DNA from: a virus
Taxonomy: Duplodnaviria > Heunggongvirae > Uroviricota > Caudoviricetes
Length of the DNA stretch: 37,529 bases
IMG/VR virus record: IMGVR_UViG_2778261576_000005
Span: 1 to 37,529 of that record
Reading direction: 5' to 3' (one strand)
In this document: positions 1 through 37,529 of the stretch, piece after piece
Layout of the letters: every line of letters begins with the position of its first letter
Numbering within the stretch: position 1 is the stretch's first letter
Notes under the pieces: model-generated
Database searches by the model: none
Seen by the model: only the letters and a program-made list of their open reading frames with translations
What the model was told of the DNA's origin: nothing
Position numbers and translations under genes: made by a program

Positions 1-20
1 CACTGTTTATCCATACAGTT
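1..20 (+). promoter_or_regulatory. LexA (SOS) box 1, CTGT-N8-ACAG, upstream of dinI-like gene
   Basis: caCTGTttatccatACAGtt matches the LexA consensus spacing. Confidence 0.6.
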
Positions 21-28
21 AAAAATAA

Positions 29-48
29 TACTGTATACAAACACAGTA
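29..48 (+). promoter_or_regulatory. LexA (SOS) box 2, near-consensus
   Basis: taCTGTatacaaacACAGta; lies 14 nt upstream of the ATG at 62, SD agaggga at 51-57. Confidence 0.7.
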
Positions 49-61
49 TAGAGGGACTTTT

Positions 62-310
62 ATGCGTATTGAAATCTGCATAGCCAAAGAAAAAATGACT
101 AAAATGCCAACCGGTGCTGTGGATGCGTTAAAGGAAGAATTAACCCGACGCATCAGTAAACGTTATGACGATGTAGAGGTGATCGTAAAAGCCACCAGCA
201 ACGATGGCCTTTCTGTTACACGCACCGCAGATAAGGATTCTGCAAAAACTTTTGTTCAGGAGACTCTGAAAGATACCTGGGAATCTGCTGATGAGTGGTT
301 TGTTCACTAA
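62..310 (+). CDS. dinI: DinI-family SOS-response protein (prophage-encoded)
   Basis: 82 aa; MRIE...[10 protein letters not shown] resembles DinI; two LexA boxes directly upstream. Confidence 0.8.
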
Positions 311-413
311 TTAACACGTAAAATCGGTAACGGCTGGAAATCATTCAATACTCGCACTATCGAAAGTTAACCAGCCAGCCGTGGCACGTTCTTGCATACG
401 ACGTGCTACGGTT

Positions 414-611
414 TCATTTATCTCCGACCGGAAACTTCTTATACAAAGTCGATACGCCAACATCATAGATGATCGCTACCTTCTGGCGAGAAACTCCTGA
501 TGCAATTAGTCGTCCAGCCTGCGCCCATTGTTCTGGACAGCGACCTCCAGTTCGTCCCTGTGCGCGAGCAGTTGTAACTTTGCGTTTTTTTCTGGGCAAA
601 TTAACACGCAA
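414..611 (-). pseudogene. Serine DNA invertase (Hin/Gin/Pin family) C-terminal HTH fragment; catalytic domain absent
   Basis: GRTGGR...QWAQAGRLIASGVSRQKVAIIYDVGVSTLYKKFP matches the invertase C-terminal DNA-binding domain; track start is TTG; in-frame stop lies only 17 codons upstream. Confidence 0.55.
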
Positions 612-652
612 TTCTGGGCTGTCAGGTTGTGCGCTCTCCGCCCAGAATTGCG
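607..652. repeat. Perfect 13-bp inverted repeat (cgcaattctgggc / gcccagaattgcg) with 20-nt loop, between tail fiber stop and invertase remnant
   Basis: Arms at 607-619 and 640-652 are exact reverse complements; T-rich run follows on plus strand. Confidence 0.6.
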
Positions 653-670
653 CGTCAATTTGTCAGATTT

Positions 671-2599
671 TTAATCGTCCAGCCCAAATCTGCTGGTAAC
701 TGCTGGCAGCAGCGTAACTTGCAGATTTTTCGTTTCGTGGGTATTCGTTATGCTCAGCATGATAGCTGTTGTTGTGCTTCCCTGGTTCGCAACGGTCACA
801 AATCCGGAATCGACTCCCAGAACTGAATAAGGAGCTCCAAAACTTATTGACACGGATGAACCTACAACCCTGAAAAATCCATCAATTCTGTAGCTGGACA
901 TATTGTTATTTGCAGGGTCACGGATTAGCACCCACAGCGATATCCCCCTGAAAACTAAGTTTTTTACATCTGGTACTGATAGCGAAATAACAGTATTCCC
1001 GCCTGGTATCAGTTGTCCGGCGTATTTAGTTCCGTGCAAGTATTTTCCTGGTAAATCAAGATAATCCGACACCGGGGTCAATAGTGTGGAAACGTGTCGA
1101 CTGTCTGACTGAGTAAATACATTAAAACCTATATTTGCGTAATCGATTATTCTTCCGCCACTACCAGAAATAATGGCTTCTCGTTTCCCGGTATTGTTAC
1201 GTATTATCAGGTCCGTATTGTGATGACGTATAATACCAATAGAATATTTCGATTCTCCGTTCAGGCGATTATTTTCCACTGTTCCGCTAATCAGTGACGA
1301 CAACAGAATATCGTGTTCGTATTCCGGATTACCCGTTGTCAGATTTCCCTGTATATGACAATCGTATGCCCAGCCGACAGGTTCGTCTCCAAATTGCTGA
1401 ACGACTATTCGTTTGGCCGTATTCCCTGCAACCAGAACGTTTCGCACATCGTCAGTCTGGGACGTAATCAAAATTTCGTCGTCAACGGTGTTTCCGCTGA
1501 CAGTGACGTTGCTGCTGTCATCAATCCAGATTTTGCCCCTGAATGCGTTCCCGGAAATTACTGTATTACTGGAATCGTTTTCAACCTCACAGGAGCCATA
1601 AGTATTTCCGTAATCGTAATTACCCTGAACAATCAGATATCCGTTCCCGTTGATAAAATTGTATGAGGTCGCGTTTTTCCCTCCGTGCGTTGAATTGCCG
1701 ACGCACTTTGCGTTGGTTACCCCTATATGCTGAAAGTGCCCGGCGTTTACACCCTCAGGGGCTACTGACGTACAACCAAGTATCAGGGTATCACTGACAA
1801 CTCGATTATCCGGATTGTCAGACATCGCATCGTAATCCCTGGCTGTTATATCAGTTGCGTAGAAAAAACCCGCAAACTTGTTGAACAGGATTTTTATATT
1901 TTTGTAGTCAGATAAGTCCTGGTGGGCATTACACGAAAACGCCCTGGCTGAATGATGGTATTCACGACAGGTCTGCATGCCCGTTAATAACGATGTTATA
2001 TTACTTGATTTTATAACGAATCCGTTGTGAACCAGGTCTGCATCTCCCACCAGAACAATGGGTTTTGACAACGTTACAGTGTCGAACAAATACTTTCCTC
2101 TCCAGAATCCCAGTCGCGATCCTGCCGGAACCGAGTCAATTGCCCGCTGTATCGCCGCAGTGTCGTCAGCAATACCGTCACCGATAGCCCCAAAATCCCT
2201 CACACTAATAATCTCTGCGTTTTTGTCGTGCTGATTTCGGATAACAGCATTCTCCAGGTCCTGTTTAACTGCTACCAGGGAATCCCCGTCATCCGGGTCT
2301 GTAAATCCAAGGTTTTCGAGAGCCGTTGGTACTGTGCCGTCCGATTTGATATCACCAAACGGATTCTTGCGGCTTAACAGCAGCGCACGAAGCGCGGTAA
2401 GCAACTGGTCGTGCCGCTCCTTCTCCAGGCTGGCACCGGAGGCCTCCACCACGCTACAAAGTTCTTCCTGCAACATGTCAAAGTAGTCATCATCCAGATC
2501 GGTGGCAGGTGTGCCGGTCTGGGGGTTACCACGGGTAAAACCGTTCTTACCCGCGCCGAACTTATCCTTCTGCGCGGTTTTCGTGTCTATACGATGCAT
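671..2599 (-). CDS. Tail fiber / tailspike: conserved phage fiber N-terminus plus pectate-lyase-like beta-helix (putative polysaccharide depolymerase)
   Basis: 642 aa; N-terminal [20 protein letters not shown] fiber anchor motif; [22 protein letters not shown] pectate-lyase-type motif; repeated GNT/SGN beta-helix rungs; AT-rich relative to neighbours. Confidence 0.75.
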
Positions 2600-2602
2600 G
2601 GA

Positions 2603-3187
2603 TTACTCCGGATATTTAAAAATTACGTAGGTATGCGAAGGGCAGAGTTTGTTAAGCACACACTCGACAACGGTGTCGCCCCAGATACGCAGTGCGGAAT
2701 CACAGGGATCGCCACATGTCATCCAGGTGGTGTTGGTGGCAGCTGGCATGTTGACCTGCCAGTAATACCGCCATTCCGGCGCATTCACCGCGTCAGTACA
2801 GGCCGATGAGCAGGTGAAGGTGCTTTTGTCGTATCGCGTGATGGTGGCATCTGGTCTGCCCAGGGCAGCAAGCTGTGCAAGATAAAAATCCTCGTTGATG
2901 CCGCCCGCCAGGTTAACCTTCGCATCCAGCCGTTGCTGACGCTGGCGAAGGGTCTGCGTTCCCGCCGGAATACATTCATCCGGCAGACCGCACAGACGCT
3001 CCCAGCGGTTTATCAGTTCGGTGGTGGTGCGCGGATCCAGCTCCCGCATCAGGGCATCCGCACGCTGATGAACACGGGTTAATGATGGTGCTGCACCGGC
3101 AATCGCCGGATCGCTGGCTGACCACGCCGGACCGGGCGGCAACAGTGCTGACAACAGACGGATGTAATCATCGTTTGTCACGTCCAT
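2603..3187 (-). CDS. Tail protein, Mu gp48 / P2 gpI-like (YmfQ-like, DUF2313)
   Basis: 194 aa; position between baseplate J and fiber; resembles e14 YmfQ as recalled. Confidence 0.7.
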
Positions 3188-4236
3188 GAAATCGTCCCCA
3201 GAACCGCCAGTTCGTTTTTCGCAATGGAGATATTGTCTGCCGGTGCAAGCAACTGATGGCTGTATTCCCCGTTCGCACCGGAAATCGCTTCACTGATACG
3301 CGACACCTTCAGCTCTCCCTGCGGATAACCATCACGCAGCAGGAACGAACGCAACTCCGCGGTAATGGCAGCCCGTATTTCTGGTGTGTCCGGCGTCACG
3401 CGGATATGAAAATCCACCGTATGTGCCACCGGCCTGAATACATACAAATCAGAGCCTGCCACCGGGGCCAGTGGCCCGATATGTTGTCTTGCTGCCGTTT
3501 CCGTTGATTCTTCCGGAATGGGATTAATCAGGTCACTGCTGGCAATCATCACACCGACAGTTCCCGTTCCCATCCAGTGTCGGTATGTCCATGCGCGGGT
3601 AATGCCGGGCACTTCTTTAGCCCAGACGACATAGTCCCCGTCAGCCCCGCCCTGAGGCGTCCAGTAATACCGCTCAATGACGCGGGCGCGCCACATTTCC
3701 AGCTCTTCAGTATCAAATCCACCTGTCAGTGTATCTGCCACGCCGGAAGACGGCAGACCATTCACCGGCGTGACCAGGATTAATGACGTACCGTCGTCAG
3801 CGTTACCGACCGCGCCTGCACTTGAGCAGGCGATCGGCACGCGCAGGACACCACCGGAGCTGGTTGCATCGGCAGTTGCCGTGTACTGCACCAGGTCATC
3901 GCGCTGAATAACACTCCCGGCGGTCACCTTCAGGCCATCGCTGACACCTTCCCAGCGCATATACCCGCTGGCAGCCGTGGCCCCCTTGCGCGGACACCGT
4001 TTCATCGCAGCATGTCGCGCCAGCCAGGACTCATCGCACAAGTCAGGCAGCATGTTCATTGCCAGATAATCGATGTACCCGTAAACCGTATGCAGCGCCG
4101 CCGCATACACCTTTGCCCGCACGTCTTCATCCATGCGCCGGAGCGTGTCGCTGACGTCCAGCCTGGCGAATAAATCGTTACGGAGCATACTGATATTTTC
4201 TGCCAGCGTCGGGCGCTGAAATTCACTGTCCGCCAT
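3178..4236 (-). CDS. Baseplate J-like protein (Mu gp47-like)
   Basis: 352 aa; size and position in Mu-type baseplate block. Confidence 0.75.
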
Positions 4237-4651
4237 GCGTTATCGCACTCCACAGATCATCAAAAGAAATCATTACCGGTCCGTCACGACGCCAGAGAGT
4301 GATACTGTTACCCAGTTCATTAATCCCGGTGCGGCGGATATCCAGATCAATACGGGACACCACGCCGTCATCAATCATCCATTGCAGGCATTCGCGGATA
4401 TACCCCCTTACCGTCTGCACCAGCTGATTGGTCAGTTTGCTGCGCTGAAGCAGCCACAGTCGGGAGCCGTAACGGTCATTCTGTACCGCAGGCCAGGTAT
4501 CCCCCCACCATCCCATCGGGACGTCGGCGTTGTCATCAGGCTCCGCCCGCCGCCAGGTAAACAGGGAAATCACCACGGCGCGGGTCAGCGGATCCAGCGG
4601 TGCGCTGGCGCAGGTGCGTTTACCGTTCACCGTCAGCCACAGTTCCATCAT
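4223..4651 (-). CDS. Baseplate protein, Mu gp46-like
   Basis: 142 aa; overlapping coupling with neighbours in the conserved order V-W-J-I. Confidence 0.6.
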   Translation of the reverse strand: MMELWLTVNGKRTCASAPLDPLTRAVVISLFTWRRAEPDDNADVPMGWWGDTWPAVQNDRYGSRLWLLQRSKLTNQLVQTVRGYIRECLQWMIDDGVVSRIDLDIRRTGINELGNSITLWRRDGPVMISFDDLWSAITHGGQ

Positions 4652-5196
4652 GCCTCCATCGCTTTATCAGGTTTGTCGGTGTTACTGCCCTGACCGTTCT
4701 CTCTGTGACGATGCCCGTTATAGGCAAGCCGCATCGCTGACATGGTGGTGCCGCCGGAGTCGCACAGGTCTTTCACCTGTCCTGTCACTTCCAGGTCCAT
4801 TTCAAAACGTGCTTCAGGTGCATTGCGAAACGTGATCGTTTTACCTGCACCGTCCACCACGATCCCCTCCCGGGTCAGCGTCACGGACTGCCCCTGATCG
4901 TCATAGACAGCCACCTCACCCGTCTGCAGCCCTTTCAGGCGGTAGCGCCGGTCCGACACCGTAACAACCACCGCATGAGAACGGTCGCCATCCGGAAACA
5001 ACACCACCGCTTCCGCACCGCTGTTTGCCCTTGCGGTAAAACCGTAGGGTTCAAGATGTTCAACCCCGGCTTTGGGTTCACCGGCAATCAGGGACACATC
5101 CACGGTCTGACATTTCGTGGCGGCACTGATGCTTTTCACCACGGCCCGCCCAATCAGGCCGAGGAGTTGTCGCTGCATGGCTTCAATCGTCCTCAT
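4648..5196 (-). CDS. Baseplate assembly/spike protein V-like (Mu gp45-like)
   Basis: 182 aa; position after hub gene. Confidence 0.65.
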   Translation of the reverse strand: MRTIEAMQRQLLGLIGRAVVKSISAATKCQTVDVSLIAGEPKAGVEHLEPYGFTARANSGAEAVVLFPDGDRSHAVVVTVSDRRYRLKGLQTGEVAVYDDQGQSVTLTREGIVVDGAGKTITFRNAPEARFEMDLEVTGQVKDLCDSGGTTMSAMRLAYNGHRHRENGQGSNTDKPDKAMEA

Positions 5197-6275
5197 CAGA
5201 ACGGGTCCTCCTGTACTCTGGCTTTTTTCTTTTTCCGCGCGCCGGGGGCTTCGGGTTCAGGCAGATAAGCATCAGGCGGGCCGACACGGATTTCCGTCAG
5301 GGTGCCGTTCTGGTCTTGAGTAAACGTGACTTCCGAAACAAGCAGTTCGGTATTGTCGAAACCACAGACCGGATCAAAGACAATCACCCGCTGGTTGGGC
5401 TGCCACAGCGTACCGTTACCCTGTCGCCAGCCCTGCACCACATAGGTGGTTTCATCCGTCCGCGCCGCCCGTTGTCTGGCTTCAAAGTCCGCACGGGCAA
5501 TACAGCCTGCCCCCGTAGCCTGCCCTGTCTGCCTGATATACATCGGACGGTAACGGGCAATAAATGCGTCCTCTGTGCGGGCCCGCAGCGCGGTGGTGGT
5601 GGCCTCACCGAAATCATCGTCGTTTCCGGCACGCTGCCCCGCCACCTGGTAAACAGAAAACCGCTCCCGGATACTCTTCTCCGTATCGCAGGAAAGGATG
5701 TTTTCCCCGAGTACCAGCGCAGTATGTGCCCGCGTTGAGCCAATACCGCCAATCACCAGCCTGCCGTGCGGGTCGTCGTAAGCCAGTGCCTGCTGCTGAC
5801 CGAGTATTTTGTTGATTACCTCAATCACCGTTTCACCGTGATCAGGCTGAACATCAGGAATAACACCCGACGGCGCACCGCTGTTCACCACCTCAATGCC
5901 GAAAGGCGCAGCAAGCGCCTGCGCAATCTGCACCAGCGAGCGTCCGTTAAACTGTGTCGGTTCGGCTGCACAGTCAATCAGGTCAGCCGTCAGACTACGT
6001 CCGGCAATACCGGTGCTGACCGAACGGGAATCGTAACGAACGGGCGTCGCCTCCACCCAGCCGGTGATCACCAGCTCATCACCAATCAGCACTTCCACTT
6101 TTGAACCGTTTTTAATGCGCGGCTGAAGCGTGGTGATACCCTCATCTCCCGGCCACTGGCGGGTGATCTCCACACTGAAATCCCGCGCCAGCCGTTCAAT
6201 ACCGGCACCGATGCGCACCGATGTCCAGCCATTCCACTCCCGGCCATTTACCCGTAGCGTGACATTGTCGTTCAT
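5196..6275 (-). CDS. Tail/baseplate hub protein, Mu gp44 / P2 gpD-like
   Basis: 359 aa; follows the DNA circulation gene as in Mu. Confidence 0.65.
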   Translation of the reverse strand: MNDNVTLRVNGREWNGWTSVRIGAGIERLARDFSVEITRQWPGDEGITTLQPRIKNGSKVEVLIGDELVITGWVEATPVRYDSRSVSTGIAGRSLTADLIDCAAEPTQFNGRSLVQIAQALAAPFGIEVVNSGAPSGVIPDVQPDHGETVIEVINKILGQQQALAYDDPHGRLVIGGIGSTRAHTALVLGENILSCDTEKSIRERFSVYQVAGQRAGNDDDFGEATTTALRARTEDAFIARYRPMYIRQTGQATGAGCIARADFEARQRAARTDETTYVVQGWRQGNGTLWQPNQRVIVFDPVCGFDNTELLVSEVTFTQDQNGTLTEIRVGPPDAYLPEPEAPGARKKKKARVQEDPF

Positions 6276-7600
6276 TGCACTGGCACCTTCAGAGGGATCA
6301 CCGGCACAAAGCCGGGATGCGTAATGGCATTACGCCGGATAATGTCCGCGTCACGCGCCGCGTTATCAAACCAGGTCGCCGCCAGCACCAGCGCGGGTAA
6401 AACCTCATCCGGTGTGCGCTGAATGATCCGTACAGACTGTTCAAGGCGCGTGTTGATATCCGCATTCAGATCTGCTTTCACCCGGCGCAGCGCCAGAAAC
6501 AGCGCATCGCTGGTTGTACGGGACAACTCCTTATCAATTGCCGTATTCAGTGTGTCGCGAATGTCAGTCAGTTCTTCCCACGTCGGCAGGTCAACCGTGT
6601 TTTTCACCGCCGGTGCATTGTTCAGTGCCGGATGCGTGACGGAAGGCCAGCCAGTGCTCTGCGCGGGTGTTGTTGCCTGCCCCACTGCGGAATTCTGCAT
6701 CACCGCGGAAGTTGTTGGCGCAGGCAATCGGGTGACGGCATACGCCGCTTCGCTGATTGCGGTCGTACGAAGGGTGCTGGCAACCACGTTACGCTGCTGC
6801 GTCGCCGTGGCGGTGGTTTTACTGTCCGTTTTCCAGACGCCGCGCGGTTGCAGATCGCTGCCGAGGCTGACACCGGAAAGCGTTTTGATCATGGTGACCA
6901 GGTCGCTGGTGTTACCATAAAGGCGTTTCCCGGTACGCCACATTTTCTGCACCTGCTCAACGAAATTTTTGCCTGACGATGGCGGCGGCAGAAGTACCGA
7001 GATATCCCCCTGCAACAGCCTGGCGGCATCCGATACGGCAGAATCCACCACTTTCATCGCATCAGAAACATACCCCAGCATTATGCTGGCATTACCGATA
7101 ACGTCGTTCTGCACGAAATCCGCCACACCATCGATACTGAAACCGCTGAAGCTGTCACTGATGCAGTCATCCAGTGCAGAACAGGATGACATCAGCGTCT
7201 GCGCCGTCGCCGCACCTGATGTGGGGTAAGAGAGTTCTCCTGCTTCGACAAACTTCAGGTCAAAGCGGACAATACGCCCTTCACTTTTCGATGTGCTGAC
7301 CCGAACTTCCCCGTCAACACAGACTTTCAGCTCACCATATGTCGGGTGGACAAGCGTGCCGGGACCGGGTTTATTCAGCGCTTCAATCAGGCGATCGCGC
7401 TGGTCAAAGCAGTCATCTCCCACCACATAAGCTGTGATGGACGGGCGGAAAGTGACTTTTCCCAGATCTTCGGTATAGGGCTTGTCGCGGTTCGGATATT
7501 CGTGTGTTTCCACACGGCGACCGGTTCCCGCACTTTCTTCTTCAACCTTAAACGGTACGCCGCGAAATGACGCATCCTGAAGCCTGTCTTTCCACGTCAT
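6272..7600 (-). CDS. DNA circulation protein (Mu gp43/N-like)
   Basis: 442 aa; N-terminus ASFRGVPF...HEYPNRDKPYTEDLG is typical of this family. Confidence 0.8.
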   Translation of the reverse strand: MTWKDRLQDASFRGVPFKVEEESAGTGRRVETHEYPNRDKPYTEDLGKVTFRPSITAYVVGDDCFDQRDRLIEALNKPGPGTLVHPTYGELKVCVDGEVRVSTSKSEGRIVRFDLKFVEAGELSYPTSGAATAQTLMSSCSALDDCISDSFSGFSIDGVADFVQNDVIGNASIMLGYVSDAMKVVDSAVSDAARLLQGDISVLLPPPSSGKNFVEQVQKMWRTGKRLYGNTSDLVTMIKTLSGVSLGSDLQPRGVWKTDSKTTATATQQRNVVASTLRTTAISEAAYAVTRLPAPTTSAVMQNSAVGQATTPAQSTGWPSVTHPALNNAPAVKNTVDLPTWEELTDIRDTLNTAIDKELSRTTSDALFLALRRVKADLNADINTRLEQSVRIIQRTPDEVLPALVLAATWFDNAARDADIIRRNAITHPGFVPVIPLKVPVQ

Positions 7601-7614
7601 ATAAACTCCGGATA

Positions 7615-7671
7615 CAAAAAACCCGCCAAATCTGCTTTGTTAGTTATTTACATCGCAGAAGATGTGGCGGG
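7615..7671 (-). terminator. Candidate intrinsic terminator downstream of the tail-operon moron
   Basis: Minus-strand stem CCCGCCA / TGGCGGG with an internally structured long loop, followed by a run of six T. Confidence 0.4.
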
Positions 7672-7690
7672 AACCTAATATTTTTAATTA

Positions 7691-8203
7691 CTATCTGAGT
7701 TGAACATCAATGGAATAAATATTACCACTCTTTATAAATTTAGAATCTGTCCTTTCATCAAAAGATTCAAATGACTGTACCTTTAAAAACTTTTTCATTT
7801 TATTTTCAAAAATACTTTCATTAACACCAGTTAAATACTTGAATGCTCTACCAGCAAGGACCTCATTACTTAAATCCATTGTGTTTTTATTGTCTTTGAA
7901 AAACCAAACAATAACCTTTTGTGGGCATGATGGATTATAAACAGATATATAAAACTGCGGCTCATATTTTTCATCAGCGTCATCACTAAGCATTTCTTCA
8001 GAAGATAATTCTCTTCTGAATTCATATTGCCGCTTAGTTATTCCTTCATCCTTTATTATCTCTTGCTTAACTGGTGCAATACCTATAGAAGAGATTAATT
8101 CTGACTCATTAAAGCTGAACTTACACTCTTCCGCAGCCAAGTTAAAAGATAAAAGTGCAGATATAAAAAAAACAAAGATACGCATAATCATCCCTTCAAT
8201 CAT
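7691..8203 (-). CDS. Moron-encoded secreted protein of unknown function (likely start at 8185)
   Basis: AT-rich insert between DNA circulation and tape measure genes; signal-peptide-like MRIFVFFISALLSFNLA then AEE; two Cys in the mature part; AAGGG SD-like element 6 nt before the third ATG. Confidence 0.6.
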   Translation of the reverse strand: MIEGMIMRIFVFFISALLSFNLAAEECKFSFNESELISSIGIAPVKQEIIKDEGITKRQYEFRRELSSEEMLSDDADEKYEPQFYISVYNPSCPQKVIVWFFKDNKNTMDLSNEVLAGRAFKYLTGVNESIFENKMKKFLKVQSFESFDERTDSKFIKSGNIYSIDVQLR

Positions 8204-8284
8204 TTGTAAGGAATGATTATATTAACTACTTAAAGCTGAAAACCCAAATTATGCCAGACAAAAACACATTAATCATTTTGTACA

Positions 8285-10117
8285 CTACCTGAACCGCGTA
8301 TAGCCAACATCATGGCTGACATCAAAACCGCTGGATCGCGTTTCCATAACCCGCATACCCGGAGGCGAATTCACAAAAGAGACCTTGATCTCACCATCAA
8401 CTTTTGGCGCAGAAGCTTTGTTAATCATGAAGGGATTCTGGCCTGTGGCATCGGAGGCGTTGTTTGACTGAGCCGGATCCACCGCCGGATAAGGTGTGTA
8501 TCCCCGTGCCGGTATTCCCGTCCCATAAGCATCATAAGCACCCGCGCCCCACTGCGCAGAGTTAATGGCATCGACCGTGTCACCGGAACTGTCGGTAAAC
8601 CACTCAATAATTGGCTTCAGCTTGTCCCACATATCCTGAAACCACTTAACAACCGGTCCCCAGTTATTGATTACCATCCCCAGCGGCGACCAGGCAAAAA
8701 CCTTCTTCAGAAGTTCCCAGCCAGCCTCAAAATAAGGACCAATGGTTTCCCAGAGCTTCTTGAAATAAGGTCCGACAACATCCCAGTTAGTGATAATTAA
8801 TCCCGCAGCCAGGGCTATCGCCGTCGCAATCATGCCAATCGGCGTCATCGACATGATCCTGCTGACAATACTGATGGCACCGCCAACGCCCATCAATCCC
8901 AGTTTCAGAATCGCAAGACCGGCAGCAAGCCCGACGACGCCGCGAATAACCCGGGGATTTTCATCCGCAAACTTCGTGAATTTCTCCCCCAACTCCCCCA
9001 GCCATTGTGTGATATTTTTAGCGTCACCAGAAAATGCGCCGCCAATAGCCGCAAGGCCGTTAGTTGCGGTCCCTGTCATTGCCTCCCACAGGTTGGACAG
9101 CGTACCAAGCTGTGCCTGAACACGTTTATTCAGGCTGGCCTGTTTATTCATCTTCTGCTGGATCTGATCGTAGCCATCCTTTCCTTTATCGATTAGTGCA
9201 TTGACCACCTGAAGAGTTTCGGCATCATCACCAAATATTGCCTTAAGTACACCTGTTCGCTTAACGTCGGTCAGTTTTCGCAGCTTTGCCAGTTGCCTGA
9301 ACATGTTATCAAGACCGCCAAAACTCCCTTTGCCGTCAGTAAAATCGAGCTGTACCCCGAGTTTCTGGCGGGCCATGATTTTATTAACGTCCCTGATTTT
9401 CTTAACGCTTAATCCGGACTGGATAACTTTTCGCAGGGCATTACCTGCCGACTCCCCGTTCATCCCCATCTGATCCATCATGACGCTGATGGGGGCAAGG
9501 CTCTGTGCAGCCTGAAGACCATCCTTGTTCACCATCTTCAGAACAGAACTGGTTTTAGTGAAGAAGGACAACATGTTGGTATCGTCAACGCCCAGATAAA
9601 ACGCCTTCTGGATAGTGTCGAACAGCCCCATCATGTCTTCTGACGCCGTTCCGGTAGCATCCTGCATCTTTGCAGCAAACTCAGCAGCCGCTTCCGGTGT
9701 TTTTTTCAGTTGTACCGCAAGATAAGCTGTCGCTTTACCCACACCACCCAGAATGTTTTCTGCCGGGATCCCCTGACGCACCAGCATCTGCATCATGTTC
9801 TGGAAATCAGCCGTTGTACCGGGTAGCTGGTTACCCAGGCCAATAGCCAGTTTATTGATGTCCTGAAAGCGCTTTCCAACCTCGCCGTTCGCATCCATCA
9901 TGGCGACTTTCAGCCCGGTGGCGGCGTTTTCCTGATCGGCATAAGATTTCAGGGAAAGCGTCAGACCCGCAGCCAGTCCGCCACCAAGCGCCAGCCCACC
10001 CTGTGACGCTTCTTCCGCCTGGCGTTTAAATCCCCGGATTTTCTTTTGCATTTTCGACAGCGCGGGAGAAAGCCTGTCGACACCGGTGATCAACGCCTTA
10101 AGCTCAAATTCAGCCAT
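8285..10117 (-). CDS. Tail tape measure protein
   Basis: 610 aa; Gly/Ala-rich with hydrophobic segments; follows the frameshifted chaperone pair. Confidence 0.85.
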   Translation of the reverse strand: MAEFELKALITGVDRLSPALSKMQKKIRGFKRQAEEASQGGLALGGGLAAGLTLSLKSYADQENAATGLKVAMMDANGEVGKRFQDINKLAIGLGNQLPGTTADFQNMMQMLVRQGIPAENILGGVGKATAYLAVQLKKTPEAAAEFAAKMQDATGTASEDMMGLFDTIQKAFYLGVDDTNMLSFFTKTSSVLKMVNKDGLQAAQSLAPISVMMDQMGMNGESAGNALRKVIQSGLSVKKIRDVNKIMARQKLGVQLDFTDGKGSFGGLDNMFRQLAKLRKLTDVKRTGVLKAIFGDDAETLQVVNALIDKGKDGYDQIQQKMNKQASLNKRVQAQLGTLSNLWEAMTGTATNGLAAIGGAFSGDAKNITQWLGELGEKFTKFADENPRVIRGVVGLAAGLAILKLGLMGVGGAISIVSRIMSMTPIGMIATAIALAAGLIITNWDVVGPYFKKLWETIGPYFEAGWELLKKVFAWSPLGMVINNWGPVVKWFQDMWDKLKPIIEWFTDSSGDTVDAINSAQWGAGAYDAYGTGIPARGYTPYPAVDPAQSNNASDATGQNPFMINKASAPKVDGEIKVSFVNSPPGMRVMETRSSGFDVSHDVGYTRFR

Positions 10118-10292
10118 GTGTGCGTTTCTCCTGCTCTATCCTGTTTGCCTGACTGACCAGCAAGGGAATTTCACTGATCGGCATACTCAGCAATTCGAAG
10201 GGATTAATGCGCCAGTAGCTGGCGCAGTCAAAGAAGCGATCAGTGAGGTATTCAGCCGTCAGGCCTGGAGGAAAAAACCAGCCACAAGCCAC
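10110..10292 (-). CDS. Tail assembly chaperone -1 frameshift extension (G/GT-like pair)
   Basis: -1 frame ORF overlapping the 3' end of the upstream chaperone ORF and ending at the tape measure start. Confidence 0.55.
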   Translation of the reverse strand: MACGWFFPPGLTAEYLTDRFFDCASYWRINPFELLSMPISEIPLLVSQANRIEQEKRTHG

Positions 10293-10528
10293 GCCGCTGC
10301 ATTCAGGTCTGCCGGAGACATCTGGTCGACAGAGCTTTGCGGCACTTTCGCCAGCCGCACAATGTATTTCGACACCACATGAGCCAGAAGTCTGACGGAC
10401 TCATCCTGATTCATCTGGTAGGGATACCCCAGCTCGCGGACATCCTTCCCGGTGGGCTCATCAAACTCCAGTACGGAGAGTGTCTCGCCATGAGCAGTAA
10501 TCGGTTTCTTTAACTCAAGCTCTTTCAT
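10259..10528 (-). CDS. Tail assembly chaperone (Mu gp41-like)
   Basis: 89 aa; lies between tube and tape measure; contains the slippery site. Confidence 0.65.
   Translation of the reverse strand: MKELELKKPITAHGETLSVLEFDEPTGKDVRELGYPYQMNQDESVRLLAHVVSKYIVRLAKVPQSSVDQMSPADLNAAAWLVAGFFLQA
10271..10277 (-). other. Slippery heptamer T_TTT_TTC for programmed -1 ribosomal frameshift
   Basis: Minus-strand ggT TTT TTC in the zero frame, 6 codons before the chaperone stop; -1 frame continues as FFPPGLTAEY... Confidence 0.55.
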
Positions 10529-10884
10529 TACTGGTAATCCCCTTCTTCACCGTGGAACTCAAGATCAACCGTGCCTTCTTCGGCATTATGGTTCGCTTCG
10601 CCGTGCAGCCAGGCAGACGACAGTACATAGACCTGACCGTTCGCCAGCTCGGCAGTGATAGTCATCTCATCAGACGAGGTGATTTTGTTCACCGGAAAAT
10701 TCTTCGGCACCTTGAAAGTCCCTTTGACATAAGGCGCACGGTGAGTTTCCTTGCGGTCCACTGAACCGTCCAGGCCGATGATGTCATCATTGACCGTCCT
10801 GTTCATGGGCACCTCAATGCCGCCGGTCAGCGATAGCTGTTGACCGTCAATTTTGAAATAACAGGTTCCCCCGATACGGGCCAT
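10528..10884 (-). CDS. Tail tube protein
   Basis: 118 aa; immediately downstream of the sheath gene. Confidence 0.75.
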   Translation of the reverse strand: MARIGGTCYFKIDGQQLSLTGGIEVPMNRTVNDDIIGLDGSVDRKETHRAPYVKGTFKVPKNFPVNKITSSDEMTITAELANGQVYVLSSAWLHGEANHNAEEGTVDLEFHGEEGDYQ

Positions 10885-12380
10885 TATGCAGACTCCTCTG
10901 AATACTGAAGACGGAACTGGTTAACCACGGCAAAGACACGCAACTGGTTAACATAGTCAGGCGGGAACAGCGTGTTCAGGCGGTTCGGATCGCTGGCATC
11001 ACGCTCCACAACCAGGTACTGCTTAAACAGTTCGTAGTTTTCCACGATCCCCGCACGCTCAAGCTGACGGTAGGTTGCCAGCAGTTCCCCTTTGATCACC
11101 GCCGGTGTGACAATCGCCTGACCGGAACCAAAGCGGGTACCGTCGCTGGCAAGCTTGTGACGCCCGTACTTACTGGTAATGACGGATTTCAGTTTGCGCA
11201 GCACATACGCGCTGGTATGCAGCGTCTCGCTGTCGAGGTAGCTGTTATCCGCAACACCGTAAGCGTTTTTCCTGTACGTGGTGACATCACGCTGAATGCG
11301 CAGCACCCCGCTTTCGACATACGCCGTTGCCACACCATGAGACAGCAGGGTCTGTTGTTCGGTCATCGTGAACCGTTTCCCCTTCGGCGCAGGCAGCATA
11401 CCCACCAGCTCACCGGTCTGCGTGGGACGTGCCGGATCGTTGCGAATAAACACAGCTGCGCGGGCGGTACGGCTTGCCGCCAGCTCGTCGGCTGGCGTCT
11501 GGGTCTCTTTTTCGTACCCCGCCAGGGTGATGTGCTGCTGGTTAAACTGGTCACCTGCGTTCACCAGTTCTGACAGTGTGCCGGTCTTTGCCGTATACAC
11601 ATGACCATACAGCTGACGCGCATAGCTCCAGCGACCGCTGGTATCGTTCATCTCGGTCACCAGCGTGTTAACGGAGGCCGTGTCGTTGAACGGCAGACCA
11701 ATATAATCAAACGGCTCATCCGCCATTGCAGCCACCGCGCCGGTGAGAACCGGAGCGCCCGTTCCGGCGGTCCCCGTCGCCACGGCAATCTGTACGCCCG
11801 CTGGCAGCACTTCGCCCCCACCGAAGCCGTAGTAATTGAGGCTGACAGGAATTTCATTCCCGCAAAGCCCCTTATGGCGAGCGGTCAATGTAACCACACC
11901 AGCCGAAGATGAGGCCGTAAACGGCAGGGCCGGAACGGCATTGATGGCATCCTGGATACTGCTGGCAATCGTCGCGACGTTATCGCCGTTGGTCACCGGT
12001 GCCTGCACGCGGGTACGTCCCACATAAACATTCACCGTGCCGGTTTCGGTTGCTGCCCCGGTCACCGTCAGCGTAACTGTTGCCGCCGCGCCTGTGGATT
12101 CAGGAACGGCAATCACATACAGCTCGCCAAACGGGTCGGTCTGGCGATAAGCCTCGACCATACGCGCCAGCTGACTTCCCGCACCACAAATCTGGCGTGC
12201 ATAGTCTGCCGACGGCATCAGCACCAGACTGTTGGCAATAATCTCTGCACCGTTATTGGCGTGACCAATCAGCAACGATGCCCCGCTGTCCTGTGCAGTA
12301 TTCGCCGCCTGGTTATCCATTTCCGCATAAAACAGCGGAACCAGCGTATTCGACGGAATGGTGTTAAAGCTTATCGTCAT
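10884..12380 (-). CDS. Contractile tail sheath protein
   Basis: 498 aa; size and position typical of Mu/P2-type sheath. Confidence 0.85.
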   Translation of the reverse strand: MTISFNTIPSNTLVPLFYAEMDNQAANTAQDSGASLLIGHANNGAEIIANSLVLMPSADYARQICGAGSQLARMVEAYRQTDPFGELYVIAVPESTGAAATVTLTVTGAATETGTVNVYVGRTRVQAPVTNGDNVATIASSIQDAINAVPALPFTASSSAGVVTLTARHKGLCGNEIPVSLNYYGFGGGEVLPAGVQIAVATGTAGTGAPVLTGAVAAMADEPFDYIGLPFNDTASVNTLVTEMNDTSGRWSYARQLYGHVYTAKTGTLSELVNAGDQFNQQHITLAGYEKETQTPADELAASRTARAAVFIRNDPARPTQTGELVGMLPAPKGKRFTMTEQQTLLSHGVATAYVESGVLRIQRDVTTYRKNAYGVADNSYLDSETLHTSAYVLRKLKSVITSKYGRHKLASDGTRFGSGQAIVTPAVIKGELLATYRQLERAGIVENYELFKQYLVVERDASDPNRLNTLFPPDYVNQLRVFAVVNQFRLQYSEESA

Positions 12381-12534
12381 CGGTGTTCACCTTTTTATTC
12401 ACGCGCCGGATATCACCCGCTGCTTCACGGCGCAGCCAGTAGTTGTTCTCGTCAACATTTCGCCCTTCGGTGGGCAAAAGGTCACCGCGGGCAGGGTCAG
12501 GCACTGACCGCCCTTTAACAGGTTTCACAAACAT
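12364..12534 (-). CDS. Small basic protein (56 aa), possibly the DUF2635-type ORF conserved upstream of Mu-like sheath genes
   Basis: Not in the ORF track (under 60 aa); ATG at 12534, stop at 12364; MFVKPVKGRSVPDPARGDLLPTEGRNVDENNYWLRRE...; weak SD. Confidence 0.4.
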   Translation of the reverse strand: MFVKPVKGRSVPDPARGDLLPTEGRNVDENNYWLRREAAGDIRRVNKKVNTDDDKL

Positions 12535-12542
12535 GAAGATTC

Positions 12543-13103
12543 TCAGGAAGGAAGGGTTATTTCGGTGTGATGTTCGATATCGCCGTCAGGCCCGTTACCG
12601 GGATCGAGATAATCAACATCAATCGCCAGCGTTCGCAGTTCATCCAGACTGTTCAGGTCATCCTGCTGGCGGGTATCGTCTTCGGTCAGCTCGCTGATGA
12701 CCGAAAAATCGAACTGATAAATCAGCTCATGACGATTCAGATCCAGCAGCGTGCCGCCGTCATAGGTAATCGGGTTACCACACGCTTCCGGGTTCCAGCC
12801 CAGCAGAGCCTTAAAGAGCATCTGCCGGACATCGTCCACCACATCATACGAGGCAAACTGACCGCGCTCATCACGCCCGTTACTCAGTATGACAACCACG
12901 GAGAAGCCCTCTTTCAGCTCCTGCCAGTAGTCGGTCTGGCTTTTGTTTTCTCCCGGAGAGTCATCACCCGGTACCACATATGCCGCCGGGAGCTTCAGCT
13001 TTCCGACCTCCGGCAGATTTTTGAACTGGGCCGCGCCTGCCACCCGGTTTTCAAAATACGGACAGCGGGCACGCAGCGCAGCAATAACAGGCGTCAGTTT
13101 CAT
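12543..13103 (-). CDS. Mu gp37-like protein (DUF1834-type), tail/neck associated
   Basis: 186 aa; position between head-tail joining genes and sheath. Confidence 0.55.
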   Translation of the reverse strand: MKLTPVIAALRARCPYFENRVAGAAQFKNLPEVGKLKLPAAYVVPGDDSPGENKSQTDYWQELKEGFSVVVILSNGRDERGQFASYDVVDDVRQMLFKALLGWNPEACGNPITYDGGTLLDLNRHELIYQFDFSVISELTEDDTRQQDDLNSLDELRTLAIDVDYLDPGNGPDGDIEHHTEITLPS

Positions 13104-13606
13104 CTGTGTCGTCGCTCCGGCTTCAGTGATTTACGCAATTCCCGCGCCAGAAAATAGCGTGTCCAGCTGCGGTTCTTTTCAAGAGTTTCCACCATAAAGT
13201 TATTACGTGGAGCCAGCCGCCAGCCGCTGCCACCGGACGCACCACGATGATGACTGCGACGACGTTTTGCTCCTCCCCGGACACCAAAAAACAGAAACGC
13301 CGGATAGAAGTCACCAGAGATCATCCGGTTCCCCTTCCCGTTGCGCTGGTTAGGGGCAATGCGTGTCATAAAACCGGCTCGCTTTTTACTGGCTCTCGGC
13401 ACCATGTAACCAATCGAACGAGCCAGGCGTCCGGTCTGATAACCGGGGTTTTCACCCGGTGCCGACCGCGCACGGCGCATCACCAGCCGACGGGCATCAC
13501 GCATATGACGCTGCCCAATCGTGACAAACGCCCGCCGGACACGGGCGCGGTTAAAGCGCATCTCCGCGGGCTGCTGAACATCAACGTGAAAAAAGGGAGT
13601 CGCCAT
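13100..13606 (-). CDS. Virion morphogenesis / tail completion protein (HK97 gp10-like)
   Basis: 168 aa, basic; overlapping coupling with neighbours. Confidence 0.5.
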   Translation of the reverse strand: MATPFFHVDVQQPAEMRFNRARVRRAFVTIGQRHMRDARRLVMRRARSAPGENPGYQTGRLARSIGYMVPRASKKRAGFMTRIAPNQRNGKGNRMISGDFYPAFLFFGVRGGAKRRRSHHRGASGGSGWRLAPRNNFMVETLEKNRSWTRYFLARELRKSLKPERRHR

Positions 13607-13991
13607 TGCTGCCTCCGTGACTCTGCGTAAATTCGCCCAGTTCCGTACACTCCAGTAGCAGAAAGCGCCGCGCCCCGTTCAGATCGCGCTGACGTTTCAC
13701 CCGGTACACACTGTCATCACAGACCACCTCATAATCAGCAGTGATCCCCCGGCGGTAGCGAATGGTGATGTAATGGGTGATGGCATCTCCGGTCTGCGCG
13801 GTTTCCTGCCAGGTGGTGGCACTGGTCTGGATAACCTTCGCCCATGCCCGGAACGCAACCGGGTATAGAGGCTCCACGCCAAAGTTATCCGCGGGCATAT
13901 CCACCCGCTGGCGGATCAGGACGCGTTTATTCAGTTCGCCGGGGTCCGGCAGAATGTAGGTTGCGCTGGTCTGCGCCTGACGAATTTTCAT
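13581..13991 (-). CDS. Head-tail adaptor / head closure protein
   Basis: 136 aa; position downstream of the gp6-like connector. Confidence 0.55.
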   Translation of the reverse strand: MKIRQAQTSATYILPDPGELNKRVLIRQRVDMPADNFGVEPLYPVAFRAWAKVIQTSATTWQETAQTGDAITHYITIRYRRGITADYEVVCDDSVYRVKRQRDLNGARRFLLLECTELGEFTQSHGGSNGDSLFSR

Positions 13992-14311
13992 AGTGGTATA
14001 AGGCGATAAGGAGCAACCAACCAGTTAAAACTCATTGGCAACTCCATTTTCTCAACGTCTGTAACCGTTGAGCGGTTTTCGTAGAAATGGCTGATAAGCA
14101 TCAGCATCCCCAGACGAATATCATCCGGCAGGTGCAGCCCGTCCGGATCGCTGTCCGGAATGGTTTCATCCGGTGCATAGAGCTTCCGGTTCAGATACGT
14201 TTCCGTCCGCTTTTGCGCCGCACAGGCCAGCAGTTGCAGATGGCGGTCATCAGCATCGAAATCCTCATCCAGCCGGAGTTGGGCTTTAATCTCTTCCATT
14301 GTCAGAAGCAT
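13988..14311 (-). CDS. Head-tail connector protein (gp6-like)
   Basis: 107 aa, acidic; position after capsid gene. Confidence 0.55.
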   Translation of the reverse strand: MLLTMEEIKAQLRLDEDFDADDRHLQLLACAAQKRTETYLNRKLYAPDETIPDSDPDGLHLPDDIRLGMLMLISHFYENRSTVTDVEKMELPMSFNWLVAPYRLIPL

Positions 14312-14313
14312 AC

Positions 14314-14514
14314 TCAGCCCTCTTTACTGGTCGTGGCTTTTTTCTCTTTTGCCGCTTTACTGCTTTTTGCACTGATTCCGCGCTCTGCTAACCCGGCCTG
14401 AAGTGCAATCTCCTGCACCCGGGCAGGAAGCGCCCCGTCGTCATACTCACCGGCCCGAATGACCTCAACACGCATACCGTCCGGTGACCATTTCAGATCT
14501 TGTTTCAGGATCAT
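14314..14514 (-). CDS. Small hypothetical head-module protein
   Basis: 66 aa; tightly packed between capsid and connector genes. Confidence 0.4.
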   Translation of the reverse strand: MILKQDLKWSPDGMRVEVIRAGEYDDGALPARVQEIALQAGLAERGISAKSSKAAKEKKATTSKEG

Positions 14515-14563
14515 GATTCTTCACCCGTCAGAACAGGGGGCGCGGTTCCGCGCCCCTGAGTGA

Positions 14564-15772
14564 TTACGCCGCTGCAATCTTCAGCAGTTTGATGGCCTGC
14601 GAATCGACCAGCATCCCGCCGGTGCGCTTGGTGGTATAAAAACCGACAAACGGTTTATTGGTGTACGGGTCACGCAGAATGCGGGTGCCGATACGGTCAA
14701 CGATGGTGTAACCCCGTTTGAAGTTACCAAATGCAATGGCTTTCGCATCAGCGGCGATATCCGGCATCTGTTCGTTTTCAGCGATACCGTAACCCGCCAG
14801 AGAGGACGGCTGCCCCAGTTCCAGCCCCGGACGCCACAGATAGTTACCCTCGGTGTCTTTCAGCAGACGGATGGCAAACAGGCTGTTGTTGTTCATCATG
14901 AACTTCGCGCCAGTGCGGTGTGCCTTACGCAGCGTGTAAATCAGTTTGATAATGGCGTCTGCGGTCACCGCGGTCGCTTCGCCGGATACAATATGCTGAA
15001 GTTTGCCGAACGCCCGGACCTTGTCGGTTTCATCAGTGGATTCATACGCCAGGAACCCTTTCGGCTTCTTGGTGCCATCGCCTGAGGTAAAGGCAATTTC
15101 TTCCTGTTCGGCAAATTCGGTTGCCAGCTCGCTGTTAATCCAGGCCTCCACGTTGAAGAAGGCATCGTCCAGCATTTTCTGGGTAGCCTGCGGGTTGCCG
15201 TAGATTTCCCCCATGAGAGGTTCAATCAGCTCCAGTCTGGAGGTGGCAGTCTGGGATCGCGTATCCGTTTCCCCCACCCATCCGGAAGCCGTACCGCCCA
15301 GATTCACCAGTTTTTTGTAGTCGGAACCGCCAACGGTGATCACCGTGGCTTCCTGACGCATCACCACTTCATCTTTCAGCAGGTTAAGAATGTTGCGATC
15401 CAGTTCTTCCGGCACGGCGTAGCCACCGTCTTCATCGGTACCCACCTGCAATGCCTTACGCTCCAGATCGCGCAGACCGTCTTCACGGCCTTTACGTAGA
15501 AAGCCCACAAACGCCTCTTTATGCTCGGTGGCCAGTTTATTTTGCGCTCCACCTGCCGGACGTTTCAGCTCAAGCAGCTCTTTTTCAAGGTCGCTTTTGA
15601 GATTTTCCAGCTCGCTGAGTTTTCCGTTCAGGGTTTCCACCTGCCCGGCAAGCTTGCCTTTTTCCTGCTCAATCGCATCCACGCGCTTGTCGTTCTTTGC
15701 TTTGAAGTCGTCAAACTTCTGCTGCAGCTCCTGCGCGACCTGTTCGACATCTTTAATATCAACCGCCATCAT
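14564..15772 (-). CDS. Major capsid protein, HK97 family
   Basis: 402 aa; N-terminal coiled-coil delta-like domain then capsid fold region; follows prohead protease. Confidence 0.85.
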   Translation of the reverse strand: MMAVDIKDVEQVAQELQQKFDDFKAKNDKRVDAIEQEKGKLAGQVETLNGKLSELENLKSDLEKELLELKRPAGGAQNKLATEHKEAFVGFLRKGREDGLRDLERKALQVGTDEDGGYAVPEELDRNILNLLKDEVVMRQEATVITVGGSDYKKLVNLGGTASGWVGETDTRSQTATSRLELIEPLMGEIYGNPQATQKMLDDAFFNVEAWINSELATEFAEQEEIAFTSGDGTKKPKGFLAYESTDETDKVRAFGKLQHIVSGEATAVTADAIIKLIYTLRKAHRTGAKFMMNNNSLFAIRLLKDTEGNYLWRPGLELGQPSSLAGYGIAENEQMPDIAADAKAIAFGNFKRGYTIVDRIGTRILRDPYTNKPFVGFYTTKRTGGMLVDSQAIKLLKIAAA

Positions 15773-15783
15773 ATTTCTCCTGA

Positions 15784-16470
15784 TTAGAAGTTCAGATTTT
15801 TCAGTGCATTCAGTGCAGAGCCCACATCCTCAGCGTCGCGCAGGGACAGTGCGCCATAGCCCCCGGCCATGAATGCTTTGGCCTGGGTACGGGAGAGTCC
15901 GACATCACGCAGGACTCTTTCGATTTTTTTCTGTTCGGGGATTTCCCCGCGGGCCAGCGCGTTCTTGACGTCGCTGATCCGCGCCTCGTCGTTAGACGGA
16001 AACGTCACCAGACTGACTTCCCAGAGGTCGATTTCTTTCAACAGAAAGGCTTCTTTGCTCCGGTCGTATTCCCAGTCTTTCAGGACGTACCCAATAGAAA
16101 GGCCGGTTAACGAACCGGCCTTCATGTGTGCATGTGCGCGTTTTGCGAGGGGATCATCATCAATGAGCAACCGCCCCCTGACGTAAAGCCCGACATCGTC
16201 TTCCTTCATTTCGGTGTAAACACCGATGGGTTCATCCATGCGGTGCTGCCAGAGCAGCGCAGGTAACGCTTTTCTGTCACTCCACGCCCGCAGGGAAGCA
16301 GCAAATGCCCCGGACATCACCACATCATCGTGGCTGTCCTTTACACCAAAGACGGAGCCATACCCTTCAAACTCACCGGAGTCACTGACAGATTTCAGAC
16401 TCAGCGGTACATCAAGACGTTGTTTCGTCTGCATTGGCGTTATCCTTCTGCTTACCGGCTTTACTGCCAT
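15784..16470 (-). CDS. Prohead protease, HK97 family (likely start at 16434)
   Basis: 228 aa ORF; AAGGA SD precedes the internal ATG at 16434; lies between portal and capsid. Confidence 0.8.
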   Translation of the reverse strand: MAVKPVSRRITPMQTKQRLDVPLSLKSVSDSGEFEGYGSVFGVKDSHDDVVMSGAFAASLRAWSDRKALPALLWQHRMDEPIGVYTEMKEDDVGLYVRGRLLIDDDPLAKRAHAHMKAGSLTGLSIGYVLKDWEYDRSKEAFLLKEIDLWEVSLVTFPSNDEARISDVKNALARGEIPEQKKIERVLRDVGLSRTQAKAFMAGGYGALSLRDAEDVGSALNALKNLNF

Positions 16471-17653
16471 CGGAGGGTTTCGTGGTCATGTTCATCGGTG
16501 TGAGATAGACATCCCCACCGGGACGCGGATTCATATCTTCCAGGTCGCGGCAGTCATTGGGAGAGTAAATTCCCCAGTTAATCCCGGTGGCGTAGGCTTC
16601 AAAACGGGACTTCATATCCCCGCGCAGTAACGCCCCGGCGTTAAATTTGGCGTAATAAACGCCCTGCTTACTTTTTCGTACCAGTCCGGTGTTGATCCGC
16701 TGCTCAATGCGGGTCAGATACGGCACCAGTGAATAGTTGATAAATCCGAGCCCCAGCTCTTCGATATTGTTGAAGGTGGCGCGATCGGTGTTCTGCACCA
16801 TGTGCAATGGCACACGGAACAGACGACAAATTTCTTCAAGCTGAAACTTGCGGGTTTCCAGGAACTGGCTGTCCTCTGCGTTCAACGCCATCGACTTCCA
16901 GTCCAGCCCCATCTCAAGGATCATCGGGCGGTGAGCATTGCCAAGCCCGGTGTGACGCTCCTCAAAATCTTTCTTCAGGCGCTCATAAGCCTGATCCGAC
17001 AGCGTCTGCTCTGTACGCAAAACACCCGACGTCACCGCGCCATTGCTGAACAGTCTGGCCCCGTGCTCTTCGGTCGCTGCCGCCAGCGATATTGCCTCGC
17101 GGGCATAGGCGATGGGATTCAGCCCCACCAGTCCGTCCAGCGTCAGCGTACGCACATGCCAGATATCCTCTTGGCTCAGTACATCCGTGGAGCCATCCGG
17201 GAATGTGACCTGATAGATCGGCTCCCAGCTACTGTTAAGCTTCGGTACCACACAGCCGGGATCGACGGGCAGCAGTTCAGCCACTTCGCCAAATGCTTTC
17301 ACTTTGTAGGCGTAAAAGTTTCCCCGCAGGCACAGACAGGTGACCACCAACTCCCAGAACTCCTGCGGCGTCATATAGCCATTGGGATGCGTGGAGATCA
17401 GCTTATGCAGACGTTCGCCAGTGGCTCTCTGCTTCAGGCTGCCGTTCAGGTGATACAGATTGCAGGGCAACATCCCGACCGACTCTGCCAGCACCCTGAC
17501 GCAGGAAAAAACCGCCGTCAGTCGCATGGCCCGCTGGCTGCTGATCTGCTTTCCGGTATAGGTGTCGTATGACAGCCCGATAGCATCCGCCAGCTCTGCT
17601 GGCGTGGTCACCGGTGTGTCACTTTTTCGTTGAAATAATCCCGAAAAGAACAC
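16412..17653 (-). CDS. Portal protein, HK97 family
   Basis: 413 aa; GTG start with GGAGG SD 6 nt upstream; follows TerL. Confidence 0.85.
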   Translation of the reverse strand: MFFSGLFQRKSDTPVTTPAELADAIGLSYDTYTGKQISSQRAMRLTAVFSCVRVLAESVGMLPCNLYHLNGSLKQRATGERLHKLISTHPNGYMTPQEFWELVVTCLCLRGNFYAYKVKAFGEVAELLPVDPGCVVPKLNSSWEPIYQVTFPDGSTDVLSQEDIWHVRTLTLDGLVGLNPIAYAREAISLAAATEEHGARLFSNGAVTSGVLRTEQTLSDQAYERLKKDFEERHTGLGNAHRPMILEMGLDWKSMALNAEDSQFLETRKFQLEEICRLFRVPLHMVQNTDRATFNNIEELGLGFINYSLVPYLTRIEQRINTGLVRKSKQGVYYAKFNAGALLRGDMKSRFEAYATGINWGIYSPNDCRDLEDMNPRPGGDVYLTPMNMTTKPSDGSKAGKQKDNANADETTS

Positions 17654-17835
17654 TATTTACCTCCACCAACAGACATCTGTGTACGGTCGAGATATCGCGC
17701 CACCAGCCACGACCAGAACAGGCACAACGCCCCGGCAACAACAAACCCCGCAGGGGGATAAATCAGCCAGGCACCATACGCCAGCAAAAGCACCCCCAGC
17801 ACGCCCACCAGAGGCGCGAGAATCAGCATGATCAT
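17653..17835 (-). CDS. Small two-helix membrane protein between terminase and portal
   Basis: 60 aa with two hydrophobic helices; GAGG SD; its stop overlaps the portal GTG (TAGTG). Confidence 0.5.
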
Positions 17836-17846
17836 AATTACCTCAG

Positions 17847-19580
17847 TTAAAGCGAGCGGATCCCGTAGGACTCAATGTGATCAGACAGCGTGTCTTCTTT
17901 CTCGTACAGCATGGCTCTGCCAACCGCCATAATCAGCGCAACTGCACCGTCAATTTTGTTTTCCGCCTGCTCTTTGACGGGTTTCACCACATCATCGTTA
18001 CCCGGCATGTTTTTGCCGACCACGTTGCCGATACACCAGGTCATGATGGGATTGCCGTCATGATGAAAGCGTCCCGATTCAATCGCTGCTTCCAGCTCTT
18101 TCATCGGATCGGACATATTGGCGAAGTTCTGGACGATAGTGACGGGATTCAGATCTTCATCAGCAAGGTCATGTGACAGCCCGGTCGCCCCGAAGGGGTC
18201 GATGGGTGACTCACTGACCGGGCTGATTTTGTTCGCCGCTTTGGCCTCCTCGAGGATGTAGCGATAATCCACCTCTGCACCATCGGTAACGGTCAGGACG
18301 CCCATTTCCACCCATTTCTGAAAGCGTTCGGCTGTCCGTCTATCTTCATTTTTCTCGACGCTGTACACCGTGTCATACGGTACCCAGAAGCGCGGGGCCA
18401 CACTGTAGTAATGCGTTTTACCGTCAATCTCGCGGGTATAAAGTCGCGCCATGCTGTTCATATCCAGCTTACGCGCCAGGTCAAAGGCCAGAATGCACGG
18501 CTGCCCCTCGAACTGCTCAAGGGTCAGTGATTTATCCTCGCAGCTCTGCCAGCTCACCAGGTTGAAATACGCCGAACGCGCCGACACCCAGATATTGAGG
18601 TGTTTTGTTTTAAAGACGTTTGCCAGACGGGCGTTATTTTTCGCACGCTGCTGCTGACTTAACAAAAATTCGCGATAAACCGACACGCCAATATTTGGAT
18701 TGGCTTTTTCCAGCACCTGCGGGTCGGTCCAGTCGTCACCTTCATCAACGGTATAGATGATCCCGAACAGTTCATCGTTAGGCACCGAGCCGTTGAGCAT
18801 CTCGATGACTTCCCGCCGCTTGTCGTAGCACGGCCCCTCAATGTTGTACCCGGCGGTGGTGATGGCCCACATCAGTGGCTGACGTCGCGCCCCCATCCCG
18901 GTAAGCATTGTGGTATAAAGCGCATCGGTGGCATGCTCGTGATATTCATCAACCACGGCACAGTGGGGTGATGAACCATCACCTGGGTTGCCGATCAGCG
19001 GTTCAAACCGCGCGCCATCCTCCGGACGGTTCATGTTTGAGGCGTTAACCTCAATCCCGAACGCTTCCGTCAGCATGGGGGTGCGTTTACACATCAGTCG
19101 CGCCGGGCGAAAGACTTCCCACGCCTGTTTCTCTGTCGTGGCACCGGAATACACTTCCGCGCCAAACTCGTTATCACAGGCAAAACAATACAGGGCAACA
19201 CCGGCAGAGATTGCTGATTTGCCGTTCTTACGGGGGATTTCGGTGTACACCTCCCGGAAGCGGCGCAACCGGGTGCCTTTATTGACCCAGCCAAACGCAC
19301 AGCAGATCACAAAGAGCTGCCACGGCTCCAGCGTGATGGGCATCCGTTTGAATGCCCACTCCCCCTTGGTGTGCGGCAACAGCTGAATAAATTTCGCGGC
19401 CCGTTCAGCCAGGTCCTTGTCGAAGCGGTAACGAAACGACTTACTTTTTTCCGCCATCAGGTCATCAAGATGGCGCTGGCAGGCCTGAATCACAAACTGG
19501 CAGGCCACAATCTTTCCGCGCACGACATCACGGGCATACTGATTGGCTGCATTTACGTTGGGGTAAGATTTCCGGCTCAT
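17847..19580 (-). CDS. Terminase large subunit
   Basis: 577 aa; ATGA overlap with TerS stop; canonical position. Confidence 0.9.
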
Positions 19581-20080
19581 GATTCGATAATTTTCAGAAA
19601 CGGGTTAGTGGCTTTCTTCTGCCCCGCCAGGCCAATCAGACGCTGGCGGCTGCTGGGGTCGAGTCCGAGCATTGCCCCCGTGCTGCTCATCTCGGACTCC
19701 TGTTCTTTCTTGGCGGTCAGCTCCGGATTTTTGACCATACCGCCCATTGCACCGGTGATGGTGTTGCCCTGGCTGGCAATATTTTTCACGGCACGTCGCC
19801 AGAACTCATAGGCTACGCACCACCGCTCAAGCACCGCGAGGTCAGTCACGCACAGCAGGCCCTGACCGCAGAGTTCTTTGGTTGTCAGTTGCCACATGAT
19901 CGTGGCGAGAGGGAGATTTTCTTCTGCGAACCACTCCGGTGGCTCAACGCCTTTGATGGGCGTAAAAACAGGTTCATCTTTGTTCAGGGCTCGCTTGCCG
20001 GGGTTTCCGGCCAGCGCCTTGCGCGCCGTTGGCTTGGGGCGACGCCCGGAACGCCCCGCCGTTCCAGCCATATGCGGCAC
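19577..20080 (-). CDS. Terminase small subunit, P27 family (likely ATG start at 20071)
   Basis: 167 aa ORF; basic N-terminus GRSGRRPKP; AGGAG SD upstream of the ATG at 20071. Confidence 0.8.
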
Positions 20081-20196
20081 TCCTGGTTAAATTTCATTTT
20101 TCGCGGGTATAAAAAAACGATGGGGCGGGCAGTCCGGAAGACGTCAGGCTGCAGGGATTTGACCCGCCCCTCCCCTCAGACAGTTGAGAATTATTA
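20081..20196. other. GC-rich inverted repeat between HNH and TerS; candidate cos / packaging site or terminator
   Basis: ggggcggg at 20122-20129 and cccgcccc at 20163-20170; A-run adjacent; HNH-cos-TerS order is typical of HK97-like phages. Confidence 0.3.
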
Positions 20197-20547
20197 TCAC
20201 TTAAGCCGTTCACGGGCCGTCTTCGCCTTATGACACGGCCAGCACAGACTCTGCAGATTACAGTCGGCATCAGTGCCGCCATGCGCTTTAGGGATGATGT
20301 GGTCAACAGTTTTCGCCTCACGCACCACACCAGCACGCAGACATAACTGACACAGGCCTTTGTCACGCTTCAGGACACGCGCGCGGATACTGTCCCACTT
20401 CGAACCGTAGCCGCGCTGATGACGGGATTGTCCAGGTTTGTATTGCTTCCAGCCTTCGCTTTTGTGGCTTTCGCAGTAGCCTGAAGGGTCTGTGGTTGTA
20501 TGGCGGCAGCCGCGAACACGGCAGGCTTTCGGGGTTCGTGGCGGCAT
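20197..20547 (-). CDS. HNH endonuclease (terminase-associated)
   Basis: 116 aa; DHIIPKAHGG...CWPCHKAK HNH motif plus N-terminal Cys cluster. Confidence 0.85.
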   Translation of the reverse strand: MPPRTPKACRVRGCRHTTTDPSGYCESHKSEGWKQYKPGQSRHQRGYGSKWDSIRARVLKRDKGLCQLCLRAGVVREAKTVDHIIPKAHGGTDADCNLQSLCWPCHKAKTARERLK

Positions 20548-20901
20548 ATGTACTAATCTCCGATTTATCCAAATTTCACTGCCATAATGCCGACATTCTC
20601 TGCCATTATTGGCTCCGTTTATCCGTTAAAAGGGATATCAGTTAAGTTATCCCGTGTAGGGTATAAGCCATTGTCGAGACCACTCATTGAATGGCCTCTG
20701 CAATAACCGATGTCTTTCCATCAGTCCGCCACCACAAAGAATCTTTTTTGCCATAAGGCAGGAGGTTCATCTTTCAGTGTCTGCCAGTGTTATTTCCCCA
20801 CTTACTGGCTTGGGTCGTTTCGCTGTACTGCCGTAACTGGTTACCCAGAATAAATCACGGTTTCATTATCAAGCCAACCCGTAGATAGGCTTTGTAATGA
20901 C

Positions 20902-21090
20902 TTACCCCAGCTTTGCTCGCACCAGTGCATCTTTAGCTTCGAGCAGCTTGCGGAGACCTGCTGACTTTTCAGCACTGTCAGGCAGTGATTCATCCATCAG
21001 TGTCGCAAGGTCACCGATTGGCTTACTTACTTCCTGCAGATGCGCGGGGAGGTGTTGATAAGCGAAATACTTCATGATTGGAGATGACAT
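20902..21090 (-). CDS. Small hypothetical protein after the lysis cassette
   Basis: 62 aa; GAGG SD; follows an intrinsic terminator. Confidence 0.45.
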   Translation of the reverse strand: MSSPIMKYFAYQHLPAHLQEVSKPIGDLATLMDESLPDSAEKSAGLRKLLEAKDALVRAKLG

Positions 21091-21104
21091 TATTTACCCT
21101 CGGT

Positions 21105-21132
21105 TAGTAAAAAGCCTCGCTATTACGAGGCT
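21105..21132 (-). terminator. Intrinsic terminator downstream of Rz
   Basis: Minus-strand hairpin AGCCTCG-loop-CGAGGCT followed by TTTTT. Confidence 0.6.
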
Positions 21133-21140
21133 ATGATTGT

Positions 21141-21602
21141 TCATTTCAGGCATTGCGTCCTGATGTACTCCTGCAGGTAGTTAACCTGCGCGGTTATCCT
21201 GTCGATTCCACTTCGGAGACGGTAATAATTGAGTTCAGCATCTGCTGTAAGTCCTGGACTTTCTCCATCGCCCATGCCGCTGGCTCCGGTCGTTGACTTT
21301 GCACAGGTGGCGGCGACTTGCAGGCGCTTACGACCAGCAGAAACATCAGCACGGAGACTTTCGATAGTCGCGTTAGCATCAGCAAGCTCCTTTGTATATC
21401 TGGCATCGAGTTCTGCTACGTCACGTTGACGCTTCTGCATATCAGAGATCGTCGCCATAGCCGAATCTAATGCCATAGCGTTTTCGTCGCGCTGTTTTTT
21501 GTATTCAATGGCTTTATTGTGATAATGATTAGCTGACCAGACAAGACCACCAGCAATACAAGCAATAAACGTTAAAATGAGCGCCCAATAACTCATCTTC
21601 AT
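21141..21602 (-). CDS. Rz-like i-spanin
   Basis: 153 aa; N-terminal TM then coiled-coil; follows endolysin; contains embedded lipoprotein ORF. Confidence 0.7.
   Translation of the reverse strand: MKMSYWALILTFIACIAGGLVWSANHYHNKAIEYKKQRDENAMALDSAMATISDMQKRQRDVAELDARYTKELADANATIESLRADVSAGRKRLQVAATCAKSTTGASGMGDGESPGLTADAELNYYRLRSGIDRITAQVNYLQEYIRTQCLK
21194..21406 (-). CDS. Rz1-like o-spanin lipoprotein embedded in Rz (+1 frame); true start probably internal
   Basis: Lipobox LVVSAC followed by Pro-rich segment KSPPPVQSQRPEP. Confidence 0.55.
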   Translation of the reverse strand: MPDIQRSLLMLTRLSKVSVLMFLLVVSACKSPPPVQSQRPEPAAWAMEKVQDLQQMLNSIITVSEVESTG

Positions 21603-22213
21603 ACCAGCAGCGCCGCCCGCGCCTTGTTGTATCGGACCTTACGATCCTCAATACCGTTCAGACCGCCGTTAATGATGCGCGTAACACGGTTAATATCGGC
21701 ACCGTAGATCATGCAACCTTTAGAGGTGTAGAACCATGCAGCTGAGCGCGCAGCCTGTAGTTCCTGTTCCAGTTGTTCAGGTGAAGTCACCAGATCTAAC
21801 TTCAGCGCCGCGCCACAGATGCGATAATTATGGAGGCCAGTGATTTGAATTAATCCTCTACCACGATATTTCCAGCCATCACCTAGTGCTTTGTTACCCA
21901 GTCGGTTGCTATACACCAGATTGGCAATAGCATCCTGACGAGCTGCATGTCCGGATGTTCTGCCAAGGGCATCAGCCTGCTGCTGTGTGATCCTCTTTCC
22001 GAACGTCGCCACAAGCGCAGATGGTGTGTAGTTAAGATTTTCAACTACGGCGCTAAACCCCATCGACTCATGGCCTGCCTGAGCGATAAACATTGCCTGA
22101 TCCGCTGGTGCTGTAATGCCGAATTCCTTCATCGCCGCATCAATGTGCGGAAACCAGCGCGCAGCCAGCCCGGCGCTAATACCAGCCGCCTTTTGAAATA
22201 ATTGTTGGTTCAT
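21599..22213 (-). CDS. Endolysin, glycoside hydrolase family 19-like
   Basis: 204 aa; position between holins and Rz; family assigned from recalled similarity. Confidence 0.75.
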   Translation of the reverse strand: MNQQLFQKAAGISAGLAARWFPHIDAAMKEFGITAPADQAMFIAQAGHESMGFSAVVENLNYTPSALVATFGKRITQQQADALGRTSGHAARQDAIANLVYSNRLGNKALGDGWKYRGRGLIQITGLHNYRICGAALKLDLVTSPEQLEQELQAARSAAWFYTSKGCMIYGADINRVTRIINGGLNGIEDRKVRYNKARAALLV

Positions 22214-22494
22214 TAGTGCCTCAGATGATCAACCAGACGTGCAACGTTGCCTCTGACGGCCACCAGCACGGAAAGAAAAATAGTATTCGCCACGATAATG
22301 GGCCATGAGGAATGGGGATAAATCCCACAGAGATAGGCCAATGGAACAGCACTGTATGTAACAGTAATCAGCCAGGCTAAACGTGAAACCCAAGGACGAT
22401 GCCGCGAATCACCACGACGATAAAACATCAGAGTAATAACAACACAAGCACATAACAGCGCATTTATAGTTGCTGTCGGGTCATTTAGCTCCAC
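22213..22494 (-). CDS. Holin / lysis membrane protein
   Basis: 93 aa with 2-3 hydrophobic helices directly upstream of endolysin. Confidence 0.55.
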   Translation of the reverse strand: MELNDPTATINALLCACVVITLMFYRRGDSRHRPWVSRLAWLITVTYSAVPLAYLCGIYPHSSWPIIVANTIFLSVLVAVRGNVARLVDHLRH

Positions 22495-22867
22495 CTGAAC
22501 CTCCCCGGCGCGTTATGAGCGCCACCAGCGAGCCGATATCCTGATTATTCAGGAACGTCAGGATTTTAACGGCTAAAGCAGAGACGATTACGGCACCAAT
22601 AGCATCCAGAGGTTTATCACTGTATCCGGTCAAGTTCGCCAGCTTGGAGCCAACCAACCCAGAGCAAAGGATCCCGGCAATATATGACACGATAAAATAT
22701 GCCAGTCGGCGCGATGCTCTCAGATCTGCTGCTGTTGCTATGTAGAATACAGCCCCTGCAAATGCGCCAAATACAACGCCGTAATCAGTTCCGGTCAGCA
22801 GTCCATAAACACTGGCACCCGTCAGGGCACCACCAGCCAGCCCAGTACCGGAAATCGGATCGGACAT
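22481..22867 (-). CDS. Holin-like membrane protein
   Basis: 128 aa, Gly/Ala-rich with 3-4 predicted TM helices; GAGGGGG SD. Confidence 0.55.
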   Translation of the reverse strand: MSDPISGTGLAGGALTGASVYGLLTGTDYGVVFGAFAGAVFYIATAADLRASRRLAYFIVSYIAGILCSGLVGSKLANLTGYSDKPLDAIGAVIVSALAVKILTFLNNQDIGSLVALITRRGGSGGAK

Positions 22868-22946
22868 TTAGCCCCCTCTTAATTGCTGTTGGTCCTCTCA
22901 GATATGAGGGGAAGGGATCTTAATGACAGTCTGTTTATTATTTCAG

Positions 22947-23204
22947 TCAAACACTACCCTGTTGATGATTTCTCAGAAGCGAACTTGACTCCCAAGGGAA
23001 ACTCAACTTTCCGTTAAAACCACCAGCAGACATTCGTTCAATTTCCACAGAAATATCACTGAGCCGTTCTTCAAGCTCTGCTTTTTCTTTTACCAGACGG
23101 TTATAGCGGCTTAGATGAAGCTTTTGCTGCTCCAGCCAGTCTTCAAGCTGTTCAACAGTCATACCAGGGTTAAAAAAATATGGCTGCTGCTTTTCGCCCT
23201 GCAT
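22947..23204 (-). CDS. First late-operon gene, hypothetical (85 aa from ATG 23204)
   Basis: GGAGG SD 6 nt upstream of ATG at 23204; the longer track ORF would run through tR'. Confidence 0.45.
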   Translation of the reverse strand: MQGEKQQPYFFNPGMTVEQLEDWLEQQKLHLSRYNRLVKEKAELEERLSDISVEIERMSAGGFNGKLSFPWESSSLLRNHQQGSV

Positions 23205-23223
23205 TATTGACCTCCAGAAAAGC

Positions 23224-23247
23224 AAAAACCCCGCCGAAGCGAGGTTT
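23224..23247 (-). terminator. tR'-like intrinsic terminator in late leader
   Basis: Minus-strand CCTCGC-TTCG-GCGGGG hairpin followed by TTTTT, about 45 nt downstream of the PR' -10. Confidence 0.65.
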
Positions 23248-23294
23248 GTTATGATTTCGTTAACGGCAGACATACAAAGCCCATCGTTAGGAGA

Positions 23295-23323
23295 ATCCTA
23301 ACCATATTTTTTGAAAAATGCAA
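23295..23323 (-). promoter_or_regulatory. PR' late promoter (TTGCAT-17-TAGGAT), qut expected here
   Basis: Hexamers with 17-bp spacer about 30 bp downstream of the Q stop. Confidence 0.55.
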
Positions 23324-23354
23324 GCATCATGTCGCCATCTTCGGCGAAAATCAT

Positions 23355-24107
23355 TTATCTTGTCACTTTTCTCAATTGTGTCTCTGCATATGCTTCTTCC
23401 TGCCAGCACTTTGTAACCAGTTTATCAATGACATCTGCATATCCTTTGTACCACTGATAATCCGTCAGATCCGGTACCAGCTTCTGGACATGATGCCGCG
23501 CCAGTGTGGTTGGTAAACGGCTAAACCGGTTTCCATTGCAACGCCCACAAATCTTATAAACAGGCGCACCATGAAGCCGGGTTCTTTTTTCATCCAGTAC
23601 AATACCTTTCCCCTTGCACCCTCTGCACGCTGTGCTGACTTCTCCCTTACCATGACAATGCTGACATAGTTCCTTCACCCACTCTTCCTTGATAACAGAT
23701 TCCCCGCTTCTGGAGTGTTTCACCACTTCGCGCAATACATTATGAAATCCAGTACCAGCACAATGCTCACAGCGAGCCTTACTTGCCGCAGACCTGGAAT
23801 AATCAGCAAAGGCAAAATTCACAAGGTAAGGGATGATCTGTAACCGGGTTTCTTCACTCAATTTGTTCAATGTCGGGTTATCCAGTGCCATCGCGTAATT
23901 GAGCAGACCTTCAATCGCAAACTGAGGATCCTGAACACCAACTTTTGCCAGGAATAAGGCAAACCCAAGCGGTGCTTTCGACTGCACCATCCCCTGCGCA
24001 GCCATTACATCCGTAATTGTTAAACCACCAGAGCCTGTCGCCGGTGCGTCATCGCTCAATTTTGGAGATTTTGGGGAGTAATATTTTGGTAAGGCTTCAA
24101 GGTTCAT
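23355..24107 (-). CDS. Late antiterminator Q-like protein (QuuQ-type, 250 aa)
   Basis: Directly upstream of PR'/tR'/lysis genes; four CxxCxGxG-type motifs; DUF968 gene adjacent as in Qin prophage. Confidence 0.65.
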   Translation of the reverse strand: MNLEALPKYYSPKSPKLSDDAPATGSGGLTITDVMAAQGMVQSKAPLGFALFLAKVGVQDPQFAIEGLLNYAMALDNPTLNKLSEETRLQIIPYLVNFAFADYSRSAASKARCEHCAGTGFHNVLREVVKHSRSGESVIKEEWVKELCQHCHGKGEVSTACRGCKGKGIVLDEKRTRLHGAPVYKICGRCNGNRFSRLPTTLARHHVQKLVPDLTDYQWYKGYADVIDKLVTKCWQEEAYAETQLRKVTR

Positions 24108-24120
24108 GCTCGTTCTCCAC

Positions 24121-25116
24121 TTACGCCAGTACGCCTATTGCCAGCGCACAATCGATAAAACGAAATATCAGCTCCAGCTGGGAGCCATACTTCTCTTCAA
24201 ATGCCACGGTATCCGCATGCAGCTCGTCGTGATGCTTTCTGCACAAAGGCAACACAAAGAGGTCATGCGCTTTTGTACCCATTCCCCCCTGACCGTGGCC
24301 TATCAGGTGGTGGGGATCATCAGCAGGCTTTCCACAACATGCACACGGCTGTGTCTTAACCCAGCGTGTGTACTTTTCATTAACCCAGCGGCGACGTTTT
24401 GGGCGTAACATAAAAGACTCCGGCGACTCCGGATCCACTTTCAGCGCCAGCACCTTTTTCGCTTTATCCTGGATGATGCTGGTGGCAGGAACCGAAGGCA
24501 CAAGGTCACTTTCCCGGGTGACAGACGGCACAACAGGCTTCGGTAATCTCAGTGCCTTACGGGCTGCACTTTCCGGTAAGGCATCCGCCAGGTCATTACG
24601 AATCAGCCACCAGCACAGTTCCGGCATTGTCACAACGTGACTGTCATCAAAACCGAGATCCCGACGCACAACAGACAACACCCAGCGGGCACAGTTATCC
24701 GTTGCCATTGATTCCAGCCGTTCCGTGAACTGATCGCGCAGCTGGTTATCGCAGTGCCAGCACAGACGGATTGCGCCCGGAGCGTGTCGCATTGTTGTCA
24801 TGTTCTCGCTGTGCCAGTCGGAATGAGGCCACTGGCAGCCTTTTTCACGAAGTAACCAGCTTTCAAGACATTCCACGCCACCAGCACGACGGATCACTGC
24901 CTCATTGCGGAACACGGCCCGAACGGCAGGATCATCCGCCAGCGGTTGTGATGCCGCCGGAACGGCACCACTGGCGAAAGATGAATAACGCTCCGGCTCA
25001 GGCTCCAGCAGGACACGCCCCTGCATAAACAGGGGCATCAGCTCTGAACCTGGCCTGAACAATACGATCCCCATACGCGGGGCAATTTCAGGGGTCAGTA
25101 GTGCTCTCACGGTCAC
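24121..25116 (-). CDS. DUF968-like protein with C-terminal HNH-like Cys/His cluster
   Basis: 331 aa; CACCGKPADDPHHL...CRKHHDELH. Confidence 0.6.
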   Translation of the reverse strand: MTVRALLTPEIAPRMGIVLFRPGSELMPLFMQGRVLLEPEPERYSSFASGAVPAASQPLADDPAVRAVFRNEAVIRRAGGVECLESWLLREKGCQWPHSDWHSENMTTMRHAPGAIRLCWHCDNQLRDQFTERLESMATDNCARWVLSVVRRDLGFDDSHVVTMPELCWWLIRNDLADALPESAARKALRLPKPVVPSVTRESDLVPSVPATSIIQDKAKKVLALKVDPESPESFMLRPKRRRWVNEKYTRWVKTQPCACCGKPADDPHHLIGHGQGGMGTKAHDLFVLPLCRKHHDELHADTVAFEEKYGSQLELIFRFIDCALAIGVLA

Positions 25117-25117
25117 C

Positions 25118-25927
25118 TCAATGAACGGTATCGAGCAGCTTTAACAGCTCAGGGAATCGGGATTCGAAGAAATGCGGCTGCGTCTCGCGCGGATTTGCGG
25201 GACTGGTGATGTTCTTGCCGAACATGCAACCTTTCGCTGTCAGCGACCAGAATTTTTTGATGTTGTTAATCGCGGTACGGCTGTATCGTTCGCGCTGCTC
25301 GACGATCCCCAGCTTCACCATCTGGTGATATGCCTGATTAGCTGTCAGGCGGATACCATACTGTTTCAGCAGTGCACTCAGTGACAGTGTCGGGCGACTT
25401 GAGCCATCGTGTGCATCAGCAGGAGCATCAATGGCATAGCGCGGTGCCAGATTCGGTAAGCCAACAGCCTCCTGGAGTTTCTGACAGGCACCAAGCACAG
25501 ATGAGTTAGACAGGTTTAACTCCCGACGCATAAAGTCCAGCAGAATCACACCAGCCTGCATCTTGTCAGCAGCCTGTCCGGATAATTTTTCCGGTGCGCT
25601 GGTTACCATATCGAAAGTACGGATCACCTTCAGATGGAATGACGGGCTGATCCACATTGCATAGGCATACACCAGTTCCTTGCAGACATACGTTCCCCGT
25701 TCATTTCCCCCATGAATCACACTCACCGGGTCAACACCCAAATTCTGGGTGTTGGTCAATTCATGAACAAGCTCAACAGTTTGTTGGCTGGAAAGAAACT
25801 TTCCCGGCTCCTTGGTTCTGGCATTTGCACCAGATGCTACTGCTGCGCGATGCAGATCGTTCAGGCTGTAACGCCCATAAGCATCACGACGAACTTCAAT
25901 ACCATCAATGACCATCAGATTATTCAT
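25118..25927 (-). CDS. KilA-N domain protein
   Basis: 269 aa; N-terminal MVIDGIEVRRDAYGRYSLNDLH-type KilA-N region. Confidence 0.6.
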   Translation of the reverse strand: MNNLMVIDGIEVRRDAYGRYSLNDLHRAAVASGANARTKEPGKFLSSQQTVELVHELTNTQNLGVDPVSVIHGGNERGTYVCKELVYAYAMWISPSFHLKVIRTFDMVTSAPEKLSGQAADKMQAGVILLDFMRRELNLSNSSVLGACQKLQEAVGLPNLAPRYAIDAPADAHDGSSRPTLSLSALLKQYGIRLTANQAYHQMVKLGIVEQRERYSRTAINNIKKFWSLTAKGCMFGKNITSPANPRETQPHFFESRFPELLKLLDTVH

Positions 25928-25946
25928 ACTTCGTTTCTCCTCTTAA

Positions 25947-26336
25947 TCAGGCGGCTGCACCCGCCGTTTTCTCGTACTTACTGATAGTGATCTCGACCTT
26001 CCCTTCCGGGATAACCGGTCCCCACTCCACCAGCATTCTTTTCACCTGACTGTCGTTCTCCCACACACCCGCGTGGGTCAGGGCGTCAAACAGCGCCTTG
26101 TTATAGTTGTCCAGATCGCGGATCCGGTTATCCGGAGGAAACAACACGATCTCCACTGAAGCAGGTGCCGACGTTGGTTTTGGCAGACGACGTAACTGCT
26201 CAACTATTGCTGCACACGCCGCGCTCTGGAATTTTCGCCCCGCCGCGCTTATCAGGCTCTTACCTGCAAACGCCCCTTTGTTGGGGTGTCGCCAGTACGT
26301 GTTCACGCTGGGCGGAAAAGGCAGTATTAGCTTCAT
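25947..26336 (-). CDS. rusA: RusA Holliday junction resolvase
   Basis: 129 aa; PPSVNTYWRH, RDLDN and FDALT motifs. Confidence 0.85.
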   Translation of the reverse strand: MKLILPFPPSVNTYWRHPNKGAFAGKSLISAAGRKFQSAACAAIVEQLRRLPKPTSAPASVEIVLFPPDNRIRDLDNYNKALFDALTHAGVWENDSQVKRMLVEWGPVIPEGKVEITISKYEKTAGAAA

Positions 26337-26659
26337 ACTTTCAGGCCCCTCTCATGTAACCAGTGGGTTGCACGCAGCCTTGCGTTTTCCTCACCGGCAA
26401 GCAGTGCGCGGATAATCCCGACCGCCTCGCTGTCGTCGTCCTTCACCGCGGTATGAAGCGTTATCCCCCGGGCCACGCCACGCTTTATCGTGATGACGCC
26501 TTTTTTCTCCAGTGCGCGAAGATGCTCCACTGCTGCATTCACTGAACGATATCCCAGCATGGTTGCCACCTCCTGATTGGTTGGCGGGAAGCCACGTTCT
26601 TTCTGGTAAGAAATCAGCATATCCAGCACCTGCTGCTGGCATTGAGTTAACGTCGTCAT
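26333..26659 (-). CDS. LexA N-terminal DNA-binding domain protein lacking the S24 peptidase domain
   Basis: 108 aa; QQQVLDML...GFPPTNQEVATMLGYRSVNAAVEHLRALEKKGVI closely parallels the LexA winged HTH; no Ser-Lys dyad region. Confidence 0.65.
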   Translation of the reverse strand: MTTLTQCQQQVLDMLISYQKERGFPPTNQEVATMLGYRSVNAAVEHLRALEKKGVITIKRGVARGITLHTAVKDDDSEAVGIIRALLAGEENARLRATHWLHERGLKV

Positions 26660-27309
26660 GCCGCCATCTCCCTGACCAGTTTTTCTGCCTGCTGGCGAAC
26701 CTGCGCCAGAAAGGCCTCACCACATGCCTCAAGTTCATCGCGCCCGATGTAGCTGATTGCCGGTCCCTTCCAGGTCTTGTCGAAAACAGCAATAGCACCA
26801 GCGAAGAAAGCGCCTGTCGGCACCTGCTTCTCATCCTTCGGGATAAACCAGGCAGGCAGTTCAAAACCAATACGCCCGCGAATAAAAGCAATATGATCTG
26901 CATCTTCCGGCCACCACACTTCGCTGGTGGCAGCTTTGATCAGGAAAACATAGCGCCCGCCTTTATCACGCATGGCACTGGCATGCTTCATGATGTAACG
27001 CATGCCGGTGATGTATTGCCCCTCATGCTGACTGGCGCGGCTGTATGGGGGATTACCAAAGGCAGCACCTTTAAGCTCCGCAAGGCGTTCTGACCAGTCA
27101 TGCGCCAGCGCGTTGTCTTCCGCCGTGTAATACGCAGCACATTTGGCGTTATCACCGTCAGTGAACAGATCCAGAACAAACGGGCCAAACAGGGTGTTAA
27201 TTCCCCAGAAAATGTTGTCCGGCGTGCGCCACTGATCGCCCACTTCCTTCAGTTCATGGGCTGGTTTGTTCCGCAGTTCCGCCAGCGCCTGGCAATATTT
27301 ATTACTCAT
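26656..27309 (-). CDS. Phage N6-adenine DNA methyltransferase (Dam-like)
   Basis: NPPY catalytic motif; TAATG stop-start overlap with upstream gene. Confidence 0.8.
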   Translation of the reverse strand: MSNKYCQALAELRNKPAHELKEVGDQWRTPDNIFWGINTLFGPFVLDLFTDGDNAKCAAYYTAEDNALAHDWSERLAELKGAAFGNPPYSRASQHEGQYITGMRYIMKHASAMRDKGGRYVFLIKAATSEVWWPEDADHIAFIRGRIGFELPAWFIPKDEKQVPTGAFFAGAIAVFDKTWKGPAISYIGRDELEACGEAFLAQVRQQAEKLVREMAA

Positions 27310-27803
27310 TAAGCCCCCACGTAATTCCCTGAGAGATACCACTCTTCACCTGATGCAGCCCGCTTACTGCTTTTCCGTAAACACCGTTCACGACGCGCCA
27401 GAAAATTGTTTCGTTCTGGCTGGGAGTGGCTTTCACGGAATGCCGCCATCCACACCGTTGCAGCACGACGGTATAAGCCCCTCGACTCCAGTTCTTCAGC
27501 CTGGCGGGTCAGGCACAAAATCACCCGGGGGTCGTTAGTGCCGACATAGAACTTGCGCACAGGTCTGGTTTCACGAACTGGTTGTGGTTCCGGCTCCTGC
27601 GCTCTCTCAGTCAGGCGCGAGAAATGTCTGCGTGTATCTCCTTCACAACGGTGAGCCACACGCCCACTCTGACGTAACTTGCTTGCTGACTGCAGAACGC
27701 GCTGCCGTGAGTAACCTGCAAAAGCATCCGCAATGTCTCCGGAAGTACACCCCGGATGGGCTTCAATGAATTTCTGAACTTCATTCAAAAGACTCATGAT
27801 CAC
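27309..27803 (-). CDS. PerC/ANR-like regulator domain protein
   Basis: 164 aa; C-terminal GLYRRAATVWMAAF...RRERC resembles PerC family. Confidence 0.45.
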   Translation of the reverse strand: MIMSLLNEVQKFIEAHPGCTSGDIADAFAGYSRQRVLQSASKLRQSGRVAHRCEGDTRRHFSRLTERAQEPEPQPVRETRPVRKFYVGTNDPRVILCLTRQAEELESRGLYRRAATVWMAAFRESHSQPERNNFLARRERCLRKSSKRAASGEEWYLSGNYVGA

Positions 27804-28618
27804 CCCCTGAATCCTGCCGGGATCTGGCTGTAGTCCACGTTGTCGTAACTGGCTTTGAAGTACGGGTCCTCGCGTCTGGCTGCAGATACCGCAGGAACTT
27901 CCCAGAATTCTTCGAAATGACGATCCGGACCAAAGAACGTGACAGCCTGTTTCACAAATTGTGTGCCGCTGTTACCCATCGCAGATACCCATCCCGCGTA
28001 GCGTTTCACACCTTCCAGCATGGTTTCGGGGTTTACTCCCTCATTCAAACGGGCTTTCCAGGCTTTGAAGGCTGCAGATTTTGAATTGCCACCAGCACGT
28101 TTGGGATATACCAGCCATGCCTGCTCAAACTCCGGAGAGTATTCCGGTCGGTTTGAACGAACTCGCACGGACTCATCAACTGATGCACCAACAGCTATTG
28201 GTTCATTGACTGGTTCTTTGACTGGTTCAAAAGAGTGACTGGTTCTGGGTGAATCTCCTGCACTACCCCCTGGTGCAACTCCTGCACTACCTGGTGAATT
28301 TGCTGCACCAGATAGTGAATTATTTGCACTACCCCCTAGTGAATCTCCTGCACCATCCAGATGAAGGAGATAGATATTACTTGAGTTACCTTTTTCACCT
28401 TTCCGGGTGACTTTTTTTACCAGCCCGGACTCACAAAGGGCCGCAATATGATTCATCACAGAACGTTTGCTAATCTCGCACTGGTCAGCAATATGCTGAT
28501 AGCTGGGCCAGCACTCACCCTGATCGCTGGCATTATCAGCCAGCTTGATCAGAACCAGTTTTCGCAATGGATTACCCACTCGAATTTTCATCGCTTTAAC
28601 CATCAGCTCCATACTCAT
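27800..28618 (-). CDS. Replication initiation protein (O-like; winged-helix N-terminus, internal iterons)
   Basis: ATG at 28618 with GGAGG SD; N-terminal HTH; low-complexity Gly/Ser/Ala linker encoded by the iterons. Confidence 0.65.
   Translation of the reverse strand: MSMELMVKAMKIRVGNPLRKLVLIKLADNASDQGECWPSYQHIADQCEISKRSVMNHIAALCESGLVKKVTRKGEKGNSSNIYLLHLDGAGDSLGGSANNSLSGAANSPGSAGVAPGGSAGDSPRTSHSFEPVKEPVNEPIAVGASVDESVRVRSNRPEYSPEFEQAWLVYPKRAGGNSKSAAFKAWKARLNEGVNPETMLEGVKRYAGWVSAMGNSGTQFVKQAVTFFGPDRHFEEFWEVPAVSAARREDPYFKASYDNVDYSQIPAGFRG
28245..28357. repeat. Five direct iteron-like repeats (core GGTGAATnTnCTGCAC), candidate replication origin
   Basis: Copies start near 28245, 28268, 28291, 28312, 28335; preceded by three GACTGGTTC repeats; AT-rich stretch at 28358-28410. 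Confidence 0.6.
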
Positions 28619-28839
28619 GCTGCACCTCCGAGATGCTTCATGTTTTTTCCGGAGCAAAAGGCTATAAGCGGCATACTGACGCGGTAATTACGGCCCAGCG
28701 GTTCACAAACCACCTTCTGACATTCACGGTCAACCAGGCTAACACGTAGAACATGCCCTGCAGGCGTGGTGTACCACTGACCGGGGCGAGGACAACGGAA
28801 AGTCTGATTGGTAAATCGTTTGAAAATATTCCGGATCAT
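28615..28839 (-). CDS. Small Cys-containing basic protein, translationally coupled between Rha and replication gene
   Basis: 74 aa; ATGA overlaps at both ends; four Cys residues. Confidence 0.45.
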   Translation of the reverse strand: MIRNIFKRFTNQTFRCPRPGQWYTTPAGHVLRVSLVDRECQKVVCEPLGRNYRVSMPLIAFCSGKNMKHLGGAA

Positions 28840-29987
28840 TTGCGCCCCCTTACCTCTGAAGAGTTCAGCGACGAATGAATAAGACGGGCAAGAAATGCCG
28901 CATCGTTAATTCGGTCATACAGACTTACAGCCAGCGGTGATTCAGCTTTTTCCAGCATGGGATAAAGCTGCTGCAACCAGACCTGATGAATTGATGAAAT
29001 GTAGGAACAGAGAACGCTGGCGTTATGTGCAACGTCGCTCGGTACAGCGGGCTTTGAAAGCTGTTTCTCCATCTGGTTAAAGGCATTGATATATGCCTCT
29101 TTGAACTGGGCAGCACGTTTACCCGTGAAACCCATAGCAAGAAACGCAAAACCGTCGCGTGTGATTTGGTAGCAAGGAAGTTTGCGACCTGTGCAATCAG
29201 TGTAATCACTCACCGAAAAATTGCGGGCAGTGAATGATGCTGAGCATTCAAGCGTGCGGATCTTTTTCAGTACATCGTCATGACGTTTGGAGAAGAAGTT
29301 GGCAACAGCCAGGGATGAAGTAACAGCCTGACCATCAACGATGGCAATTTCAGGTTGAGTGAGGGTTGGGATCGTAGCCATGATGGCAGCCTCTTTGGTG
29401 ATTTTTAATAACTCACCACCAAGGCTTTCCACGACCTTATTGGTGGTGAGACATACAGGGGTGGAAATACCGGTCACCAAAGAACCCGGCCCAACCGAAG
29501 TTGGCCCTGCACGCCCCACCATAATTTGGGCGTAATGCTGCTCATGACACAAAAAAACCGCAAGAGCGCGGTTGTGCGCTTTGGTGAATTCCGGGTTTCC
29601 ACGCCCGGCACCCGTTTTATAAGGTGCCTGAACAGTGTAACGTCCCGGAATGGCAGAATCAATGTGCTGGTGGTCCTTCACACTCAACAAAATCACGCCT
29701 GAATTTCCACAAAGGACTAAAGCACTCATGCGGGTAGTCTTTGCGAAGATAGATAACGCGCTGTGTTTCTGGCTCCCAACGAATAACATGAACATAAAGT
29801 CCTCTTCCGTCACGAAACCAGCGGTTAAGTTCCTGCACAACTCGCCCCCCACAGTCAGGTAAAGTTCTCTGTGGTTACTTACAGCCAGGTGATTTGGTAA
29901 TCTGCATTCATGCCGTAACAACAGGTGTGCAGCGACACTGACCACCAGCTGTTGCGACAAACGGTTATTTGCCGTTAAACTGTTCAT
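28836..29987 (-). CDS. Rha-family regulatory domain protein (Rha domain from internal ATG 29381; 202-codon open N-terminal extension)
   Basis: Rha motifs in the C-terminal half; ORF start at 29987 makes an ATGA overlap with the upstream gene stop. Confidence 0.55.
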   Translation of the reverse strand: MNSLTANNRLSQQLVVSVAAHLLLRHECRLPNHLAVSNHRELYLTVGGELCRNLTAGFVTEEDFMFMLFVGSQKHSALSIFAKTTRMSALVLCGNSGVILLSVKDHQHIDSAIPGRYTVQAPYKTGAGRGNPEFTKAHNRALAVFLCHEQHYAQIMVGRAGPTSVGPGSLVTGISTPVCLTTNKVVESLGGELLKITKEAAIMATIPTLTQPEIAIVDGQAVTSSLAVANFFSKRHDDVLKKIRTLECSASFTARNFSVSDYTDCTGRKLPCYQITRDGFAFLAMGFTGKRAAQFKEAYINAFNQMEKQLSKPAVPSDVAHNASVLCSYISSIHQVWLQQLYPMLEKAESPLAVSLYDRINDAAFLARLIHSSLNSSEVRGRK

Positions 29988-30568
29988 GCGTTAGTTTCTC
30001 CACAACCAGAAGCAATCGACGCCACGACGCCCGGAGCTGCACACTCGCGGGCGTTACTCTTTTCCGGCGCACAAAAAACACGAAATAACAGTGTTAAATG
30101 CTCCTGCCACTTCGCCATTACTTGGTAGCTGTTCTCTTCGATTTGCTCACGCTCAGCTTGGTCAATAACTCCATCAGCAGTTGCCTTGCGTAAGTACTGG
30201 GAATGCTTGCCAATCCATTCTATTGACTCCATCAGCCGCTGATTAATGTCACCATTGTCAATGTCATCAATGACCACCAGCGGCACAAACACCCCATTAC
30301 TACGACGGGCTATTGCATCTGTTACATGCCTGGTACCACTGGCATCCTGTAAAACCATGGCCCACTCAAGTGGAAAAATTTGATCCCCACCGCTACGCAG
30401 TCTGTTATGCAATTGATCTTTTGCTGGGGTGATATCATCAGATTTATACAAACCAAGAATTTCTGCTGCTTCCTCATAGCCATGAGGTAAATCAGCAATC
30501 GTTCTTCGTATTGCTGCCACCAGCCATGCTGGTTGTTTATCAACTTTCCATTCAGGTTCTTTACCCAC
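29984..30568 (-). CDS. YmfL-like early regulator (cII-position gene)
   Basis: 194 aa directly downstream of cro-like gene. Confidence 0.45.
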   Translation of the reverse strand: MGKEPEWKVDKQPAWLVAAIRRTIADLPHGYEEAAEILGLYKSDDITPAKDQLHNRLRSGGDQIFPLEWAMVLQDASGTRHVTDAIARRSNGVFVPLVVIDDIDNGDINQRLMESIEWIGKHSQYLRKATADGVIDQAEREQIEENSYQVMAKWQEHLTLLFRVFCAPEKSNARECAAPGVVASIASGCGETNA

Positions 30569-30595
30569 GGTTAATTCCTCATTTCTGTGGTGTTT

Positions 30596-30793
30596 TTATG
30601 CCGCAGCACTGTTAGTCTTTTGATATAAAGACACGTCAACTTTCAGTTTCCCGTTAGTAATTTTTTCTAACTGGTACGCTCGGCCTTCAGGAATAATCTC
30701 AGGCCACTCTGAAACAGACGGATGCTTAATACCTAGGGCTTCGGCGGTTTTACAAACTCCGCCGAAATAATTAATCACGTCGGATTTCCGCAT
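30596..30793 (-). CDS. Cro-like repressor (YdaS/Cro family HTH)
   Basis: 65 aa; divergent from the CI gene across the operator region; GGAGA SD. Confidence 0.7.
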   Translation of the reverse strand: MRKSDVINYFGGVCKTAEALGIKHPSVSEWPEIIPEGRAYQLEKITNGKLKVDVSLYQKTNSAAA

Positions 30794-30825
30794 TTCTGTC
30801 TCCCGTTAAATTACGTTAAGCAGAA

Positions 30826-30890
30826 ATGTAGGATATCCAACATACCAATGTCAAGAATCCTACATGGGCATGTGGTAGGATTGCCTACAT
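30826..30890. promoter_or_regulatory. OR region: three operator repeats with divergent PR (minus) and PRM (plus)
   Basis: ATGTAGGATATCCAACAT at 30826-30843 plus two related sites at about 30848-30865 and 30870-30890; minus-strand TTGACA-17-CTACAT upstream of cro. Confidence 0.6.
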
Positions 30891-31542
30891 GATGAACATG
30901 AGTGATCGTATTCGCCAAAGGCGAAAAGAACTGAACCTGACACAACAAGCACTGGCTGATTTGACTGGTGTGAACCGTGTCACGGTTACTGGATGGGAAA
31001 AGGACGACTACCAACCAAATGGAGCCAACCTTCAAGCCCTAGCCAACGCACTTAAATGCGATCCTCTGTGGCTTGTTAGCGGAAAAGGCTCGCCTGAACC
31101 AAAGATAAATCTAAAACCTGAAATATTCGCAGTTAAAAAAGTCCCCCTCATCTCGTGGGTTCAGGCGGGTTCATGGACAATGACGGAGCCTGGTGTCAGG
31201 AAAGAAGATGCTGAAGAGTGGGTTTATACTACCGCCCTTGTATCAGAAATGGCATTTGCACTACGGGTCCGTGGTGATTCAATGACCAATCCCCTCGGCT
31301 CACCATCGATACCAGAAGGTTCTATCGTTATCGTAGAGCCAGATATTATTGATACAGAGTGTATTAACGGAAAAATCGTTGTTGCCCATATCAATGGTGG
31401 GCAAGAAGCGACACTCAAAAAATTTGTTGAGGACTGGCCGAACAGGTATCTCGTCCCACTAAATCCTAACTATAAAACTATTGAATGCGGTGAGAACTGC
31501 AGAATAGTTGGTCTTGTCAAACAAGTAATAATGGATTTTTGA
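30889..31542 (+). CDS. CI-type prophage repressor (HTH plus S24 LexA-like autopeptidase)
   Basis: N-terminal XRE-type HTH; C-terminal GDSM Ser nucleophile and conserved Lys. Confidence 0.85.
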   Translation: MMNMSDRIRQRRKELNLTQQALADLTGVNRVTVTGWEKDDYQPNGANLQALANALKCDPLWLVSGKGSPEPKINLKPEIFAVKKVPLISWVQAGSWTMTEPGVRKEDAEEWVYTTALVSEMAFALRVRGDSMTNPLGSPSIPEGSIVIVEPDIIDTECINGKIVVAHINGGQEATLKKFVEDWPNRYLVPLNPNYKTIECGENCRIVGLVKQVIMDF

Positions 31543-31566
31543 CACATCTTCCTCACTATCGCAAAA

Positions 31567-31588
31567 CCGGGGTATCCCCGGTTTTTTT
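31567..31588 (+). terminator. Intrinsic terminator after the CI gene
   Basis: CCGGGG-tat-CCCCGG followed by seven T. Confidence 0.7.
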
Positions 31589-31604
31589 ATGAGCCTATCT
31601 TTTT

Positions 31605-31658
31605 ATGTAGGATAACCAACATAAACTCTTGACACTCACATGTTGGATATCCTACATT
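31605..31658 (+). promoter_or_regulatory. OL/PL: two operator repeats bracketing TTGACA-N18-TACATT
   Basis: ATGTAGGATAACCAACAT at 31605-31622 and its near reverse complement at 31640-31657; -35 at 31629-31634. Confidence 0.6.
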
Positions 31659-31663
31659 TGTTT

Positions 31664-31752
31664 TTAGAGTTGTGGTGAATGCGCAGGCTGATGCGCGAAA
31701 GACATTGCAGCTATTGCGGAAAAGAGCTGTTCGGCGGGGCCATTAAACGCCC
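31664..31752 (+). repeat. 89-bp direct repeat, copy 1
   Basis: Identical to 32292-32380 except two mismatches; contains a GCGCA-N6-TGCGC hairpin and a GCTCTTTT-complement motif. Confidence 0.85.
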
Positions 31753-31856
31753 ATATCTGGAGGTTAAAGAACAAAATGAAAGTCCAGATTTTAAACAATA
31801 ACTGTGAAGTCGTTTGGGCGTAAAACATGACCGCGCGTAGACCAAGGGAGGAAAAA

Positions 31857-32033
31857 GTGGGAATAGTTAGAAATCAAGCAGATATATTGAAAATCAGCTC
31901 TGAATTGCTTGGAGTTTTGAAAAGTGAGCTCACCGCACATGGCATCGAGCCCACTGACGAAAATTTAAGTTGGGTTTTGTCGATTATTCAACAATCACTC
32001 AAGCCCAGCCTCAGCAAACTTTTTATCGAGTAG
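31857..32033 (+). CDS. Small hypothetical protein (58 aa from GTG 31857; alternative ATG 31827 gives an Arg-rich N-terminus)
   Basis: GGGAGG SD 5 nt before GTG; within the AT-rich cassette; 3' end overlaps the convergent ORF. Confidence 0.4.
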   Translation: MGIVRNQADILKISSELLGVLKSELTAHGIEPTDENLSWVLSIIQQSLKPSLSKLFIE

Positions 32034-32186
32034 TGCTTCGAACTTATCGTAAAGCTTGCTTATGTCGTCTATCGGGTTTTCTGACGTACTGTAATTTTTA
32101 TCTGATGTCATGGCAGCAGTCTGATATGCAGTGTGAGTCTTAACCGATAGTTGGAATAAATAAAGAATTTTTTCTTCTTTGGTCAT
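31995..32186 (-). CDS. Small hypothetical protein (63 aa)
   Basis: AAGGAAA SD 5 nt before ATG at 32186; MTKEEKILYLFQL...; within the AT-rich cassette. Confidence 0.45.
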   Translation of the reverse strand: MTKEEKILYLFQLSVKTHTAYQTAAMTSDKNYSTSENPIDDISKLYDKFEALLDKKFAEAGLE

Positions 32187-32291
32187 AACTATTTCCTTCT
32201 TGGCTATATGAAAACACCAAGATACCACCGAGCCTGAAGTGGTGAAAAGACAGGCACATAACAGCTAAGTATTTTCAACCAGAGAGAATCC

Positions 32292-32380
32292 TTAGCGTTG
32301 TGGTGAATGCGCAGGCTGATGCGCGAAAGACATTGCAGCTATTGCGGAAAAGAGCTGTTCGGCGGGGCAATTAAACGCCC
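32292..32380 (+). repeat. 89-bp direct repeat, copy 2
   Basis: See copy 1; the copies flank a roughly 540-bp AT-rich segment. Confidence 0.85.
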
Positions 32381-32627
32381 GTGAGAGTCTGAAATAACCG
32401 CAAGCCGGAGATCAGCACCGGTCACCACAACAGCCACTGCTTTGGCGGTACCAGTTTGTACACTTGCTTCCGGCTGGTACCGCTCTTTTTACAAAACAGA
32501 GAAGAGCATCACCGGACGACGGGCTCATAACCCAATCCATCCGGGCGTCTGCCACCGCAGGTGTTCTTCTCTGTTTTGTGGAGAAACCAACCGACCTTGC
32601 AGGGTCGATATGATGAGGAGCAGCAAA

Positions 32628-32990
32628 ATGGCTAGCGAACGCAGTACTGATGTGCAGGCATTTATCGGGGAGCTGGACGGCGGCGTATTTGAAACCAAAA
32701 TCGGCGCAGTTCTCAGTGAAGTCGCTTCCGGTGTGATGAACACGAAAACCAAAGGTAAGGTCTCGCTCAACCTGGAAATCGAACCGTTTGATGAGAACCG
32801 TGTGAAAATAAAACACAAACTCTCATATGTTCGCCCGACTAACCGCGGGAAAATTTCCGAAGAAGACACCACCGAAACGCCGATGTATGTCAATCGCGGT
32901 GGTCGCCTGACTATTCTGCAGGAAGACCAGGGACAATTACTGACTCTTGCCGGTGAGCCTGACGGAAAACTCCGCGCAGCAGGTCATTAA
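32628..32990 (+). CDS. YfdP-like early protein (120 aa)
   Basis: AGGAG SD 7 nt before ATG 32628; size and position match the KplE1 yfdP-yfdQ-yfdR order as recalled. Confidence 0.5.
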   Translation: MASERSTDVQAFIGELDGGVFETKIGAVLSEVASGVMNTKTKGKVSLNLEIEPFDENRVKIKHKLSYVRPTNRGKISEEDTTETPMYVNRGGRLTILQEDQGQLLTLAGEPDGKLRAAGH

Positions 32991-33055
32991 TATCGTTCTT
33001 AATTAACTGATTATTTATCTCATCATTGAATATCTTTATATAGTGAGGACTTATT

Positions 33056-33880
33056 ATGTCTCAGAACTTAGACGCAACCGCAATTAATCAAATTCATGCC
33101 CTTATTTCTGCTCAGGGTGTTAATGAAATTATCAGTAAGATTGGTGCCGATGCTGTGGCATTGCCTGAGAATTTCCGCATTCATGATCTGGAAAAATTTA
33201 ATTTAAATCGCTTCCGTTTCCGTGGTGCACTTTCCACTGCCAGCATCGATGATTTTACCCGTTATTCTAAAGATCTTGCAGATGAAGGCACCCGCTGCTT
33301 TATCGACGCCGATAATATGCGTGCCGTCAGTGTACTTAACCTGGGTACTATCGATGAACCAGGTCACGCAGATAACACCGCCACTCTCAAACTGAAAAAG
33401 ACAGCACCGTTCTCTGCCCTGTTGTCTGTTAACGGCGAGCGTAACTCCCAGAAGTCACTGGCAGAATGGATTGAAGACTGGGCCGACTACCTTGTGGGCT
33501 TTGATGCTAATGGTGACGCCATTCAGGCAACCAAAGCGGCTGCGGCGATCCGTAAAATCACAATTGAAGCGAACCAGACAGCTGATTTTGAAGATAATGA
33601 CTTCAGCGGCAAACGCTCCCTGATGGAGTCAGTCGAAGCGAAGACCAAAGACATTATGCCAGTGGCATTTGAATTTAAATGCGTTCCGTTTGAAGGCCTG
33701 AAAGAACGTCCGTTTAAATTACGCCTCAGCATTATCACTGGCGATCGTCCTGTACTGGTTCTGCGCATTATTCAGCTGGAAGCGGTGCAGGAAGAAATGG
33801 CTAACGAATTTCGTGATCTGCTTGTTGAGAAATTCAAAGACAGCAAAGTCGAAACCTTTATTGGTACTTTCACCGCCTGA
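33056..33880 (+). CDS. YfdQ-like protein (DUF2303-type, 274 aa)
   Basis: Size and position; acidic protein. Confidence 0.55.
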
Positions 33881-34007
33881 TTTCATTACTGCAAATGCCC
33901 CTGCGGGGGCATTTATGGAAACGTAATTAACTCAATAATCACCGGATGGTGAGAGCTTCCTTTTACCAGAATTCAGCGCGGTGCAGCGCATATACGTGGA
34001 GAACAAA

Positions 34008-34544
34008 ATGTCATTTATTAAAACTTTTTCCGGGAAGCATTTTTATTATGACAAGATAAATAAAGACGACATCGTGATTAACGATATCGCAGTTTCCCTC
34101 TCAAATATCTGTCGCTTTGCAGGGCATCTTTCACACTTCTACAGCGTCGCCCAACATGCGGTGCTTTGCAGCCAGCTGGTACCGCAGGAGTTTGCTTTCG
34201 AAGCGTTAATGCATGATGCAACAGAAGCATATTGCCAGGACATCCCCGCGCCACTGAAACGACCTCTTCCTGACTATAAACGGATGGAAGAAAAAATAGA
34301 CGCCGTAATCCGTAAGAAATACGGGTTACCCCCGGTTATGAGTACGCCCGTGAAATATGCCGATCTAATCATGCTGGCAACCGAACGCCGTGATCTCGGG
34401 CTTGATGATGGCTCTTTCTGGCCTGTACTGGAAGGCATCCCGGCAACAGAGATGTTCAACGTGATTCCACTGGCACCGGGCCATGCCTACGGGATGTTTA
34501 TGGAACGCTTCAACGAGTTATCGGAATTACGCAAATGTGCATAA
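34008..34544 (+). CDS. HD-domain phosphohydrolase, YfdR-like 5'-deoxynucleotidase
   Basis: GGAG SD 6 nt before ATG 34008 (178 aa); H...HD...D metal-binding motif (LMHDATEAY). Confidence 0.7.
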   Translation: MSFIKTFSGKHFYYDKINKDDIVINDIAVSLSNICRFAGHLSHFYSVAQHAVLCSQLVPQEFAFEALMHDATEAYCQDIPAPLKRPLPDYKRMEEKIDAVIRKKYGLPPVMSTPVKYADLIMLATERRDLGLDDGSFWPVLEGIPATEMFNVIPLAPGHAYGMFMERFNELSELRKCA

Positions 34545-35413
34545 CTCATGTAGTTAGTTTTTCTGGCGGGAGAACATCTGCATATCTTGTTCACCTGATG
34601 GAAGAACAAAGAAAGGCTGGCAATAACGTCTGCTACATCTTTATGGATACCGGTTGCGAACATCCGCTGACATACCGCTTTATTCGGGAGGTTGTGAAGT
34701 TCTGGGGCATACCGCTAACTGTGTTGCAGGTCGATATAAATCCAGAGCTTGGGCAGCCAAATGGTTATACGGAATGGGAACCAAAGGATATTCAGACACG
34801 AATGCCGGTGCTTAAACCGTTTATGGACATGGTAAAAAAATATGGCACGCCATACATCGGCGGCGAGTTCTGCACTGACAGATTAAAACTCACCCCCTTC
34901 ACAAAATACTGCGATGACCATTTCGGACGAGGGAATTACATCACATGGCTGGGTATTCGTGCAGACGAACCTCGTAGGCTGAAACCGAAATCAGGCGTCC
35001 GGTATCTTGCCGAGCTATCTGATTTTGATAAGTCGGATGTTATCCGGTGGTGGCATAAACAACCTTTTGATTTGCAAATCCCGGAGCACCTCGGGAACTG
35101 TGTTTTCTGCATCAAAAAGTCCACGCAAAAGCTGGGGCTTGCATGTAAAGACGAACCTGGTCTGATGCGAGTTTTTAATGAGCTGGTTACAGGTAAACAC
35201 GTCCGGGATGGTCACCGAAAGACAAATAAAGACGTTATGTACCGTGGTCATCTGAGCCTTGACGGGATTGCCAGAATGTATGCCGACAGCGACTACAGAA
35301 ATTTGTATCAGGCGATGGTGCAAGCCAGGCGATTCGATACCGGCTCGTGTTCAGAGTCATGTGAAATCTGGGGTGATCAATTGGAATTGAAATTCGAAGA
35401 GGTGGTGGCATGA
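34535..35413 (+). CDS. PAPS reductase-like PP-loop ATP pyrophosphatase family protein
   Basis: SFSGGRTSA PP-loop motif near the N-terminus; 292 aa. Confidence 0.75.
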   Translation: MCITHVVSFSGGRTSAYLVHLMEEQRKAGNNVCYIFMDTGCEHPLTYRFIREVVKFWGIPLTVLQVDINPELGQPNGYTEWEPKDIQTRMPVLKPFMDMVKKYGTPYIGGEFCTDRLKLTPFTKYCDDHFGRGNYITWLGIRADEPRRLKPKSGVRYLAELSDFDKSDVIRWWHKQPFDLQIPEHLGNCVFCIKKSTQKLGLACKDEPGLMRVFNELVTGKHVRDGHRKTNKDVMYRGHLSLDGIARMYADSDYRNLYQAMVQARRFDTGSCSESCEIWGDQLELKFEEVVA

Positions 35414-35613
35414 CAATCGTAAAAACCCATACCGGCATTGTGATCACCAAAGACGGCCCGCAGGTAAAAAAACTTCACCAGACAGAGCGGATGTGGGTCG
35501 TCGGCAAAAACGAGTTTTACCACAAAGAAACCGGACGCCGCCACTTTGCAGAAAATACGCGCCGCCGACTACTGATCGACACCATCAAGCCTATCGAGGT
35601 GAAGCATGTTTAA
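35410..35613 (+). CDS. Small hypothetical protein (67 aa)
   Basis: ATGA overlap with upstream stop; GAGGTGG SD. Confidence 0.45.
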   Translation: MTIVKTHTGIVITKDGPQVKKLHQTERMWVVGKNEFYHKETGRRHFAENTRRRLLIDTIKPIEVKHV

Positions 35614-35845
35614 ACAGAACGAAAAATCTATCGCTCAAATTGCTGAGTATATCCCGCGTGCGTGCCGGGGTATGCAGTTGCAGGAAGCCAAAGCGCGCCT
35701 GGAGAAAAAAATTGCGCTCTATATCGATGACGGCTGTGATGCTGCCGTTCTTAACGCGGCGTTCGCGCCAGCTCTTAACAGTCATACGCGGGAGTCTTTT
35801 TTTTCGCGCATCGCAGCGCAGATCCGTAAAGGAGGCAACCAGTGA
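35606..35845 (+). CDS. Small hypothetical protein (79 aa)
   Basis: Coupled to neighbours by overlapping stop/start. Confidence 0.45.
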   Translation: MFKQNEKSIAQIAEYIPRACRGMQLQEAKARLEKKIALYIDDGCDAAVLNAAFAPALNSHTRESFFSRIAAQIRKGGNQ

Positions 35846-36153
35846 GCAATTATCTGTACTGGTCTGGCTTAGTGGCTAACATTGCGCTCATGTTGTTCGT
35901 GGCTCTTTGCATCTGGGTTTGGTTTATCTGGCCTTTTGTAGAGGCTATGAGCATAACTCGGTGCTTTATTTGCGCATCAAAGACTTCTGGATGCAAACCA
36001 ACTGTAAGAGCAATTATCAGAACTTTAAAATACTGGTATCTGGATTTGCTTTTCGGCAGGGGCTGGACGCGAATTAGTAACCGCCAGTTTGAATGGGAAG
36101 GCGTCGGTAACTGGCGAATTCACAGCAGCAAAGAAACGCAGGAGGTGAAGTAA
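35842..36153 (+). CDS. Small membrane protein (103 aa, one N-terminal TM)
   Basis: GTG start with AAGGAGG SD; hydrophobic segment LVANIALMLFVALCIWVWFIW. Confidence 0.5.
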   Translation: MSNYLYWSGLVANIALMLFVALCIWVWFIWPFVEAMSITRCFICASKTSGCKPTVRAIIRTLKYWYLDLLFGRGWTRISNRQFEWEGVGNWRIHSSKETQEVK

Positions 36154-36725
36154 TGAACAACTTAATGATCGACCTTGAGACGATGGGGAAAAATAAGGAT
36201 GCACCAATCGTTTCCATTGGCGCGGTGTTCTTCACCCCAGAAACCGGAGACATCGGACAAGAATTCTATACGGTTGTCAGCCTGGAAAGTGCTATGGAGC
36301 AAGGGGCCACACCTGACGGCGATACCATCCTGTGGTGGTTGAAACAGAGCCCTGAAGCACGAGCTGCAATCTGTATTGATGATACTTTGTCGATCAGCGA
36401 TGCACTCTCTGAACTGAGCCATTTCATTAATCAGCATGCAGACAATACAAAATATTTAAAAGTCTGGGGTAACGGGGCCACCTTCGACAACGTAATTTTA
36501 CATGGAGCTTATGAGCGAGCAGGACAAATCTGCCCGTGGGCATACTGGAATGACCACGATGTACGCACGATCGTTACGCTTGGGCGTTCCATCGGATTCG
36601 ACCCCAAAATGGACATGCCCTTCGATGGCGAACGGCACAACGCCCTGGCCGATGCCCGTCATCAGGCAAAATATGTTTCCGCTATCTGGCAGAAATTAAT
36701 TCCTGCCACCAGCACAGAATTATGA
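36153..36725 (+). CDS. 3'-5' exonuclease, DEDD family
   Basis: MIDLETMG acidic motif I, later conserved His/Asp (ERHNALADARHQ); 190 aa. Confidence 0.7.
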   Translation: MNNLMIDLETMGKNKDAPIVSIGAVFFTPETGDIGQEFYTVVSLESAMEQGATPDGDTILWWLKQSPEARAAICIDDTLSISDALSELSHFINQHADNTKYLKVWGNGATFDNVILHGAYERAGQICPWAYWNDHDVRTIVTLGRSIGFDPKMDMPFDGERHNALADARHQAKYVSAIWQKLIPATSTEL

Positions 36726-36761
36726 TTTTCCCGGGTGCAGCCGGTTTTGATGGAGAAAATT

Positions 36762-37034
36762 ATGAACACCTTGTTTTTACTGATGGCTGAATTCAATACC
36801 CCTAACATTGAACTCTCAGCAGTTAGCCAAAAGTACTTTGGCATGAGTCCAGCCACGGCAGAAGCAAAAGCAAACGCTTGTAAGTTGCCCGTTCCAACAT
36901 ATCGCATCGGCACATCACAAAAAGCAAAACGTTGCATCAATATTCAGGATCTTGCGGAATACATAGACAAAAGGCGAGAAGAAGGGCGTGCTGAGTGGGA
37001 AAGGGTCAGAACCCATAAACAAAGGCTCATTTAA
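36762..37034 (+). CDS. Excisionase-like DNA-binding protein (PrtN family)
   Basis: GGAG SD 6 nt before ATG 36762; about 90 aa; last gene of early-left operon before the expected int. Confidence 0.5.
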   Translation: MNTLFLLMAEFNTPNIELSAVSQKYFGMSPATAEAKANACKLPVPTYRIGTSQKAKRCINIQDLAEYIDKRREEGRAEWERVRTHKQRLI

Positions 37035-37041
37035 ATAGAAT

Positions 37042-37075
37042 ATGAATAAACCCATCCAAAGATGGGTTTATTCAT
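37042..37075. terminator. Perfect 15-bp stem hairpin between convergent xis-like gene and the 153-aa ORF
   Basis: atgaataaacccatc-caaa-gatgggtttattcat; no clean T-run on either side. Confidence 0.5.
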
Positions 37076-37529
37076 AATGTTGAAGAGCAGCGAGTATCAG
37101 TTTTTTATGCCGTTTAACCATAGTTTTAGATATCTCAACTGCACATCGAACTTGTCTCATACAATGATCTGTAATGCGACCTTTTAGCACGTCACCATAT
37201 TGGATGGCTATTTTCTCTTTAATAATTTCAAGATCGAAAGCAGCATGAGCCTCAATGCAATTAACAAATGAGTCCCATTTAAGAAAATCATGGTCCTCTC
37301 TATTAATTTCGACCTGACAAGCCATAAGATCATTGTTTCTCTTAATAAATTCATTTATATCTGAATTTATTAGAAGAACTAAAAGAGGTTCACAGCAAAC
37401 AACCACCATATATTTTACTTTAGGTGGGGTCGTAAAATCACAATGAAGATACAATACATCACCGGGTGATATACCTCTTTCACGACTAAAATTAGCCTTA
37501 AAATCAGGAGGGAAACAATCACCCAGCAT
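37068..37529 (-). CDS. Hypothetical protein encoded on AT-rich DNA (153 aa), unknown function
   Basis: ORF runs to the window edge, which ends exactly on its ATG; convergent to the early-left operon. Confidence 0.5.
   Translation of the reverse strand: MLGDCFPPDFKANFSRERGISPGDVLYLHCDFTTPPKVKYMVVVCCEPLLVLLINSDINEFIKRNNDLMACQVEINREDHDFLKWDSFVNCIEAHAAFDLEIIKEKIAIQYGDVLKGRITDHCMRQVRCAVEISKTMVKRHKKLILAALQHYE

Follow-up and report, generated by a model that had tools for sequence, protein, structure and literature searches.

A probable mosaic accessory module beside PL in an SfV/e14-like lambdoid prophage, and the invariant block upstream of its cargo gene

Introduction

When AT-rich DNA lies directly downstream of a phage early promoter and is bounded by two near-identical direct repeats, the question arises whether the repeats are the ends of a mobile element or have come about in some other way. 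Such a region is found in the window examined here, a stretch of 37,529 nucleotides from a virus of the Caudoviricetes. The original prediction, made from the sequence alone, described a repeat-bounded cassette next to PL with two small convergent genes. Taken as a whole, the region is probably best explained as a mosaic accessory module, not a mobile element, that occupies a variable slot near PL in a lambdoid prophage of the SfV/e14 kind. The main interest lies outside that first description, in an invariant 32-nt block and the hairpin adjacent to it. Below, the layout of the region, its genes, the block, the repeats and the origin of the duplication are considered in turn, followed by a counterpart in E. 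coli K-12 and a proposed mode of action.

Layout of the PL region

The features of the region are collected in Table 1. In relatives with an identical immunity region, the repressor is annotated as LexA-family/cI. The promoter scan places PL where it had been predicted, between two operator copies. Its transcript would start near 31664, and repeat copy 1 therefore begins at about +1 of the PL transcript. The insert between the repeats (31753-32291, 539 bp) is indeed AT-rich, with a G+C content of 39.3% against 51.3% for the whole window. Its position had been likened to the slot of rexAB/sieB-type exclusion genes. This does not hold, because rexAB is found between cI and OL, on the opposite side of OL/PL; the cassette is located inside the PL transcript, at the N or leader position. 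In an unsystematic look at the PL operon, no N-like gene stood out.

Table 1. Features of the PL region, with positions in the window
Feature	Position	Strand	Basis or remark
cI-type repressor, 217 aa, S24 motif GDSM	30889-31542	+	ORF list; sequence
Terminator hairpin downstream of cI-type repressor	~31563-31588		
OL operators	31605-31623, 31640-31658		repeat family D2, inverted repeat I3
PL promoter	-35 TTGACA 31629-31634; 18-nt spacer; -10 TACATT 31653-31658	+	promoter scan, 10/12 matches
Repeat copy 1, orphan remnant of first 89-91 nt of type 1 PL leader	31664-31752	+	
Conserved module left end ("cas5")	31755-31834	+	common to cassette B
Relic ORF MKVQILNNNCEVVWA, equal to N-terminus of cassette-B plus gene	31776-31823	+	
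Gene A+, 58 aa, GTG start, read by PL	31857-32033	+	phrog_15476, 7e-50
Gene A-, 63 aa, convergent with A+	31995-32186	-	phrog_2605, 1.4e-33
Covarying hairpin, TCTTGG, 13-nt loop, CCAAGA	32198-32222		between A- Shine-Dalgarno sequence and block
Invariant 32-nt block TACCACCGAGCCTGAAGTGGTGAAAAGACAGG	32223-32254	-	single exact match in window, none expected by chance
Right-hand spacer CACATAACAGCTAAGTATTTTCAACCAGAGAGAATCC	32255-32291		kept in cassettes A and B and in e14; 91-nt repeat in L004; K-12 e14 sequence
Repeat copy 2, first 89 nt of intact type 1 PL leader	32292-32380	+	
Leader domain 1, multi-hairpin; closing helix GUUGUGGUG (32297-32305) with CACCACAAC (32423-32431)	32297-32431	+	
Terminator-like hairpin CGGTACCAG..CTGGTACCG, then CTCTTTTT	32446-32490	+	fold; sequence
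Hairpin with 25-nt arms	32491-32515 / 32555-32579	+	inverted repeat I2; fold
yfdP, first conserved early-left gene	32628-32990	+	annotation in relatives; phrog_204, 1e-49
yfdQ, then yfdR, downstream of yfdP	33056-33880, 33981-34544		annotation in relatives

Genes A+ and A-

The two small ORFs are present as originally described, one of 58 aa on the plus strand and one of 63 aa on the minus strand, with a coding overlap of 39 nt (31995-32033) and a Shine-Dalgarno sequence each (AGGGAGGAAAAAGTG, and AAGAAGGAAATAGTTATG on the minus strand). The ORF list shows A+ as 68 aa from an ATG at 31827, and its homologues start at the equivalent of 31857. The terminator scan predicted no terminator-like site for either gene inside the cassette.

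On sequence comparison, the two proteins prove to be conserved, and are inherited together, across genera from Escherichia to Klebsiella. A+ has 11 homologues, down to 64% identity and mostly of 58-59 aa, with 31 invariant columns. Homologues of A-, which is annotated in phage SfII as the hypothetical protein SfII_36, likewise extend down to 64% identity, in Atlantibacter and Klebsiella. The pair is kept together even at ~45-65% identity, always between repressor/PL and yfdP or rdgC; for 28 of 31 A- homologues, the convergent partner is an A+ homologue.

The PHROGs families matched by the two proteins are of unknown function only. Pfam, NCBIfam and PADLOC returned no match for A+ or A-. Both are predicted to form two-helix hairpins (model pLDDT 73 and 68; helices 17-37 and 44-66 in the A+ model), and Foldseek comparison of the models with the PDB gave nothing meaningful. 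By these family and structure searches, neither protein belongs to a described toxin, antitoxin or defence family.

The constancy of the pairing across genera is what would be expected of a toxin-antitoxin-like or self-immunity pair, with A- as a lysogen exclusion or abortive-infection effector and A+ as an early antidote, made from PL, that spares the phage's own induction. Two small helical hairpins could, judging by the models, pack together, and reciprocal control would be built in by the convergent overlap. Three points make this reading rather unlikely: neither protein matches a family in Pfam, NCBIfam or PADLOC; A- has no evident membrane or nuclease features; and in other modules a plus gene with a YmfJ-like N-terminus meets different minus genes, which argues against obligate cognate pairs in general.

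The invariant block and its covarying hairpin

Upstream of A-, the 32-nt block and the hairpin anchored on it are features that the window shares with many other loci. Together they stand upstream of minus-strand genes that belong to at least 23 unrelated families; in almost every case, a plus-strand ORF converges on the gene and overlaps it. Each cargo gene behind the block is small, different, and faces into PL. The block occurs in 21 species-representative genomes (Enterobacterales) and in at least 854 of 5426 complete E. coli genomes, i.e. at least one in six; not one of its bases changes from Escherichia to Hafnia, Edwardsiella and Pantoea. The NCBIfam families matched by other cargo proteins are all uncharacterised and phage-associated (ECs_2282, ECs1072, YmfI). 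A search for the literal block sequence in 8 million papers gave no match.

The hairpin covaries. It occurs with 18 distinct arm sequences that show compensatory changes, and in 42 of 52 distinct sequences at least six Watson-Crick pairs are anchored at the block (shuffled sequences: mean 2.4, maximum 7). These figures come from a per-sequence stem score with shuffle and arm-swap controls; alignment-based pair counting was dropped because the register of the arms varies between classes.

From its sequence, the block is probably an extended -10 promoter of A- (TGgTATNNT), which would drive the variable cargo gene against PL. The putative promoter is composed of a -35 element TTTTCA (32248-32243), an 18-nt spacer and TGg TATCTT, with the -10 hexamer at 32224-32219 on the minus strand; with a predicted start near 32212, the block would extend from about -43 to -11. 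It matches 8 of 12 consensus positions in addition to the TG, and was not called by the promoter scan. The TG and TATNNT are kept even in the one locus that lacks the hairpin. Readings of the block or loop as sigma-54, sigma-E, CRP or LexA sites were considered and rejected, none being conserved across families by eye. In the literature, nothing usable was found on transcription starts of ymfI, of Sakai homologues or of any other member.

A plain promoter leaves the invariant spacer unaccounted for, and also the hairpin, whose 5' arm lies upstream of the predicted start. A second reading places the start upstream of the block and takes block and hairpin as a 5'-UTR riboregulator, in which a pseudoknot-like sensor would precede a hairpin that masks the Shine-Dalgarno sequence and so governs how the cargo is translated. 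Riboswitches usually combine an invariant sensor with an expression platform that covaries, and block and hairpin have the same arrangement. The block contains interleaved 5-bp complementarities (ACCAC/GTGGT and GCCTG/CAGGC) with the geometry of an H-type pseudoknot. In every class the 3' arm of the hairpin (minus strand) abuts or contains the Shine-Dalgarno sequence (CCAAGA-AGGAA, UAAAAGGA, GAAGGA), and the GCCUG/CAGGC stem and the Shine-Dalgarno hairpin appear in minus-strand folds, not in plus-strand folds. We nevertheless consider a riboregulator unlikely. The DNA upstream of the block is wholly different between families, with no shared or canonical promoter; fold energies resemble those of shuffled sequence (z -1.5 to +0.6); Rfam gives no match for block or hairpin on either strand; and the TG-preceded TATNNT persists in the hairpin-less locus. 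Nor does the block offer stem variants for a test of covariation: in 2.9 million viral contigs, no variant with a non-consensus mid-stem base was found. The promoter reading is retained below.

The repeats and the structured PL leader

The repeat finder reports a single family of 89-bp direct repeats, as originally described: the two copies are 98% identical, with 2 mismatches, at a spacing of 628 nt. Identity of 98% over 89 nt is beyond chance. The G+C content of the repeat is 53.9%.

The repeat had been proposed to be either an RNA element or a recombination boundary, and it turns out to be both. By comparison and predicted folding, it corresponds to the 5' stretch of a PL leader that is both conserved and strongly structured, not to the end of a mobile element. 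Copy 2 runs on into the rest of this leader, as in about 100 single-copy loci. Copy 1 is joined to the left end of the module and does not include the 3' strand of the helix that closes the leader domain; it has a single-base variant (GGCCATT) in common with L002, one of the loci compared. Domain 1 of the leader is predicted by minimum-free-energy and centroid folds (z = -5.2). The type 2 leader, as in SfV, e14 and L002, has a different interior, an identical closing helix, and z = -6.5. The structured remainder of the leader in the window spans 32446-32579.

The 5-bp-stem hairpin that had been noticed in the repeat is present (GCGCA GGCTGA TGCGC). The boxA-like motif, AAAAGAGC, is likewise found in the repeat, but its reading as boxA, GCTCTTTT, lies on the strand that PL leaves untranscribed. 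A nut site was rejected on this account, and also because the hairpin is not preceded by boxA: upstream of it are TTTTTAGAG in copy 1 and TCCTTAGCG in copy 2, and neither is boxA. In some other immunity types, the hairpin is preceded by GCTCTCA or GCTCTTA.

A CSYCGK motif in the ORF of the repeat (MRRLMRERHCSYCGK..) had suggested a link to a 67-aa zinc-finger gene, which lies ahead of the same cassette in L003 and L004. Membership of PF06689 (ClpX C4-type zinc finger) was judged by two CxxC pairs together with a family match. The repeat ORF has a single CxxC and no PF06689 match, as against 6e-11 for the genuine 67-aa protein of L003. Among 5.8 billion proteins, only a 40-aa fusion ORF, and no longer protein, shares its N-terminus. 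With no Pfam match and no longer homologue, a decayed ClpX-type zinc-finger gene was rejected. Rfam, searched with the whole window at the gathering threshold and with 31500-32700 at an E-value of <=5, gave no match for the region; the sole hit in 31500-32700 is a chance match of Termite-leu to the cI terminator.

Module boundaries and origin of the duplication

The cassette is a genuine accessory unit, as had been claimed; the repeats, however, do not define it, and their two copies differ in origin. The module carries its own conserved ends, common to at least one other cassette. Within the left end lie a relic ORF of 15 codons, a Shine-Dalgarno sequence and an inverted repeat with 7-bp arms (ATCTGGA/TCCAGAT); this end is covered by an 80-nt repeat, 89% identical, that the two tandem cassettes of L004 share.

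Each junction is also found separately. The left junction, in which AAACGCCCGT is followed directly by ATCTGGAGG, is present in L002, L004, L011 and L282, and the right one, from the right end of the module to the repeat, in L003, L086 and others. The cassette also occurs downstream of a ClpX-type zinc-finger gene, without a left repeat, and tandem cassettes with the repeat between them occur in L004 and L281. Most loci are simpler: 100 of 123 have one repeat copy and no cassette. In 28 of the 123, the PL of the same immunity region is followed directly by a single repeat and the leader; these include Lys8385Vzw, which has an identical immunity region and is a cassette-free relative of the kind that had been anticipated. 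Two repeat copies without an insert, named beforehand as counter-evidence, are found in none of the relatives, and among 279 loci the window alone has a cassette with the repeat to its left and to its right. In the nearest relative, L282, identity is 99.7% over the stretch that begins at cI, includes the cassette and ends at 32311; a type 2 leader domain comes next. Between otherwise collinear relatives, the cassette is thus present in the window and L282 and absent from the 28 loci.

Because the junctions occur separately, the empty loci have one copy and only the window has two, the duplication is taken to be a by-product of homologous exchange between mosaic phages. The left copy would be an old leader fragment, cut short, that moves together with the left end of the module, to which it is joined, and the type 1 leader would have come in by homologous exchange, replacing the type 2 leader of the nearest relative. 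The resulting direct repeats would make the module deletable by homologous recombination, which may give rise to the frequent layout with one copy and no cassette.

The arrangement of the window was not encountered in exactly this form in any of 5426 complete E. coli genomes, in 50,697 phage records or among the loci compared, and in those E. coli genomes that match, up to five related copies of the region are present. Both observations would fit an assembly artefact, in which two related co-resident prophages were chimerically joined through the shared cassette. This is very unlikely, since each copy has its own single-base variants, consistent with distinct lineages, and collinearity extends into both flanks, on the left with L282, a real relative, and on the right with numerous other loci; one natural exchange within sequence that is shared would account for the arrangement just as well.

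Another reading is a mobile element, such as an integron cassette or a miniature transposon with the 89-bp repeats as target duplication or site-specific recombination sites: AT-rich, foreign-looking DNA between direct repeats and tandem cassettes with an intervening repeat (L004, L281) speak for it, yet it is extremely improbable, given that the only ORFs, of 58 and 63 aa, have no family matches and include no recombinase or transposase, terminal inverted repeats are lacking, both junctions occur independently in other phages and the cassette also without its left repeat, the repeat copies have separate histories and flank the cassette in just one of 279 loci, homology common to both sides accounts for every arrangement, and 89 bp far exceeds any known transposon target duplication. 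No sign of transposition or site-specific insertion was seen.

A counterpart in E. coli K-12

Prophage e14 of K-12 has the same order: the repressor gene ymfK, PL, ymfJ converging on ymfI, the leader, ymfH, xis and int, with the pair in the same position as in the window. The 3' ends of the ymfJ and ymfI coding sequences overlap by 63 nt, compared with 39 nt for the window pair. The 32-nt block is identical, the hairpin is of the same class (TGCTGG/CCAGCA), and the right-hand spacer is followed by a type 2 leader. YmfJ and YmfI are unrelated to A+ and A-; YmfI has 113 aa and belongs to NCBIfam YmfI_phage. Unlike the window, e14 has no duplication of a leader fragment.

Expression of this pair has been recorded. 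In an RNA-seq listing by ExcludonFinder, ymfI-ymfJ is a convergent excludon (PMC12288877). Under its CI-like repressor, ymfJ is induced late in the SOS response, with a log2 fold change of up to 4.8 (PMC11002266). The K-12 ymfI signal also goes up about fourfold late in SOS, not down, the strand of the signal being uncertain (PMC11002266); this rise counts against silencing by PL.

Proposed mode of action

The anatomy, conservation, covariation, junction census and gene co-inheritance are as observed above; for promoter use, expression states, protein function and an interaction of A+ with A-, we infer the following. The module would consist of its left end, A+ read from PL, the convergent A-, the covarying hairpin and the block as the likely A- promoter. 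In the lysogen, where PL is repressed, A- alone would be expressed, by way of its own promoter, as cargo of the prophage, and might plausibly serve in exclusion or defence. Upon induction, transcription from PL would run head-on through A-, yielding A+ together with a full antisense RNA of A-, and the expression of the pair is therefore proposed to switch. The switch would be excludon-like, combining transcriptional interference with antisense pairing.

Comparison with known systems

Morons, a concept of Hendrix and colleagues, are reportedly single extra genes of lambdoid phages with their own promoter and terminator. The module resembles them in being present or absent between collinear phages and in its G+C content, which is below that of its surroundings; it may have its own promoter, in the conserved TTTTCA-18-TGgTATNNT element, and is presumed to be expressed in the prophage. 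Unlike a classic moron, it comprises two convergent genes, for which no terminator is predicted, and behind a promoter-like element that stays constant, the cargo changes between at least 23 families. ECs1072 is detectably expressed in uninduced cultures of O157 Sakai (PMC2241611). It is the namesake of one of the NCBIfam cargo families matched here.

The PeSL cassettes of T4-type phages (Arbiol, Comeau and Krisch) are said to consist of a promoter and a stem-loop flanking small, hypervariable novel ORFs. They are similar in that conserved promoter/stem-loop sequence provides homology for shuffling, with tandem arrays and swaps; they differ in phage group and sequence, and the element of the window is single, in a fixed PL-side slot, and directed against an operon.

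Antisense control by convergent overlap is known from lambda oop/cII and from RNA-OUT/RNA-IN of IS10. Convergent units with overlapping transcripts define the excludon (PMC12288877), in which the overlap is expected to silence one unit via polymerase collision and RNase III cleavage. A+ and A-, with their overlapping 3' ends, are excludon-like as far as the coding sequences go. The PL transcript would offer a stem-borne complementary loop, as RNA-OUT does to the 5' end of RNA-IN, if the A- mRNA starts in the loop. In contrast to oop/cII and IS10, the "antisense RNA" would be a long operon transcript that also encodes the partner protein.

The leader itself can be compared with putL of phage HK022 (PMC9378689), since the repeat opens the PL transcript and belongs to a structured RNA, as putL does. 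Judged by eye, there is no evident sequence similarity, and the architecture differs: the leader domain has ~135 nt, and HK022 put RNA, which acts in cis on RNA polymerase, ~70 nt with two stem-loops. Unlike lambda nut, neither copy in the window has a transcribed-strand boxA beside the hairpin.

Significance

By itself, the repeat-bounded cassette is ordinary phage mosaicism. It is a clean case of homologous exchange at conserved module ends making and deleting accessory DNA. Tentatively, and with less than even confidence, we suggest a wider role for the block and hairpin, as a portable expression and shut-off device of a hypervariable PL-side cargo slot in lambdoid prophages throughout the Enterobacterales, including e14, with the cargo expressed in the lysogen and shut down by PL firing. 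Dozens of uncharacterised cargo families, A- among them, may then form, together with their PL-driven partners, a reservoir of exclusion or defence functions and early counter-functions. If this is true, the block would be a simple sequence handle for many exclusion and defence candidates and their early partners, and ymfI/ymfJ would be a tractable K-12 model of how induction flips a convergent pair.

Cassette A and the PL leader beside it

In the window, an SfV/e14/CPS-53-like lambdoid prophage, the two 89-nt direct repeats of the original prediction were recovered by the repeat finder as a single family (98% identity, spacing 628 nt), and the 539 nt between the copies, cassette A, are indeed AT-rich, with 39.3% G+C against 51.3% for the window and 53.9% for the repeats. 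The proposed rexAB-type slot does not apply: rexAB lies between cI and OL, and the cassette sits within the early-left transcript. Because PL ends at 31658, repeat copy 1 starts at about +1 of the PL transcript.

Features of the prophage and its relatives (window coordinates unless a locus is named)
Feature	Position	Strand	Remarks
C4 antisense RNA	29439-29526	-	Rfam, gathering level, 81 bits
isrK Hfq-binding RNA	29551-29627	-	Rfam, gathering level, 68 bits; adjoins C4 match
Repressor cI	30889-31542	+	terminator follows
Operator copies	31605-31623, 31640-31658		repeat finder
PL	ends 31658		TTGACA, 18 nt, TACATT; promoter scan
Repeat copies 1 and 2	31664-31752, 32292-32380
15-codon ORF	31776-31823		MKVQILNNNCEVVWA
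A+ (58 aa)	GTG 31857	+	68 aa from ATG 31827 in mechanical listing
A- (63 aa)	31995-32186	-	39-nt overlap with A+
Block	32223-32254		TACCACCGAGCCTGANGTGGTNAAAAGACAGG
PL leader	32292-32627		about 335-349 nt
Closing helix of domain 1	32297-32305, 32423-32431		GUUGUGGUG pairs with CACCACAAC
Terminator-like hairpin	32446-32490		downstream of domain 1
Hairpin with 25-nt arms	32491-32579		follows the preceding hairpin
yfdP, yfdQ, yfdR			downstream of PL region, in this order
67-aa ClpX-type zinc-finger gene	1810-2013 in related loci L003 and L004		stop codon inside cassette's conserved left end
81-aa gene of cassette B	2696-2941 in phage SfV (L125, U82619.2)	-	converges on orf33, 83-nt overlap

The repeat corresponds to the 5′ two-thirds of domain 1 in a structured leader of the PL transcript, as follows from its closing helix, its fold and its conserved continuation in relatives. 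The repeat's 5′ end closes a multi-hairpin domain, and the whole 349-nt leader is highly structured (fold z = -5.2). In 100 of 123 loci, 119 of them recruited by an exact 40-mer from the repeat, a single copy continues directly into conserved leader sequence of about 245 nt, after which comes yfdP; the cassette is absent. Such an empty site had been anticipated; phage Lys8385Vzw provides one, with the same immunity region and PL. A second (type 2) leader allele, found in SfV, e14 and locus L002, has an unrelated interior of equal size, shares with type 1 the closing helix and the first 20 nt, and folds with z = -6.5.

The suggestion that the repeat is an RNA element thus holds in so far as it belongs to this leader; the boxA-like motif lies on the non-transcribed strand, and the repeat was rejected as a nut site. 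Rfam gave no match for the repeat or leader, comparison by eye revealed no likeness to HK022 putL, and no N-like gene was noticed in the PL operon; the leader could act through its RNA in antitermination or attenuation. A small ORF in the repeat, superficially like a ClpX zinc finger, was rejected as a remnant of one: Pfam gave no match, and 5.8 billion proteins contained no homologue of greater length.

In many relatives, PL is followed first by a gene for a 67-aa ClpX C4-type zinc-finger protein (PF06689, 6e-11); the idea that it is a free ClpX N-domain mimic early in infection merits testing. In complete E. coli genomes, 242 of the 1428 places matching window 31600-31900 are plasmid-borne, which points to phage-plasmids, or prophage fragments on plasmids, with this PL region. 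The C4/isrK pair follows the cII-like/YmfL gene and makes up, within the early-right operon, an antisense control module of P1/P7 or Gifsy type.

Origin of the two repeat copies

The repeat-bounded cassette is a case of ordinary mosaicism. Cassette A has its ends in common with another cassette, B, which consists of SfV orf33 and an unannotated 81-aa minus-strand gene (phrog_3311): the left end, starting with ATCTGGAGGTTAAAG, is conserved over about 80 nt, and the right end, terminating in TTAGCGTTGTGGTGAATGCG, over about 90 nt. Left junctions are of two kinds, each found with A and with B, where the cassette is preceded either by the 67-aa zinc-finger gene or by the initial 91 nt of the type 1 leader; right junctions run into type 1, type 2 or other leaders. 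A and B occur in tandem in strain 1332KP and in locus L281. The slot can hold arrays, since in L004 (2001-3283) and L281 convergent-pair cassettes A and then B are separated by a 91-nt leader fragment. The comparison revealed no sign of transposition, and membership of the transposon or integron cassettes was rejected.

The IMG/VR contig L282 matches the window at 99.7% identity from cI, across the cassette, to 32311; there it switches to a type 2 domain, and from 32445 it follows the window again. The type 1 domain of the window is the sole difference in the leader segment, and it opens with the same 89 nt already present left of the cassette; the left copy is an old, truncated leader remnant. 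The swapped segment is flanked by the leader's first 20 nt on one side and by the leader from 32446 on the other, and because this sequence is common to both, simple homologous exchange suffices for the duplication. Two copies were found only in the window among 279 loci, and in none of 5426 complete E. coli genomes or 50,697 phage records; an assembly chimera is an unlikely though conceivable source of the arrangement. The direct repeat should permit cassette loss by RecA or a phage recombinase, giving the common single-copy form.

The cassette proteins

Both predicted genes were upheld, with good Shine-Dalgarno sequences on inspection; homologues of A+ start at the position of its GTG. A+ (phrog_15476) and A- (phrog_2605) belong to PHROG families without assigned function. 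Their homologues, down to 64% identity and with many invariant positions, occur in Atlantibacter, Klebsiella and Kluyvera prophages, again as convergent overlapping pairs in the same slot, with the repressor on one side and yfdP or rdgC on the other. An A+ partner lies beside 28 of 31 A- homologues, and the two are co-inherited, since the partner of the Klebsiella A- homologue is a diverged A+ homologue. Both are modelled as two-helix hairpins (pLDDT 73 and 68); structure search, Pfam, NCBIfam and PADLOC returned no match, and the cassette was rejected as a member of a known toxin-antitoxin or defence family.

The 15-codon ORF, with a strong Shine-Dalgarno sequence and ending 3 nt ahead of an in-frame-independent ATG, is the N-terminus of the cassette-B plus-strand gene left over in cassette A, whether as a relic or as an upstream ORF.

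A conserved block and its cargo

The 32-nt block upstream of A- is identical across genera in the upstream alignment, while the A- coding sequence drops to 70-82% identity. An exact-pattern scan of IMG/VR, together with loci from earlier searches, gave at least 149 occurrences, and the minus-strand (cargo) ORFs directly behind them form at least 24 similarity clusters, of which 23 encode proteins of 55-163 aa and the last, a single 35-aa ORF, may be spurious. In nearly all clusters among the matches listed, a convergent plus-strand ORF overlaps the cargo 3′ end. In loci whose flanks permit the check, the median distance from the end of an upstream S24 repressor is 768 nt. No cargo protein tested has an assigned function, the NCBIfam families ECs1072, ECs_2282 and YmfI included.

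Among species-representative genomes, the exact block occurs in Escherichia, Salmonella, Klebsiella, Enterobacter, Kluyvera, Atlantibacter, Shimwellia, Superficieibacter, Pantoea, Hafnia and Edwardsiella; at least 854 of 5426 complete E. coli genomes carry it, and in K-12 prophage e14 it precedes ymfI. Copies with enterobacterial-type flanks in assemblies labelled Chryseobacterium sp. (L261), Geobacteraceae MAG (L267) and Vagococcus sp. (L269) are likely contamination or mis-binned contigs. Neither of the block's internal complementarities shows a variant at its central base in 2.9 million viral contigs, and a search of 8 million papers yielded no occurrence of the block's literal sequence.

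Block and Shine-Dalgarno sequence are separated by a hairpin with compensatory changes in its arms (TCTTGG/CCAAGA, TACTGG/CCAGTA, TGCTGG/CCAGCA, TCCTTTTA/TAAAAGGA and others). At least six Watson-Crick pairs anchored at the block form in 42 of 52 distinct sequences; the corresponding figure averages 2.4 in shuffles (maximum 7), and is 6.9 with arms swapped between classes. The 'putative rho-independent terminator' annotated in SfV (U82619.2, 2929-2961) is the Shine-Dalgarno hairpin of the 81-aa minus-strand gene.

Possible mode of regulation

On the minus strand, the block covers about -43 to -11 of TTTTCA-18-TGgTATNNT, whose sequence is read as a putative extended -10 promoter of the cargo gene, with a start near 32212. 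TG, TA and the final T are retained in all 21 species-level loci, one hairpin-less locus included. A plain promoter leaves unexplained the invariant spacer with its two interleaved 5-bp complementarities, and a covarying hairpin whose 5′ arm would lie upstream of the predicted start. It is conceivable, though rather unlikely, that transcription begins further upstream and that block and hairpin form a 5′-UTR sequestering the Shine-Dalgarno sequence; folding leans slightly, and not significantly, to the minus strand. By analogy with IS10 RNA-OUT, the hairpin may act in the PL transcript, where its loop would be complementary to the cargo mRNA 5′ end.

To reach yfdP, PL transcription must traverse A- head-on; induction would thus interfere with A- transcription and supply full antisense of A-, while A+ is produced. 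Literature support for this mechanism comes solely from the K-12 counterpart: one paper lists ymfI-ymfJ as a convergent excludon (PMC12288877), and another has ymfJ, controlled by a CI-like repressor, induced at a late stage of the SOS response (PMC11002266).

Relation to known systems

In behaviour the cassette resembles a moron and in layout an excludon; its nearest architectural relative is ymfJ/ymfI of e14. T4-type phages possess promoter-early stem-loop cassettes, of which the invariant promoter-like element with swappable cargo is reminiscent. The conserved element, together with the cargo slot that it marks, appears to be undescribed, and is open to direct testing.

Follow-up and report, generated by a model that had tools for sequence, protein, structure and literature searches.

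The window analyzed here, a 37,529-nt stretch of viral DNA, is a lambdoid prophage in which PL is fixed by a cI-like repressor gene, cro, mirror-image promoters, and four copies of a single operator palindrome (repeat family D2/D3/I3) that is common to PL and the cI-cro intergenic region. We placed the PL transcription start at approximately 31665 to 31667. Transcription from this point runs rightward through positions 32381 to 32627 into yfdP, and the operon continues in the order yfdP, yfdQ, yfdR and on to the excisionase gene, with a Q-like antiterminator gene and a holin gene on the opposite arm (Table 1). The interval from 32381 to 32627 is the distal part of the untranslated PL leader of an N-less lambdoid prophage, and it is made of separable RNA modules. 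The initial annotation had described a structured leader ahead of the early-left genes, lying after the second copy of a repeat (32292 to 32380) and before a YfdP-like ORF, and this description stands: the interval is folded (-93.1 kcal/mol as a whole, z = -4.7), conserved, and downstream of PL. All three plus-strand features named there (a pair of arms, a boxA-like string, and an inverted repeat) are present, and structure prediction and covariation across relatives show conserved pairing and support the fold of the element that we call C.

Table 1. Features of the PL leader and its surroundings, with positions counted from the first nucleotide of the window
Feature	Position	Strand	Remarks
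Holin gene	22481-22867		Opposite arm from the PL operon
Q-like antiterminator gene	23355-24107		Opposite arm from the PL operon
cro	30596-30793	-	
PR promoter	30854-30825	-	TTGACA-18-TACATT; mirror image of PL
cI-like repressor gene	30889-31542	+	
Operator palindromes around PL	31605-31622, 31640-31657		Repeat family D2/D3/I3
PL promoter	31629-31658	+	TTGACA-18-TACATT; promoter scan, 10/12 matches
Repeat copy 1	31664-31752	+	First 89 nt of module A; direct repeat D1, starts exactly at the PL start
Insert between repeat copies	31753-32291		539 bp, two small ORFs; truncates repeat copy 1
Insert ORF 1	31827-32033	+	phrog_15476, PHROG of unknown function
Insert ORF 2	31995-32228	-	phrog_2605, PHROG of unknown function; convergent with ORF 1
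Module A, complete	32292-32431	+	Multi-hairpin domain of ~140 nt; last 51 nt inside 32381-32627
B, intrinsic-terminator-type hairpin and U-tract	32445-32490	+	Stem 32445-32454/32474-32483
C, conserved three-helix leader RNA	32486-32584 (core 32501-32569)	+	~100 nt
Helix P1 of C			Closing helix, ~25 bp
Helix P2 of C	32512-32544		
Helix P3 of C	32545-32558		
P2 tip, CGGGCUCAUAACCC	32520-32533	+	GGG/CCC stem, 7-nt loop CUCAUAA
D, small hairpin	32592-32607	+	CGACC-UUGCAG-GGUCG; between C and the ribosome-binding site
SD sequence	32615-32620	+	GAGGAG
yfdP-family gene	32628 (ATG) to 32990 (stop)	+	First early-left gene; 99-100% identity to E. coli/Shigella YfdP loci
Terminator-like hairpin	33893-33914	+	AAAUGCCCC-UGC-GGGGGCAUUU; between yfdQ and yfdR, same operon

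Alignments of relatives resolved the leader into four modules in the order A-B-C-D, followed by the SD sequence and the start codon; the interval holds the 3' end of module A and then B, C, D, and the SD sequence up to the start of yfdP at 32628. Relatives came from two independent samples: 31 loci collected around YfdP homologues in many genera of Enterobacterales, and over 120 viral contigs selected by the motif GGCTCATNNCCCAATC.

A conserved RNA domain in its own right, module A gave no match in Rfam. Its closing helix pairs GUUGUGGUGA (32297 to 32306) with UCACCACAAC (32422 to 32431; inverted repeats I24/I25, composite fold), and the same pair of arms occurs at a spacing of 115 to 130 nt in many relatives. 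Direct repeat D1 comprises 31664 to 31752 and 32292 to 32380, and its two copies are 98% identical over 89 nt. Because this repeat begins at the PL start and brackets a 539-bp insert, the PL leader has been split by insertion; the insert resembles a moron put into the leader by recombination. In another contig (L106), module A stands after C, in a late operon. The module also holds a short Arg/Lys-rich ORF (32303 to 32374, with a copy at 31675 to 31746) that reads VNAQADARKTLQLLRKRAVRRGN, has an ATG start in phage P1 (MNAQADARK...), and is reminiscent of the arginine-rich motif at the N terminus of lambda N; SfV-type and LLS-type relatives do not preserve its frame. A hammerhead-like CUGAUG...GAAA in module A was dropped as a candidate, as it is not conserved in SfV-type relatives. 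Just upstream of B, a GU-rich single-stranded string, UGCUGUGUGUAGUC(U/A)U, is conserved in most relatives (L003, L004, L006, L019, L025, and others), and the window has AGCCACUGCUUU in its place.

Hairpin B has the form of an intrinsic terminator. The arms given in the initial annotation, GGTACCAG and CTGGTACC, were found at 32447 to 32454 and 32474 to 32481 and extend outward to GCGGTACCAG and CTGGTACCGC (Table 1), forming a stem of 10 to 13 bp with a 19-nt loop directly before the U-tract TCTTTTT (32484 to 32490). The predicted fold (RNAfold) has 13 pairs and a free energy of -21.2 kcal/mol (z = -5.2), and none of 200 shuffles folded as well. A simple terminator scan limited to loops of 3 to 8 nt missed B, whose loop is longer than usual. 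As in an intrinsic terminator, the hairpin is G+C rich, immediately precedes a U-tract on the transcribed strand, and is kept by position and shape rather than by sequence: a hairpin (median, -25 kcal/mol) followed by T5-8 stands at this position in 90 of 93 distinct contexts among relatives, with 39 different fully paired stem sequences that are in part wholly unrelated (e.g., TGCCCATC/GGTGGGCA versus GTTCGC/GCGAAC). B is thus predicted, from sequence, to terminate transcription. The distance from the end of the U-tract to the motif of C is 22 to 36 nt in the contexts preceded by B. The loop of B is mostly 13 to 47 nt long in the early-left form and 3 to 5 nt long in some relatives (the LLS-like group and late-operon copies). 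In many relatives (L010, L025, L029, L032, and L034), the enlarged loop carries a conserved GGAGGA...(A/G)TGTTCTG (GGAGGA and ATGTTCTG in some), which amounts to an SD-like sequence and a start codon that reads into the 3' arm of the terminator; such a loop may make B a translation-sensitive gate.

The boxA-like string CGCTCTTTTTA is present as initially annotated (32481 to 32491), but it consists of the 3' arm of B and the U-tract and is poorly conserved: CGCTCTT (32481 to 32487 in the window) was kept in only 10 of 67 distinct junctions, against 90 of 93 contexts for a hairpin followed by T5-8, and we therefore rejected the reading of this string as boxA of a nut site. An attenuator had been proposed as well, and a terminator-type hairpin in the leader does make attenuation or antitermination logic reasonable; the evidence takes that proposal no further, and no complement of the 5' arm of B, with which a classical attenuator switch would work, was seen by eye upstream of B. 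A likeness of GGCGGTAC to ops, the RfaH element, was dropped because of a mismatch to ops at position 8 and because relatives differ in this arm.

Immediately downstream, the leader folds into element C, whose long closing helix corresponds to the imperfect inverted repeat of roughly 15 bp in the initial annotation. The repeat exists, but its arms are 25 nt long (32491 to 32515 and 32555 to 32579, 84% complementary), and the base of helix P1 uses the U-tract of B and GUGGAGAA. As a 105-nt hairpin, C has a predicted free energy of -47.7 kcal/mol (z = -6.7; 0 of 200 shuffles). When the three-helix model was applied to an alignment of 44 diverse sequences (A1), 89.9% of cells were paired, compared with 36 to 51% for slid controls, and 15 pairs had changed on both sides, compared with 6.7 ± 1.6 in shuffled alignments (0 of 500). 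RNAalifold, run independently, recovered the same three helices, with compensatory changes at 12 of 15 pairs. The pairs of C include 57 G-U pairs versus 18 A-C mismatches, which favors the plus-strand RNA as the folded species. Helix P1 is nearly perfect in the window and covaries in relatives; P3 is variable, and extended P3 arms of relatives often end in anticodon-loop-like (C/U)UCCUAA loops.

Searches with a covariance model of C (R1, filters off) returned a single match in the 37.5-kb window (83.3 bits, 32501 to 32569), with no second copy elsewhere in the window, including the region downstream of PR. Rfam 15 gave nothing at gathering score in the interval and only noise (E of ~9) in 31600 to 32700, ARAGORN found no tRNA or tmRNA genes in the window, C has no CCA-like 3' end, and the literature yielded nothing for the motif string. 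Several other readings of C were set aside. Open reading frames cover it (32464 to 32613 on the plus strand, 32412 to 32816 on the minus strand, and annotated CDSs in mEp460 and cdtI), but a coding role was rejected because the frame relative to the conserved motif differs among relatives and P3 varies in length by non-multiples of 3. The likeness of the 3' strand of P1 (UGCUCUUUUGUGUUGUGUGG) to boxA/boxC is explained by stem complementarity and is absent in short-stem forms, and TTATGAGCC at 31587 to 31595, which is complementary to the loop of C, was judged a chance match and is absent in Ayreon.

The best-conserved part of C resembles a tRNA. The tip of P2 (CGGGCUCAUAACCC, 14 nt) matches the anticodon stem-loop of initiator tRNA-fMet from E. 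coli (metZ, gene positions 29 to 42) at every position; agreement over the anticodon arm is 15 of 17 positions, and 0 of 3000 shuffles reached 14 nt. C carries a copy of the anticodon arm of a real tRNA, and no cloverleaf was found by the tRNA finder. A stem of three G-C pairs (GGG/CCC) is a mark of initiator tRNAs. With its conserved flank (GA-C...AAUC), the tip forms the invariant part of C, GA-C-GGG-CUCAUAA-CCC-AA-UC (32518 to 32537), which is the best-conserved part of alignment A1; one G of the GGG stem is missing from 8 of the 44 sequences in the alignment. Loop variants were CUCAUAA (72), CUCAUUC (17), and CUCAUUA (5) in a sample that had been selected on the motif itself, and in the YfdP-anchored sample only one locus (L033) departs from the loop motif. 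The loop is kept across genera while the stems change, which points to a conserved host partner, and we regard the identity with the initiator anticodon arm, judged from the sequence, as real mimicry or descent.

Downstream of C, hairpin D alone is not significant (z = -0.4), and 76 of 89 distinct relatives have [U/G]GCAG, as in its loop, no more than 45 nt beyond GGAGA. The UUGCAG/UGGCAG loop (32597 to 32602 in the window) recurs in D and also in P3 of 25 of the 89 sequences. A loop pairing with the SD sequence or AUGAG of yfdP was considered and rejected, as it is not consistent across relatives; AUGAG start contexts also occur in relatives without C. The yfdP homologues of relatives are annotated YfdP. 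Farther along the operon, Ayreon has an annotated terminator just after its yfdQ homologue, at the place corresponding to the hairpin between yfdQ and yfdR in the window, and in L038 and other contigs C is joined directly to this hairpin, with yfdP and yfdQ deleted. On the other side of the immunity region, the PR operon contains a stretch (29439 to 29627, minus strand) with Rfam matches to C4 antisense RNA (81 bits) and IsrK Hfq-binding RNA (68 bits), inside a long mechanical ORF (28836 to 29987); it looks like an immI-like antirepressor control region of the P1/Gifsy type.

The element is common and has gone unannotated. The interval from 32381 to 32627 matches 70 phage records, including mEp460, SfV, SfII, SfIV, cdtI, Ayreon, several Stx2 phages, ST64B, and a Klebsiella phage, and the hosts include Shigella and Salmonella. 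B-C-D (32440 to 32627, 188 nt) has a match in 2493 of 5426 complete E. coli genomes (46%), at up to 5 places per genome. It is nowhere annotated as RNA, and spurious "hypothetical protein" calls often cover it. In K-12, prophage CPS-53 (L158, 3360 to 3560) has lost the A-B-C leader and has iteron-like repeats (GACGGGTCAGATTTTGA...) before yfdP, which is probably why C was missed by K-12-based transcript studies. Overall, the interval holds a leader RNA that is widespread and unannotated and that has an unusual, tRNA-like arm.

C is not bound to one gene. The first gene after C belongs to the YfdP family at 93 loci, and it is RdgC-like at 15, YfdR at 7, a holin gene at 4, and Xis-like at 1, so a role for C as a YfdP-specific operator was dropped. 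The motif lies 44 to 307 nt from the start of that gene, and C is always part of the 5' UTR of whichever gene in the operon is translated first. As first genes and distances vary while the spacing from the U-tract stays at 22 to 36 nt, C appears tied to the terminator and not to any one gene. A short-stem form of C, with a P1 of 6 bp, follows terminators between Q and the holin gene in other phages (L155, L076, L039, L106, and the isolated phage vB_EcoM-689R2), and L155 has both this form and the long form beside the repressor gene. B-C therefore marks the heads of early-left and late operons, and no C copy was seen in a PR operon. The late arrangement recalls lambda PR'-tR' and the StxS small RNA of Stx phages, in which a terminator gate likewise heads the operon, and late B-C stands exactly there; unlike StxS, which is a short terminated RNA, C comes after the terminator, in the read-through mRNA.

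Related modules occur in phage P1. A near-identical module A lies between trnT and plp (L163, 1418 to 1553) and is 98% identical to that of the window over the 52 nt tested by BLAST (32381 to 32432); its closing helix has a compensatory change (GTTGTGATGA/TCATCACAAC), and another P1 copy has GTTGCGGTG/CACCGCAA. Model R1 found two weaker C-like copies (33.5 and 22.5 bits), whose loops are GGGUUCAUAUCCCAAUC and GGGGUCAUAUCCCAAUC (variants GUCAUAU and UUCAUAU) and keep the equivalents of U33, CAU, and A37. The stretch of about 900 nt from trnT to tciA in the tRNA operon (L163, 1340 to 2236) is an array in which A-like modules alternate with C-like modules, and it also contains a tRNA-like element with a canonical T-loop (GGGUUCGAAUCCC). 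Its sole annotated gene is the 58-aa plp ORF, which overlaps the RNA modules and may be spurious. The plp-upl region was dispensable in a CRISPRi screen (PMC10695390).

The initial annotation noted no obvious N-like gene and suggested a nut- or put-like element. The first point was borne out: among the PL-operon ORFs tested, none matched an N-family PHROG, and six annotated phages (mEp460, SfV, ST64B, LLS, Ayreon, and phiSTEC1575-Stx2k) have no N gene between the repressor gene and yfdP. Membership among the put sites did not hold up, as neither sequence nor structure resembles put of HK022 or HK639 and PR has no copy. The put consensus GAACGGCGCG..UAAACCAUGCGUCGG had 0 matches in the window at up to 3 mismatches, model R1 had no match in HK022 or HK639, and HK022 putL and the HK639 "putL-like antiterminator RNA" are similar to one another but not to A or C. 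RNAs of the HK022 put type work in cis through the β' zinc-binding domain of RNA polymerase, without protein factors. The systems do have in common that they belong to lambdoid phages without N, place two adjacent stem-loops in the PL leader, and are candidates for protein-independent action, and a put-like logic is possible as an analogy for C. They differ in that C follows a terminator, its arms are enclosed by a closing helix, and its second copies, where seen, are in the late operon, whereas put has one copy after PL and one after PR. For LLS, which carries C, Casjens and colleagues describe no N homologue and possibly a put-like RNA (PMC12315714).

The lambda nutL/N-leader region is comparable in its map place between PL and the first early-left gene and in having a long hairpin just upstream of the ribosome-binding site of that gene. 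The leader described here differs from it in lacking N, in having a terminator upstream of C, and in that its boxA-like string is not conserved; lambda boxB also ends in a GNRA-like pentaloop, compared with the 7-nt anticodon-type loop of C. The nut-like suggestion thus fails, since there is no boxB/N pair and no nutR-like second copy.

The reading that we tentatively favor, by analogy, is that C controls elongation after a terminator in a terminator-gated leader. Transcripts from PL would make module A first and then B, a gate of the Rho-independent terminator type that would stop most of them. Those that pass B would immediately make C, a three-way-junction RNA with a copy of the initiator anticodon arm, followed by D, the SD sequence, and yfdP. 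C would act in cis and be recognized by a conserved host machine, working on the elongating complex, or on its coupling to a ribosome, just after the gate; the complex would thereby pass the long untranslated leader and later stop signals in the operon (terminator or Rho resistance). The logic would be that of HK022 put, carried out by an unrelated RNA. In lambda, it is these two classes of operon, early-left and late, that rely on antitermination. The anatomy of the leader, its conservation and covariation, the tie to terminators, and the independence of C from the gene that follows are shown here; gating by B, binding of a host factor by C, and an effect on elongation are inferred. We favor elongation because of the link to the terminator, these operon types, the lack of N, a second terminator-like hairpin farther down the operon, and C-like matches within a largely noncoding stretch of the phage P1 tRNA operon.

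Several observations count against elongation control. C lies downstream of B and, being a long hairpin beyond the terminator, cannot control it or help RNA polymerase pass it. There is no PR copy, unlike put, and late copies coexist with Q, which is already antiterminating. The loop of B is unusually long, and phage P1 has several copies in a region that is dispensable (PMC10695390). Moreover, binding to RNA polymerase would not account for an exact initiator anticodon arm, which points to a partner that reads tRNA, such as the 30S P site with IF3, MetRS, or an anticodon nuclease, and tRNA mimicry is better explained by roles in translation, in processing, or as a decoy than by elongation control.

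A role in translation, which we consider rather unlikely, would make C a tRNA-mimicking 5'-UTR element that docks the 30S subunit (P site/IF3) or MetRS, acting on the first cistron as a site of standby or repression, or setting off transcription-translation coupling early. The 14/14-nt identity, with its three initiator-type G-C pairs in the best-conserved part of C and agreement over 15 of 17 positions of the arm, argues for such docking, as does the retention of U33, CAU, and A37 equivalents in the divergent phage P1 copies, beside which stands a sister element with a canonical T-loop. The length of P2 is about that of an anticodon arm and a D arm stacked together, and the 5' UTR that holds C always belongs to the gene translated first. 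There is precedent in the thrS operator of E. coli, a leader hairpin that copies the anticodon stem-loop of tRNA-Thr, but C precedes varied genes unrelated to tRNA or translation, and the tRNA copied is the initiator. The variable distance to the start codon (44 to 307 nt), the pyrimidine at position 37 in the CUCAUUC variant (17 of 94), the 8 of 44 sequences without one G of the GGG stem, the different loop of L033, and the AUGAG start contexts in relatives without C all weigh against it, and it leaves the tight link to the terminator unexplained.

It is unlikely that B-C is a cassette for RNA processing or stability, in which P1 would be an RNase III site or the junction would be cut by a tRNA-processing nuclease, detaching the terminator-bearing leader and leaving the operon mRNA with a protective 5' structure. 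The hairpin of the lambda N leader is an RNase III site, a type of site that takes a duplex of about two helical turns, and C is similarly placed between the promoter-proximal leader and the first gene; its P1 of about 25 bp is nearly perfect in the window and covaries in relatives, and C-like modules lie among phage P1 tRNA genes that need processing. However, the P1 helix of late-operon copies, at 6 bp, is too short for RNase III, which would not need strict conservation of the loop either, and neither a tRNA (by ARAGORN) nor a CCA-like 3' end was found.

We also speculate, as a distinctly improbable reading, that C and its phage P1 relatives constitute an undescribed family of tRNA-like RNAs, located behind terminators where phage operons are untranslated, whose initiator-type anticodon arm would dock a ribosomal subunit or another initiator-tRNA reader on the nascent leader, couple the ribosome to RNA polymerase before any translation, and so shield N-less operons from Rho and later terminators.

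Very unlikely is a role for C as a decoy or target of a tRNA-directed nuclease or toxin (e.g., VapC), in counter-defence or as a toxin-sensing switch. VapC-type toxins cut initiator tRNA in the anticodon loop and are known in Shigella and Salmonella, which are among the hosts; such a role would account for an exact copy of the initiator anticodon arm and for several copies beside phage P1 tRNA genes, in a region that the phage can do without in the laboratory, which is often true of accessory anti-defence loci. A decoy should be abundant, yet C stands behind a terminator and is embedded in an mRNA leader rather than being a free small RNA, and it occurs throughout E. coli without a demonstrated tie to such toxins. 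Least likely of all is a nut-like site for a phage N-like protein and host Nus factors, with boxA and a boxB-like hairpin: CGCTCTTTTTA resembles boxA in the window, phage 21 boxB has a CUAACC loop (PMC12550061) to which CUCAUAA and the (C/U)UCCUAA loops of relatives bear a likeness, and module A has its Arg/Lys-rich ORF, but the comparative data largely refute it, as the boxA-like string belongs to the terminator (10 of 67 junctions), there is no N gene (PMC12315714 for LLS), the frame of the short ORF is not kept in SfV-type or LLS-type relatives, and the PR operon has no copy.

These results bear on the question of how early-left transcription passes terminators in N-less lambdoid phages such as SfV, ST64B, mEp460, cdtI, LLS, and several Stx2 phages. 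The RNA elements conserved in their PL leaders have now been identified and are neither nut nor put. A leader that carries an initiator anticodon arm and stands at the heads of early-left and late operons is a concrete, testable handle on what would be a new type of control of phage genes, and C would bear on genome annotation and possibly on gene expression in Stx phages.

Follow-up and report, generated by a model that had tools for sequence, protein, structure and literature searches.

The opening gene order yfdP-yfdQ-yfdR is shared by the Escherichia coli K-12 prophage CPS-53 (KplE1), in which yfdS, yfdT and torI follow, and by phage SfV (orf29-32). K-12 YfdR binds domain I of DnaA in a Phe46-dependent manner and competes with DiaA and DnaB (PMC4776307). 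Multicopy yfdQRS or yfdQRT inhibits initiation at oriC, an effect that the authors considered a possible artefact; deletion of yfdQRST gave no initiation phenotype, and the nucleotide affinities of YfdR were low. The same paper cites weak sensitivity of yfdQ deletants to MMS and H2O2. Two further described systems concern PAPS-reductase-like proteins and DexA-like exonucleases. In Vibrio phages 44E38.1/36E38.1, p0018 is a fusion of a PAPS domain to Dam, and transfer of p0018 and p0019 enabled phage plating on a Dnd-carrying host (bioRxiv 10.1101/2021.05.05.442762); since two genes were moved, sufficiency of the PAPS domain by itself is not established. An E. coli homologue of the T4 exonuclease DexA, EcD ('HREX'), is without several DexA loops and helices, cleaves 5hmC DNA only and protects against T4, leaky expression sufficing. 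It has alanine in place of D90, a residue linked to DexA tetramer formation and to cutting of unmodified DNA, and Escherichia is the genus in which DexA homologues are commonest (PMC12153337). The EcD N-terminus, according to a cloning primer, is MIDTET.

The stretch of DNA analysed here, the window, is 37,529 nucleotides long. Its plus-strand block at 32628-36725 holds eight genes, after which an excisionase gene follows (Table 1). This block is the leftward early accessory region of a common E. coli prophage of the SfV/CPS-53 type. YfdP, YfdQ and YfdR are 98-99.6% identical to their K-12 counterparts and, as in CPS-53 and SfV, an excisionase gene lies at the end of the prophage; the rest of the window is an SfV/SfII/SfI-type myovirus genome filled by SfV-type virion genes. 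In contrast to CPS-53, a NinC-type gene, three small ORFs and a DEDDh exonuclease gene replace yfdS, yfdT and ypdJ, and the excisionase is of the PrtN type rather than TorI, to which BLASTP gave no similarity. The position of the block is presumably that of the lambda exo-xis region (orf60a, orf63, orf61, orf73, ea22, ea8.5), from the PL-proximal genes to xis. That region consists of small, swappable accessory genes with early expression, and Ea22-like and EaE-like genes fill the same slot in sister prophages. The gene families here are different, however, and a link to the lysis-lysogeny decision is not carried over to this block.

Table 1. Features of the leftward early region, and the Dam gene of the rightward operon, in window coordinates.
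Feature	Coordinates	Strand	Product or description	Supporting match
Dam-type DNA adenine methyltransferase	26656..27342	-	stand-alone; rightward operon	PF05869 E 1.2e-45
OL/PL-like control region	31605..31658	+	promoter-like TTGACA-18-TACATT at 31629-31658, two operator copies	
Operator copies	31605-31623; 31640-31658		19-nt palindromes flanking the PL-like promoter-like site	
D1 copy 1	31664..31752	+	89-nt direct repeat, ~6 nt past the -10 hexamer; 5' end of early-left transcript	
D1 copy 2	32292..32380	+	within conserved leader upstream of yfdP	
Terminator-like inverted repeat	32491..32579	+	yfdP leader; 25-nt arms, then T-rich tail	
yfdP	32628..32990	+	120 aa	phrog_204 E 1e-49; 99.2% identical to K-12 YfdP
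yfdQ	33056..33880	+	274 aa, DUF2303	PF10065 E 6e-93; 99.6% identical to K-12 YfdQ
yfdR	34008..34544	+	178 aa, HD-domain phosphohydrolase; 34008 is the RefSeq-type start	phrog_318 E 7e-110; 98.3% identical to K-12 YfdR
NinC-type 'PAPS-reductase-like' gene	34535..35413	+	292 aa, PP-loop fold, cysteine-rich	PF01507 E 3e-9, N-terminal part only
67-aa small ORF	35410..35613	+	67 aa	phrog_1226 E 1e-42
79-aa small ORF	35606..35845	+	79 aa	phrog_1344 E 2e-52
103-aa small ORF	35842..36153	+	103 aa, GTG start	phrog_2531 E 4e-27; RefSeq CDS annotation
DEDDh 3'-5' exonuclease	36153..36725	+	190 aa, Rv2179c-like/DexA-like	PF16473 E 3e-75
PrtN-type excisionase (xis)	36762..37034	+	final gene of the operon	PF11112 E 4e-23; phrog_1300 'excisionase' E 7e-40
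Hairpin	37041..37076	.	perfect, 16 bp, terminator-like; between xis and a convergent 153-aa gene	

The layout bears out the term PL operon used in the initial annotation. The promoter-like site and its operators lie just past a cI/LexA-like gene (30889-31542), and a mirror-image PR-like site on the minus strand (30825-30854) has the same 19-nt operator and the same hexamers. A simple scan of the plus strand from 31700 to 37200 found no further promoter-like site. The two D1 copies are 98% identical; a related prophage (L001) has a single copy and is without the 628 bp that separate them here, and the D1/yfdP leader is present too in mEp460, Stx phages and P1. Within that leader a terminator-like site was scored at 32543-32566. 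From yfdR onward gene ends overlap by 10, 4, 8, 4 and 1 nt, so the description of the small ORFs as coupled was right. The operon runs beyond 36725, where it had been taken to end, through the excisionase gene and the hairpin; the record of phage vB_EcoM-720R4 stops at the excisionase gene.

All of the genes that had been named (YfdP- and YfdQ-like, HD, PAPS-reductase-like, three small ORFs including one membrane protein, DEDD exonuclease) were found in place on the plus strand. Gene calls and operon assignment hold, as does the broad notion that these are accessory, host-takeover or counter-defence genes; three points of the interpretation needed correcting. The genes are better defined than was supposed: YfdP, YfdQ and YfdR are essentially CPS-53 proteins, YfdR is a published DnaA binder, and the NinC and DexA homologues are known. 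The other two points concern the meaning of the HD, PAPS and DEDD combination and the manipulation of nucleotide pools.

From the gene identities, motifs, layout, mosaicism and homologies we infer how the region may work in the cell. It is probable that the block forms one PL transcription unit of independently exchangeable cassettes in a temperate E. coli myovirus of the SfV/CPS-53 type. This delayed-early leftward unit would begin at the cI-side operator and promoter and close with the excisionase gene at the end of the prophage, would be silent under repression in the lysogen and would be switched on by induction or infection. The yfdP-yfdQ module would act on DNA with recombination or replication proteins. 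YfdR, an HD phosphohydrolase, may be a phage tool that halts host replication initiation, as suggested by the binding of K-12 YfdR to DnaA domain I and by the block at oriC reported for YfdR and YfdQ with YfdS or YfdT. The NinC-type enzyme, not one of sulfate assimilation, would act on DNA in a setting shared with the phage Dam methylase and could allow evasion of phosphorothioate-based restriction of the Dnd or Ssp type. The exonuclease, whose gene follows those of the three small proteins, probably trims DNA 3' ends or oligonucleotides, and xis is the last gene of the unit.

YfdP and YfdQ are a conserved two-gene module. In five phages of other genera (Salmonella, Stx2a, Pseudomonas, Vibrio and Xanthomonas) a gene for a YfdP homologue immediately precedes yfdQ, and the early region of three of them (Vibrio, Stx2a, Xanthomonas) has SSB, RecT, Erf or exonuclease genes alongside the pair. 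Because of these neighbours, the module may act on DNA together with recombination or replication proteins. YfdQ matches PDB 9o7m ('YfdQ Protein', E 8e-45), an entry with 36 YfdQ chains of which the first listed is chain C; a search of the PDB with the YfdQ model found no fold neighbour. One could go further and see in YfdP, YfdQ and the exonuclease a module for recombination or DNA-end processing that replaces the Red, RecET or Erf systems usual in PL operons. The PL operon here contains no Red-beta, RecT or Erf gene, and in the adjacent rightward region the nine ORFs examined have RusA, O-like replication, Dam and HNH as their only functions. The neighbours in other phages, the multi-chain YfdQ homologue structure and the weakly MMS- and H2O2-sensitive phenotype of yfdQ deletion strains are also consistent with this proposal, which we regard as unlikely.

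The exonuclease aligns with T4 DexA (PDB 8kel, E 5.6e-10) and is near EcD in size; each of D7, E9, D112, H162 and D167 has a conservation of 98% or higher across 111 homologues. Homology to DexA and intact catalytic residues are what would be expected if part of the block were an anti-phage defence of the lysogen, with the enzyme degrading 5hmC-modified T-even DNA like EcD, and the 5hmC-only cleavage, T4 protection and Escherichia setting of EcD lend themselves to that idea. However, its gene comes eighth in an early, repressed operon under cI-type operators, with no internal promoter-like site found by the scan. EcD is not a near relative of the window protein: none of the 120 closest homologues starts with MIDTET, and the alignment has S80 and D83 at the tetramer positions, equivalent to DexA S87 and D90. 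Lysogen defence is thus quite improbable.

RefSeq holds annotated blocks ~99% (98.8%) identical to this one, and the block is a patchwork of accessory genes catalogued before, not a new system. Of 5426 complete E. coli genomes, 2971 contain yfdR DNA and 430 the NinC-type gene (462 places, 72 of them on plasmids); the whole block occurs in 43. What lies between yfdR and the exonuclease gene varies across related prophages. Elsewhere yfdR is followed by yfdS/EaE, an Ea22-like, a DUF551 or a MazG-like gene, and the 3' end of yfdR is overlapped by the same 10 nt in the NinC-type gene and in yfdS. The 67-aa ORF, for which a Pfam search gave no match, also occurs in mEp460, vB_EcoM-720R4 and a Stx2a phage, and the 79-aa ORF accompanies it both with and without the NinC-type gene. 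The 103-aa product has, on direct reading, a single N-terminal hydrophobic helix. Given the tight translational coupling, functional ties among neighbours are still possible, notably between the 67-aa and 79-aa ORFs, which always occur together.

The block is therefore a mosaic and not a single pathway, contrary to the weight first given to its combination of enzymes. An HD nucleotidase, a PAPS-like enzyme and a DEDD exonuclease might constitute one coordinated route for nucleotide-pool manipulation or DNA modification in which, for instance, dNMPs freed by the exonuclease would be dephosphorylated by YfdR and nucleotides would be modified by the PAPS-like enzyme. Phage T5 Dmp has dNMP phosphatase activity, a precedent for a phage that couples DNA breakdown to dNMP dephosphorylation. 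The genes are translationally coupled in a single operon, and the PHROGs label for the YfdR family is 'deoxyribonucleoside 5' monophosphate phosphatase'. Degenerate motifs had been proposed as a check, and every catalytic motif proved intact, including H50, H69-D70 and D119 of YfdR, which aligns with PDB 2gz4 (E 1.6e-13) at H, HD and D. But of the 2971 genomes that contain yfdR DNA just 43 carry the full block, the NinC-type gene is in part plasmid-borne (72 of 462 places) and gives way to unrelated genes in sister prophages, lambda NinC is encoded without YfdR or such an exonuclease, and the reported nucleotide affinities of YfdR are low; a shared pathway is very doubtful. That the block is decaying prophage cargo, currently functionless, as the cryptic K-12 prophage, the yfdQRST deletion and dispensable ninC might suggest, is extremely unlikely, as all ORFs are intact and coupled, catalytic residues are conserved, isolated phages including vB_EcoM-720R4, mEp460 and SKA5 have near-identical blocks, and homologues are maintained across genera at 40-80% identity.

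Within the proposed unit of exchangeable cassettes, the NinC-type gene is the most informative. Its product is 78.4% identical to lambda NinC over residues 2-292 and of the same length class; ninC is likewise a non-essential accessory gene, with no phenotype known. In lambda it lies between P and Q (nin region, PR operon), whereas here it follows yfdR in the leftward operon, as it does in Stx2a phages (93% identity). The fold resembles CysH, LarE and NcsA, but the CysH catalytic motif is absent from the sequence, which leaves nucleotide-pool manipulation weakly founded. Like DndC, SspD and BrxP, the protein has an N-terminal nucleotide-binding domain and is cysteine-rich, as in iron-sulfur PP-loop enzymes. 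Among PADLOC profiles SspD matched best (E 1.3e-15), followed by BrxP (1e-4) and DndC (8e-4), with the SspD and DndC matches confined to the N-terminal half; the neighbourhood of the gene lacks DndD/DndE or SspB/SspC partners. Invariant features are S10-G-G-R-x-S15, D38-T-G and six cysteines. The PP-loop is SGGR(T/S)S instead of the canonical SGGxDS, and ATP pyrophosphatase chemistry is therefore not assured.

Similarity to p0018 amounts to 55% identity over 283 aa, across the entire PAPS domain, with a PP-loop-like motif, C-x-x-C and C-x-x-x-C in common. The vibriophage also encodes YfdP and YfdQ as a pair, together with a DEDD exonuclease, the latter of another subfamily (23% identity, E 0.02), and no homologue of p0019 was found within the block. 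In contrast to p0018, the PAPS domain and Dam are here separate genes in opposite operons. Both match one profile, phrog_33262 (495 positions), the NinC-type protein at 2-279 and Dam at 283-492; PAPS-Dam fusions occur in other phages (P0203, P0217, P0234), and the window Dam shares 72% identity with the C-terminal domain of P0234. Of the roles first suggested, DNA modification or anti-defence has the best support in the case of the PAPS-like gene. The most useful lead from the block is that its 'PAPS reductase' is a homologue of lambda NinC and kin of a vibriophage anti-Dnd factor.

The window represents the genome of a temperate E. coli myovirus of the SfV/SfII/SfI type, and its first 25 kb are 97-98% identical to SfV/SfII/SfI phages and to Escherichia phages SKA5, vB_EcoM-689R6 and vB_EcoM-720R4. 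Virion, lysis and replication genes occupy the minus strand. The initial annotation had described the early-left block as a PL operon with coupled ORFs, one of them for a membrane protein. This description is confirmed by the gene coordinates, by a PL-like promoter with its operators, and by overlaps of 10, 4, 8, 4 and 1 nt between consecutive genes from yfdR onward; the reading as an accessory operon is likewise borne out. No further plus-strand promoter-like sites were found within the block in a simple scan.

Features of the window discussed in the text
Feature	Position	Strand	Remarks
Q-like antiterminator	23355-24107		adjoins the HNH/RusA nin-like region
HNH endonuclease, 331 aa	24121-25116	-	phrog_96; rightward nin-like region
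RusA-like resolvase	25947-26336	-	rightward nin-like region
Dam-type DNA adenine methyltransferase, stand-alone	26656-27342	-	rightward operon; PF05869, E 1.2e-45
Cro-like gene	30596-30793	-	opposes the cI/LexA-like gene
PR-like promoter	30825-30854	-	one copy of a 19-nt palindromic operator
cI/LexA-like gene	30889-31542	+	
PL-like promoter	31629-31658	+	TTGACA-18-TACATT; two copies of the same 19-nt palindromic operator around it
Direct repeat D1, first copy	31664-31752	+	89 nt; copies 98% identical
Direct repeat D1, second copy	32292-32380	+	
Inverted repeat	32491-32579	+	leader, just 5' of yfdP
yfdP	32628-32990	+	downstream of PL
yfdQ (DUF2303)	33056-33880	+	downstream of PL
yfdR	34008-34544	+	downstream of PL
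NinC-type 'PAPS-reductase-like' gene	34535-35413	+	PL operon, between yfdR and xis
Three small ORFs	35410-35613, 35606-35845, 35842-36153	+	downstream of PL
DEDD exonuclease	36153-36725	+	downstream of PL
xis, PrtN-type excisionase	36762-37034	+	last gene before the hairpin
Perfect 16-bp hairpin	37041-37076		3' of xis
153-aa ORF	37068-37529	-	convergent with xis

The leader ahead of yfdP carries the direct repeat D1, whose first copy begins about 6 nt past the PL -10 hexamer and whose second lies 628 nt further downstream. A sister prophage has a single D1 and lacks the intervening 628 bp, which encode a 68-aa ORF on the plus strand and a 77-aa ORF on the minus strand. Because this segment is missing from the sister prophage, the 68-aa ORF, the only one between PL and yfdP, cannot be required as an antiterminator, and we reject an obligatory N-like antiterminator upstream of yfdP. 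A 143-nt stretch including D1 is 98% identical to phage P1 at a point just after the tRNA-Asn and tRNA-Thr genes, and many phages of Klebsiella and Enterobacter share the opening ~35 nt of D1 (CGTTGTGGTGAATGCGCAGGCTGATGCGCGAAA), in which lies the hairpin GCGCA-GGCTGA-TGCGC. Candidate roles for D1 are a nut-like (or put-like) site, a linker for recombination and the 5' end of a small C-x-Y-C-G ORF; no PR-side copy was found. A structured RNA is not supported, as D1 has no Rfam match, folds no better than shuffled sequence (z = -0.69) and is no tRNA. The leader also holds an inverted repeat with 25-nt arms, 84% complementary, and a T-rich tail, which looks like a terminator inside the operon.

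In contrast to the initial annotation, which held that none of the block's roles was defined, the block is already known: YfdP, YfdQ and YfdR are 99.2, 99.6 and 98.3% identical, respectively, to their counterparts in the cryptic prophage CPS-53 of K-12. Among 5426 complete E. coli genomes, 3116 contain a partial or fuller match to the 4.7-kb region and 2971 contain yfdR DNA by itself; only 43 have at least 80% of the region at one place, at ~99% identity. RefSeq annotation already covers every gene in such a ~99%-identical block. The NinC-type gene is found in 430 of the 5426 genomes, and plasmids account for 72 of its 462 places. Copies at ~90% identity lie on plasmids of ~100-130 kb (E. coli genome hits H173, H178, H180 and H181), and the plasmids carrying the gene may be phage-plasmids.

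Comparison of related elements reveals which parts of the block stay together. After yfdR, K-12 CPS-53 has yfdS, yfdT and ypdJ, then torI, and no exonuclease gene. In vB_EcoM-720R4 the same position is taken by an EaE/yfdS-like gene, the 67-aa and 79-aa ORFs, a short ORF and the exonuclease gene, and in mEp460 by a yfdS-like gene, the 67-aa and 79-aa ORFs, an Ea22-like gene, a small ORF, a DUF551 gene and the exonuclease gene. The prophage of E. coli CFS3292 partly follows mEp460, with the addition of a gene for a MazG-like dATP/dGTP pyrophosphohydrolase. Stx2a phage Lys12581Vzw carries kil, a gam-like gene, recT, exo, ssb, genes for a YfdP-like protein and YfdQ, a 147-aa ORF, a PAPS-like gene and the same 67-aa and 79-aa ORFs, which travel together whatever precedes them. 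The 3' end of yfdR is overlapped by an identical 10 nt by the NinC-type gene in the window and by yfdS in K-12, as expected from exchange at gene boundaries. The frame of yfdP-yfdQ-yfdR and exonuclease-xis is stable, and the middle is swappable among sister elements. This argues against the HD enzyme, the PAPS-like enzyme and the DEDD exonuclease as a functional unit, the meaningful combination implied at first. In other words, the block is a mosaic and not one pathway; it is among the commonest prophage gene blocks of E. coli, already annotated and ordinary as a feature.

Within this mosaic, the 292-aa 'PAPS-reductase-like' protein proves to be of the NinC type. It is 78.4% identical to lambda NinC over residues 2-292 (tblastn against the lambda record annotated NinC) and 93% identical to Stx2a-phage copies, and relatives occur in 590 phage records, 341 of them from Vibrio phages. 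Similarity to the lambda NinC family is full-length, but the gene position differs, as the window gene lies in the PL operon. The protein shows the adenine-nucleotide alpha-hydrolase fold, its nucleotide-binding region being N-terminal, but a sulfate-assimilation PAPS reductase (CysH) proper can be dismissed: the PF01507 match is confined to residues 5-73 (E 3e-9), the CysH equivalog model (NCBIfam PRK02090) gives 20.3 bits (cut-off 154), and the ECG[LI]H motif with the catalytic cysteine of CysH (C-terminal E-C-G-L-H) is absent from the sequence, whose C-terminal invariants are C272-x-E-S-C276-E. For the AlphaFold model (pLDDT 83.6), the best Foldseek matches are CysH and APS reductase (probability 1.00, TM ~0.4-0.5), with the PP-loop enzymes LarE and NcsA lower in the list, some of them in entries solved with [4Fe-4S] clusters. 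Common to 18 homologues (51-80% identity) are S10-G-G-R13-x-S15, D38-T-G40 and six invariant cysteines (C113, C126, C189-x-x-C192 and C272-x-x-x-C276). The PP-loop reads S-G-G-R-T-S in the window protein and SGGR(T/S)S throughout the 18 aligned homologues, whereas the canonical SGGxDS has D. Among defence-system profiles (PADLOC), SspD is the best match (E 1.3e-15), aligning residues 5-152 with profile positions 2-125 of 277, the N-terminal half only, and is followed by BrxP and DndC (the latter at E 8e-4).

The family also occurs fused to a DNA methyltransferase. Over 283 residues, the NinC-type protein is 55% identical to the N-terminal domain of p0018, 'Dam methyltransferase with PAPS reductase domain [Vibrio phage 44E38.1]', and it covers positions 2-279 of the 495 in PHROG 33262 (E 8e-92), of which the window's own Dam covers positions 283-492. 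We identified three natural NinC-Dam fusions (P0203, P0217 and P0234). In P0234, the N-terminal half shares 54% identity with the NinC-type protein and the C-terminal domain 72% with the window Dam; the P0234 locus is a prophage early-left region with an ExoX-like DEDD exonuclease and xis-int as neighbours. Unlike this fusion family (phrog_33262; p0018), the NinC-type protein stops at residue 292 and Dam is encoded separately, 7 kb away. By sequence comparison, lambda NinC, the 'PAPS reductases' of Stx phages and SfV-type phages and the vibriophage domain implicated in Dnd escape form one family, whose fusion partner Dam is separate in the window phage. The rightward nin-like region holds HNH endonuclease and RusA-like resolvase genes, adjoined by a Q-like antiterminator.

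That the enzyme is fused to a DNA methyltransferase elsewhere suggests that DNA is its substrate or its context. When p0018 and p0019 were moved into a sensitive sister phage, it grew on an otherwise restricting Dnd host (Piel et al., bioRxiv 10.1101/2021.05.05.442762), work that a 2026 paper (PMC13551039) cites for PAPS reductases in anti-defence loci. The Dam fusion, the affinity to SspD, DndC and BrxP and the vibriophage genetics thus favour an inferred role for the NinC-type enzyme against phosphorothioate-based restriction. Counter to this, the vibriophage experiment transferred two genes and not p0018 singly, and lambda ninC is dispensable, without a known phenotype (PMC10695390). Nearby genes include no Dnd/Ssp partner proteins, and the profile libraries (Pfam, PHROGs, NCBIfam, PADLOC) revealed neither DndD/DndE, SspB/SspC nor a cysteine desulfurase among the operon proteins. 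The window operon differs in this lack of adjacent partner genes, and in its non-canonical PP-loop, from the DndC/SspD enzymes. The anti-defence role hinted at in the initial annotation is plausible. The fuller reading, a stand-alone DNA-directed PP-loop/iron-sulfur enzyme that, in the context of the phage Dam, would mark phage DNA chemically or disarm Dnd/Ssp restriction in another way, is one we hold tentatively and consider rather unlikely. JSS1_004, a candidate Dnd-evading 'phage PAPS reductase', was ruled out as a kinase-shutoff protein; the right reference is Piel et al.

The exonuclease invites a defence reading of another kind. It matches PF16473 over the entire profile (positions 1-177 of 177; E 3e-75, 252 bits against a cut-off of 27), and its nearest solved relative is T4 DexA (8kel, E 5.6e-10). 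At least 98% of 111 homologues retain D7, E9, D112, H162 and D167, the four acidic residues and the histidine of the motif; from its sequence, we classify it as a DEDDh (DnaQ-like) 3'-5' exonuclease of the Rv2179c-like/DexA-like type. DexA scavenges host DNA and aids intron homing, and EcD ('HREX'), an E. coli DexA homologue, cleaves only 5hmC DNA and protects against T4 (Kang et al., PMC12153337). Given the relationship to DexA, the window enzyme could be a prophage-encoded defence like EcD. Arguing against this, its gene lies far inside an operon that is repressed, the S and D that PMC12153337 ties to DexA tetramers are retained (D83 being the equivalent of D90), and none of the 120 closest homologues starts with MIDTET, the EcD start taken from a primer and the only part by which EcD is known here. 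A search with the 20-mer primer for EcD itself returned one chance match, in a viral contig without an exonuclease ORF.

For YfdR, identity to the characterised K-12 protein extends across all 178 residues, and the metal-binding residues of the HD superfamily are in place: H50, H69-D70 and D119 line up in an alignment with Atu1052, an HD protein of known structure (PDB 2gz4, E 1.6e-13). K-12 YfdR binds DnaA directly, dependent on DnaA Phe46 (Noguchi and Katayama, PMC4776307); dNMP phosphatase activity together with binding of DnaA domain I is known for K-12 YfdR only. In the same study, multicopy yfdQRS or yfdQRT inhibited oriC initiation in vivo and YfdQRST-oversupplied extracts inhibited it in vitro. 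Strains deleted for these yfd genes showed no phenotype in initiation, and by the authors' own account the effect of overexpression could be artefactual (PMC4776307). YfdR expressed from PL may help to shut off host initiation, like lambda P; the reported partner set is incomplete in the window because yfdS and yfdT are absent.

YfdQ scores 311 bits against the DUF2303 profile (cut-off 26.6), and in all five distant phages examined the YfdQ homologue is directly preceded by a YfdP homologue: Salmonella 118970_sal3, Stx2a Lys12581Vzw, Pseudomonas LPPA56, Vibrio 36E38.1 and Xanthomonas CP2 (YfdP identity 33-62% by alignment). Three of the five have recombination or replication genes in the same early region, namely an epsilon-like DEDD exonuclease and SSB in Vibrio 36E38.1, gam-like, RecT, exonuclease and SSB in Lys12581Vzw, and Erf and an exonuclease in CP2. 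The gene kinds found early in the window myovirus, as identified by sequence, thus recur in an unrelated podovirus, Vibrio 36E38.1. In Vibrio phage 36E38.1 (positions 1787-3226 and 7979-10419), of the group with the anti-Dnd PAPS-Dam fusion, genes for the exonuclease, YfdP and YfdQ homologues and SSB also follow one another. In a sister vibriophage, mutations that escape retron-Ec48 were mapped to the epsilon-like DEDD exonuclease (bioRxiv 10.1101/2021.05.05.442762). The solved structure of a YfdQ homologue (PDB 9o7m, 'YfdQ Protein') contains a single 274-residue sequence in 36 chains. The first of these to be listed is chain C, so A and B are other molecules. Literature searches returned neither a paper for 9o7m nor a published function for the YfdP-YfdQ pair. 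The YfdQ model (pLDDT 74) had no fold neighbours in a PDB search library that lacks 9o7m, and YfdP had no PDB match as a single sequence or as a six-sequence profile. [quoted passage not shown] Conserved in five genera and with a large assembly as its solved homologue, it is a reasonable target for work on phage DNA metabolism.

For the 67-, 79- and 103-aa proteins the only matches are PHROGs without an assigned function, and Pfam searches at E up to 5 gave no credible family for any of the three. The excisionase is well assigned by its profiles (PF11112, 81.8 bits, cut-off 24.2; phrog_1300 'excisionase') and by its place at the prophage end. In the window xis has no integrase gene as a neighbour, and tail proteins are the products of those left-end ORFs that were examined. 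The vB_EcoM-720R4 phage record ends after the xis/hairpin position, and the window ends exactly at the start codon of the 153-aa ORF. E. coli CFS3292 has an identical 153-aa gene in the interval from xis to the zur/yjbJ/dinF locus, with a Panacea-domain gene as its neighbour. Panacea domains mark antitoxins, and the 153-aa ORF, which has no match in PADLOC or Pfam, is a candidate toxin-antitoxin gene carried as cargo at the right end of the prophage.

Looking across the block, the remaining interest lies in the possible counter-defence role of the NinC-type enzyme, with Dam as its fusion partner, and in the conserved YfdP-YfdQ pair, neither of which is specific to this window. The link into one family, together with a separate Dam in the same phage, makes an orphan gene of lambda testable by plating and DNA mass spectrometry. 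If the reading is true, it would give a counter-defence role to lambda NinC, which has lacked a function ever since lambda was sequenced.

Follow-up and report, generated by a model that had tools for sequence, protein, structure and literature searches.

A probable toxin gene of a PanA-PanT module in the xis-attP cargo slot of an Escherichia coli prophage

The minus-strand ORF at the right end of the window, that is, of the whole 37,529-nt stretch of viral DNA analysed here, is a probable toxin gene of a Panacea module and is called panT in the following. We consider it likely that panT encodes the toxin of a two-gene type II operon, PanA-PanT, that the protein has a MazF-type fold and that the pair is cargo of the lysogen. 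Judged by its homologues panT is an E. coli prophage member of an already catalogued family, PanT cluster T5, and no new kind of system. An apparently orphan prophage ORF thereby turns into part of a well-delimited module that is open to testing in E. coli, where assays are easiest. Its biochemical interest lies in the combination of a MazF fold, a conserved Lys/Asn-Ser site and a stand-alone Panacea antitoxin in a tractable host. The features at the right end of the window are listed in Table 1.

Table 1. Features at the right end of the window
Feature	Position	Strand	Description
xis	36762..37034	+	PrtN-family excisionase-type gene; PF11112, E = 2.9e-23; last gene of the early-left operon
hairpin	37041..37076	both	TATGAATAAACCCATC / CAAA / GATGGGTTTATTCATA; perfect 16-bp stem, 4-nt loop
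panT	37068..37529	-	ATG start, 153 aa, complete ORF; probable toxin of a PanA-PanT pair; predicted MazF-like fold with N- and C-terminal helices

The panT gene and its terminator

The window closes with the ATG of panT, which takes up its final three bases. The G+C content of the ORF was 34.8% compared with 51.3% for the window, the eighth lowest value among 742 sliding segments of 462 bp. A word-indexed search yielded 41 relatives with 42-99% identity, nearly all of them 152-157 aa in length and all annotated as hypothetical. HMMER, run exhaustively against 1.84 billion cluster representatives, gave 711 matches at E <= 1e-3, of which 221 had E <= 1e-10; most were about 150 aa long. The alignment of the relatives begins at the first residues. 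The last 800 bases of the window have an identical counterpart in an E. coli genome, where the stop codon of the upstream gene lies 5 nt before the ATG of panT and in another frame, and the in-frame stretch upstream of panT is closed by a stop codon 45 nt up. Because the relatives are of similar length and align from their first residues, and because the upstream in-frame stretch is closed by a stop, panT is a real and complete gene. The reading of the window by sequence alone (below, the sequence-only reading) had considered completeness possible. In the extended sequence panT neither formed the end of an integrase gene or a host gene nor belonged to a longer frame.

The profile libraries provided no name for the product. 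There was no match to Pfam (E <= 1) or NCBIfam, and searches of PADLOC and PHROGs gave hits at chance level only (PDC-M02B with E = 0.016 and phrog_29007 with E = 0.0087); no PADLOC model convincingly matched PanT or PanA. Naming the distant relatives via cluster membership led almost exclusively to metagenome proteins without names. The sequence-only reading had assigned the ORF to no known family, which holds for these four libraries, yet Kurata et al. (2022) had already listed the family under PanT toxin cluster T5.

A comparison of panT with a 75%-identical homologue resulted in a dN of 0.167 and a dS of 1.34. The dN/dS ratio of about 0.12 indicates strong purifying selection at the level of the protein sequence. 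In five of the 46 E. coli genomes with panT the match was one base longer. AST20, the one genome of these that was read, carries an additional A after codon 105 (1201-1696 of its locus); the insertion shifts the frame of the C-terminal third of panT and leaves panA, the gene upstream, intact. Decay of this kind, with panT frameshifted and panA intact, is what one would expect of a toxin gene.

The hairpin between the convergent genes xis and panT is a bidirectional intrinsic terminator. Its folding energy was -24.4 kcal/mol for the plus and -23.0 kcal/mol for the minus strand, z was -7.4 in either case, and none of 200 shuffled sequences was as stable. On both strands a T-rich run comes after the G+C-rich core (CCCATC/GATGGG); a terminator scan reported the hairpin, together with its T-rich tail, for the minus strand. 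The sequence-only reading had correctly described a perfect hairpin and an AT-rich 153-aa ORF convergent to xis. However, the stem measures 16 bp instead of 15 bp and the ORF does not lie beyond the hairpin, as its last three codons, i.e. two sense codons and the stop (37068-37076), are located in the right arm. In phage mEp460 this xis gene bears the annotation excisionase. At the stop codon of xis the homology between the window and other phages breaks off, with matches ending at 37012-37034 of the window, and each of the related phages has its own, different hairpin at the end of xis.

Position in the prophage and the partner gene panA

In E. coli CFS3292 the prophage is integrated in dusA. 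An intact dusA and a tyrosine integrase are found at its far (left) end, and a 107-bp, 83%-identical copy of the 5' end of dusA is located at the right end, 140-195 bp beyond panA and 140 bp from the annotated start. Of the two copies of this duplication, positioned at 7886-7992 of the locus with the int end and at 9529-9635 of the locus with the panA end, the one by int completes a functional dusA. The one at the panA end is annotated as a pseudogene fragment; the arrangement is typical of dusA-specific integrases.

Base 1 of the window aligns with the first base after the stop codon of the integrase gene. Because the window starts just past this stop, int is not missing but resides at the other end of the prophage. 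The expectation of the sequence-only reading that int should follow xis thus fails for the integrated prophage, whereas it fits the circular map, where the order is xis, convergent cargo, attP, int and dinI. The same order was seen in phage mEp460.

The slot between xis and attP is occupied by other genes in related phages. In mEp460 it contains two unrelated convergent ORFs of 57 and 177 aa without a Pfam match (locus 3362-4265), and in phage 1720a-02 a convergent ORF of 182 aa with weak matches to membrane proteins (locus 3339-3887). Each of these slot genes is preceded by a hairpin of its own. Among 5,426 complete E. coli genomes xis was present in 741 and panT in only 46, with all copies on the chromosome. 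Every inspected copy of panT was located at dusA. Different integration sites for the copies were considered and rejected, as the checked copies were all at dusA and their coordinates differ with the origin of the genome. The genome counts and the alternative occupants agree with the earlier suggestion of accessory cargo near xis. Hence, from its sequence context, panA-panT is AT-rich cargo of a lambdoid prophage in dusA and occupies a variable slot that lies between xis and attP. It resembles other cargo at prophage ends, such as morons between xis and attP and the genes in P2 hotspots, in being AT-rich, in having a predicted promoter and terminator of its own and in the existence of alternative occupants.

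A minus-strand ORF of 170 aa without a Pfam match (7691-8203 of the window) looks like another cargo gene. It lies in an AT-rich island at approximately 7500-8400 with 30-36% G+C, between two large minus-strand ORFs at 6272-7600 and 8285-10117.

We found panT in 32 IMG/VR contigs. Several of them begin exactly at the ATG of panT and others at codon 1, 3 or 19 of panA. Evidently, the end of the window at the ATG is without biological meaning and the provirus boundaries in IMG/VR are trimmed at gene edges. Since panA and int were both dropped from the window, trimming splits the presumptive toxin-antitoxin operon. The cut falls between antitoxin and toxin gene, and consequently viral catalogues list the toxin without its partner.

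The gene directly upstream of panT in E. coli CFS3292 is annotated by RefSeq as encoding a 'Panacea domain-containing protein'. It is on the same strand with a gap of 5 bp, and a gene of this kind at this distance in the genomes identical to the window bears out the idea of the sequence-only reading that a partner may lie past the edge. The product, PanA, matched PF13274 SocA_Panacea with E = 5.2e-20 and 72.9 bits against a cutoff of 25.7 bits over residues 50-161. A tblastn search of all collected loci detected a PanA homologue immediately upstream and on the same strand in 37 of the 37 panT loci that had upstream DNA. The identities of both proteins fall in parallel, with 40-61% for PanA where PanT has 42-60%. 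The contexts of the gene pair are mutually unrelated and comprise an Idiomarina chromosome, an integrase island, a Morganella island with a dusA-type integrase and a P2-like Rahnella prophage. From the unrelated surroundings it follows that panA and panT move together as a unit.

Two of these loci have noteworthy neighbours. In the metagenomic integrase island (locus 2120-2816) a ParE-toxin/HTH pair lies upstream of panAT at a distance of about 700 bp, which makes two toxin-antitoxin modules neighbours. In the P2-like prophage of Rahnella aceris (locus 3471-5688) panA-panT lies between the gpA and portal genes beside a gene with an AbiJ N-terminal domain. The position between gpA and portal is a P2 hotspot for defence genes.

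Upstream of panA a sigma-70-like match, TTGACC-18-TAAGAT, was detected. It is weak, agreeing at 9 of 12 positions, and no better than chance in the scan, which found 3 such matches against 5.1 expected. The annotated start of panA, giving a protein of 193 aa, leaves almost no leader behind this promoter match. On the other hand, a start at the third in-frame ATG (Met19), with GAAGGG as a good Shine-Dalgarno sequence at a spacing of 7 nt, yields a protein of 175 aa; homologues have 172-176 aa. The start given by RefSeq (9333-9387 of the CFS3292 locus, minus strand) is therefore probably too far upstream. The Shine-Dalgarno sequence of panT is weak and its start codon follows 5 nt after the stop of panA, which suggests that both genes are translationally coupled.

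Family membership and predicted fold of PanT

The domain of PanA was named Panacea by Kurata et al. (2022; PMC8832971, PNAS 119:e2102212119), who described how PanA antitoxins combine with PanT toxins of dozens of mutually unrelated clusters and demonstrated that PanA and PanT form complexes. The network was extended by Ernits et al. (2023; PNAS 120:e2305393120), in whose work a stand-alone Panacea protein directly neutralised its toxin and a sensory role was favored for the Panacea domain. The accessions of the E. coli PanT and its partner did not occur in the examined parts of the supplements of both PNAS papers. Because of this, we assigned PanT through a homologue from Photorhabdus. In the examined part of Dataset S1 of PMC8832971 the pair of Photorhabdus heterorhabditis VMG, consisting of PanA WP_054475899.1 and the toxin WP_054475897.1, is listed as pT5/T5 with the order antitoxin then toxin and a gap of 3 bases. 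The Photorhabdus homologue P0033 is 53% identical to PanT over its full length, and its 90% cluster includes WP_054475897.1. Thus homology places the E. coli protein in PanT toxin cluster T5. It shares with the published T5 pairs a stand-alone Panacea gene directly upstream of a MazF-like toxin candidate of about 155 aa, an antitoxin gene that comes first and is separated from the toxin gene by a few bases, and the occurrence in prophages and islands. With at least 87 mentions in the examined part of Dataset S1, T5 is among the larger PanT clusters; what this part lists from E. coli falls into clusters T1 and T3. The same part reports HHpred matches for another T5 member, with 99.5% for EndoA and MazF and 98.5% for CcdB.

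According to the part of Table S1 of PMC8832971 that was consulted, the pair of Chryseobacterium bovis is the only one of T5 that was tested. Its PanT proved toxic in E. coli; toxicity was likewise seen with its PanA, which gave no rescue. For this reason T5 does not count as a validated toxin-antitoxin pair. Validated pairs exist for the MazF-like PanTs of P. moraviensis and B. ruminantium, both of which specifically inhibit protein synthesis, while eight other predicted PanTs were not toxic in E. coli (PMC8832971). In the two validated systems a stand-alone PanA neutralises a toxin that is recognisable as MazF-like by HHpred only. They differ from the present pair by belonging to other FlaGs clusters (T6 for PanT-Pse.mor.).

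An AlphaFold2 model of PanT calculated from an alignment of 26 sequences had a pLDDT of 90.6 and a pTM of 0.83. The model predicts an SH3-like barrel of the MazF/CcdB type, more precisely of the MazF/PemK/Kid type. Beyond MazF it contains an N-terminal helix (residues 2-17, modelled with lower confidence), an inserted helical segment (100-114) and a C-terminal helix (139-148). These helices correspond to about 45 extra residues in comparison with MazF, PemK, Kid and EndoA (PF02452). PanT further differs from these toxins by having a Panacea protein as a partner and not MazE, PemI or Kis, and by the lack of membership in their family at the sequence level. PF02452 (PemK_toxin) was not detected in any of 145 PanT relatives at E <= 1. 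A search of PDB sequences with a profile of the PanT family yielded noise and no MazF, and hhalign against a single MazF sequence gave a probability of 1.7%.

We then used an alignment of six PDB-verified MazF/Kid sequences, in which MazF, Kid and E. coli MazF matched their PDB entries with no mismatch over the aligned stretch and the other three sequences came from the PDB. The 145-member PanT profile aligned by hhalign with this shallow six-sequence alignment over 105 columns, covering MazF residues 2-116, with P = 0.0028 and a probability of 11%. In this low-confidence mapping GDV of PanT (23-25) is paired with GDV at 5-7 of MazF from S. aureus, Lys39 with Arg24, Asn55 with Thr47, Asp86-Ser87 with DS of the MazF segment DKDSVILLEQ, and helix 121-133 of PanT with the C-terminal helix of MazF. 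Arg24 and Thr47 of S. aureus MazF are the equivalents of the catalytic residues Arg25/Thr48 of B. subtilis MazF and Arg29/Thr52 of E. coli MazF. According to the same low-confidence alignment the positions of the canonical Arg and Thr are taken in PanT by Lys39 and by Asn55 followed by Ser/Thr56, which are chemically similar but do not represent the canonical pair. In 145 divergent relatives the best-conserved residues were K39 and S87 (100% each), C91 and S/T56 (99% each), N55 (98%), G23 (95%) and K37 (90%). Because the residues at the MazF active-site positions are the best conserved ones of the family, we read PanT as having retained an altered active site on a MazF scaffold. At the same time the replacement of Arg/Thr by Lys/Asn-Ser means that RNase chemistry of PanT is not assured.

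Proposed mode of action and competing explanations

In the mechanism that we favor, panA, encoding a stand-alone Panacea/DUF4065 antitoxin, and panT would be transcribed in this order as one operon from the weak sigma-70-like promoter upstream of panA. The shared hairpin would end transcription of panAT and halt that of xis arriving from the opposite side. Free PanT would act as an endoribonuclease, with cleavage of RNA leading to a block of translation and growth arrest, and PanA would neutralise PanT by direct binding. Toxicity of PanT, its RNase chemistry, the neutralisation by binding of PanA and the biological role are all steps that we infer.

In the lysogen the pair most likely would serve in defence or addiction. 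It could confer abortive infection or defence against superinfection, or, as an addiction module, it could punish cells that lose the prophage. Defence or stabilisation is suggested by the location in a prophage cargo slot and by homologues that lie in a P2 hotspot beside an Abi-like gene. A literature search on Panacea and phage defence led to the two PNAS papers only, and to none that connects the family with phage defence. One may speculate from the convergent layout of xis and panT-panA that antiterminated early-left transcription passes through xis at induction and runs antisense into panT-panA, tying the module to the lytic switch.

A bolder variant also assumes an enzymatic toxin. PanT of T5 could constitute a distinct branch of MazF-fold enzymes with a site made up of Lys39, Asn55-Ser56, Ser87 and Cys91 and with a substrate or chemistry unlike that of mRNA interferases, and panAT could be an abortive-infection system in which PanA senses a phage cue and releases the toxin. 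We consider this combination rather doubtful.

It is unlikely that PanT is not the toxin at all. It would then be harmless, e.g. a sensor, adaptor or regulator built on a catalytically inactive MazF scaffold, and either the Panacea protein would be active or toxic or only the complex would work. The toxicity of C. bovis PanA without rescue in the consulted part of Table S1, the eight non-toxic PanTs and the sensory role preferred by Ernits et al. (2023) would fit such a scenario, as would the fact that the catalytic Arg and Thr of MazF are not present as such. Yet C. bovis PanT was itself toxic according to the same part of the table. Antitoxin before toxin with a gap of 5 bp is the usual layout of type II systems, the positions of the MazF active site are the most conserved ones in the family, and the frameshifts occur in panT and not in panA. 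Quite unlikely is the explanation that PanT is toxic without being an endoribonuclease and that its CcdB/MazF fold poisons another target, e.g. DNA gyrase as CcdB does, or a component of translation. It is hardly credible that panT is an open frame that arose by chance or a remnant decaying within AT-rich junk DNA where the prophage ends: the low G+C content, the lack of a match in four profile libraries and the frameshifted allele of five genomes would go along with a remnant, but the notion is refuted by a dN/dS of about 0.12 at a dS of 1.34, by hundreds of relatives of similar length, by a confident and compact structure model and by synteny of panA and panT kept across bacterial orders.

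Besides the favored assignment to a PanA-PanT type II pair, two other types of toxin-antitoxin systems were considered and rejected. A type III toxin like ToxN, AbiQ or CptN was dismissed because neither tandem repeats of an RNA antitoxin upstream nor an Rfam family were detected. With SocAB, the type VI system of Caulobacter, the pair has in common the Panacea domain of the antitoxin, and some copies of panA are annotated by RefSeq as 'SocA family protein'. However, PanA scored 17.4 bits with the NCBIfam equivalog model of SocA, NF047745, against a cutoff of 190 bits. SocB is an inhibitor of the replication clamp unrelated to MazF, and SocA is a ClpXP adaptor and not an antitoxin that inhibits by binding.
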